From Nemertoderma westbladi (lineage: Eukaryota > Animalia > Xenacoelomorpha), in assembly GCA_032718475.1 (NCBI GenBank), contig JAUCBJ010002310.1, forward strand, positions 1 through 56,343: a stretch of DNA of 56,343 nucleotides, given 5' to 3'. Both the position numbers and the translations under genes were made by a program. Below, in pieces: positions 1 to 56,343 of the stretch (its first letter is position 1; each line of letters starts with the position of its first letter). Under the pieces are notes generated by a model. That model was not told the origin of the DNA and searched no databases. It saw only the letters and a program-made list of their open reading frames with translations.

Positions 1-1456
1 AAATCTACAAATTTTTACGAAAACATTTGATTAATTGTTTGTACGTAGGTATCAGTAGTCTGGATCCGACCGAAAAAAAAAAATTTCGTAAACACGTACG
101 GGGGTGGTTATATTGCAGCACCAATATTACATGTAGTGCATAATTTTCACAAAATTTGAAAGTTACATTTTTCGGCTAATTGTTTTTCAATACAGGTATT
201 CTGGGGCGCAAGATACATTGGACAATATTTAAAAATGATATGATTACTATAAGTGGCTGTATAGTCCTCTCTGCGTAAGAAAAAAATGAATAAAACAAGT
301 AACCAGCACTTTTCAGTTAGAACACAAAATTTTTAATTCACTTATACGATGCTATAAATGCACATTTTCAGGTTTTCTAGGAGGCTGATTCTAATGGAAT
401 ACATTTCTAATATGCCAGATCATTGCTACTTGTATTTTTCGGCGTAAATTGGCAAATTTTGGTGCTAGCACCAAATTTCGTACCCATCACCAAAAAGTAC
501 AATTTTGCGATGTCCAGTGCTGTTTTTCTTGATTCCATCGGATTCAGGACCCTCATAAACCCGTATAAAGCAAGAAACAAGGTGATACAATCTACTTATC
601 AATTTGCATATTTTCCAAAATTTGGTGCTGGCACAACAATTTTCACCCACCGGTGAAAAATACAAGTTTGAAAACTCTTATGGAATTTTTACTGATTCCA
701 TTGAATTCGTAACCCTCACAAACCCGCATAACGCAAGAAACAAGGTGACACAATCAATTGATATATTTGATGGTTTTCAAAATTTGGTGCTAGCACAACA
801 TTTTCACCTAATTCCGAAAAATACAAGTTTGATATGTCTAGTTCGATATTTATATATTCCATGGAATTCAGAACAGCCATAAACCTCTAAAACGCAAGAA
901 ATAATTTGTCACAAGCAATTTTATCTATTGAATGGATTTTCAAAATTTCGTGCTAGCACCAAAATTTGCACACAGCACCGAAAAATACAAGTTTGATACA
1001 CTTGGTGCAATTCGTATATATTACATCGAAACCAGAACCCCAAAAAACCCTAATTGCGTAAAAAACAAGTTTTTAACAATCAATTTACAAAATTGAAATG
1101 TTTCAAAATTTGGTGCTGGCACCAAAATTTGACACCCACTGAAAAATACAAGTTTGAAATTTCTAAATCAATTTATATGAATTCCATCCAATTGCTAACA
1201 CCAAAAAACCGGTGTAAATCAAAAATAGAGATGTTACAATTCATATTTAATGAAATGAAATTTTCAAAAAACGTCTCAAAAAAAGTGCCAAAAGTAGGGT
1301 TAAAAAATGGTGCTATAACTCGAAAACTACCCAATATTTTTGAAGATTTTAGGAAAAGTCATAAAATTTCAGATTCCCAACTGCGTTTGTTTCAGAATTA
1401 TAATAAAAAAACCACGGGGGGGGGGTCATATTGACCCCCCCCCGGGTTTAATAGGG
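1..1456. mobile_element. Right part of a non-autonomous DNA transposon (piggyBac-like GGG|TTAA end) with internal ~163-bp repeats
   Basis: Ends GGGGGGTCATATTGACCCCCCCCGGGTTTAATAGGG|TTAA (TTAA at 1457-1460). Bases 312-1456 recur at 34232-35359 with the same end. The left end is not visible. Confidence 0.7.
440..1250 (+). repeat. Diverged tandem repeat, about 5 units of 162-163 bp
   Basis: GTGCT(A/G)GCAC anchor at 461, 624, 786, 949 and 1112. Confidence 0.8.
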
Positions 1457-1811
1457 TTAAGATACTAAAGAACACTAAACAATTAAATCAAAACAATGAA
1501 CGCAAACATTGATTAATTAACGCGGTGCTAGGGAAAATTTACTTTCAGTCTGATGGAAAAAGTCTAAAAAACAATTAAAAATATTTATAAAAAATTATAT
1601 ATATTGCAGTCAACTGCATTTATTGCAACTGTAACTGTAACAGTGCAACTGTTATTATGAAAAATATTCAGATACTTATCTCTATATTCTATAGGCCTAG
1701 TCTAAAAATACCAATTAATACGAAATGAAAAATATAATATAAAATATTAAGTAACTAAACAGGACTAAGGATGATCCAACTCTATAGCAAATGGAGCGGA
1801 AAAAATGAATT

Positions 1812-1884
1812 AGCCACCTGCGGGGATCGAACCCACGTCTCCCGATAAACGTTCAGGTATGCTAACCACTACATGCCTCCGTGG
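1812..1884 (-). pseudogene. tRNA-derived sequence (SINE head or tRNA pseudogene)
   Basis: Minus strand has A-box-like TAGTGGTTAGC, B-box GGTTCGATCCC, stem CCTGA/TCGGG and T-stem GTGGG/CCCGC. Related copy at ~51369-51428. Confidence 0.65.
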
Positions 1885-3701
1885 TGTCATCCTTAGTCCT
1901 GTTTAATTACTTAATAATTTATACAATCTATGGATGTTAAACACATATACAATAATATAAAATATATTTAAATTTAAACTAATATGTAGGCCTATATATT
2001 ATTTAATTTATTTATAATAATAAATATATATATAATTTGTGACGGGATTCCCGAGTTGGAGAGGGAATCAATCCCGACCGGGTATTGTCTTGGATTAATA
2101 CGCATCGCCGCGTCCGCTTTCTGTGACGAATGACTGAAGGCCGGTTATAATAAAAGAGTTTGGTGTTAATGTTGTTAATCTCTGACAAGTTACTGCAATA
2201 CCGGTAGTATAGCACAATCAGTAATCACAATGCAGCAGACAACGATGACGGTTGAAAACCGCCCGACTTCTGCTCACCCAATATACCAACCAAAGCACAA
2301 TTGACTGAATAACGGTTATATACTACATGGGACACATTATCTACCTAGGTGTGGCCAACCAGTGGACGCGCTGTAATTGGACACATGCTGTCCCTTCATT
2401 GGTCGATATATCCCCTTGACCAAACCTACCTTCCCCTGGCTCTATGCTAGCTTCTACCCTGAGATGAGCTGAGCACTGGTATCTCTCCCTGTGGCTGGCA
2501 ATGTATATTGCCTTTGTTGGTTGTTAGGTGACATTATATTGGTAATGTCACCTAATCAACTATAATAATTGGTAAAAAGCCACTTTCCCCATATTCCGCT
2601 GGATAGTGCAGTGAATTGGATCCGCTCGCATAATTTTAATTGTATTTGAATTTTATAAGATAAAAATTAATTAATTCTTTATATGAAATTAAGTTTTCCC
2701 TAGCACAAAATTTAAACTATGCATGCAAGTTGATAAAATCAAATCAGGTGTAATAGAATCTCTCCACATACAATTCAATAAAGTCCAAATCCTTGATTAT
2801 CGAATATAGCTGAAGCAATACGTTCCGCAAAATCGCTAGTTTCACCCACCAAATAACGGTCGTTCCTTGCAGCACTGGAATTTAAATTATTCTGGCACAT
2901 GTATCTGCCATTAAACGTTGTTGCGGATCTTCGGTACAAAAAAACCTCAAAGCTCCCTTGAAGTTTGGGAACCTTGAACCACTTCCGAACTGTTGAATGT
3001 CTGGAAGAGAATCTTAGTGCACTCGTCACCATCCTTATCGCACATAATATATATCCCTTCCTTACTTGCTTTTTTTAGAGCCCGGTAAAACTTAAATGTG
3101 AGCTGCGTCTCGTTCTCTCTTTCACATACCTATAGATAAATTAATAATTATTATTAATAATTAATAAAACAAATAGATAAATTAAAATTAACTACAAATA
3201 AATAAGTATTAATAAATAAAAGAGCCGAGGTGTCACTTATGACACACTTTGGTCCTCTTTGCGACACTTGGACCTCACTGATGACCCATTGTGTGTCAGG
3301 GCGCTAATCAGTTTGATTAATTAGGATAATCAATTAAACCATAACTAGGAGTCATAAGACACCTATTAGCGTTTAATTGTACTAATTAATTGATGACACC
3401 CATCAATTGGGGTCTAATTAGCCTAATTGGAAGGTGTTACCCAGACAGTCTGGCGCCAATGACACCCTATGGGTGATAATTGGGTGTCATATGACACCCA
3501 ATGGGTGTCAGTCTACTATTATTATTCATATAAAAAATTATATGAAAAAATGTAAATCTGTGAGTGAGCCAAGCATTTTCACTTTATTTGTAGAAAACTC
3601 AATAGATTTATATTTATTTATGAACTCACCGTATATTTTACGTTAGTTCTATTTTACCGTGTATTTCACTTTATTAACACTAAATTACATATTTTTTCCA
3701 G

Positions 3702-4302
3702 ATACAAGGAAAGAAACTCCAGTGTATTTTCTCAAAGTGCACAAATGCGCGAGTGAAACAGTGAGCACTGTGTTAACTTGGCAGGGGATAACTCGCGGAT
3801 TGAATTTCGCACTTGCCTCTGTACCCCGTCAGTACCATCTGTGTTGGCCATACTCCTTTACGGAGAAATGCGTAGCTTCGAATAACATAGTTAAACCTCC
3901 TTTCGATATGATCTACCTTCACACTGTATACAATGAATACACCATTAATAAAGTTATGGTGCCCGGGTACAAAAAGGTAGCGATAATACGCGAACCAGTA
4001 AGGCAGTTTGAATCGTTCATGAATGCGTTTTGCGCCATAAATCCAGCACCAATAACTCCTTGTCAGCAGGTAAAACAAACCGGAGGCGATATGATATCTG
4101 AGTATCTCGAAAGACCAGATGCATTCCATTGGAACGAAAACAAAGAGTTTACTCTTCGCAATCCAATGCTGTTCGATTTTGGGATTCAACTGAAAATTCC
4201 AAATGACACTGCAGAAATTCAACGTGCAATTAACTATATTGACAGTCAGTTCGATTTGGTTATGATTCAAGAATATTTCGATGAGTCTATGCTTATTCTC
4301 CA
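3702..4302 (+). CDS. Galactose-3-O-sulfotransferase (GAL3ST family), internal coding exon
   Basis: PAPS-binding motif FLKVHKCASET, IIREP..FES, RNPMLFDFG, FDLVMIQEYFDESMLIL. Acceptor TTTTTTCCAG ends 3701; GT donor at 4303. Upstream exon(s) with the TM anchor not identified. Confidence 0.88.
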
Positions 4303-5393
4303 GTACGGTTAAACGCTGACACGGTTTTGTGAGGGGTTTTGCCCAGATGTTCTATAAGATAAGGTGCCCGTAAAGGTACATGATTATAAAGAAACACAAA
4401 TTATAACACATGCTCACGCGTTAGTAACACGTAAGCACGTATTATTAGCTAATACGTGGCACGTTTTATAAGCTATTTTTATTTGATATCATTTTCCTTT
4501 TAAGGTCTGAGATAACAAATATACATAGTAAGAAATTTTAATAGTAAATAAATATTATTAGTAAATAAAAAAAGTAAATTAAAATTAATCCATTAGATAA
4601 ATATTTTCTTTGTTCAAAAAGAAAGATTTGTAATATCCTTAATTAATAATAAATTGATGAGCTTTTAAATAGTTTAATATATTACCAAACCCTTTAATTA
4701 CGACATTAACACAATAATAGTACAAACACCAATACTATACCAACCAATACCTATCGAAGTTTTATATTTAATATATAAATTTATAATAAATAAACCTTAT
4801 CCATTTAAAGAACTATAAAGTTTTATTAATAGTGCCAAATTACAGAATATTAAATTAAAACGTTACACCGGTAATTACAAAAATATATTCAATTTTTGTA
4901 CATAATGTATGATAAAAGGCCTTGCATATATTATTATAATGTTTAAAATAATCTTAAAAATAATGTTAAAAAGCATTGGTAAATTATGGTAAATTATGGT
5001 AAATTATGGTGTGTGTACCTAAAATTTTGATTTGTATTTGGATAATTAATAATAATAATAATAATTAATTTGGTAATTTGGATAAATTGCTTCACAATAT
5101 CTGAAAGGGTGCTTTACTTTTTATCCAAAATGGCGATGATAATTTAATTTAATATAAATTACATTCAAATTGAATTAAAATTTAAAATTCAATTTATTTA
5201 AATTTAAAACTTAATTAATTATATTTACATTGTTAATTTTATGTTGTACAAGATTATCTCTGTTATGCTTGGATAGTTAATGAAATATTTTTTTGCATTT
5301 AAATTTGGTATCAACATTTTTTAAAATAATTTTTGCATGGCAAAAAATAGCTAAAATTACCTCGAAAACCGCAGCAGCAAATCGGTTGTCCAG

Positions 5394-5799
5394 GAATTTA
5401 TTGAGTTGGGATTTAGATGATGTAGTTTATATGGAGATAAACACAGCTCCAAAACCCGCCGCCAAGAGAAGGTTATCCCAGATGGAGCAGTTACAGCTTA
5501 AAGAACTCCATATGGGCGATTTTATGTTATACGACCATTTTAAAGCGAAATTCATTAACAAATTAGACGATTTTGGAGAACAGAGGTTAGAAAAAGAGTT
5601 AGAAAGGTTCGGAAAACTCCGGGAAGAGTTTACAAAATCGTGCAAAATCTATCGGTTCGAGGAATGGTTGACGAGAAATGAGATATGGGATCGATGTAAA
5701 ATATTACAGATATGGAATATTGCTTTGGAAACTCTGATTGCTTCGGACCACAGTGTAATACAATTAATACAATCTAACTTTCTATCTTCAATGAAGTAA
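5394..5799 (+). CDS. Galactose-3-O-sulfotransferase, probable last coding exon
   Basis: LLSWDLDDVVY...DFMLYDHF...L.KE...F match the GAL3ST C-terminal region. A phase-2 intron 4303-5393 joins CA|G in frame. Confidence 0.8.
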
Positions 5800-5979
5800 G
5801 CTATAAACTGTTGAAGGAGTCCGCCCCATTCTGTGGAATTATCTCACTTAGATAGCTATTTGAACATTACACTTCAACGATTTAGTTTAAAAACTGTATA
5901 TTTGCCATATCTAATATATTTTGACACTCTTACATCGAGTGGTCCAATAGCCCTGTACGTTAGTGCGTAGGTCGGAAGC

Positions 5980-6994
5980 AGGACAATTCGGTCCCGTTAA
6001 TTTTGTGTTTTGAGACCGAATTGTCCGGGACCCAATTGTCCGGATACTGACTAGGACAATTCGGTCCCAAAACATGCATATTAATGGGACCGAATTGTCC
6101 GGGACCGAATTGTCCGGGACCAAATTTAATTGGCACTATATACCCAATGGTGAATGTTCTAGAACCTTAATATATATTATTATATGGTAGTTTGTGTTTT
6201 TTTTACTAGCTAGTATTTTTTTGAAAATAAAGAATATTTTACTTTTTTTTGTTAACATTATTAGTTATGGTAGCTATGGTGTTTTTATGGAGCTTGTGAA
6301 TTATTTACTAGCTAGTAATAGTATGTATTTAAAATGTTTTAAACCTATTTTTTTTATATATTGCGTATGTTTACTGTATGTGTTGTTGGTTGGTTAACAA
6401 GCGTAAATTATTATCCTAGATAATAGCTGGATCTCATTCAGGGACTGTTATAATATCATCAATATTTTTGGTAATTAATATAATCAGCAACAGTTTAGGC
6501 CTAATTCTGAAATATCAATGTTTTCACAAGTGTTTTTATAATTTCAAGGAAATGCTAGCTAGTGAAAAAAAACACTAGCTACACCTTAATAAATAATATA
6601 TAACAAAGTTCTCGAACACTTACCAATAACAAAAATAAAAAAAATAGAGAATTTTTAAAATTTCCAAAAATTATAGCAAGTAAATAACACTAGCTAGCTT
6701 CCATAAAAAATATCTCTCTACTAATGTTCTAGAACATTCACCAATATCAAAAAAGCACTCAAAAGTTGCTATCAGGAAACGGACAATTCGGTCCCGGACA
6801 ATTCGGTCCCGGATAATTCGGTCCCGGACAATTCGGTCCCGGACAATTTGGTCCTATTTATTTAGTGTTTTGGTACCGAATTGTCTGGGACCGAATTGTC
6901 CGTGACCGAATTGTCCGTTTCCTGATAGCAAATTTTGAGTGCTTTTTTGATATTGGTGAATGTTCTAGAACATTAGTAGAGATATTTTTTATGG
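5980..6994. mobile_element. Foldback/MITE-like remnants built from 15-bp GGACAATTCGGTCCC units
   Basis: Units in both orientations at 5981-6122 and 6781-6918; 6701-6994 is a long inverted repeat. Confidence 0.7.
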
Positions 6995-7018
6995 TTATCA
7001 TTTACTTCCTTTGCTTAA

Positions 7019-7246
7019 GGCCATGATACACCACAGGAGCGGCGAGCGGCAGCGGCGGGCGGCCGCGGCGAGCGGCCGATGTGAGCGGTGACTTTTAGTA
7101 CGATACATTATAGGAGCCGCGAGCGGCAACAGCCATTTGTGGTGTATCATCACGCATAGAAAATAATGTGTTCTATTTTTAAAAAGTGGCCGCTTGCCGC
7201 GGCCGCTCGCTGCTGCCGCTCGCCGCTCCTGTGGTGTATCATGGCC
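7019..7246. mobile_element. MITE with ~60-bp GC-rich TIRs (Harbinger- or Kolobok-type)
   Basis: GGCCATGATACACCACAGGAGCGGCGAGCGGCAGC...GCTGCCGCTCGCCGCTCCTGTGGTGTATCATGGCC, flanked by TTAA on both sides. Confidence 0.88.
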
Positions 7247-9469
7247 TTAAGTTTAAATTTTGTTATTTGTAAAACATTATCTCACTTGTAATACTAATGA
7301 TAGTATTAATTTGTTTAAACTGTTTTGCTTACGATAAAAATATTTTGAAAACTCAAAATACGTAGCTTTTAGGGTATCTATCTTGAAGACAGCCGACATT
7401 AGAAGGAAGACTGCCTAAATCTTTAAGTGACATCAACGCAAGGGGGAGGAATGCCAGCAACGCATAAGGGAACCCGCACTATTCGCCAGCGCCCACTTAG
7501 ACCATGATTCGACAGCCTGAGACTGCCCATGCCAGAGGTAAGACTTTGTTCGACGCTTTTACCCGCCGTCAGACCGTAGATCAGGGTGGAGTGTGACGAA
7601 TAATTTAGTAGTAAAATATCTCGGATCCTGACAGAAACCCCACGGTTGGCCTGCATCGTTCACAGGTGGGACCTGGTGCTGTTTTCAAGTACGCGCAGGT
7701 ACATTAGGTGCAAATAGCACGCTCTATAATTTGGTGAATTTACCGTACTAGCGATTCAGTATCTGTTAGCACTGTAGGCCTTGCAGTTTGACTGATCTGT
7801 CGGAGTCCAACATATTTACTCAGGCAAGGGGGCAGCTTTCTGCTACCGGCACGCGTTTAGGCTAAAGGGCGGTTTACTAACGTTCTACTGCGCCCTTGCC
7901 ACGTACTGCTAGGTATTTGCTGCATACCACCATGGCAACAAAATTCTAGAATAAAATTACATACCAGATCAGCTAGCGGTAAGGTAGCAATTAACACCCT
8001 ATTCTCTATTTCACAATCAGAGTCTGGTATCAGTTGCCGATTATGGGCGTAGTTACTAACTTCGTACTTGCCCGATCGAGTTGTGAATATAGGAGGAGAG
8101 AACCCCTTTGACGTCAGTTTGTAAGTATTACGCCTACAGAGAGTGACTAGCTTATTTCAGTAGCTAGCGCCCGATATATTTTGTTAAAAGTCACCAAAAC
8201 CTAGTAGAAGTCACGTCAACAAACATTTTGCTTTACCGTAACATACACACACACACGCGTCTTAAGATTGTTGTTCTACTGATATCATACCCTTTTTGAC
8301 TGCTTTCTGGATCGGCAGTAATGTTTTACGCGAGTATTGTCAACCTACTGGCTCGTTATACCCATATAAATCACACTGCGGCAAGTCTACAGTAGTTTAG
8401 GTCCATTAGCGGTAGTTAGGATTCGCTATGCGGGGATTGTTTTCTCGCGAGTTTGGTCTGTTTCTGTAGACTGTATTTCTAGGTTAGGGACCGGTCACCC
8501 TAATTGTCGAGTTAGATTGATTAGATTGATAGATTGATTCGCCCAAGTTTAGTGGAAGACATCAGGCACTGATCTCGCCAGTAGTAGTTTGTGTACTTTT
8601 AGTATCTATTATTAGGCCCGATTGTTGGGATTTTATGGTAGATATTGTACAACAGTTACTGGATTTTACACATTCTGTGCAGCACAGCACAGTCACCTCA
8701 CCTGTGTAGCGGCAGACCGGTTCATAAACCCAAGTATAGATATAGCTTCCTATATACTTATTATAATAACCGATTCTGTATGTAGCATAACAAGTTCTAG
8801 GTCTCGCTCACTCCTATATGCTTTCCTACCCCAAGGATTTATCTTGCCAACAACAAGCTTCCAGTGCTTCGGTGGCCAGTGCAAGATCTAAACTGTTCTA
8901 GTCACCTTCGGAAGGTGGAGTTCAATGTGATGGAGCAATGAGATGAATTCCATTTCTACCAACTTCATTATTAATATATTTCAACATTTCAATACCATTT
9001 GTCATTGTGGCTGGTCATCATTGCTTTTCAAATCTTATGAAATATATCACAATTCAAATTTTAGAATTTTTTATTTGTATTGAATATTTTTAATTTAACA
9101 TACATTTTATAGGACAAACTGCAGCCCATATTTAATTATAGATTTCATTGTATTTCCTTTATTAAGAAATTTATTTCAATAGTTCTAATTTGTGATACCA
9201 ATACGGTTGGTGGTCGGTATTTCTGTACTTGAGGTTGTGAGGCTTCTCAACTTGCCGTTTGATAGTGGTTTTATGAAAAACGCTTAGGGTACACTTAGTG
9301 TACATCAGAGGTCCATTGTTGCTCTAGACAAAGTTATATGGTAATTACAGATAGATATTGTAATAAGATGTTCAGAAATGGAAAAAATGACAAAGCGCGT
9401 CACCCGGGGTTGAACCAGCGCTATATGTACGTTTCAGCCTATCCGGCCTAGCAATATTAAATAGCGAAA

Positions 9470-9552
9470 AATGTGTTCTATTTTTGAAAAGTGGCCGCTT
9501 GCTGCGGCTGCTCGCCGCTGCCGCTCGCCGCTCCTGTGGTGTATCATGGCCT
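9470..9552. mobile_element. Right-half fragment of the same MITE family as 7019-7246
   Basis: Near-identical to 7166-7247. Confidence 0.8.
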
Positions 9553-11075
9553 TTAGGTACCTATATTCCAAATTATAGCCAAAACCAAACAATTTTGACC
9601 CCCCCCCCTCCTTAAATACAGTCTTTCGGCAAAAGACAGTAGGCCTACCTCCAGCCCTTCCCATACCCGGTACGTAAGCAATATAAGGGTGCAACTTCAT
9701 ACAACTAATCAAAAATATTTAGTGAATATTATATAAAGATGACCATGACGAGCACATTGAAAGCAGTAATGATAGATGATCGAAACTAAAGAAGATGATA
9801 AAGAGGCAAATTATATTATTGTTATAATATAATGAACTTCATAGGATTATGTAACTTAATAGTTACCATATGAATTTAATCCATTTAATTTCGAAGGAAT
9901 CAGGATGCTTAGTTTAGGATATTAAATAAATCTAACCTCCACAATGTTCATAACGACATCAATGGAACGTATTGTAAGCAAGAAACTGTTCTGTAAACAA
10001 ATAACCTCAGAACTTAGTGAATTTATCACATTGTGGGGCGAGCGACAAAAGTAAGCGAGCTTAGCATGCGCGGGTACCACTAACTCAATCGATGTCTCTG
10101 TTCTGCTGCTCTGTTGATCTGTCGTTCTGTTGTGTCCAATTTTAAACGTTAATAACTCAGCCAAATCTCGATAAAATATATCCAAACTTGGTACATATGT
10201 AGTCTGGAAAAAGTTTAGAAATCTTCCAAGTTGAATTTGCGTGGGGTCTTCATGTAGCATCTGTGTAACTGTCTTGCAGTCATAATAAATTTATCTATCC
10301 AAAAATTATTAGGTTTGGCATCAGGTGGTTGCTAGGAGACTGCAGGACATATCAGGTGGGTTTGAAATTCAGCATAACCGGGACCATGCAGCAATAATGT
10401 GGCTTTGGGGAGTGTGGTAGGCCTATTTCACTTTCAGCCATTCCAGCATTTTCAGAATGCAGAGTTCACAGTACGACACTGGTACCATGAGATGCTTGTA
10501 CTCAGTACCAGTACTGCTCACTGCTGTTGCTGTATGTGGTGGTGTGCTGTCAGTGTGGTACTGCTACTGCATTATCTGAGTATTGGTACGTGCGGTAGGG
10601 TAGGGAGTCCTGCAATTGCCTGAGTGATGTCTAAATTGCGATATCGCGACTATTCAGCCATATAATGTACCGGTATGTTACCTTAATCTTATTAAACATA
10701 TGTTTTACAGTACGGTACCCGTACTGTTACAGTGTTACAGAGTTACCGGTACCGTCTTCAGGTCATTGGCGCCACCCACCAATCGGCTCGACAACTGCAA
10801 CCATGCCAACATGGAAGTTTTGAAATTATGCGGACTTAAGACAGACTGACAAATTGTTAGGTTGTACCAGCTGACCTTTATTCCATGTTCCGGTATCCAA
10901 TAATGCACTAGGTACCCCAACAGCCCAATACTGCAATACCCAGCAACGTTTTGGAATTGTACCGGTACGCAAACAACTCGGCCATCAAGGCCACCACCTC
11001 TGTCTGTCGCAGTGTCGTCAGCGACCTAGACTTTTGGTATCGCTACTGCGCTAGCACCAAGGACAAACTGGACTA

Positions 11076-11914
11076 CTTCTACTACTAGGATCGGCATGCT
11101 GCATTGCAGCTGCATTTTTAAGACTGCTGTGCCGGCTTGTCAACAAAATTGCACCGCCACAACTCCCCATCACCCATGACATTTGCTAGATCATCCGCAT
11201 CTGTAAGGCCAGTGTCCTTTAAGATGCCTCTCAAGAAAGTCATGGGCTGTCCACCATGCTTATTCACTCCATGAGGCTGCCAAAGTACAAGATTATGCAC
11301 TGGCTGGTCCTCGCGGCGAAAGCAATGTCCTGCAAAGCGGAGGCGATTTTGTTCTAGTGTCAAGCTTGGGGGAACCAATGAGACACCTCCAATGTTATAT
11401 AGTGTCTGGTTGGTGATGTGTGCATTGTACTTGACACAATGAACCCGGCGTAGCATTCTTGTGAATGTGCCATCCAGAGATTTGGTGTCCTCAGCAGTTA
11501 GAGCCCAGCATGGACTCCCGTAGAGGAGTACTGGAACTACTGCTGCTCTAAATAATCGGACCTTAAGTTTCCGATTAATTCTCGGTGACTTCCAAATCCT
11601 GGAAAGCCTATTCAAGGCTGCCCATGCCTTTTCCTTACGTATTCGAAGGTCCTCACCTGACTTCCGGATCCATGATCCCAGGTGACAGAAGTCGTCCACA
11701 TGCTCAAGCATACCATCCTTTGAGCTTATGCTCAGCTCATCCGATCAGAGACTTGCTGAGGACTTTCAAAGTTAACTGTCAGAATTTTGGTCTTTCTGGA
11801 GTTAATAAAAAGACCAACACTAGAAGCAGCATGTTCTAATGAGCTGAGGAGCCGTTGGGCTCCCTCTAATGATTCTGAGAGTACTCCTAAGTCATCAGCA
11901 AAGTCTAGATCAGT
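11076..11914 (-). mobile_element. 5'-truncated RTE-clade LINE copy, frameshifted
   Basis: Near-identical reverse complement of ~13662-14490; (CTA)n tail; TSD TGGACTA (11069-11075, 11915-11921); a 5-bp GCTCA duplication near 11730 breaks the frame. Confidence 0.93.
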
Positions 11915-12649
11915 TGGACTAACTGATAAGCGAGACACGAGGACTGAAGAATGCATTGAATTTTTTGAGTAGTTTGACTGTGGACTTCTGCCAATGTGTT
12001 CGCGCTTTCAGACCTTTAGCAGTTTAACCTGCCAATTTTAGGTGTCCTCTTGTTTATAAATCGACTTTAGCCTATAACAAGTATTTAGTGCACATAAAGT
12101 TACATTAGCATTACATTAGTTACATTCGGATGCTTTGAAATGATTGCGGTGCAGACCTACTGTATTACTCGATTGATCGTTACTATATAATCTCTGACAA
12201 TATTATTCACTTTCGGGGAAATATTAACAGTTCCTTTAGGACGTGGCGCTTTAAGTATATAAAACAGAGTTATGACTTATACTAAACACAACGAGATGGC
12301 CACTGAGTTTCGTAAATAGCGCATTCTTTAGGATATGCTTTATTATCTGTCACACTACTGCACACGACTTCACACTGCTGCACACTGATCTGCCGACCGT
12401 CACTGAATTTGATCATATATAAGGAGGATAGCAACTGACACATGTAGGGATTAAGAAATAGCATTTAATTCACACAAAAACCACTATAATGTAATTCGCA
12501 ATTGTTACAGGTAACCTGTCCCTCTTACCTTCAGTAATCAAGAAGATTGAGATTTTATGATTATTTATCGGTATTCTCCAAATATATCAACAATATATCC
12601 ATATAACAACAATTAATAACAGAAGTAAAATAATGCGGTGAAAGTCAGT

Positions 12650-14452
12650 ATGTCGGCGGTGATCGGTGATGCCATCAATGATGCTGACGACAGCAGGCAA
12701 TCATCCCAGGCATGGAAATCGATCAATCTGCTTACTGGGCGGAAAAGCCAACCAACCACCAAGGTTAAGGCTGAATCACCAGCCGATCGCCTCAATGGTT
12801 GGAAAGCCCACTTTGAAAAGCTCCTCAATAATGACAGGGTATTGCCTGATAACTTTATAGAAGTAAAAGTGTCTGAGTCTGTACTCCCAGATATTCCCAT
12901 TGGCGATATCTCCTTTGCAGAAGTGAAGGCTGCTGCAAAGAGCATTAAGACCAATCGTGCCAGTGGAGTAGATGGTGTTCCCCCTGAGGTCTTTAAAATA
13001 CCTGAGTGTTTAAAGCTCATCTATCCCATCATAGTAGACATGTACCGAACAACAAGAGTCCCACAAGAAATGAAAACAAATAAGTTGGTGCCAGTTCCCA
13101 AGAAGGGCAACCTAACACTCTATGGTTCTTTTCGGGGAATCTCATTGATCTCGATTGCTGCAAAGCTATACAATAGGATTCTATTAAATCGCATCAGGGA
13201 TCCCATTGAGAGACTGCTCCGTGGAAATCAGAATGGGTTCCGTAAAGGTCGTGGTACCATGGAGCCCATTTTGGCACTTAGAAGGATAATTGAAGAGTTA
13301 TCAAAAAAGAAAGACAGGCATCTGGCTGTTATCTTTGTTGACTTCTTCAAGGCCTTTGATTCAGTCTCTCGCTCACGTATGTTCACCATACTTTCATTAT
13401 ATGGGATTCCTGATGAAATTATTGCAGCAATCAGATCAGTATACGATGGTTCGACAACATTTGTGTCTACTGTTGATGGTGACACAGAACCATTTGAAGT
13501 GTTATGGGGCGTCCTCCAAGGAGACACACTTGCACCATTCTTGTTCATTATTGTGGTTGACTATGTTCTACGCATGTCCTTAGATCATTATAATGATGAT
13601 GGGGTGATGATAACTCCACCTACTGGCTCCAGAAGTCAAGGAAATCCTGCCAAGTACCTAACTGATCTAGACTTTGCTGATGACTTAGGAGTACTCTCAG
13701 AAACATTAGAGGGAGCCCAACGGCTCCTCAGCTCATTAGAACATGCTGCTTCTAGTGTTGGTCTTTTTATTAACTCCAGAAAGACCAAAATTCTGACAGT
13801 TAACTTTGAAAGTCCTCAGCAAGTCTCTGATCGGATGAGCATAAGCTCAAACGATGGTATGCTTGAGCATGTGGACGACTTCTGTTACCTGGGATCATGG
13901 ATCCGGAAGTCAGGTGAGGACCTTCGAATACGTAAGGGAAAGGCATGGGCAGCCTTGAATAGGCTTTCCAGGATTTGGAAGTCACCGAGAATTAATCGGA
14001 AACTTAAGGTCCGATTATTTAGAGCAGCAGTAGTTCCAGTACTCCTCTACGGGAGTCCATGCTGGGCTCTAACTGCTGAGGACACCAAATCTCTGGATGG
14101 CACATTCACAAGAATGCTACGCCGGGTTCATTGTGTCAAGTACAATGCACACATCTCCAACCAGACACTATATAACATTGGAGGTGTCTCATTGGTTCCC
14201 CCAAGCTTGACACTAGAACAAAATCGCCTCCGCTTTGCAGGACATTGCTTTCGCCGTGAGGACCAGCCAGTGCATAATCTTGTACTTTGGCAGCCTCATG
14301 GAGTGAATAAGCATGGTGGACAGCCCATGACTTTCTTGAGACGCATCTTAAAGGACACTGGCCTTAAAGATGCGGATGATCTAGCAAATGTCATGGGTGA
14401 TAGGGAGTTGTGGCGGTGCAATTTTGTTGACAAGCCGGCACAGCATTCTTAA
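12650..14452 (+). CDS. Uninterrupted non-LTR (RTE) reverse transcriptase ORF lacking the endonuclease
   Basis: QNGFR, FVDFFKAFDSV, GVLQGDTLAPFLF, DLDFADD, YLGS, VLLYG motifs; the ATG at 12650 comes from flanking LTR sequence. Confidence 0.85.
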   Translation: MSAVIGDAINDADDSRQSSQAWKSINLLTGRKSQPTTKVKAESPADRLNGWKAHFEKLLNNDRVLPDNFIEVKVSESVLPDIPIGDISFAEVKAAAKSIKTNRASGVDGVPPEVFKIPECLKLIYPIIVDMYRTTRVPQEMKTNKLVPVPKKGNLTLYGSFRGISLISIAAKLYNRILLNRIRDPIERLLRGNQNGFRKGRGTMEPILALRRIIEELSKKKDRHLAVIFVDFFKAFDSVSRSRMFTILSLYGIPDEIIAAIRSVYDGSTTFVSTVDGDTEPFEVLWGVLQGDTLAPFLFIIVVDYVLRMSLDHYNDDGVMITPPTGSRSQGNPAKYLTDLDFADDLGVLSETLEGAQRLLSSLEHAASSVGLFINSRKTKILTVNFESPQQVSDRMSISSNDGMLEHVDDFCYLGSWIRKSGEDLRIRKGKAWAALNRLSRIWKSPRINRKLKVRLFRAAVVPVLLYGSPCWALTAEDTKSLDGTFTRMLRRVHCVKYNAHISNQTLYNIGGVSLVPPSLTLEQNRLRFAGHCFRREDQPVHNLVLWQPHGVNKHGGQPMTFLRRILKDTGLKDADDLANVMGDRELWRCNFVDKPAQHS

Positions 14453-14508
14453 AAATGCAGCTGCAATGCAGCATGCCGATCCTAGTAGTAGTAGTAGTAG
14501 TAGTAGTA
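12668..14508 (+). mobile_element. 5'-truncated RTE-clade LINE nested in the BEL LTR
   Basis: TSD GGTGATCGGT (12658-12667, 14509-14518), present once in the other LTR; (TAG)n tail. Confidence 0.95.
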
Positions 14509-14865
14509 GGTGATCGGTAGTACCGCATTGATATTGCATTGATATGTGGATTGCAGTGCTCCAGGTGTTATTATTCAGTTGGTGGCCAGATAATAGATTT
14601 ACGTTCCTATAATCAAAGCCATCTAATGTTTGGCCAAAGTCTGAAACTTCTACAGAAGCACAGAATAATTTCTAAGCCGATGTTCTGAGGCTCAGAAAGG
14701 TAAACAAAGACCATAATGCATTGTGCGGTTTTCCGTAGGCCTCTGTACAAGACAAAACGAAAATCGCTCTGATTGGCTGAGCAGAACAAAGAGAGGTTCC
14801 ACGTTTACAGTAAATCAGCTGACAGATTTCGTCATCTGAATTCCAGTCTTTTAGAGTATTAGGCG

Positions 14866-15009
14866 CATTGCGGCAGAAAATGGCTTGTTATGTCCGCTAA
14901 AGCACCTACACGGTACATTGCGGAGAAAATGGCTTGTTATATCCGCTAAAGCACCTACACGGTATATTGCGGAGAAAAATGACTTGTTATGTCCGCAAAA
15001 GCTTTTACA
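14866..15009. repeat. About 3 x 50-bp tandem repeat at the LTR U3 end (also ~27162-27306)
   Basis: ATTGCGG..AAAATGGCTTGTTATGTCCGCTAAAGCACCTACACGGTA at 14866, 14916 and 14966. Confidence 0.9.
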
Positions 15010-15087
15010 CCGCTCCCAGAAAATGGGATTTAATTCTATAAAATATAAAAAATCACAGTTTATAAAATATAAAAATACTCTAAACAG

Positions 15088-16641
15088 TTAGTCCTTCTTA
15101 CGCAAATGGCGTTTACGCAGTTTTTTGAGGCTAGCAAGAGTCCTTTTCTCTTTGGGGCGAGCCACTTTACTAGGAGGGCTATAACTCCTAGGTGAAGGGT
15201 GCAATACAATTGCATCAGAAGGTTTAGGGTTACGGTCGGTGTATCCGCCGGTCGAGGTACCCGGTTGATCGGTATCAACCTCAGTGGAACGAGGTCGAAC
15301 AACCTTGAGAGCGTGTTTTAAGACAGCAGCTCTTACTGGTCCCTGATGGGTCGTTTCCACGAGAGCGGTAGGTGGACCGTGTGTAGTGAGAAATTTCCTC
15401 GGTTTGATGGTTCTTTCCGACTCGCATTCTCGGGCTCTGTCGAAATCGATATGCTTCTCCTTGAGCTGATTTTCCTCCGCTTGTCGATGGAAGCATTCGT
15501 CCAAAACTCTTTCAGAGAGTAGGGTCGTCCAAGTTCGATATCTTCTTAGAGATTCTGGATTTCCCGATCGAACTGAGATAAAGCTAATTCGTTTACCGTT
15601 TGGACTTGCTGCTGCAATTTACGTTTCTCTAAACAATCGTAGGTTCCCTTTCCGATCTTTTGTCGAATAGTGTCTAACGCATTTCGTACAACTCTCTCCT
15701 CCACCTTGGTGACAGGTTGTATCGGGGTTAAACTGGGACGTTTATGCGGGTTGAACGGCGATATTAAATGTCCGCGTCCCAATCCAGCTAGGTAGGATGG
15801 GCGAATATCTAGGGAGCCCACAACCGGAGTGCCACCGACTAATTGTTCAGGTAATACTAGATCTTTGAACAATGAGTACAGTTCAGGAGGATCCGTCATA
15901 CTATTAGGATCAAGAGTCTGAGGTCTCACCAGGGAATGAGGAGGACTGACCGAGTATTCTGGAACTCCTATCATAGGTTTATTTAAGGATCGTTTGAGTC
16001 GAGCGAGCATAGGTGATACGTCGAACAAGTTTCGCTCGAAACTCCCTTAAATATAGCGAGTAAAACTGTGTTTAGCGCAACGTCTCCGCGGATGTTTATG
16101 TCTTTCCGTGTGTTGGTTGGGTCTAGGGCATTCATCGTAATAATACCAAAGACGCATGTCTTGTAGGGGAAATGCGGGTGATCTTTCTCCAGTTTTACAA
16201 TGTCTCTCTCAAGAATTCCAAATATACGTTGAAGTCACTGCGTTTATCCGGTTCTTTAATGTCTTCTCTTTCGAGTTGGTTTTGAATAGAATTTTCGTGT
16301 TCGATTCTCAGTTTATCGTTCCTACTCCGCTGGGTATGATATTTAAATAGGATCATTTCCCTTTCGGTGTCTACATCGTCCATATCATGTAAATCGATAG
16401 GATGGCCAGTAGTTAAGAAGTCTATATACGTACCATTACGATGCGTGTAGCGAGCGGTGAATTTTCTATAGTCCAATTCACGCATGAGCTGTTCCTTTGA
16501 CATTGGCGGTTCGATATAACGGCCATCGTCCTCCATAGTGGGTGGACTAGCGTCGCCGCCTATTAAACTATCAACAAACGCTTGCAATGGTAGGGTATAT
16601 CGCTCCCTGATACCAAGATCATCTTCTATCAACTCAGTCAT
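15088..16641 (-). pseudogene. Frameshifted accessory ORF of unknown function inside the BEL element
   Basis: Sense-strand ORFs 16641-16195, 16028-15546 and 15504-15088, plus a bridging open frame (GILERDIVKLEKDHPHFPYK...), tile ~1.55 kb between integrase and the 3' LTR. Confidence 0.65.
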
Positions 16642-18365
16642 AGCTGCTATATGAGTTTATCGATATTATAATCTATTATAATTTAGGCTAGCGGTCGTTG
16701 CTGCCTCCCCCTCAATGCCCCCGGACAGCGCAAGCTCCTCAGCGCTGATGTACTGTCGCCGCTGTGTCTATCGCCAACGTAGTAGCTACACATCGACAAC
16801 AACAACCAGCGCGAGTCACTCCACTGTCCGTCCCAAGGGCTTAGATTTACTTCAGGTTCTTACTGCAGAGGTAGGGCTACTTTCACAACTGCGACTCGCT
16901 ACTGTAAACACACTTTAGTAGTAACATTCACCTATAAACGCACAAATTCCACACAACTGTCACAAATTGTACACATTCGGGCCATTTGTCTGTTAGTCAA
17001 GTGCCTTCCAGAATGCCACATTATTATTATGTATCCCTGGATACCAGCAGTGTGCTATTTATTCTGTATGCTATTCAATGGGGCAAGCTTTCTATTGTTC
17101 CTCTAACTCGCTTCCAATTCTAGCGTGGTTGTTGCTATGGTGACATTATGGAAAGCTAGCAGTAGAATTAGGGTAATTCTCATGCATACAGATCTGGGAT
17201 GCTATTTAATAGTAATTCTTTAATTGTCAATATTCCCCTTTATACATGATTTTATGAATTTTATCTGCTATTTACTGTACACTGGAGATATTGGAGATTC
17301 TCGCACACTAATATACTTAATAAGGTGAATCTCCGCTCCCATGATCTATTAATTAATGGAATTTTGGGAATGTTATAAATTGTATAAAATGACAATTTAT
17401 CAAATTCATGAGAGGATATGAATTTAAATTTATTCCCGTAAATTTTATTATTTAATATTAAAATAGACACAATTTTATTCCAGAACATGTCTGGGGACTA
17501 GGATCCTTAATTCTAGAAAATTTGTCTTTTTAAGAGTATCGGTAAGTGCTACGATATCTTAATCGACTAGAATTTTAAAGGATCTAAATTTTAACAGATT
17601 TTGATTTATAGATTTTCTAGAGTTAAGTTGTAAGCATTTACTCTATTATATTTGTTTTGACAGATTTTACAATTATTTATTAAATATTTAATATTTAAGA
17701 TGGGCACCGATTTATTCCAGAACATGTCTGGGGACGTTAACCACTGATTCTAGAATTTTGTCTTTCAAGTATATCGGTGGGTGCCGCGATATCTTAATCG
17801 ACTAGAATGGCAGATGGTCAAAGGGTTTAACAGATTTATTTTGCGTTTTACGCTACTGTTAAAGGGACATCACGCTACTATATGTATTATTTAATATACG
17901 GTATGAGAGCAATATTGCAAGAAGCAATGTCAGTGAGAAGAGGCAAGTCGTTTCCAAGGTCTACCCAGAGCTTGGTTTAGCCGAGACACGAGGATCTGAA
18001 CTTTGCATTCCTAATACTCTACTTACCAATAATACTTGAGTATAGTAGGAGCTTTATTGTACTTTAATAAGTACGGATATTTCATCTTACTGTAGTCACG
18101 TATTTATAATATGATACGGACAGTAAGGAAAGAGAAAAAGAATTATTTCTCGCCGTTGCACTAAATATATAATGTTAAGTAATTAAGTAATAAACACGAA
18201 TATATATATTGCACTAATCTACTAAACAATCGCTAAAATAACATTCTACTAAATAAAATTAAAGAAAACGATTATAATAATAAAATTACGTAATAATACA
18301 TACATAAATATAAAAATAATAAAAACATATAAAATAATATAGTCACACACCCACTCCAGACGCGG

Positions 18366-20222
18366 TTACGTTGGGGAGTCCCTAGATGTTTGTTGGATTA
18401 GGGAGGTGGTCGTGGGAAGAGTATCTTGCCTTCCATAGTTTCCGGATAGTTCTCTGTCTCTTTCCAGTAAACATAAACGACCAACTGGGCGATTGAGCTG
18501 CTGTGTTTCGAATACAATTCCAGGTTTCTTAAAGTTACGTCGCATGACGACGAGTTCTACCGATCGCACTAAACCATCATCGGATATATGAGTCTCGATG
18601 ATACGACCTGTCTGCCACCGCTTACGTGGAAGATCTGATTCCACAATAAGGACCATGTCTCCGGCGCTGACGTTTTCTTGCTGCGCAAACCACTTGGTTC
18701 GAAGTTGTAGCGTAGGCAGATAATGTTTTTCGAAATGGTCAGCGAAACGACGGGATAATAACTGCATAAGTTGCCAAGTTTGTCGGCAGTATTCGTCTCC
18801 ATCTGTGATTTCCGATTGTGGGAGCATGGCTACAGGTTTCTTCAGTAGGAAATGCGCGGGTGTTAGCGCTTCTAGGGAGTCGGGACTCGATGAGACTGGC
18901 ATAAGCGGTCTCTCGTTAAGATAGGCGGCGATTTCTTCCATTAACGTCCGCAAAAGTTCGTCGGTGAGATACGCGCGGCATGGCACTATAAAGTGAAATG
19001 CGGTCTTCACGCTCCTTATTAATCTCTCCCAACTTCCTCCCCACCAAGGGGCGTCGGCGGCGTTGAAGGTCCAGCTAGATGCTGTTACCCTTAGCTGATC
19101 GTCCACCTGTCTTTGGTTCCAATCTTTAACGTAAGCTTTGATCTCATTATTGGCGCCAATGAAGTTCGTTCCCTTATCAGATCTCATCGTGTTGCTAGTT
19201 CCAAAGCGAGCGATCTGTCGGCGTAAACTCAGTATGAAGCTGTTGGTAGATAGATCGTTCACCATATCTAGATGGATCGCTCTACAAGTCATACAGACAA
19301 AGATGACACACCATCGCTTGACTATAGTCCTAGCACGATATACTTCAATAGGGCCAAATAAATCCACACCGGTATTAGTAAAGGGTGGTTCATAGAAGCT
19401 TACTCGTTCCCTAGGTAATTCTGCCTCTCGCTGTGTTAAAGGCCTACTGAATGCTTTCCTACAGGGTATACAGTTCCTAAGAACTTGGTTCAGAGCTCTA
19501 CGGGGTTTATGAAAATAATAGCGAGTTCGAATTTCGCTAAGAACTCGTTCTCTACCAGCATGGTAAAGCTTACTGTGAACATCTACAATCATCTTGATTT
19601 GTATTTCAAGATTTCTAATGAGTATGGGAAACTTAGTGTCAAAGGATAATGGAGCATTAGTTAATCTCCCTCCAACACGTATTAACCCATCTATCATGGT
19701 GCTAGAGAAACGATCCCTTAAGCGCATCTGTGGATTTCTCAACAACAGGAAATACTTATCGGAATCTTCATAGCATTGCAGGAGTCTCAGTATCTGCTTA
19801 TTGGTTTCTTCATGCTCCTGGTAACTGATCTTCTCCTTCAGAAACCTATCCGATACTTTGTATTTGGGAAGATCTTTAATAGCATGGACCTGCGCGGATG
19901 TCAGTGGAATGGTATCACTAGCGATCTTCGTCCTGGAGTAGTGATGATGGAAGCATCGCTTTAAATACACAACGGCCTTACAAAGCCGATTCCAGGAGAT
20001 ATAGTGATTTATCGCTCTCTGCAGGAGAGGTGAGAGTCCCTGCGAGACGTCGGGTGTTCCAGATTTCCAGTCTCTTTCTCTGATTTCCACAACAGACTTA
20101 TTTGTGGCGGGGGAGTTTAGATCCACAGCGTCGTCCCCGGAAATGTGTAGTCCAGACAGATCTATCACGGGTTTAAATAACTTTGATTTACTCGTCCGGG
20201 TTTTAGGTTTGACTTTCTCCAC
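18366..20222 (-). CDS. BEL pol C-terminal part: integrase
   Basis: GLIRVGGRL, H-x3-H...C-x2-C zinc motif, TGVDLFGP, SDKGTNFIGA, PWWGGSWERL, LNERPL, LTPAHFL. Confidence 0.93.
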   Translation of the reverse strand: MEKVKPKTRTSKSKLFKPVIDLSGLHISGDDAVDLNSPATNKSVVEIRERDWKSGTPDVSQGLSPLLQRAINHYISWNRLCKAVVYLKRCFHHHYSRTKIASDTIPLTSAQVHAIKDLPKYKVSDRFLKEKISYQEHEETNKQILRLLQCYEDSDKYFLLLRNPQMRLRDRFSSTMIDGLIRVGGRLTNAPLSFDTKFPILIRNLEIQIKMIVDVHSKLYHAGRERVLSEIRTRYYFHKPRRALNQVLRNCIPCRKAFSRPLTQREAELPRERVSFYEPPFTNTGVDLFGPIEVYRARTIVKRWCVIFVCMTCRAIHLDMVNDLSTNSFILSLRRQIARFGTSNTMRSDKGTNFIGANNEIKAYVKDWNQRQVDDQLRVTASSWTFNAADAPWWGGSWERLIRSVKTAFHFIVPCRAYLTDELLRTLMEEIAAYLNERPLMPVSSSPDSLEALTPAHFLLKKPVAMLPQSEITDGDEYCRQTWQLMQLLSRRFADHFEKHYLPTLQLRTKWFAQQENVSAGDMVLIVESDLPRKRWQTGRIIETHISDDGLVRSVELVVMRRNFKKPGIVFETQQLNRPVGRLCLLERDRELSGNYGRQDTLPTTTSLIQQTSRDSPT

Positions 20223-21960
20223 TCTCTTGGTTTGTCTAATCTCAGCCGTGGTAAGATGAGGAGGCCATTCATCTTCTTCTTTACTTAGGAAGTCGGGTCC
20301 ACCTAACCAGTCCGGAGTATCTATCAGTTCTTGAGGAGTTGCTCCTCAGGAGGCGATGTCGGCTGGATTAATCGTCCCAAGGCAATGTCTCCATTGATCT
20401 ACATTAGTGCGATTAAGTATAATGGCTACTCTGTTGGTAACGAAGACGCTGAACTGACAGACTTCATTGGTTATATACTCCAAAACGAGTAAAGCATCAG
20501 TCCAATAGACAGTTTTCTCCAGTGGATAGTTGATCTGTTCTGTTACATTCCGGCCGATGGCTGTAGCGTATAGAGCCGCCTTTAACTCCGCTCATGGAAC
20601 TCGTAGTTTGTTGTTGATCAAGGCCTTAGAGGTAACCAAGGCAACTTTAATTCCATCCGGAGTTTCAACCCTCAGGTAGGCTACTATACCTATTCCCATA
20701 TCACTGGCATCTCCAAACACATGGAGTTGATAGGAATACGTGGGGAGAACGTGACCAAAATATGAACGGGAAATCGCAAAGTTCTCGATGGATGGTAGAG
20801 AATCTTCCCATTTCATCCACTTCTTTAGTAGTTCTCCCTTGAGTGTTTCGTCCCATGAGTGGTTTTCTAGCCACATTTGTTGCACTAAACTCCGAGCAAC
20901 CAATATAACTGGGCTAATAAATCCCAATGGATCGAAATAAGTGCTCAGGATACTTAGACAAATCCGTTTAGTTCGAACTGGATTATCTCGCTTTTTTAGC
21001 TGGAAAAACAGGATATCTCTCTCCATGTCCCATTTCAAACCAAGCGTCTTGGTTTCCGGAAGATCGTCCTTGATAAGATCCAGATCTTTAACACCTCGGT
21101 CTTCTACCGGGATCGATTCCAGAAACTCACGGGAGTTGCTAGTGAATTTGGTTAGTCGAAATCCACCGCGTTTCAAGCACTCTACCGTTCCCTTGGCAAC
21201 ATCAATGGCTTCTTCCACTGATGGGAGGGACTTTAAATTGTCGTCCATGTATATATCCCGTTTGATGTTGTCGATAACTGCTTTAGAGAAGGCGTCTCGG
21301 TTGTCATCAGCAGTGGTACGCACTTCTGAACAAGCGTTCGAGGGGCTCGAGATGATCCCGAAAGCCTGGATGGTCATCCAGTACTCCACCGGTTTTTGGT
21401 TGAGGTCTCCTTCAGGCCACCACAGAAATCGTAGGCTGTCTCGATCCCTATCCAGCACCTTGACTTGTAAGAACATGCCTTCTATATCCGAAGCGAAAGC
21501 GATAGAATATTGCCGTAATCTTAAGAGTATTCCCAACAACGATTGGAGTAAGTTGGGTCCCGGCAATAACTCAGAGTTAAGGGATTGGCCCATGTAAAGG
21601 GCGGAGCCGTCAAATACTACACGGACTTCGTTGGGTTTACCGGGTTTGGGAACGTAATGATGTGTTAGATAATACGTTCTCTCAGTTATGGGCGTTTCTT
21701 CCGGTACTCGCTCCGCGTATCCCTTATCGATGAATTTCTTCAGCTGGGTCTTATACATCTCTTTAGCTGAAGCATTGGCCGTAAGACGCCGATGTTGTTG
21801 CTTGATTCTCTTCTCCACTAAGTGTCGGTTATTTATAAAGTTGGGTTCTCGCCGTCGGAACGGAAGACCAATCTCATACCTACCTTGATCTTTAAGAAAA
21901 CGGGTAGTCGTTTCCTGAATCTGCTTGGCTCTCTACTACTCGACACATAGGGCCTTGTCG
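20223..21960 (-). pseudogene. BEL pol: reverse transcriptase and RNase H, interrupted
   Basis: VRVVFDGS, SLNSELLPGP, DIEGMFLQV, YMDD, FDPLG, LHVFGDAS in ORF 21818-20592. Confidence 0.92.
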
Positions 21961-21966
21961 TAGGAA

Positions 21967-24229
21967 TTAGGCTCTACGGCAGATGTCTTCGGCTAGTTCT
22001 TTGTCGATGAATGTACCTGTGCTGCCAGAGTCAAGGAGGGCGTTCACTATTAAACTTTTCCCTAGCCTGTGGACTCTCAGCTGCACTACAGGGAATTCCT
22101 GGATTCCGACGTTGGAAGTCGGCGCTTTCCAAGATGGTTGCCAGTCTGGAATAGTCAGTTGCGCTTCATTATCAGTGTCAGTCTCATACGTAAGCGCTCG
22201 ATACACCGCAGTGTTTATCATATAACAGGATTCGTTTTCGTCGGAAATTTCGTCCGTGTAAAATCCTTCCATCTCAGAGCTGTGGTCAGTGTCGTTCACA
22301 TCACTGAATTGGACATGTAGTTTGGGCTCACTTACCTGACTCGTGCAGGTTCTGTAAAATTCTGTATGCAGCAAGATATGATGTTTCGCGCCGCACTTAG
22401 CACACCTGGCATATGAGTAACAGGTCCGCCGTTGGTGTCCTCGTCTGAGGCAATTATAACACAACCGCTTATCCCACATGACATCACGTCTATCCTTTAG
22501 GGATTTCTTCAAGAATCCATCACATCCACTTAAACGATGGGGCCCGTCGCACAATGCACATTTGGGTTTGATGTTACTTACTTTAACTTGTGTGGTGTTG
22601 TGCACACTTGTTCTTTCCTCGGGCTTTCTTCCATGAATTATCTTAGGAGACGTAGGAGGAGTTTTTGTTACCTGTTCTCTCCTGTCACTGGTTCGAGACT
22701 TAGATTTACTTTACGTCTTTCGGTGTTTTGTTGACATAGTAAGATCTTTTGGTGTCTTTCCCGCTGTTCTCCTCGTGGGAGGTTTGGCTTTCGCCGTCGT
22801 CTGTATAACACACTGGTGTTACCTTTCTCCTAGAAATGGGTTTTTCACTCACCTTATTTTCCGGTGTCTTCTCTCGGGACTGCTTTAGGAGCTGTAATCT
22901 TACCTCTCCATTTAAGAATGATATGAGATCAGCCATGGTAGGGTCTCTTTGTTGCTGGTCCATCATATAGAGCACTCTTTTGTCCTAACGCGTACCTACT
23001 CCACCCTTTGGCAAAGTAGATGCCACGGCTCCAACAACCATGGAACTCTGATATTCATGAGACTTACCTAACCAATCTAACTGTCTACAGATCTCCTGGA
23101 TCTCATCGGAAAATTCTATAATCCCGCTGCTAAGAAACTTTCGGGGCGCTACTAATTTTGCATACAAATACCTAGCTATGTTAGTCCTATTACCGTACCT
23201 GATGTTTAGTGTATCGCAAACTTGTCTTAATCCATCTGGATGTCCAATAAACTTTAACGCCATTAACTTGGGAGGTCCTTCCAAGCACTCGATGAGGAAT
23301 CTTAGTTTCTCTCCGTGGGATAGTATGGAACCCTGTATGTTATCTTTATAATATTCATTAAAAGGTAACCATTTCATCTCATCTCCTTTGAACTTGACGA
23401 TCTTTCCCACCTTTACCACTTGACGGGCTTCGGTTCTAGCCATTTTGACGCGTAAAACTTTCTTGGGCCATCGTATTATTTAATATCGAGTTATCGGTAT
23501 ATAAATTTCTCGGATTAGGATCAGGTCTATATGGAATATCATTATTATTACTCCCTCACTATTAGGGTGAAGTCCAGCTAGCCGTCTCCTTAACTCTTTG
23601 TCACCTATAAATCATTGATAGTCCGACAGAGAGATGTCAATAACGTCCTTCTTCTGAGGTTTCTCTGATGTAACGTCGCTTTCCACCTGAGAAAAGGTAG
23701 TGTCTGTTGATTCTCTGTGGGTCGCGCGCTCAGTTAGCTGAATTTTCCATTGGGTTGTTCCTTGGACTTTAAGACTCACCCGTTGGAACCAAGTCTTTAC
23801 GGCGACTTGCAACGACGTGTCTTGGCTTCTATTCGAGGCTTCCTCAAAGGCTGAAAGGATTAGTCTGATCCGTAAAATTCGTTCTCGCACTTGATAAACC
23901 TCTTCTGCCATCCTTGCTCCGATTTCGGGTGTCAACTCTACAGTGTCTGAACTGCTAGAGTTATCGGGCCGCTGAGAAATAAATTCTCGGTTCGGGTGTT
24001 GCTGCTGTTTAACAGCAGCCTCTTGGTCCCTCTTGACTTGAGCCCGAGTGCCTATGATAGACCTACGGTGCTTGACTAGCCTAGGGTCTGATACTACTAC
24101 TGGAGGGATGACCTTTCTTACAGTAGGAGGGGACTTGGACTTTGGTCTCAGATGTTCTGCACTACTATCTGAGTCGCAGACTGTTCTTTCTAGGAGACTA
24201 TCTGACAGTGTTTGTTTTGTGTCAGCCAT
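21967..24229 (-). pseudogene. BEL gag (three Cys/His knuckles) and aspartic protease, fragmented
   Basis: CALCDGPHRLSGC, CYNCLRRGHQRRTC, CAKCGAKHHILLH; protease LLDSGSTGTFI; KFKGD..W..F...KLRFL gag segment; several frameshifts. Confidence 0.88.
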
Positions 24230-24365
24230 GTTTGATTATACAGTTGAATGTCTACTACTATAACGACAGTTAAAGCAAGTCTAGTAATTCAGTATCCACT
24301 GTAAGCCTAGTAATTAATTACCGATACCGTTACTCAGTGTAACATGATATATATACAATATATTA

Positions 24366-24614
24366 GAATACCGGTATACACTTATAGTATATATATAAGT
24401 ATTATTACAGACTAGGATTAGTCACAGAATACCGGTATATAATTTCGGCCTAAATTTATATAAATAAATATAATAAGCCTACTGTGAATACCGGTATACA
24501 CCAATAGTATATATAAGTATTATTATAGACTAGGATTAGTCAAAGAATACCGGTATATAATTTCGGCCTAAATTTATAGAAATAAATATAATAAGCCTAT
24601 TGTAAATACCGGTA
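24366..24614. repeat. About 2 x 120-bp tandem repeat in the BEL 5' leader
   Basis: AATACCGGTA-anchored units repeated almost identically. Confidence 0.85.
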
Positions 24615-26117
24615 ATGTCAATTATTTTATAATACTGAATCTCTGAATTTTTAGGGTTACTTCCCTTCTACTTTTTACTGTTATCAAGCAGTAGTCTAAC
24701 TGATATTAAGACCTAATTGGTGTATAACAGGCCTACTATTTTATAAATCGGTTTAAGTTGATTTATAATATATTATGTACCCGTACAAGGGTTTTTGTCA
24801 ATGTTTGAAATAAATGTTATTATTTCTGGTAAGGAGTCACTACACAGAAGCTGAATGCTCTCAGTGGAGTGCTACTTGTTGGACACTAAAGCGAATAATT
24901 CTACTTTACTAAGTTACTTATTACTACAAATTACATACAATTACTGTGTGAGATTACAATCTCTAAATAAACACCAAAAATTACACATACAAATTTCAGG
25001 GTAATTTTACAGGAAATCTACAAACCAGCCTAACAAGGAGTTAGAATTTCTGGTTCTTACAAACGGACAGGAAACTACGGTATTTGAAAATAATAAAGTA
25101 GTAGTAAATAAATTGCGCTGTCCAGATAAGAAAATACCACCGTCTGACGACTTATAGTCTTAAACTATAAGTACTACGTTATGTACCCGGAGTGTCCTTA
25201 CCTAGAAGTTAATTACCGCAGCCAACCAGAGCTAACGTGCCTATTAACCACTTTATAACACAAATATACTGCCTACACACTAATTACTTTCGGAAAGCAC
25301 TGTACGCTAAACCCTAAATTAGGTACAATTACTTATACAACAAATAACCAGTAGTTAAATATACTTGTACAGCTAAAAGAACCACGGTATCTGCTGGAGT
25401 GACCAGAGCATAAAATCACCAGTCTTTACCTACGCCAAGCAGCCCTGATGTAGTACCGGGGTTAATTTAACTATAACGGTATGTATAACAAGCACAATTA
25501 CTGTAGGAATAAACTTAGGGGTTATGTGGGTTGCAAATACTCGCATAGACTCTGAATAATACATATTACGCTACCCGTGCAGACTACACAAACAAAATAC
25601 AGACCAAATGCTGACAGACTACTGGCAAGCCTAAATAAACTGCAGTATATGCAGACTCCGAAATGCGTTCTAACCGAGTAGTACGACTTATTCTTTCGGG
25701 GGGGGGGGGGGGGGGGGGGATTTACCTTACAACACTGGATGCCCCACCTTCCTAAGTACTTTATCAGACATATACTCTACACACACTGCAATCTCTTCAG
25801 ACCTAACAACAGCCAGACAACAATCCAGCCTACAAATTATCTGTACAATTTGAGCGGGCTTACACGCCTTCTGCTCAATATTACACTTACAGACAAGTAA
25901 AACTGACAGAAATAAGTAAAATTCCAATAAAAAAACATGGCGGCCGTCCCTGATCAAATATCAAGACCTACTGGTATATAATTATCAAAATCGAATAATA
26001 CTGCTGTACCTGTAAGTACCGGTTCGGGTAGTTGGGCAGTTAGGCCTACAGCTTACCGTTCGACCGGTACCTTCGACTTTATTGCCTACGGCGCAATCAA
26101 GAGTTTAAGTCTATTAT

Positions 26118-27306
26118 TGTTCGCGCTTTCAGACCTTTAGCAGTTTAACCTGCCAATTTTAGGTGTCCTCTTGTTTATAAATCGACTTTAGCCTATAACA
26201 AGTATTTAGTGCACATAAAGTTACATTAGCCGAAGCCAGTCTATGCGCGATCATTCACCCACTGTTAAGGGAGACTGGATTCGGATGCTTTGAAATGATT
26301 GCGGTGCAGACCTACTGTATTATTCGATTGATCATTACTATATAATCTCTGACAATATTATTCACTTTCGGGGAAATATTAACAGTTCCTTCCTAACCTT
26401 CCTAACGTTGCACCTTAAGTATATAAAACAGAGTTATGACTTATACTAAACACAACGAGATGGCCACTGAGTTTCGTAAATAGCGCATTCTTTAGGAGAT
26501 GTTTTATTATCTGTCACACTACTGTACACGACTTCACACTGATCTGCTGACCGTCACTGAATTTGATCATATATAAGGTGGATAGCAACTGACACATGTA
26601 GGGATTATGAAATAGCATTTAATTCACACAAAAACCACTATAATGTAAGTCGCAATTGCTACAGGTAACTGGTCCCTCTTACCTTCAGTAATCAAGAAGA
26701 TTGGGGTTTTATGATTATTTATCGGTATTCTCCAAATATATCAACAATATATCCATATAACAACAATTAATAACAGAAGTAAAATAATGCGGTGAAAGTC
26801 AGTATGTCGGTAGGTGATCGGTAGTACCGCAGTGCAGTTTGCATTGATATGTGGATTGCAGTGCTCCAGGTGTTATTCAGTTGGTGGCCAGATAATAGAT
26901 TTACGTTCCTATGTTTGGCCTAATGTTTGGTCAAAGTCTGAAACTTCAACAGAAGCACAGAAGAATTTCTAAGCCGATGTTCTGAGGCTCAGAAAGGTAA
27001 ACAAGACCGTAATGCATTGCGCGGTTTTCCGTAGGCCTCTGTACAAGACAAAATGAAAATCGCTCTGATTGGCTGAGCAGAACAAAGAGAGGTTCCACGT
27101 TTACAGTAAATCAGCTGACAGATTTCGTCATCTGAGTTCCAGTCTTTTAGAGTATTAGGCGCATTGCGGCAGAAAATGGCTTGTTATGTCCGCTAAAGCA
27201 CCTACACGGTACATTGCGGAGAAATTGGCTTGTTATGTCCGCTAAAAGCACCTACACGGTATATTGCGGAGAAAAATGACTTGTTATGTCCGCAAAAGCT
27301 TTTACA
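26118..27306 (-). repeat. BEL 5' LTR (1189 bp)
   Basis: TGTTCGCG...TTTTACA, followed by TSD CAATG. Confidence 0.93.
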
Positions 27307-27836
27307 CAATGCGAAAGTGTTTTTTATAACTAAAAGTTTGGTTAAATTTTCTTAATTATTTATTTATATTTCTTAAGTACCGATTTTTGGATAGAAGTGC
27401 TCAATTTTAATCTGTATCTATTAACTGACCCTCGTCCTGCGCGATGGCCCCACGAACGTGTTAAAGGTTAGTATAAAATGATGGTCAAGAGATTAATTCA
27501 TTTGACACAGGAAAGATGAGTAAAATGATAAATTTTAAAGTGATAATTTTGACTATAATTGATACCTAGACTTTACTCATTTTAATATAACTGAGAAGGC
27601 ATTCAATTTATTTGAATATTGTTACATTTTGGGGAGTTTTTAAATAATAGTGAATAAATTTATTTTGAATTATTTATTATCAATCAGATTATACATATAA
27701 GATGAGCTTTCTTATGTCTATACAGTTACACAAGACACAAAACCCAATGATACACTTTATTAAAAAATTTATTTCCATCACCTAATACATAACACCAAGA
27801 CTCATGCGAACATAGTTTATTGGAAAAATTAATTGG

Positions 27837-28561
27837 TTAAATGTTGCAAAGATCTTCATTGCACAAACGGAGACTGCATAGGGTATTATTTTCCCATATG
27901 AGTTCACACAAAATACCTTCTAAACGGTGCTGTAGCCTCAGATCATCGTTCGGAAGGGTGTCCCCGGAATCCCCTTGGCAATGGCCAATTTGTTGACGTC
28001 CTACGTATAATGTCTGAATGAAATAAGAATATCTGTTACATTACCGTTAGTGTAGCTATATATTAATAATAATTGTATATATCAGTAATAATTTGACGAT
28101 AGTCAGCTGATTGGTAGGTTTCGTACAACCCAAGGTCTCAAGTGCCAAACCCGGAAAATGACAATATAATTTATTAAGTCCTAAAGTGAGACATAGAATC
28201 AGGGATAATCAATTGAAATTCGTCAAACGCGTTTCTAAATGTTAATAATATTAACTGGGGTGCTTGTGTTTGTGTATATAGGTTAATACATTTCAGGTAA
28301 TAAGCTGAATTGGTAACTACTGGTTGTTGTTTAGAATTTTGCCAGGCCCGTTGTTTGGAAGGTCGTGACCCTAACCTATGCCATTTTTTCCTTTACAGTA
28401 CATACATGTGCTGTGTGCTTGCTTACCATGCAAGCAGAGCAATTTCTTTCTATAACAATATCTATGTCTTCTATTGGTTGGTAATCGTATCTTACGTATG
28501 TGTTGCACCTCAAACTGTATCCAACTACAACAAATGTTGCAAATACCAACAATTTCAACAT
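27837..28561 (-). CDS. Two-exon secreted Ly6/uPAR (three-finger)-like protein, 103 aa
   Basis: Exon 28561-28427 (signal peptide, LRC...CSACM|GTAAGC) and exon 28013-27837 (TTTCATTCAG|TLYV...CNEDLCNI*); phase-0 intron; 8 Cys; AATAAA just downstream. Confidence 0.8.
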
Positions 28562-29375
28562 TTTCACAGAATTTATTTACTTGTAACCACACAAATTTGA
28601 AATCAAAATAATTTATTTAAACAAAAGATTGGGGAAGTCGAATATGCAAAATTCTGAATAAATGAAGAAATGAAAAAAAATTCGAAATTTTGAAATAAAC
28701 CCTATCTGAATCTTTCCCACAATTTTGCACAAGAATATTTCATACCCTAGCTAGGCACACTGACAGTAATAAATTGTGTAATATTACACAATATCGAACA
28801 CCAGCAAATTGTATACCAAGGGTTCCGAGGTATATGAACTATTTCCCATATTCCTTATTTCCCTTCAATTTATTTCAAGCTTTATTTCAATGTACCTAAT
28901 TATATTAAATAAGATAATAATTATTATATTATTATTATGTATTTGCAATTTCAGCGAGACTTTCCTGTTAACAAAATTACAAGATTTCCTCAAAAAGTAG
29001 CAGACTAAAGTGAGTGGGTATTGTATATATAGGCCTAAAGGAACATACTGTTCTGCGGCAAAAATACTACAGTAAGACACGTGGAGTGTGTTGGACAGAC
29101 CAACTGTACGTATGTTGGGTAGGTAGGTAGATACTCTGCTGTATATACGAAAGACTGAGTCTACAGTATAAGTGTGTTGAACGAACTATATAACTGAATG
29201 TGCAGTATAAACTGTTGGAAACGTTATCGGGTGGCAGGTGTCTGAGTTATTTAATAATCGTAAATTATTATCCGAGGCTGAAATCTCGGCGCAATTCTAT
29301 GTTGCAACAAACTTGAGTGTAACGACATTAGAACACTTACCGATACTGTATATTGGTATATACATTACAGTATTA

Positions 29376-31461
29376 ATCTGGCACGATGTTTGGAATGCTG
29401 CTGGTAGTCCCACCGGCAGTAGTAGTTATCTTTTTCACATGCGACGTACGAGCCGCGCACAGTATCAGTACGCAGTTCGTAGGCTTAAAAGGTCACAGGA
29501 CTCGATTAATATTTTTAATGAAATTAAACAATTTAGAGGTAACCAGCGTTTCCAATCAAATTCTATTAATGGTGTAACTAATCCTACTGAAATTTCAAAT
29601 ATTTTTGCAAATATTTATTCGACTTTATATAATCAAGAATATATTGTGGATATTTCTATTGGTGATATCGAAAATAAATTACTAGACACATTGCGCAATC
29701 TGAATGATAATAATGATTTTAGCACTAATTATAGCAACTGTGCAGGTTTTCGTGAAATGTTATCACCTCGTATTTTACACGAAGCCTTGTTAGGATTAAA
29801 AAATAACAAGTCCGATGTGAGTTACAGTTTTGATTCAGGCGCTTTAATTCACGGTGGTATTTTACTTGAGCAACATTTGTCAACTTTATTTAATGCTTTT
29901 CTATCACACGGTATTGTTTCTAAATGTCTACTGTACATTTCCTTTATTCCGATTGTAAAAAGTAAATTGGGTGACCTATCGGCAGACAGTAATTATAGAG
30001 CGTTAGCTATATCGTCGCTAATCTTAAAGGTATTTGAATGGGTAATGATAATTAGTTAAGGTGATAAGTTGAAGTTTGATGATTTACAATTCGGTTTTCG
30101 TACTAATTCTAGTACGGTTATGTGCACATGGTCTGCGTCTGAAGTAATTAATTATTATCTGAAGCACTTGACTCCTGTTTATGGCTGCCTTTTAGATTTT
30201 ACTAAACCTTTTGACCTTATCGAATGGCCTAAACTATTTCTAGAATTACTGAAAAAAGGTTTTTCTGTTCTCTATTTAAGGTGTCTTATTTTTATTTACC
30301 GTAATCAGTTCTGTGCAGTGAAATGGTTAGGGTGTCTCTCATCACAATTTTTGATTTCAAACGGCGTCCGACAAGGGTCTGTTTGGTCGCCAATACACTT
30401 CTGTATTGTTTTGAATATACTTATTAAATCCTTACGTAATTGTAAAGTAGGATGTTATATTGGTAGCCAGTATTTTGGGGTGTTAGCCTACGCTGATGAT
30501 GTGCTTTTGCTTTGCCCTTCTGTGATAGGTTTACAATATATGATAGACATTTGTAAAAAATTTTGTAGTGCATTTAATTTACGTCTGAGTACCAATGCTG
30601 ATGCACCTAAATGTAAGTGCAAATGCATCCCTTTTGGTTTTTCATGGAATCCCCCACAGCGGAAACTTTTTATTAATAATATTTTGCTGCCTTGGGTAAA
30701 AGATGCAATTCATCTAGGAATTACTCTAGATTTCAAGTGCACTCTAAATGTCGATATTCTACGTAAAAGAGGTCAGTTTGTTGGAAAGCTGCATAATATC
30801 AGACAAGAATTCGGTTTTGCACATCCAAGTAATGTTACGAAATTACAGAAATTATATGCTATGTCGTTCTACGGTAGCTGTACTTGGAAACTTTGGTCAG
30901 ACGAATGTCGTCGAATTTTAACTAGTTGGAATACGAATGTACGAATTTTATGTCGCCTTCCTTTTAACGCGCACAGATTTATTGTTCAGGATGTTGTCTG
31001 TTTTTTGCACCCTTGGGTGATACTCTGTAAAAATTTTGTATCTTTTTGTAACTCAATTTGTAAATCAGATAGGCTTTGCGTCAGATTTCTTGTGAATTTA
31101 TTTACTACTGATTGTGGAAGTATCAGCGGTAATAATCTTAGATGTATTGCGAATGATTGTAGGGTAGTAGATATTAAGGAATTGACAACATCTGTAGTAG
31201 TGAATAAATTAAAGTATGTTCATACACCTGCAGGAGAAAATTGGAAAATTGAAACCTGCAGGGATTTAATAGATTCGTTAGTTGGATATTCGGAAATACC
31301 CGGTTTTTCAAGTTCGGAAATTAAGCATTTATTAGACTTAATTTCTTCGTCGTAGTTGATTTCTCGTCTGTGTATGCATTATGTGTATCTATGTACGTAC
31401 CACTGTATTAATTTGTGCTAAAGTGTACCATATAATTGTAACTATGTTTACGAATAAAATA

Positions 31462-31491
<30 letters not shown>
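29376..31491 (+). mobile_element. 5'-truncated non-LTR retrotransposon (tentatively Proto2-like)
   Basis: QFGFR, LLDFTKPFD, NGVRQG, YADD, HLG motifs; one in-frame stop at 30057-30059; AATAAA plus (TAA)n tail. The clade is a guess from remembered motifs. Confidence 0.85.
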
Positions 31492-31492
<1 letters not shown>

Positions 31493-32363
31493 TGGGTGAT
31501 CTTCAACAGTAAACCCTTCCACTCTGTTTCCTAAATGAATGCCTGTTTACCACCATGATGGGTAACAGTGGGTCGGAACTAACTTTTAGAGTATTGAACA
31601 CAGAATTTGATATATATTGTGAGTTTGTATGCACCCACTGACTACAAAAAAAATGAAAAGATAAAATCGGTCGACATCTTCATTTTTAATTTGAAAAATT
31701 GCAAAAATGTACAAAAATTTCAAACTTAAAAATTGAGTAAGTCTGAAACAAATTCGAACACCTTTTTTTAGAATTGCATAATTTTTGTAATGCCAAACTG
31801 AGCCTAAAAATGGCTCTATTACTAAAAACTGCCGACATCTTCTTCTTCTATAAGTGAAAATAAATTTGCTTAATAAATTTTAAAATAATTATTTAAAATC
31901 AAATTTTTTAAAACTCATTTACATCAACATAATATGTTGATGTAAATGAGTTTTAAAAAATTAATAAATTAATAAGCAATATTATTGCTTATTAATTGCT
32001 CAATCTGATCTAACTGAAAATTATTTAGTCTGACTCATTGATAATTATACTCCTACACTACATTATAACCATACATTACTAATTGAATAATAATATAATA
32101 ATGCAATATAATGGAAGGATGGCTTGCAGACGAGCTGTTTTTCCAGACTAATTTATTGTTTTTCGGCAAGCAGTCTTTGGGTAGTAGTTAAACATAATGT
32201 GATAAAACGTCTTGTAATTAAATATATTTCCCTTATTTCTCTAAATTAAATTGGCGGCTTAAAGTTTGTGTTGTGAAATTTCGTAGCTTAGGTTATAGCA
32301 TATATAATATGGTAATTTGCTTTTTTAGTGGTGGGCGTTGTGGGCTTCCGTAGTTAAAGGAAA

Positions 32364-34210
32364 ATGCAAACTCATTCTAAAATTCATATGAATCTAGGTT
32401 CACTGTTTGTATCCTCTGAATGGGTAAAACGAAGAAAATGGCAAAGATAAATATCAAATTGAAAGTCCTAATTCAACAGCACTTCATGAAAGAATATGAT
32501 CGTAATGATTTTCGTACAGATTTTCGTTTGCCATCTGCAATTTGTTCGAACTGTAAAACCATTGTCTATGAGTATGGAAGAGGAATAGAAACTCGGCGTA
32601 TCGATGTCTACGATCATTCCACATTCCCGGATCTGCTGTGCAGCCAATAACTAGGTCGATGGTTTGCTGTGAATGTATTGTTTGTGATGTTGCTAGGAGA
32701 TCAACAAATACCAACTTTACAGCTAAGGTTATGCCGACAAGGAAGAAACCAGGACAATTCCACTATGATTCTCCACAAAATTCTACTACTGAATTTATAA
32801 GTTCAACATCAAAACCTCAACATATGTTGGTGTGTAGCAAATGTGTAACAGTTCTGGGGAGAGGTAAACCTCATAGCTGCACTAAGGGTACACGGGCTGA
32901 AAACATTCATAAACTAGCTGTTGCTGGTACTCCAAAATACAAGGAGAATGTCGCCTCTTTGGTTATTCGTGACAAGATCAATGATTTAAACACAGGATCA
33001 AGTTCATCTTGTCATCATCATCTATCAACATCATCATCATCATCAACTATACCCTTGACAACAAAAACTGGACGTCCAATTCCAGTTTCGTTGCAGCCAC
33101 AGCATAAAGGGGTAAAGCGTAGTCTAATGTTAGACTACAAGGATATCAATCAAATTCAGGTAGACATGGGCCTCAGTATGAATAAAACCATACAACTTGC
33201 ATCAAATATCAGATCTGCTGCTGCGAATCGTCACTCCATTGAGAGTGGAATGCGTGTGAAGCTGCAGCAGCTTAACCACCGTTTAGATAATTTATTCATT
33301 GATAAAATCTTATCTTTCAGCAGTAAAGATTCAAAATCGGATAACATCACGAATCGATGGAGGTGGAGGGTTCCTCATGGTGTGTATGAACATCCAGAAT
33401 CTATCATCATTGAAAGGGATCAAGTCCAGTGAAGCGGAGGATGATACTGCAGCTTCTTGTGATTCTTCTCATGTGCAGAAACGGTCAACATACAGTCAAG
33501 GTATTGCAGCAAACGATTAAAAGACTCCGGTGTGAATAAGTTATTTACAGTATATTAATTCTTACTCCTTCAACTCAAGAGTATTACTGCGATGCATATG
33601 ATCATACGTTCTTACCTGGACCATTGTTATAGATCTAAAGCTGGCCAATATCATATTGGGATTAATGGCTCATGGGTCATGTCATTCATGTGCGTACATG
33701 GTGTGAAATATCTAAGACCGATCTGCTGTACTCTGGGGAGCTCCGAACTCTGGGGAACATTGAAATGTTATTTTGGCATTGGTTCAGAACTGGAAAATCT
33801 AGAGAAAATGCTAAGGATTTTGGTAACTGCATTCATGTACCCTTGCTCAAGGGCAATCAAACCACATTAATCCTAGATATAATACCACCTCCAGAACTAC
33901 ATCTTCTACTTGGCACCGTCAATCATATGTATAACCACCTTTTATCAGAGTGTCCACAGGCTGCTATTGAGTGGGCAACAATTCTTCATGTTGAGAGGGA
34001 AGCTTTGCATGGAGGTTCTTTCACGGGAAATTCTTGCCATAAACTGCTCAAGATAGTTGACACGCTAAGGTCAATTTGCCCTATTAGCACAGCACTCTCA
34101 AGTATCTTGATGCTTTCGAAGCATTTAACAATCTAGTCCATTCTTGCTTTGCTTGGTCGCATTCTCTATCCGGGCTGTAAGGAGCACATTGCCCTCTTTC
34201 AAGAAGCATA
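32364..34210 (+). pseudogene. Decayed Chapaev/Transib(RAG1)-like DDE transposase
   Basis: N-terminal Cys clusters (LPSAICSNC, CECIVC, CSKC..GRGKPHSC), IDGGGGF, DLKLANIILGLM..S..C, PPPELHLLLG, HGGSFTGNSC; many frameshifts and deletions. Confidence 0.72.
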
Positions 34211-34231
34211 ACCTAGGCTATAGAATCTAGG

Positions 34232-35359
34232 TTCAGTTAGAACACAAAATTTTTAATTCACTTAAACGATGCTATAAATTCACATTTTCAGGTTTTCTAG
34301 GTCGCTGATTGTAATGGAATACATTTCAAATATGCCAGATCATTGCTACTTGTATTTCTCGGCGTAATTTGGCAAATTTTGGTGCTGGCACCAAATTTTG
34401 TACCCATCACTAAAAAGTACAAGTTTGTGATGTCCAGTGCTGTTTTTATTGATTCCTTCGGATTCAGGACCATCATAAACCCGTATAACGCAAGAAACAA
34501 GATGATACTATCTATTGATCAATTTACTCATTTTCCAAAATTTGGTGCTGGCACAACAATTTTCACCCACCGGCGAAAAATACAAGTTTGAAAACTCTTA
34601 TGAAATTTTTACTGATTCAATTGAATTCTGAACCCTAACAAACCCGTATAACGCAAGAAACAAGATGACACAATCAATTGATATATTTGATGGTTTTCAA
34701 AATTTGGTGCTAGAACCACATTTTGCACCCACTTCAGAAAAATACAAGTTTGAGATGTCTAGTTCGATAATTATATATTCCATTGAATGCAGAACAGCCA
34801 TAAACCTCTAAAATGCAAGAAATAAATTGTCACAAGCAATTTTATCTATTGAATGAATTTTCAAAATTTCGGACAAGTTTGATACGCTTGGTGCAAATCG
34901 TATATATTTCATCGAAACCAGAACCCCAAAAAACCCCAATTGCGTAAAAAACAAGTTTCAAACAATCAATTTACAAAATTGACATATTTAAAAATTTGGT
35001 GCTGGCACCAAAATTTGGCACCCGCCGAAAAAAACAATTTTGAAATTTCTAAATCAATTTATATGAATTCCATCCAATTGCTAACACCAAAAAACCGGTG
35101 TAAATCAAAAATAGAGATGTTATAATTAATATTTAATGAAATGTAATTTTCAAAAAAAAGTGCCAAAAGTAGGGTTAAAAAATGGTGCTATAACTCGAAA
35201 ACTACCCAATATTTTTGAAAACGGTTTTCACTACTAGGAAGACAAGAGATTTTTAGGAAAAGTCATAAAATTTCAGATTCCCAACTGCGTTTGTTTCAGG
35301 ATTATAATAGAAAAACCACGGGGGGGGGGGTCATATTGACCCCCCCGGGTTTAATAGGG
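34232..35359. mobile_element. Second, left-truncated copy of the element at 1-1456
   Basis: Colinear with 312-1456 apart from small indels; ends GGG|TTAA. Confidence 0.85.
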
Positions 35360-35889
35360 TTAATACTGTGGAGGCTGCATGCTTATAAGGCTGAATGTTT
35401 ACTCAGCCTCATAATGATTCTCCATAAGGCTAACATTATAGTTTGAAATATAAAAATCTGTTAATAATATAATTGTTGTATTTAATTAATATCGTGGTTT
35501 ACATTGAAGAAATTATATATTATATTATAATATAGATAATTGACATATTTAAAAATTTGGTGCTGGCACCAAAATTTGGCACCCGCCGAAAAAAACAATT
35601 TTGAAATTTCTAAATCAATTTATATGAATTCCATCCAATTGCTAACACCAAAAAACCGGTGTAAATCAAAAAGATATAATATAGAATATTGTTAATCGCG
35701 GTTTACATTGAAACATCTCAACTTGTTTTATTTATTACAAAAATAAGAACGAATTTGTTTTATCACTTCTTGTGAGCGATTGTATTGAATTCATGACAAC
35801 TGCTGTTATTATTATTAATCAATTGACACCTCGACTCCGCTCTGAGACTCTGACTACCTTACTTAGTACCTACCTACTTAGTATTAATA

Positions 35890-36172
35890 TTCAATGCTTT
35901 TTTTCTCAATGTATTTATTTTCTCAATGTTTTTTTTCTCAATGTATTTATTTTCTCAATGTTTTTTTTCTCAATGTATTTAATTTCTCAATGTTTTTTTT
36001 TCTCAATATCTGATTGGTCAAACCGTGTATTTATTTTCGCAATGTTTTTTTCTCAATATCTGATTGGCCAGACTTGCCTTTTTTGCACAATATCTGATTG
36101 GATAAACCGTGAATTTTTTTCTCAATATCCGATTGGATAAACTGTGAATTTTTTCTCAATATCTGATTGGTC
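35890..36172 (+). repeat. Short tandem repeats (TTTTCTCAATG units, then five AATATCYGATTGG units)
   Basis: Directly visible repeats of ~18 bp and ~30 bp. Confidence 0.8.
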
Positions 36173-36627
36173 GCACCTCCAGCTGTCATCCTTTAGGTTC
36201 CTCTGCCGCCTGTGGCCTGTGACATACATCTGGTAGCTTAATTACTGTATTATTAAAGTATTATAATAAGTAGCACCGGTACTGCTGTAAACTGTCCATT
36301 GACTGATTGTCTGTATACAGGTATAAGTTCAAAGTCCTAAATCCAGTACAGCATTATGGGATCGGATTGGGATATGGCAGTACTGCAGTATAGTGTAAGG
36401 GGAATAGTGTATACCCGATTACTGTAATAATTATTTATATTAGGCCTACTTTGGTAGCTTATCGGTATTTACAATGGTGACATAAGTCTGTGATTAATAT
36501 GAAAATAATTGTTGCTTAATTAAATATATATGTATGTTTGTTATTCATAACTTATCGTATTGGAGTTTAGCATCAATTATGGTCGGTGCAGATATAACCC
36601 GGGAGAGGGCAATAAGAACTTATCACA

Positions 36628-36640
36628 TGGAGGTCCCACC
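36628..36640 (+). promoter_or_regulatory. Primer binding site complementary to the tRNA-Gln 3' end
   Basis: TGGAGGTCCCACC immediately after the 5' LTR. Confidence 0.8.
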
Positions 36641-39600
36641 AACTGCATCCACTGGAGAACAGCGTTAAATTTAATGGATTGGAGTTTCACAGGCTTATGA
36701 TCGCCAGCCATTTGTTGTTGTTTTTTTGTTTAAACTGGAGAAGAGGATAACTCGTCAAAACCCACTGGAGGTACGTCATCAGTACCACAAGGATATTGAA
36801 GCTGCCAAACAAATGTCGAAGGACGACCCAACCAAGAAGGGCCAGGGTCAAAGTCATGGTCAGCAACTTAACAAAGAAGATGACGGTAGTGTCGCTTCTG
36901 GTAAGGGTGAATCAACATGGGGAATGATGGAGATGTTTAAACAAATGATATTGAATCAAGCCGAGTTGATGCAACAACAGACGACAGCAATGATGGATAG
37001 ACAATACCAATTTATGCAGGAACATTCTAGAGCGATGGCTACACAACAAAATTAGTTCTTCCAATTTAATGGAGAGTCATAAGGTGACTGAAGATAGTCG
37101 TTTTAGAGAACTTCAGGATATGCTATCGAATGAAAGAGACAATGCAAATGAACCAAATAGTGGTAGCCGTGACCATGGTGATGATAGTGGCCGGGGTAGT
37201 AGAGGAACAGGGGCTCACCAGATACATCGCTGCACGAAGTTATCAGAGACCATACCACCTTTCGACCCAAAGAAGATGTCTATTCAAACATGGTTTGATG
37301 ATTATTATGATCGAATTATGGATGACTCTAGCGTTCCACAGGATGAACGTAGGGATCGTTTACTGGCTAAAGTTGGTCGTTTACACACGATGTTAGAAGA
37401 AACATTAGAAGAGGATGACAGAAGTGATTATCTGTCATTGAAGAAAGTTGTTGATTTATTGATTTATTGATTTATTATCAGATCATAAGGAGAATACAGC
37501 TTCTAATATAGCAACATGTAAACAAGGGATCAATGAGTCTTTGCCGGAATTCGTAGAGCGATTCATGATGGCTGTCCGCCGTCGTAGGGAACAGTTTGAT
37601 GGGAATGGAGAAGAGTCTATACTACAGGATTTCTTTGCATCTAATGTTTGCTGTGAGTTGAGTGGAAGACTTCGAGGATGGCGACGATTGAATGTGCAAT
37701 CAACCTGGAAAGAGTTATTTCGAAAAGCTTATGCTTTTTTAGATATGGAGCTTTCAAATACAGTTGTCAAATCAATTGTTAACACAAATGAAGTGGAGAC
37801 AAATGCAATTAGGGGCAATTCTAAACCAATCTCAAGTAATTATTCTGACTCGAGTTCAACTAAACTGAAGATTACTTGTTTTAATTGTAGTAGAATTGGG
37901 CATATGGCCAAAGATTGTAGAAACCCAGTGAAGTGTTGTGGAAAATTGGGATACCGAAAGATGGACTGTTTTAAGGAAAAATTGAAGCATAGTAGCAAAT
38001 CTAATGATAATTGTCGTGAATCTACCTCCAAAGAAACTGGTTGTAGTTTAGTTCAAGTTGGCTTCGATAAATTAAATCTTAATTTACTCAAGGTGTGAAT
38101 GTAAATAAATGACATGGAGTTTGTGCTGCAACTGCAATTTCATATCCAGATTATCTGCAGCGTATTCCCATACAGGTAATGAATCTGAATGAATTTCCTA
38201 TAAGGATTAATAAACATACCAAGTTGGGGTCAGTTGAATGCCTATGTATTAAAAATACAGCTGATTATTCTGTTACAGAAGATGATGAAAATATAATGTC
38301 TATGCCAGTGGGAGAGAAGTCTCGTAAAACCTGGTCTAGAGGTGATTATATATCTCGATTACATATTGAGGATGATGAGTACAGTGATGAGTCAATGAAA
38401 GATAAATTAACTATGTTCTTTATAAACACCGCGATGTTTTTGCTCAACATGAGTTAGATTTGGGATTGACGAAAGGGGTGCAACATCACATAAATACGGG
38501 AGATGCTAGTCCAATTAAGGTTCAGGGACATAGGGTTCCAATGTCGCAGTGGCCTGTAGTTGAAGAACATGTAAAATCTAAGCTAGAGAAGGATGTCATA
38601 GAGCATTCAGAGAGTCCTTGGCAATTTCGTCCAGTCTTTGCCTTGATGAAAGGGGGTGAGCTGAGGTTCTGCATTGATTTTCGACCACTTAATGAAGTGA
38701 CGCTTAAAGATGCATATCCTTTGCCATCTATTCAAGAATTAATTGACTGTATTGGTCCACAACCTACAGACACAAAGGACTTTACTTGGGGAGAGGAGCA
38801 ACAAGCTGTGATGGACGATATCAAACAAGCTTTATCAAATGCACCATGCCTTGCACATACCGATTTTAATGCCGACTTTCTGTTACAAACTGATGCTTCT
38901 CGGAGTGGGTTGGGAGCTGTGTTAGCTCAAGTTAATGATAGTAGTCGTGTACAACATGTGGCTTATGCTTCTCGTACTCTACAGGGGAGTGAACATAATT
39001 ATTCTATAAGTGATATTGAATGTCTTGGAGTTGTGTGGGCAATTAAACATTTTCGACCTTACCTATATGGGAGAAAGTTTACAGTTTATACCGATCATTC
39101 TGCACTTACCAGTTTATTAACTGCCAAAGAGTTGGATGGTCGTTTAGCTTGATGGGCACTTTGGTTGAGTCAATTCAACTGTGAGATTCGATATAGACCT
39201 GGAATGCGGATGCAGATGCATTGAGTCGACTAGTCCCTTTGTGTTGTTTGGAGAAGGAATAATGGTAACTGTCCATTGGATAAAGTTGTGTCTTCAGTTG
39301 AGGCATCAGAGATTGTTATTGAAGATGAAGTTGATGTTCATTCATTCAAAGTAGATAGTAAAACAACGAAATGATAATAAACTCAAGTGTATAATCGATT
39401 ATTTAGAAGATGGTACTTTACCAATAAAATTGAAAGCAGCTAGAAGAATTGTTTTGGAGTCAACTAATTATGAACTTAGTAACGAGTTCTTTATTCTAGA
39501 TTTAAGTCTAAAGATAGTCATAAAATTCGACTGTTAACTGTAGTTCCAGAATCCTTACGAGGTGATATTTTACATGCATACCATGGTGATAACTCGTCTG

Positions 39601-39919
39601 GTCATTTTGCAACTTCAAAAGTTTATGAATCGCTACTGAAATTTTATTACTGGCCTGGTATGTATAGTGAGGTGAATAACCAGTATAAGTCTTGTTCCAA
39701 GTGTGCTACTACTCGTATCCTATGAACAAGACATGAATTGGAATCAATAGAAGCGGAGAAACCCTTTGAAAGGGTTGGGGTCGACTTAATGGGGGCTTTT
39801 GTACCCACTGATAATTGTAATACCTATATTGCTATCTTTATAGACTATCTAACAAAGTATGCAGAGTTTGTTCCTTTGTGTGACGGCAGCGCTAAGTCGA
39901 CAGCGGATGCGTTTATGCA

Positions 39920-40074
39920 AAATTTACCCTTGCCCGATTTGTGGCATTCCATGGTTTATAGAAGGTCCATCAATGATAAGTTGTGACCGTTGTTTTGATT
40001 GGTTCCATTTTCATTGTGTCGGTATTGTTGATGAACCTGTGGAAGAAACATGGTACTGTAGTGATTGTAAATAA
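39920..40074 (+). CDS. PHD finger (C4HC3) at the 3' end of the Gypsy coding region
   Basis: YPCPICG...MISCDRCFDWFHFHCVGI....EETWYCSDCK*. Confidence 0.88.
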
Positions 40075-41189
40075 AAATAAAGGAAACAAGTTGATTATTG
40101 TTTACATCACAGTATACAGTATGTTGTAAGTTGATTATTGTTGACATTACAGTATACATAGTATGTAGTAAGTTGATTATTTGTTTATGGTATAAAATGA
40201 AAGTTTATTAATTTAAAGTTAAGAATATTTTGTTAGATGAAAGAGTATTGTTTTATGATTGATTCATATTGCCATTGTTATCAGTTGTTTAATCAGTTGT
40301 GTAATTTGAAACTAAAAGTAAATTTTATTTTATTTGTAAATGTAAAGATCGAGCCGATCTTGTGCCTGTGAGGGAGGATGTAAGGGGAATAATGTATACC
40401 CGATTACTGCAATAATTATTTATATTAGGCCTACTTTGGTAGCCTATCGGTATTTACAATGGTGACATAAGTCTGTAATTAATATGACATTATTGTTGCT
40501 TAATTAAATATACAGTATATGAATGTTTGTTATTCATATCATATTGTATTGGAGTTTAGCATCAATTAGGGTCGGTGCAGATATAACCCGGGAGAGGGCA
40601 AGAAGAACTTATCACAATAGTACAGTCTGACAGTAGTGCTGTCGTACACCTATCTCAGTATCTGCCTAGGCACTAGGTAAATCGCTAGCATCAGCATAGT
40701 GCAATAGGGCAGGGCCTAGTTTAAACTGGGAATGGGCAGACTCCGGACTGTAGCCTGCAGCGCTGTTGGTGCCGGTAGAATACAGGAATAGGCTGATCTG
40801 ATAGTGCCTAGGTCAGTTAGTCAGTAGGTGGGAGGCACTGGAGGCTCACGACTACAGGACTGCCTGAAATCGCATTTTGCCAATACCAATTCAGCTATAT
40901 TTGGTAGTTTTTGGTCAGTACTCAGTAGGTTTACAGAATGACAGTTTTAGTTAGGCCTAGTGTATCATTATTCTGTTCTGCTGTTATTGAATACAATGAC
41001 TCGATACTGAGGACTGAGCAACAATGTATTGCTTGTGTTTATATATGTTATAGGCTACATTATACAGTTATATGTATACCGATATCTAATATTGCTTCAT
41101 CAAACTTAATTCTCCATGCGTACCAGTAGCTCCTATTGGAATCGGTTACAGAAGTAGCTTGAAGTGGAAGTCTACTACAGGTAACGGTA

Positions 41190-42496
41190 CAGATATGGCA
41201 GATGATTTCCTACATCATGTGATAGGCCTACATACTATAAACTTAGGTCAAAATTTCTTGGCAACCACCCATGGTCTCGATGTTACTTCAATGCCATCGG
41301 CACCAGATACAAAGGACTACTTATTACATATTACGCAAACTTGTCAATTATTTAACATGTTTGAATTTTTTAATGAAAACAATGCCCCAAATAATGCTAA
41401 CTGCCCTCAATTAGTTGAATGCATTAGTCGTTAGTGCAGTTATGCATGATACAGTATTAACGTCAGTTTCGCTGAGTTCTAGTTCATAATATTCGAAACA
41501 ACGCCTCTGTCAGACCAAAATACAATATACCGAAATCGGCTTTGGAATATCTTCGAGATTCAGGATTCAGTTGGACCCAAGTGTAGACAATTTTAAATGT
41601 AAGTCGGAGTACTATTTGTTAAGAGTTGCTGAGTTGGACTGCAATAAGAAGACTCAATCTTTTAATAAGTTGTTATTAAAATTATATACATTTACGTTTG
41701 TAGTTGTAATTGTAATTGTTTACATCATGTTGTAACCTTAAATAAAATGCAATTTCTAATTCGGTATTAATTGCATGGCAGGAGCGCCTAGATATATTAG
41801 ATAGACACCACAGTAGTATAAAATATAATTATGTGGACGGTGATGAGGATCGGATTAATCATTTAGTTCATCAGATTATCTTGAGTGACCAGGTGATGAT
41901 GATGACGGTATGGAACGTAGCCCATATGATGATATACGATGGAGGTACTGGGACTGTGGTTCCTGCCGCTGTACCAGGTTGCAAAGCTGCTATGAGGTGC
42001 GCAAGGCGGTCGTCTGCAGCCACCTGTTGCTGTACCAGCATCTGAGTCATTGCGGCTTGGGCTGCAGCTTGCTGTTGGGCGAGAATCTGGGTGAGGTCGT
42101 TCATCCGTATGAATGAGGAGGGTGTGGGACTGCCTCCTGCTCGGGCCTTGATAGTTTCGTCGCCGCTGATTGTTGGGGACCGCGGGTGTCATTCCCCAAA
42201 AATTTATCGGTGTCAGAGTCAGACATATTGTACCGGTAGGAGTTCTGAATCCCGTCGGGGTTTGGGTTCTGAAACGTACTGCGCTATGTAATGAAGACGT
42301 GATGGACAATACCACGTATGGCATCGACTTGGAAGGACCTTACGCGGCAAACAATGAGTCAGTGGTTGATCTGCAACCTGTTGAATGCCCCATTAGCATT
42401 ACTGATATTGATTTATTCCTTAGAAACTTTCCAGAACATCATGATGGAGTAGATATCTATATCCATTGTCGTGAATTTGTTAATTCGAGACTATGA
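41190..42496 (+). pseudogene. Remnants of an IS3EU-like (HTH plus integrase-core) transposase; centre missing
   Basis: RPKYNIPKSALEYLRDSGFSWTQV*TILNVSRSTI HTH at 41512-41620; C-terminal YGIDLEGP...GVDIY...FV at ~42316-42496. Confidence 0.6.
41930..42290 (-). mobile_element. Probable fragment of another LTR element (leader plus gag N-terminus)
   Basis: MNDLTQILAQQQAAAQAAMTQMLVQQQ... Gln/Ala-rich gag-like start in a GC-richer block lying between the transposase remnants. Confidence 0.4.
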
Positions 42497-42585
42497 TATT
42501 CAATTATTGTTAATTGTCATTTATATTAGAGAATATTAGCATATGAGCTTCGATTCGATATATTAGCTTCGATACTAACTAGTTA

Positions 42586-43161
42586 CTACTACTAGGATCG
42601 GCATGCTTCAATGCAGCTGCATTTATAAGAATGCTGTGCCGGCTTATTGACAAAATTGCACCGCCACATGACCAATCACATGACAATCGCACCATGACAT
42701 TTGCTAGATCAGCCGCATCTTCAAGGCCAGTGTCCTTGAAGATGCGTCTCAAGAAAGTCATGGGCTGTCCACCATGCTTATTCACTCCATGAGGCTGCCA
42801 AAGTACAAGATTATGCACTGGCTGGTCCTCACGGCGAAAGCAATGTCCTGCAAAGCGGAGTCCGATTTTGTTCTAGTGTCAAGCTTGGGGGAACCAATGA
42901 GACACCTCCAATGTTATATAGTGTCTGGTTGGAGATGTGTGCATTGAACTTGACACAATGAACCCGGCGTAGCATTCTTGTGAATGTGCCGTCCAGAGAT
43001 TTGGTGTCCTCAGCAGTTAGAACCCAGCATGGACTCCCATAGAGGAGTACTGGAACTACTGCTGCTCTAAATAACCGGACTTTAAGTTTCCGATTAATTC
43101 TCGGTGACTTCGAAATCCTGGAAAGCCTATTCAAGGCTGCCCATGGCTTTCCCTTACGTAT
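42586..43161 (-). mobile_element. Short 5'-truncated RTE LINE copy of the same family
   Basis: Matches ~13927-14490; TSD ATACTAACTAGTTA (42572-42585, 43162-43175). Confidence 0.93.
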
Positions 43162-43436
43162 ATACTAACTAGTTAGCACTGCGGCAGTGTGAAAGGGGCG
43201 GCCTTAGGACAGGCAGAATGATGACATCATTATTTCAATACACTAACTTTTTATTAACAATTCTAATAAAAAAACAAGGCTTAGATATTTGAGCCTTTAC
43301 ATTTTACAAGTTATTCGAAGAAAATTATTGTAAGATTAAAAACTTATCTACTGTAATCAAAAAATGTTGAATCAAAAAAATTTTTGGCTAAATTATGAAA
43401 CCAAACAATAAACAGTTAACTTCGAATTATCAACAA

Positions 43437-43645
43437 AGGGCCATCCTTACACTACGTAACGCTAGGGGGGGGGGGGGGGGGGGGTCAACATATCGTGACA
43501 GTTCGTGATATACCGGATATACGAAAATTGGAACATATTGAGTGGCGTGACCCTGCGTGGGGGGGGGGGGGGTGGTTAATGGTGGTTGTGTCAAAAATCG
43601 TCCAAAACTGAAAGGAGTGGCGTCACGTAATTTGAGGATGACCCC
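43437..43645. mobile_element. MITE (Harbinger-like)
   Basis: Imperfect TIRs GGGCCATCCTTACACTACGTAACGC / GCGTCACGTAATTTGAGGATGACCCC; internal poly-G runs. Confidence 0.7.
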
Positions 43646-43768
43646 TAATGCAATAATGTATACTACTACTATAAAAGTACTGTATAAAGTTAAGTAATCC
43701 ACTAAAGTGTATCAAGTTCTAATTAATTCTAATTTAATCTCATCTAATTCTTATAAAGTTATCACAAT

Positions 43769-45500
43769 CTAGCTATCGGAAAATTTGGTCATTGTCTTGA
43801 TTCATCTCAACATTGCAATTTTAAATGCCTCATAATTGCCCACGACTGGCGGATATAACTACAATCCACATGTGTTCACTCGTGGTAGACCCTCGTAATA
43901 CGATGTTTCATCTTTCGGGTGTATAAACTTTATTGTAGGCTGGATGTCGAAGCCGAGTAAAGGAACAGAACTTGCCCCCGTGGCAAAACTCAGTAATTGT
44001 GTAAGTCCAATTGGTTCTCCATTCTCCAGTCCAAGCTCTCCAGCTATTAATATATAAATAAATAAATACTTAAAATAATTGAAAATTAATAATCTAAACA
44101 AACTATTATAGGATTCTGTATAAATCGATTCTTCTGCTGCGTGCCTTTTTGACATTATGGGTTTATACTGTAGGGTAAAAAGGTGGGCTATATTTTAATT
44201 ATTATTAATAATTATTGTGCATTCTAAAAAAAACTATTTTATATAGTACATACACATACCACTTAGATCTTGTAGAAAGTCACGCCAATACACTATGAAT
44301 CGTCTTTCCTTTCTCTCACGGTTGCTTTGGTCATGTTGAGTCCATGTAATCTCAAACATACGGTCAACCATTTCTGCAGTAACATCGATATCTTCCCCCA
44401 ATATAAAGGTTTCCCTCCGTGCAGATTTGTTACCAGTTATCTCTTCGATTAGACCACACTGACCCAAGCCTTCTCGAAATCTTAATTATAAAATAAGTAT
44501 AATATTCGAAATTAAGTTTGGAACTTCGAGCAGCACGTGAACGACTAAGCTAGTTTGTATCTAGTTTGGGACTTAGAGCAGCACGTGAACAACTAGGTAA
44601 CTGGCTATTTAGTTTTGAACTTCGTGTAGAAATGAATCAATAGAAGTTGAAAATACAATGTTTTATTTATTTATTTATTTTATTTAAACTTTTGACTGAC
44701 AAACAGACAGATAAATAGACAGACCGTTAAGTTACCCTTTCGCTTGCACTGCCACACATTACACATTTACATGTAGAATGTAAATAGATACTGTTCAACA
44801 GCAGTGCGAATCAAATCAGTGACCAGAAACTTGCACAGTCCAGCTATGAGAGATCCTTTGGTTTTCATTGCTATGGAAAGAGTAAAACAACCCGCCAGAG
44901 TGATATTACTTCGCTTGCTGTTTCAACTGCCGAGCGAAAATCATCTTCTGTGGTGCAATTCTTGATCAGTTTTTGATGTAAAAACAAATATATTTGGTAA
45001 ATATATGAAATTAATCTATGAGTGCGAGAATATTAAATTACTAATTTAATATAAAATAAATTTAGCTGTATCTACAATTCAGCAATAATTACAGTAGGCC
45101 TACAGACTTACCATCATAATCAAGGTCTATCATTTTCCTAGTTTCTGGTCCGTAGAATAATGAAGAATCGCGAATTGCTACAGTGGCTTGGCGCATGACA
45201 TCCCGACTCGGTCCACCCTGGTCTATACCCTGTTCATCATCAAACTTAACATATATCTTGTGATCAACGTTAAACGTCCTGCGGTCAAAATTTCTATAAG
45301 CACCATCTAACACGTCATCGCGCACTACATTAATTTGATTGAATTTTCCAGCATCTTCATCGTCGTAAGTTTTGGTTAAACAGGTGAGAATCTCAAATAG
45401 GGTTTCTGGGCGTGATGGGTGACTTGCTGTATTGGGTGCCTGTGACGGAAACGGCGCTGATGGCATGTTATCAACGTAATCTGAGGTCAATGGATCCTGA
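43769..45500 (-). pseudogene. Spliced G2E3-like HECT E3 ubiquitin ligase pseudogene
   Basis: Exons ..45112 (VKFDDEQGIDQGGPSRD), ~44980-44792, 44480-44260 (FREGL..YWRDFLQD) and 44043-43769 (LSFATGASSVPLLGF..LPRVNTC). The last two introns are GT-AG and phase-compatible; stops in the last exon. Confidence 0.82.
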
Positions 45501-46161
45501 ACTGATTTTAGTACCGGTATTTCAATCATATCATTAAATATTCTGGTATCTTGTTGAGCATGAGCGACCATGAGCGGGATAGGGTTGTTACCGCAAGTAA
45601 GAAAAACCCAACCTTGGGACGTCACTCGATACAGCGATATGAAGATATGCGGTAGCGGTAATTTGAAGACCAACAATTTATTATCTACATTTTGATAACA
45701 CAAACAAAGGCGTTATGGAGGGAAACATCAAGAAAAAAACCGTTCATTCACATAGGAATGCAGGAGACACCTGCTACTCACAAACCAAGTCAAACAATAA
45801 AGGAACTTACCATTTCCACAGTCAGACAGTAAACAATTAATTATGGATCCGTTTGTTACCTGTAATTGGTAGTAGTTCGACCCGTCCTTTACTCAAATAG
45901 ATGAATAATTACCGGTCTGCCGGTAAGTGTATGCTGATACTGTAAGATTAGTGACTCTATGAGCTGACCGAAAATATCGCTACAGCCAGAAATCATAAAT
46001 CGGGGCAGAAATTACACCCATGAGCTGCGCTAAGTTTAGTAATTAGCGGACCTAGCTAAACTTTCGGGAACACAGAACAGATAAGGCTGTAAGGTGTCTG
46101 ACTGAATGTCGAAAAGAAAGTAAGCGTCAGCTTCCAGTCAGTAGGTATAATAATCTATCTA

Positions 46162-47557
46162 TCTAATATATATAAATATCGATTGTCTGTCTGTCTGTCT
46201 GTCTGTGTGTTTGTCATCGGCTATACAATCGAACCCATCTCGATGAAATCTCGCTTGCTATAGCTCGTTAGAAAGGTCTCGCTCTAACTCGTTGCAACGT
46301 AATACTCAGAGTCGTCTGAAGTTCGCCCGTCTGCCGCTAGAGGGCGATTTTCGTGATTTTCGGGCGAAATTTATCGAATTATTTCGGTTCTTCTATCGGT
46401 AATTAATTATTTAGAGGGCTAACATTTATCCCATCTGGTATAAAATTAACATGGGTAGATTCGCCGTGTCCCATTCTCACAAAGTTTTTATTTTATTCGA
46501 GTGTTTAATATAAATATGTATGATTATTTATTGATTAAAATCCAAATAGTGTATAAATATGTCATATTCGCCAAGCACGATCGAATTGGCCTATTCTTAG
46601 TGCTGTAGTGAATAGGGAAGGATTTTTTTCTGTATCATAGCAACGTTAAGGTAATTATTGAAATCGCAGCTAGCTGGGCACAGATAAGGAGCAAGCCAGG
46701 TTGTAGTGTTGATTGGGGTGGGTTTGGGTTGTCTGTTGCGAACTGCTCAAGTGTAATTCTGCTTTCTCAATCATTGGCTGCATGGAAGGAGAGGTTTATA
46801 ACATTTTTGTTTTACTGTTATGAATATTAAAAGTAAAATAATTATTTCTGTAGGCCTATACTTACTGTATTATTATTTTATCTAATATTATACATCTAAT
46901 CTCGATGAAATCTCGCTTACTATAGCTCGTTAGATAGGTCTCGCCCTAACTCGTTGCAACGTAATACTCAGAGCCGTCTGAAGTTCCCCCATCTGCCGCT
47001 AGAGGGCGAATTGTCCCAGCGTTGTATACAGTCCCCCCATCTGCCGCTAGAGGGCGACATATCTGATAGTGAACACCTCATCCCATTTGGTTCTTTTTAA
47101 TCCTATTGAGCTGGAACTTGGCAGGAATCTACTACAGCATATTCTGTATCATTACGGAGTCCCAGAGTCGTCTACAGTTCTTCAGTCTACCGCTAGAGGG
47201 TGAAATGTCTGAATGTGAACATCTACACCAATTTTGTTATTTACAATCTGTTTAAGCTGAAACTTGAAAGGCAGGCATTTTACTTCACCATAAACTCCAT
47301 CTTTACCAAACTGCAGCGCCGTCTGCATTTCACCAGTCCGCAGGTAGAGGGTGGATCTGAAAGTGATCATTTTCTGGAAATTTTGTTATTTACAATCTGC
47401 CTAAAGTTGAAACTTGACAGTTATATCTTATGGGGGTGGTGTTTTATTTAATGATGGTGTCTATTCCGTATGCAGTTCTCGAATCTCCCACACATATTCA
47501 TATATCATCTGCACGTGCACTAGAAAGCTGTGGCCCGAAGGGCCACAGGCTTTCTAG
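46162..47557 (+). mobile_element. Non-autonomous Helitron, type A copy 1
   Basis: 5' TC, (TCTG)n near the 5' end, 3' hairpin GTGGCCC-GAA-GGGCCAC followed by 11 nt ending in CTAG. Confidence 0.85.
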
Positions 47558-48949
47558 TCTAATATATATAAATATCGATTGTCTGTCTGTCTGTCTGTCT
47601 GTTTGTCATCGGCTATACAATCGAACCCATCTCGATGAAATCTCGCTTGCTATAGCTCGTTAGAAAGGTCTCGCTCTAACTCGTTGCAACGTAATACTCA
47701 GAGTCGTCTGAAGTTCACCCGTCTGCCGCTAGAGGGCGATTTTCGTGATTTTCGGGCGTAATTTATCGAATTATTTCGGTTCTTCTATCGGTAATTAATT
47801 ATTTAGAGGGCTAACATTTATCCCATCTGGTATAAAATTAACATGAGTAGATTCGCCGTGTCCCATTCTCACAAAGTTTTTATTTTATTCGAGTGTTTAA
47901 TATAAATATGTATGATTATTTATTGATTAAAATCCAAATAGTGTATAAATATGTCATATTCGCCAAGCACGATCGAATTGGCCTATTCTTAGTGCTGTAG
48001 TGAATAGGGAAGGATTTTTTTCTGTATCATAGCAACGTTAAGGTAATTATTGAAATCGCAGCTAGCTGGGCACAGATAAGGAGCAAGCCAGGTTGTAGTG
48101 TTGATTGGGGTGGGTTTGGGTTGTCTGTTGCGAACTGCTCAAGTGTAATTCTGCTTTCTCAATCATTGGCTGCATGGAAGGAGAGGTTTATAACATTTTT
48201 GTTTTACTGTTATGAATATTAAAAGTAAAATAATTATTTCTGTAGGCCTATACTTACTGTATTATTATTTTATCTAATATTATACATCTAATCTCGATGA
48301 AATCTCGCTTACTATAGCTCGTTAGATAGGTCTCGCCCTAACTCGTTGCAACGTAATACTCAGAGCCGTCTGAAGTTCCCCCATCTGCCGCTAGAGGGCG
48401 AATTGTCCCAGCGTTGTATACAGTCCCCCCATCTGCCGCTAGAGGGCGACATATCTGATAGTGAACACCTCATCCCATTTGGTTCTTTTTAATCCTATTG
48501 AGCTGGAACTTGGCAGGAATCTACTACAGCATATTCTGTATCATTACGGAGTCCCAGAGTCGTCTACAGTTCTTCAGTCTACCGCTAGAGGGTGAAATGT
48601 CTGAATGTGAACATCTACACCAATTTTGTTATTTACAATCTGTTTAAGCTGAAACTTGAAAGGCAGGCATTTTACTTCACCATAAACTCCATCTTTACCA
48701 AACTGCAGCGCCGTCTGCATTTCACCAGTCCGCAGGTAGAGGGTGGATCTGAAAGTGATCATTTTCTGGAAATTTTGTTATTTACAATCTGCCTAAAGTT
48801 GAAACTTGACAGTTATATCTTATGGGGGTGGTGTTTTATTTAATGATGGTGTCTATTCCGTATGCAGTTCTCGAATCTCCCACACATATTCATATATCAT
48901 CTGCACGTGCACTAGAAAGCTGTGGCCCGAAGGGCCACAGGCTTTCTAG
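47558..48949 (+). mobile_element. Non-autonomous Helitron, type A copy 2
   Basis: 1392-bp near-identical tandem copy; CTAG|TC junctions. Confidence 0.85.
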
Positions 48950-49774
48950 TCTAATATATATAAATATCGATTGTCTGTCTGTCTGTCTGTCTGTTTGTCA
49001 TCGGCTATACAATCGAACCCATCTCGATGAAATCTCGCTTGCTATAGCTCGTTAGAAAGGTCTCGCTCTAACTCGTTGCAACGTAATACTCAGAGTCGTC
49101 TGAAGTTCACCCGTCTGCCGCTAGAGGGCGATTTTCGTGATTTTCGGGCGTAATTTATCGAATTATTTCGGTTCTTCTATCGGTAATTAATTATTTAGAG
49201 GGCTAACATTTATCCCATCTGGTATAAAATTAACATGAGTAGATTCGCCGTGTCCCATTCTCACAAAGTTTTTATTTTATTCGAGTGTTTAATATAAATA
49301 TGTATGATTATTTATTGATTAAAAACCAAATAGTGTATAAATATGTCATATTCGCCAAGCACGATCGAATTGGCCTATTGGTATTGAATAGGGAAGGATT
49401 GTTTTCTGTATCATAGCAACGTTAAGGTAATTATTGAACTCGCAGCTAGCTGGCTGGGCACAGATAAGGAGCAAGCAGGCTGGAGTGTTGATTGGGGTGG
49501 GTTTGGGTTGTCTGTTGCGAATTGCTCAGAGTAATTCTGCTTTCTCAATCATTGGCTGCATGTAAAAGGAGAGGTTTATAACATTTTTGTTTTACTGTTA
49601 TGAATATTAAAAGTAAAATAATTATTTCTGTAGGCCTATACTTACTGTATTATTATTTTATCTAATATTATACATCTAATCTCGATGAAATCTCGCTTAC
49701 TATAGCTCGTTAGATAGGTCTTGCCCTAACTTGTTGCAACGTAATACTCAGAGCCGTCTGAAGTTCCACCGTCT

Positions 49775-51740
49775 GCCGCTAGAGGGCGAATTGTTCGATA
49801 CTGAAAACCTGATCTCATTGGGTTGTTTTTAATGCTTTTGAGCTGAAACTTGGTTGCTATATACTGCAGCAGCAGCATAGGCTGTATATTTCCGGAGTCA
49901 CTGAGTTGTCCACAGTTCCCCAGTCTACCGTTAGAGGGCTAAATGTCTGAGAGTTAACATCTTCTCCAACTTTGTTATTTACAATCCGTTTAGACTGAAA
50001 CTTGGTAGGCATCTACTACAGCAAAGGCTGTATCTTTACTGAGTCGCAGAGTCGTCTACAATTCCCCAGTCTACCGCTAGAGGGCGAAATGTCTGAAAGT
50101 TAACATCTTCTCCAACTTTGTTATTTACAATCCGTTTAGACTGAAACTTGGTAGGCATCTACTACAGCAAAGGCTGTATCTTTACTGAGTCGCAGAGTCG
50201 TCTACAATTCCCCAGTCTACCGCTAGAGGGCTAAATGTCTGAGAGATAACATCTTCTCCAACTTTGTTATTTACAATCCGTTTAGACTGAAACTTGGTAG
50301 GCATCTACTACAGCAAAGGCTGTATCTTTACTGAGTCGCAGAGTCGTCTACAATTCCCCAGTCTACCGCTAGAGGGCGAAATGTCTGAAAGTTAACATCT
50401 TCTCCAACTTTGTTATTTACAATCCGTTTAGACTGAAACTTGGTAGGCATCTACTACAGCAAAGGCTGTATCTTTACTGAGTCGCAGAGTCGTCTACAAT
50501 TCCCCAGTCTACCGTTAGAGGGCTAAATGTCTGAGAGTTAACATCTTCTCCAACTTTGTTATTTACAATCCGTTTAGACTGAAACTTGGTAGGCATCTAC
50601 TACAGCAAAGGCTGTATCTTTACTGAGTCGCAGAGTCGTCTACAATTCCCCAGTCTACCGCTAGAGGGCGAAATGTCTGAGAGTTAACATCTTCTCCAAC
50701 TTTGTAATTTACAATCCGTTTAGACTGAAACTTGGTAGGCATCTACTACAGCAAAGGCTGTATCTTTACTGAGTCACAGAGTCGTCTACAATTCCCCAGT
50801 CTACCGCTAGAGGGCTAAATGTCTGAGAGTTAACATCTTCTCCAACTTTGTTATTTACATTCCGTTTAGACTGAAACTTGGTAGGCATCTACTACAGCAA
50901 AGGCTGTATCTTTACTGATTCGCAGAGTCGTCTACAATTCCCCAGTCTACCGCTAGAGGGCGAAATGTCTGAAAGTTAACATCTCCTCCAACTTTGTTAT
51001 TTACAATCCTTTTAGACTGAAACTTGGTAGGCATCTACTATAGCATAGGCTATATCTTTGCGGAGTAGTAGAGTCATAGACAGTTCCACAGTCAGCCGCT
51101 AGAGGGCGAATTGTCTGATAGTGAAAACCTCATCCCATTTGGTTCTTTTTAATCATTTTGAGCTGAAACTTGGTTGGTATCTACTACATCATAGGCTGTA
51201 TCTTTACGGGGTTGCAGAATCCTATTCACTTCCCCAGTCTACCGCTAGAGGGTGAAATGTCTGAAAGTTAACATCTTCTCCAACTTGTTATTTACTAACG
51301 GTTTAGACTGAAACTTGGTAGGCTTCTACTACAGCATAGGCTGTACCTTTTCGGAGTCACAGAGTTCTAAGTGGTTAGCATAACTGAACGTTTTTCGGGA
51401 GACGCGGGTTCGATCCCCGCTGGTGGCAGTCCGTATCTGCCGCTAGAGGGCGAAATATCTGATAGTGAACACCTCATCCCATTTGGTTCTTTTTAATCCT
51501 ATTGAGCTGGAACTTGGCAGGAGTCTACTACAGCATATTCTGTATCTTTACGGAGTCCCAGAGTCGTCTACAGTTCTTCAGTCTACCGCTAGAGGGTGAA
51601 ATGTCTGAATGTGAACATCTACACCAATTTTGTTATTTACAATCTGTTTAAGCTGAAACTTGAAAGGCAGGCATTTTACTTCACCATAAACCCAATCTTT
51701 ACCAAACTGCAGCGCCGTCTGCATTTCACCAGTCCGCAGG
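49775..51740 (+). repeat. 146-bp tandem repeat array
   Basis: CCG(C/T)TAGAGGG at 49928, 50074, 50220, 50366, 50512, 50658, 50804, 50950, 51096 and 51242. Confidence 0.95.
51369..51428 (+). pseudogene. tRNA-derived fragment inserted in one repeat unit
   Basis: AGTGGTTAGCATAACTGAACG...GGTTCGATCCCCGCTGGTGGC; lengthens that unit from 146 to 198 bp. Confidence 0.7.
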
Positions 51741-51953
51741 TAGAGGGTGGATCTGAAAGTGATCATTTTCTGGAAATTTTGTTATTTACAATCTGCCTAA
51801 AGTTGAAACTTGACAGTTATCTCTTATGGGGGTGGTGTTTTATTTAATGATGGTGTCTGTTCCGTATGCAGTTCTCAAATCTCCCACACATATTCATATA
51901 TCATCTGCACGTGCACTAGAAAGCTGTGGCCCGAAGGGCCACAGGCTTTCTAG

Positions 51954-53830
51954 TCTATATATATAAATTTCATGTGTCTGTCTGTCTGTTTGTCTGTCCA
52001 AGCTATACGTTTCTACACACAAGCACCAATCGGAGCTCGCGATACATCGAATGAAAGCTCTCGTCTCGAGCACGTGCACTGTCGCTATCTCGAGTCTTAT
52101 TTTAAGTGTTTGTTTACGTGAATGCAAATTTCGTGAATTCGGTACCGGTAGTGCAGTAGGCCTAGCAGTTCATTCTGTCGCTCTACACGTTGTGTCTCGA
52201 CTATTATGCTACTTTTTCATGCGCATCTACGTGATGCAGACTGCCCCGAGCACATAGACGTGAAACGTCGTTATATCGAGGCAAATTTTATGCATCATTT
52301 ATGCGTGAATGCGTATTTGTGGTCAAATTGGGCTATTATTCAATAACAATTTTCAGCCAAATTTGTCAACCAGGAAACTCTATAAAAGCGGTTGCACCAA
52401 CAGACTCAATCTGTTCTAAATGATACTTTGCAGATACGTTCCTGACCATAGAATGTGTGTTTGGGAAGACACTGATCAATCGGCAGTTCTCCAGTCTGCC
52501 ACTAGGGGGCGAAATGTCAGAAAGTGAAAACCTTCTCCCATCTCGTTATTATTAATGCCTTTTAGCTGATACGTGGCAGAGGTCTATTACACCATAGGCT
52601 GTGTGTTTTCGGAGGATGCTGACCAATCTGCAATTCCCCAGTCTGCCGCTAGGTGGAGAAATATCTGAAAGTGAAAACCTTATCCCATTTCGTTGTTTAT
52701 AATGCTTTTTTGCTGATACTTGGCAGAAGTCGACTACACCATAGACTGCGTGTTTGTAGAGAACTCTGAATAATCTGAAATTCCTCTGTCTGCCGGTAGG
52801 GGGCGCAATGTCTGAAAGTGAAAACCTTCACCCATTTTGATGTTTATAATGTTTTTAGGCTGATACTTGTCAGAGGTCTACTACATCAAAGACTGCGTGT
52901 TTGTGGAGAAGTAAGACCAATCTGCAACAGCTCTGTCTCCCGCTAGGGGGCGAAATGTCTGAAAGTAAAAACCTTTATGCATTTCATTGTTTATAATGCT
53001 TTTTTTCTGATACTTGGCAGAGGTCTACTACACCATAGACTGTGTGTTTGGGGAGGAGCTAGAACCAGTCTGCATTTATCCAGTCTACCGCTAGGGGGCC
53101 AAATGTCTGAAAGTGAAAACCTTATCCCATTTCGTTATTAATATGATTTCAGGCTGACACTTGCCAGATGTGTAGTACACCATAGGGTGTATGTCTAGGT
53201 AAGACACCAAACAAACTGCAGTTCTCCATTCGGCCGCTAGGGGGCGAAATCTCTGAAAGTGAAAACCTTATCCCGTTTCGTTGTTTCTAATGCTTTTAGG
53301 CTGATACTTGTCAGAGGTCTACTACACCATAGACTGCGTGTTTGTGGAAAACTCTGACCAATCTGCAATTTCTCAGTCTGCCGCTAGAGGGTGAAATGTC
53401 TCAAGTGAAATCCTTCTCCAATTTCATTGTTTCTAATGCTTTTTTGCTTATACTTGGGAAAGGCATGTTTGACCATAGGCTGTTTGTATGGGGAGGACGC
53501 TAACCAGTCTGCGGATTTCCAGTCTACTGCTGCTAGGGTGCGAAAAATCTGAATCTGAAAAGTAAAAACATTCTCACATTTATTTATTAAAAATGCTTTT
53601 ACGCTGATAATTGTCAGAGGTCTACTGTACTACATCATAAGGCTGCATCTATGTGAAGGACGTTGACCAGTGTAGATATCTGAAAAGTAAAACAGCATCA
53701 GTCCTTTAGTTTGAGAGAACACTCTCAATCATATGAAGTTTTGTTACGTTAATTAATTAATTAATGTTTGGAATGGTGAATAGGCTTGTGAACTAGAAAG
53801 CCGTGGCCCGAAGGGCCACTGGCTTTCTAG
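51954..53830 (+). mobile_element. Non-autonomous Helitron, type B copy 1 (147-bp diverged repeats)
   Basis: 5' TC, (TCTG)n, same 3' hairpin and CTAG; motif anchors at 52499, 52646, 52793, 52940, 53088, 53234 and 53381. Confidence 0.85.
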
Positions 53831-53832
53831 TA

Positions 53833-56343
53833 TCTATATATATAAATATCATGTGTCTGTCTGTCTGTCTGTCTGTTTGTTTGTTTGTCTGTCCAAGCTA
53901 TACGTTTCTACACACAAGCACCAATCTGAGCTCGCGATACATCGAACGAAAGCTCTCGTCACGAGCACGTGCACTGTCGCTATCTCGAGTCTTATTTTAC
54001 GCGTTTGTTTGCGTGAATGCAGATTTCGTGAATTTGGTACCGGTAGCGCAGTAGGCCTAGCAGTTCATTCTGTCACTCTACATGTTGGGTCTCGACTATT
54101 ATGCTACTTTTTGATGCGCATCTACGTGATGCAGACTGCCCTGAGCACATGGACGCGAAACGTCGTTATATCGAGGCGAATTTTATGCATCATTTATGTG
54201 TGAATGGTTATTTGTGGTCAAATTGGGCTATTATTCCATAACAATTTTCAGCCAAATTTGTCAACCAGCAGGGAACTCTATAACAGCGGTTGCACCAACA
54301 GACTCAATCTGTTCTAAATGATACTTTGCAGATACGTTCCTGACCATAGACTGTGTGTTTGGGAAGACACTGATCAATCTGCAGTTATCCAGTCTGTCGC
54401 TAGGGGGCGAAATGTCAGAAAATGAAAACCTTCTCCCATTTCGTTATTATTAATGCCTTTTAGCTTATACGTGGCAGAGGTCTACTATACCATAGGCTGT
54501 GTGTTTTGGAGGATGCTGACTAATCTGCAATTCCCCAGTCTGCCGCTAGGGGGCGAAATATCTGAAAGTGAAAACCTTATCCCATTTCGTTGTTTATAAT
54601 GCTTTTTTGCTGATACTTGGCAGAAGTCGACTACACCATAGACTGCGTGTTTGTAGAGAACTCTGAATAATCTGAAATTCCTCTGTCTGCCGGTAGGGGG
54701 CGCAATGTCTGAAAGTGAAAACCTTCACCCATTTCGTTGTTTATACTGCTTTTTTGCTGATACTTGGCAGAGGTCTACTACACCAAGACTGCCTGTTTGG
54801 GGAGGAGCTAAAACCAGTCTGCATTTCTCCAGTCTACCGCTAGGGGGCCACATGTCTGAAAGTGAAAACCTTATCCCATTTCGTTATTAATAATACTTTT
54901 AGGCTGACACATGGCAGATGTGTATTACACCATAGGGTGTGTGTCTGGAGAGGACGCCGAACAACCTGCAGTTCTCTATTCGGCCGCTGGGGGGCGAAAT
55001 GTCTGAACGTGAAAACCTTATCCCATTTTGATGTTTATAATGTTTTTAGGCTGATACTTGTCGGAGGTCTACTACATCAAAGACTGCGTGTTTGTGGAGA
55101 ACTAAGACCAACCTGCAGTTCTCTATTCGGCCGCTAGGGGGCGAAATGTCTGAACGTGAAAACCCTCTCACATTTCGATGTTTATAATGTTTTTAGGCTG
55201 ATACTTGGCAGAGGTCTACTACATCATAGACTGCGTGTTTGTGGAGGAGCTAGAACCAGTCTGCATTTCTCCAGTCTACTGCTAGGGGGCCCAATGTCTG
55301 AAAGTGAAAACCTTATCCCATTTCGTTATTAATAATGCTCTTAGGCTGACACTTGGCAGATGTGTATTACACCATAGGGTGTGTGTCTGGAATCCCATTT
55401 CGTTATTAATAATGCTTTTAGGCTGACACTTGGCAGATGTGTATTACACCATAGGGTGTTTGTCTGGAGAGGACGCCGAACAACCTGCAGTTCTCTATTC
55501 AGCCGCTAGGGGGCGAAATGTCTGAACGTGAAAACCTTATCCCATTTCGATGTTTATTATTCTTTTAAGCTGATACTTGTCAGAGGTCTACTACATCAAA
55601 GACTGCGTGTTTGTGGAGAACTAAGACCAATCTGCAATTTCTCAGTCTGTCGCTAGAGGGTGGAATCTCTCAAGTGAAATCCTTCTCCCATTTCGTTGTT
55701 TCTAATGCTTTTTTGCTTTTACTTGAGAAATGTATACTTGGCCATAGGTTGTGTGTTTGGGGAGGACGATAACCAGTGTGCAGTTCTCCAATCTACTGCC
55801 AGGGTGCGAAATGTTTGAAAAGTGCAAACATTCTCACATTGATTTATTAAAAATGCTTTTAGGCTGGTAATTGTCGGAGGTCTACTGTACTATGTACATC
55901 ATACGGCTACATCTTTGTGAAGGACGTTGACCAGTCCGCAGTTCTCCAGTCCGCCACTAGGGGACGAATTGTCTGAAAGTGAAATCCTCCCATTTTGATT
56001 CTTGGCAGCGATCTAAAAGTACCTACTAAACTAAATAAACTATACAGTAGGTTGTGTTTACGAGGATGGTAATGACCTGCAGTTCTACAGTTTAACCTTC
56101 TTCCATATTTTTACAATTTGTAATCCTTTGGAAGTGATATTTGGCACGTATCTACTACAACCTGAGCCTTATACAGTATGTTGTAAAGTAGTATGTAGTG
56201 TAGATCTGAAAAGTAAAAGAGTATCAGTCCTTTTGTTTGAGAGAACACTCAATCATATGACGTTTTGTTATGTTAAGTTAAGTGAATTAATTAATTCATG
56301 TTTGGAATGGTGAACTAGAAAGCCGTGGCCCGAAGGGCCACTG
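53833..56343 (+). mobile_element. Non-autonomous Helitron, type B copy 2 (cut by the window end)
   Basis: Colinear with B1 but has more repeat units; the window ends just after the inner 3' hairpin, before the terminal CTAG. Confidence 0.85.

What the first reader, a model, noticed from the sequence alone, without database searches (positions are those of the whole stretch)
46162..56343. Helitrons carrying nucleosome-length repeats with one CTCF-like motif per unit
Seen: nearly every 146-bp (type A) or 147-bp (type B) unit contains CCGCTAG(A/G)GGGCG, giving several dozen same-orientation copies in 10 kb. By eye the motif is among the best-conserved parts of diverged units. Known: it closely matches the CTCF core consensus (CC.C.AG.GGGCG), CTCF site orientation matters for loop anchoring, and 146-147 bp is the nucleosome core length. 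Inference: a rolling-circle element that spreads oriented insulator or chromatin-architecture arrays.
Basis: partly seen in the sequence, partly recalled or inferred. Interest (0 to 1): 0.78.

Follow-up and report, generated by a model that had tools for sequence, protein, structure and literature searches.

The report
Helitron repeats carry two-part CTCF sites
Five jumping genes stacked end to end in an unnamed, likely invertebrate animal carry dozens of 146-147-base repeats, most with a two-part match to the docking site of the genome-organising protein CTCF, so these likely very abundant elements would spread CTCF docking sites in a lineage where the two-part form was not expected; binding and any boundary role are untested.

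Summary
Observation confirmed and extended. 46162-56343 holds five head-to-tail non-coding elements with canonical Helitron ends. They carry 44 same-strand CTCF-core-like sites, 39 of them in 146-147-bp units.

In 36 of 44, the CTCF upstream motif (at least 8/10 match to CTGCAGTTCC) sits exactly 8 bases before the core, the spacing of the human IL3 insulator; no other gap tested gives any. Across public contigs, similarity between diverged units starts at this motif's first base.

Against: a downstream block is as conserved as the core, the upstream motif is not better conserved within the window, all units share one ancestor, and host CTCF could not be checked. The 'oriented loop anchor' and 'nucleosome-length' readings lack support. 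Orientation follows from tandem copying, 140-180-bp units are ordinary in such elements, and the invertebrate CTCFs tested so far do not anchor oriented loops.

Best reading: a high-copy Helitron family that amplified a likely real two-part CTCF site with local effects. The scan has noted CTCF-motif repeats in shark and ray genomes before, but not this element.

The parts
46162..47557 (+). Element A1, non-autonomous Helitron-type (TC start after an A, TGTC microsatellite, 5 sites, hairpin-CTAG end)
47558..48949 (+). Element A2, differs from A1 by 3 substitutions and a 4-base microsatellite gap
48950..51953 (+). Element A3, with expanded 146-bp array (15 sites)
51954..53830 (+). Element B1, related ends, different 5' body, 147-bp array (8 sites)
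53833..56343 (+). Element B2 (11 sites), cut by the window end inside its 3' hairpin
46184..46215 (+). (TGTC)n microsatellite near the 5' end (present in all five elements; also 53854-53893)
47520..47557 (+). 3' hairpin ending in CTAG; inner 17-nt palindrome 47530-47546 ends 11 nt before the end (also 48912-48949, 51916-51953, 53793-53830, 56315-56343)
   Evidence: z -6.2 for the A form, -10.1 for the B form
49873..51365 (+). 146-bp tandem array, 10.2 copies
52445..53626 (+). 147-bp tandem array, 8.0 copies
54343..56000 (+). 147-bp tandem array of B2 (TRF to 55377; HMM units continue to about 56000)
54525..54555 (+). Example two-part CTCF-type site: upstream motif 54525-54534, 8-base gap, core 54543-54555
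   Evidence: spacing as in the IL3 oligo of PMC12885311
54524..54578 (+). Block shared across diverged family members in public contigs: two-part site plus about 22 bases downstream
   Evidence: depth profile, loose ends
46316..46346 (+). Stand-alone two-part site outside the array, at the end of a duplicated segment of about 115 bases (also cores at 46996, 47726, 48388, 49118)
51370..51427 (+). tRNA-like insertion that replaces the upstream motif of the unit with core 51440
55315..55468 (+). 77-bp internal duplication (half unit without a core)

Best explanation
These are five non-coding elements with canonical Helitron ends whose central 146-147-bp repeat carries a two-part CTCF-type motif that is likely a real CTCF docking site, likely spread genome-wide by rolling-circle transposition and likely acting locally rather than as an oriented loop anchor. 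Shown: element ends, repeat structure, core plus upstream motif at an 8-base gap, and a shared block in many contigs of public runs. Inferred: a RepHel transposase made elsewhere moves the elements; one ancestral site was copied into the array; CTCF fingers 3-7 would read the core and fingers 9-11 the upstream motif. A two-part site covers about 33 bases, leaving about 113 between neighbours, too little for a nucleosome, so a well-occupied array would be nucleosome-poor and open. The most likely beneficiary is the element itself (access for the transposase, shelter from silencing), as proposed for heat-shock-element arrays in Caenorhabditis Helitrons. Effects on host genes would be a by-product.
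For: Upstream motif at least 8/10 in 36 of 44 sites at gap 8 and in 0 of 44 at each of gaps 2-7 and 9-15; the gap equals that of the IL3 insulator oligo. Core within 1 mismatch plus upstream motif: 1 of 150,000 shuffles of one unit. The most variable core position is the one published as G/A (18 A, 15 G among 33 distinct sites). On one laid unit, summed contig depth rises 7- to 10-fold at the bin holding the motif's first base in three DNA runs and peaks on the core; loose ends pile up at 54524 (24, 35, 4 and 2 contigs); most depth reads G at 54530, the published letter (83-100%). Core changes per site 1.77 vs 3.19 in the rest. The two core CpGs are kept in about 30 and 27 of 33 distinct sites, although CpG columns in the B 5' body differ at 14 of 66 vs 1 of 46 GpC columns. 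Element depth is about a thousand times that of single flank contigs (not a copy number). All 14 named clusters among the 18 looked up for the neighbouring host gene are bilaterian.
Against: All units descend from one ancestor, so the spacing is one event, not 36. Within the window the upstream motif is no better conserved than the rest (rate 1.03 vs 1.02; 3.30 vs 3.19 changes per site; upstream plus core ranks 51 of 147 shifts). The downstream block (1.73) and the linker (2.38), which CTCF should not read, are conserved too. The depth profile is weighted by the abundant A subfamily, has edge effects, and also covers the downstream block. The bases after the core are AA where the published consensus has CC (though the IL3 site also has A at the first of these); a 3' C is reported as important for invertebrate CTCF. 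The upstream motif is reported absent in flies and possibly vertebrate-only. Host CTCF is unverified, and some bilaterian lineages have lost it. CpG decay suggests the elements are methylated at times, which would oppose binding (recalled). No binding or chromatin data.
Confidence: 0.55

Rival explanations
1. The motif is a true CTCF site by origin but a passenger now: captured once from host DNA, or brought in with a horizontally transferred element, then copied without being bound or selected.
For: Upstream motif not more conserved than the rest in the window; last units of each array decay; CpG decay in the B body; horizontal transfer of Helitrons among animals is reported (PMC2997563, search listing only); a run under another organism label holds units of the family.
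Against: Core changes about half as often as the rest despite two CpGs; similarity among diverged family members starts at the upstream motif; partial copies in the A elements keep the site and end at the core's 3' edge.
Confidence: 0.2
2. The 55-base block is kept for another reason (another zinc-finger or host factor, the transposase, or array recombination), and its likeness to CTCF sites is chance.
For: The conserved block includes the linker and about 22 bases downstream; oyster Helitron-related repeats also share conserved boxes of unknown role (PMC7492417); host CTCF unverified; many repeat families are screened in a scan like this.
Against: A second, unselected motif at the exact published gap is unlikely by chance (about 1e-4 to 2e-3); the block's 5' edge coincides with that motif's first base.
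Confidence: 0.15
3. One reading: the elements spread oriented insulators or loop anchors, with unit length tuned to the nucleosome core.
For: Two-part sites are the form linked to enhancer blocking in vertebrates (PMC12885311); Helitron minisatellites act as barriers in C. elegans by another route (bioRxiv 2026.08.08.743475); 147 bp is 14 helical turns, so sites would face one side (arithmetic).
Against: Orientation follows from tandem copying; no orientation rule in echinoderms, and invertebrate CTCFs did not build domains in mouse cells; fly CTCF does not phase nucleosomes by itself; unit length is ordinary; no 10-bp A/T periodicity (1808 and 926 of 2000 shuffles as strong).
Confidence: 0.1

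Closest known systems
Canonical non-autonomous Helitrons (definition in PMC4067079, passages)
   Same: 5' TC, 3' CTRR (CTAG), a 17-nt palindrome 11 nt from the end, A before and T after, no coding capacity.
   Different: The hairpin stem extends to include the terminal CTAG; central repeats carry a CTCF-type site; elements are stacked five deep.
Repeat-carrying HINE / DINE-1 / Pearl elements, e.g. oyster Cg_HINE (PMC7492417, passages)
   Same: 4-base microsatellite near the 5' end, central tandem units of 140-180 bp in fixed orientation, conserved boxes shared by diverged monomers.
   Different: HINEs are defined by subterminal inverted repeats and TT targets; these have TC/CTAG ends and an A-T junction. 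The passages read mention no CTCF site, and the search listing shows 0 occurrences of CTCF in that paper.
Caenorhabditis Helitrons carrying heat-shock elements (PMC6927752, passages)
   Same: Helitrons loaded with many repeated binding sites for one host factor; selfish origin proposed.
   Different: Different factor; binding was shown there by ChIP and is untested here.
Helitron minisatellite barriers (PATCs) of C. elegans (bioRxiv 10.64898/2026.08.08.743475, passages)
   Same: Internal Helitron repeats as a source of chromatin barriers.
   Different: There the unit is 35 bp, the barrier is mechanical (10-bp periodicity) and the host lacks CTCF; here the unit is 146-147 bp, has no such periodicity and carries a protein-binding motif.
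Transposon-spread CTCF sites in vertebrates, e.g. lamprey hAT-Tip100 #274 and mammalian retrotransposons (PMC5504073, passages)
   Same: A mobile element multiplies CTCF motifs genome-wide; two-part motif known in lamprey.
   Different: Those are hAT, LTR or SINE elements in vertebrates with ChIP support; here a rolling-circle element with tandem arrays in a likely non-vertebrate.
Two-part (core plus upstream) CTCF site, e.g. human IL3 insulator (PMC12885311, passages and section 10; PMC10484683, passages)
   Same: Upstream CTGCAGTTYY-type motif, 8-base gap, CCRCTAGRGGG core.
   Different: Described in vertebrates and said to be possibly restricted to them; here followed by a conserved AAATGTCTGAAAGTG block.

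Membership tests
Canonical non-autonomous Helitron | 5' TC terminus | tested here: met
   5 of 5 elements
Canonical non-autonomous Helitron | 3' CTRR terminus | tested here: met
   CTAG in 4 of 4 complete ends; the fifth is cut by the window
Canonical non-autonomous Helitron | 16-20-nt palindrome about 11 nt from the 3' end | tested here: met
   17-nt palindrome, 11 nt from the end; z -6.2 and -10.1
Canonical non-autonomous Helitron | Insertion between A and T without target duplication | tested here: inconclusive
   A precedes A1 and B2, T follows every complete end; one other copy ends CTAG then T in a different flank; no empty site was read
Canonical non-autonomous Helitron | Dispersed multi-copy family | tested here: met
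   1517 and 845 contigs laid on flank plus A1 in two runs, with element depth about a thousand times that of single flank contigs (indirect, not a copy number)
Canonical non-autonomous Helitron | Autonomous RepHel partner sharing the ends | not testable with these tools
HINE / Helentron (DINE-1 type) | Subterminal inverted repeats and TT target | tested here: inconclusive
   Ends read as TC/CTAG with A-T junctions; the inverted-repeat search was limited to 200 bases between arms, so end-to-end subTIRs of 11-13 bases were not excluded; self-BLAST showed no internal minus-strand hit
Two-part CTCF site | Core consensus match | tested here: met
   20 of 44 sites match a degenerate 13-base consensus fully, 35 within 1 mismatch; consensus built from PMC12885311 plus recall, no weight matrix available
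Two-part CTCF site | Upstream motif at the canonical distance | tested here: met
   36 of 44 at least 8/10 at gap 8, none at the 13 other gaps tested
Two-part CTCF site | Constraint confined to contact bases | tested here: not met
   Downstream block and linker are conserved too; upstream motif is average within the window
Two-part CTCF site | Host encodes CTCF with fingers 3-7 and 9-11 | not testable with these tools
   No genome; host unnamed; no statement on acoel CTCF in the passages read
Two-part CTCF site | Bound by CTCF in vivo or in vitro | not testable with these tools
   The 7 runs listed show no library type
Oriented loop anchor / insulator array | Orientation-dependent insulation or loops at the copies | not testable with these tools
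   No Hi-C; literature argues against it outside vertebrates
Nucleosome-positioning repeat | About 10-bp A/T dinucleotide periodicity and room for a linker | tested here: not met
   One A and one B unit: 1808 and 926 of 2000 shuffles as strong; period 146-147 leaves no linker

The most novel reading that the evidence does not exclude
A rolling-circle transposon family has seeded thousands of tandem, high-affinity two-part CTCF sites through the genome of an early-branching bilaterian (possibly an acoel), showing that reading of the upstream motif by fingers 9-11 predates vertebrates, and that a transposon uses arrays of bound CTCF as a portable shield against silencing which also rewires host chromatin boundaries.
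Probability: 0.25. Interest if true: 0.82.

Novelty: new variant of a known kind. Interest (0 to 1): 0.58.

Why it matters
The upstream half of the CTCF site is described for vertebrates, reported absent in flies and suggested to be vertebrate-only. A likely non-vertebrate repeat that keeps it at the exact distance makes the age of this binding mode testable with one gel shift or one CUT&Tag run. What CTCF does outside vertebrates is an open question. A family with many insertions, some likely polymorphic, gives a natural with/without experiment on insulation. It would also add Helitron central repeats, common in molluscs and insects and usually treated as featureless satellites, to the known carriers of CTCF sites.

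Tried and rejected
No whole genome is held, so no genome-wide scan and no search for host CTCF. The 3' hairpin pattern found 0 matches in metagenome contigs. Host placement: word-based protein searches with the sulfotransferase exon and the HECT-like exon found nothing significant; the LINE reverse transcriptase gave 48 hits with no organism names. The sulfotransferase's 150 best representatives are 26-43% identical, and it sits on a very long branch with no close relative, so the lineage was not fixed. No RNA holder was listed for the stretch; this is not evidence on expression. Empty-site hint only: three contigs run 275, 1291 and 131 bases beyond 46151, but the tool cut reads at the repeat there and did not show the letters. 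Single units do not fold better than shuffles (z -0.1 and +0.6), so a structured-RNA role was dropped. Rfam gave only weak chance-level hits: mir-557 on the hairpins and a tmRNA fragment on the insertion. ARAGORN found no tRNA. The other three long tandem repeats tested in the window have no CTCF-like core (best 4-5 mismatches). The 139-codon frame at 53784-54203 has no Pfam match. The variant table lists nothing after 54608 although differences exist there, so it was not used as a conservation measure. No earlier scan finding matched the unit or the region by sequence. The supplement of PMC11417384 was listed but not read. bioRxiv supplements are closed; the CTCF tree in 10.64898/2026.10.19.759930 may show whether acoels have CTCF. 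Figures, including motif logos, were not visible.
Full report
Anatomy. The region holds five head-to-tail elements: A1 46162-47557, A2 47558-48949, A3 48950-51953, B1 51954-53830 and B2 53833 to the window end. Each starts TC, has a TGTC microsatellite near the start, and ends in a hairpin whose last bases are CTAG (4 of 4 complete ends). The hairpin folds far better than shuffles (z -6.2 and -10.1), and its inner 17-nt palindrome ends 11 nt before the end. This is the canonical Helitron definition given in PMC4067079 (passages). The only frame of 100 codons or more in the region has no Pfam match, so the elements are non-autonomous. A precedes A1 and B2, and T follows each end. The inner junctions are G-T, which fits repeated insertion at the A-T formed by the flank and an older element's start, or tandem copying; A1 and A2 differ by 3 substitutions and a 4-base gap. 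A and B share their ends but not their 5' bodies.

The motif. CCGCTAGRGGGCG occurs 33 times within 1 mismatch, all on +, all in this region, against none in 100 shuffles. With 3 mismatches there are 44 sites, 39 in units and 5 in partial copies. Units average 74.5% identity within A, 74.8% within B and 63.8% between them; 24 of 39 intervals are 146 or 147 bases. The other 46,161 bases of the window hold one core within 1 mismatch and six within 2.

The missed second half. Vertebrate CTCF reads a core with fingers 3-7 and, at 13-15% of sites, an upstream CTGCAGTTCC-like motif with fingers 9-11 (PMC12885311, passages; PMC10484683, passages). In the IL3 insulator oligo printed there, 8 bases separate the upstream motif from the core. 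Here 36 of 44 sites match that motif at 8/10 or better at a gap of 8, and 0 of 44 at each of the 13 other gaps from 2 to 15. The units share one ancestor, so this is one event. Its chance given a core is about 2e-3 for 8/10 at any of six gaps and 1.5e-4 for 9/10, the level of the majority sequence. Core plus upstream motif arose in 1 of 150,000 shuffles of a unit. I had no weight matrix; the core consensus was built from the paper and from recall.

Conservation, for and against. On 26 units (27 left after removing copies over 95% alike, minus the one with the insertion) the core evolves more slowly than the rest: rate 0.80 vs 1.02, nominal p 0.0015 with columns treated as independent; 1.77 vs 3.19 changes per site. 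Its most variable position is the published G/A position (18 A, 15 G in 33 distinct sites from 42 of the 44). Against a CTCF-only reading, the block +13 to +34 is as conserved (1.73), the linker is fairly conserved (2.38), and the upstream motif is average (3.30; upstream plus core ranks 51 of 147 shifts). CpG columns in the B 5' body differ at 14 of 66 against 1 of 46 GpC columns, a hint of methylation; the A comparisons were too similar to show it (0 of 54, 1 of 24).

Beyond the window. Seven runs were listed, five holding part of the stretch. Four were laid on the flank plus A1: 1517, 845, 94 and 7 contigs. Summed depth in run X1 is 55,934-213,906 over the element against about 60 for single flank contigs, which points to a very abundant family, though the tool warns it is not a copy number. 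On one B unit, depth jumps from 22,590 to 165,858 in X1 at the bin holding the first base of the upstream motif (11,848 to 121,252 in X3; 130 to 1,139 in X4; 0 to 24 in X5), peaks on the core, and falls to about a fifth of the peak by 54603. Loose ends gather at 54524 in 24, 35, 4 and 2 contigs with mixed upstream letters, and at 54573-54578. Most depth reads G at 54530, giving TGCAG as published. So the part that diverged members share starts at the upstream motif and runs about 22 bases past the core. Caveats: abundant A-type units dominate the sum, the stretch's edges are under-covered, and the downstream block is included. Run X5 carries another organism label, with few contigs at low depth.

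Host. The window has animal features: sulfotransferase exons, a weak HECT hit, LINE, Pao and Gypsy-type frames. All 14 named clusters among 18 looked up for the sulfotransferase are bilaterians (amphioxus, echinoderms, hemichordates, nemerteans, a mollusc, a brachiopod, an ostracod), but only at 26-37% identity. Unchecked earlier notes call the host a fast-evolving animal, likely an acoel. CTCF is bilaterian-specific and lost in some lineages (PMC10658182; PMC8851819; PMC7535936, which did not sample xenacoelomorphs; passages). I found no statement on acoel CTCF in searches or in the passages read. Host CTCF is therefore open.

One orientation is automatic for tandem units and holds for all oyster HINE elements; their units are mostly 140-180 bp with one 146-bp cluster (PMC7492417, passages). 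No 10-bp A/T periodicity was found in the two units tested. Echinoderm boundaries show no CTCF orientation rule (PMC13317027, passages). Fly, urchin and sea-squirt CTCF bind but do not build domains in mouse cells (bioRxiv 10.64898/2026.10.19.759930, passages). Fly CTCF does not phase nucleosomes alone (bioRxiv 10.64898/2026.10.19.760054, passages). The oriented-anchor and nucleosome-length readings are thus unsupported.

Most likely mechanism. Inferred: a RepHel protein from elsewhere copies these elements; an ancestral two-part site was amplified into arrays; bound CTCF every 146-147 bases would leave about 113 bases between sites, too little for a nucleosome, giving an open patch that likely helps the element. 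A second factor may read the conserved downstream block. I put this at 0.55, a passenger site at 0.2, chance likeness at 0.15 and the oriented-insulator version at 0.1.

Novelty. Each ingredient has a precedent: Helitron-type elements with central repeats, Helitrons loaded with host-factor sites (PMC6927752, passages), Helitron repeats as barriers (bioRxiv 10.64898/2026.08.08.743475, passages), and transposons spreading CTCF sites in vertebrates (PMC5504073, passages). Searches listed no paper whose title or abstract start describes CTCF sites in Helitron central repeats; for some only the top 25 of 389 and 59 were shown, and the library lacks most subscription papers. The upstream motif is reported absent in flies and possibly vertebrate-only (PMC12885311 section 10, read whole). 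The combination is a new variant of a known kind; its interest rests on the two-part site in a likely non-vertebrate.

Noticed in passing
window 51370-51427 and 1813-1870 (minus strand): 58-base tRNA-like piece with a B-box-like GGTTCGATCCC, 93% identical at the two places; likely a SINE head; one copy interrupts a repeat unit.
   Followed up: partly
window 54556-54578 and the same place in other units: Conserved block AAATGTCTGAAAGTGAAAACC just after the core, as constrained as the core; GAAAGTGAAA resembles IRF/PRDM1-type sites (recalled, not tested).
   Followed up: partly
window 47520-47557 vs 53793-53830: A and B hairpins differ at two stem positions yet both keep a long stem with one bulge, shifted by one base.
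   Followed up: partly
window 43800-45712, minus strand: Exons of a HECT-domain-like gene (weak Pfam hit, E 2e-4) lie just left of the element stack; contig depth over 45585-46151 is several times that of neighbouring contigs, suggesting a multi-copy segment.
   Followed up: partly
window 44511-44622: 48-bp tandem repeat with very high contig depth (55,157 in run X1), another abundant repeat family.
   Followed up: no
window 453-1193 and 34373-34869: Two arrays of a related 161-163-bp repeat, without a CTCF-like core.
   Followed up: partly
window 3647-4312 and 5284-5799: Galactose-3-O-sulfotransferase exons, highly divergent from all database representatives.
   Followed up: partly
window 11118-14452, 18366-24235, 29211-31355, 37463-39152: LINE-type, Pao/BEL-type and Gypsy-type retrotransposon frames; a 49-50-bp repeat occurs at 14866-15002 and 27162-27299.
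   Followed up: no
window 53485-53633: Last unit of B1 has a 3-base insertion between upstream motif and core and a decayed core; terminal units of every array are the most degenerate.
   Followed up: no
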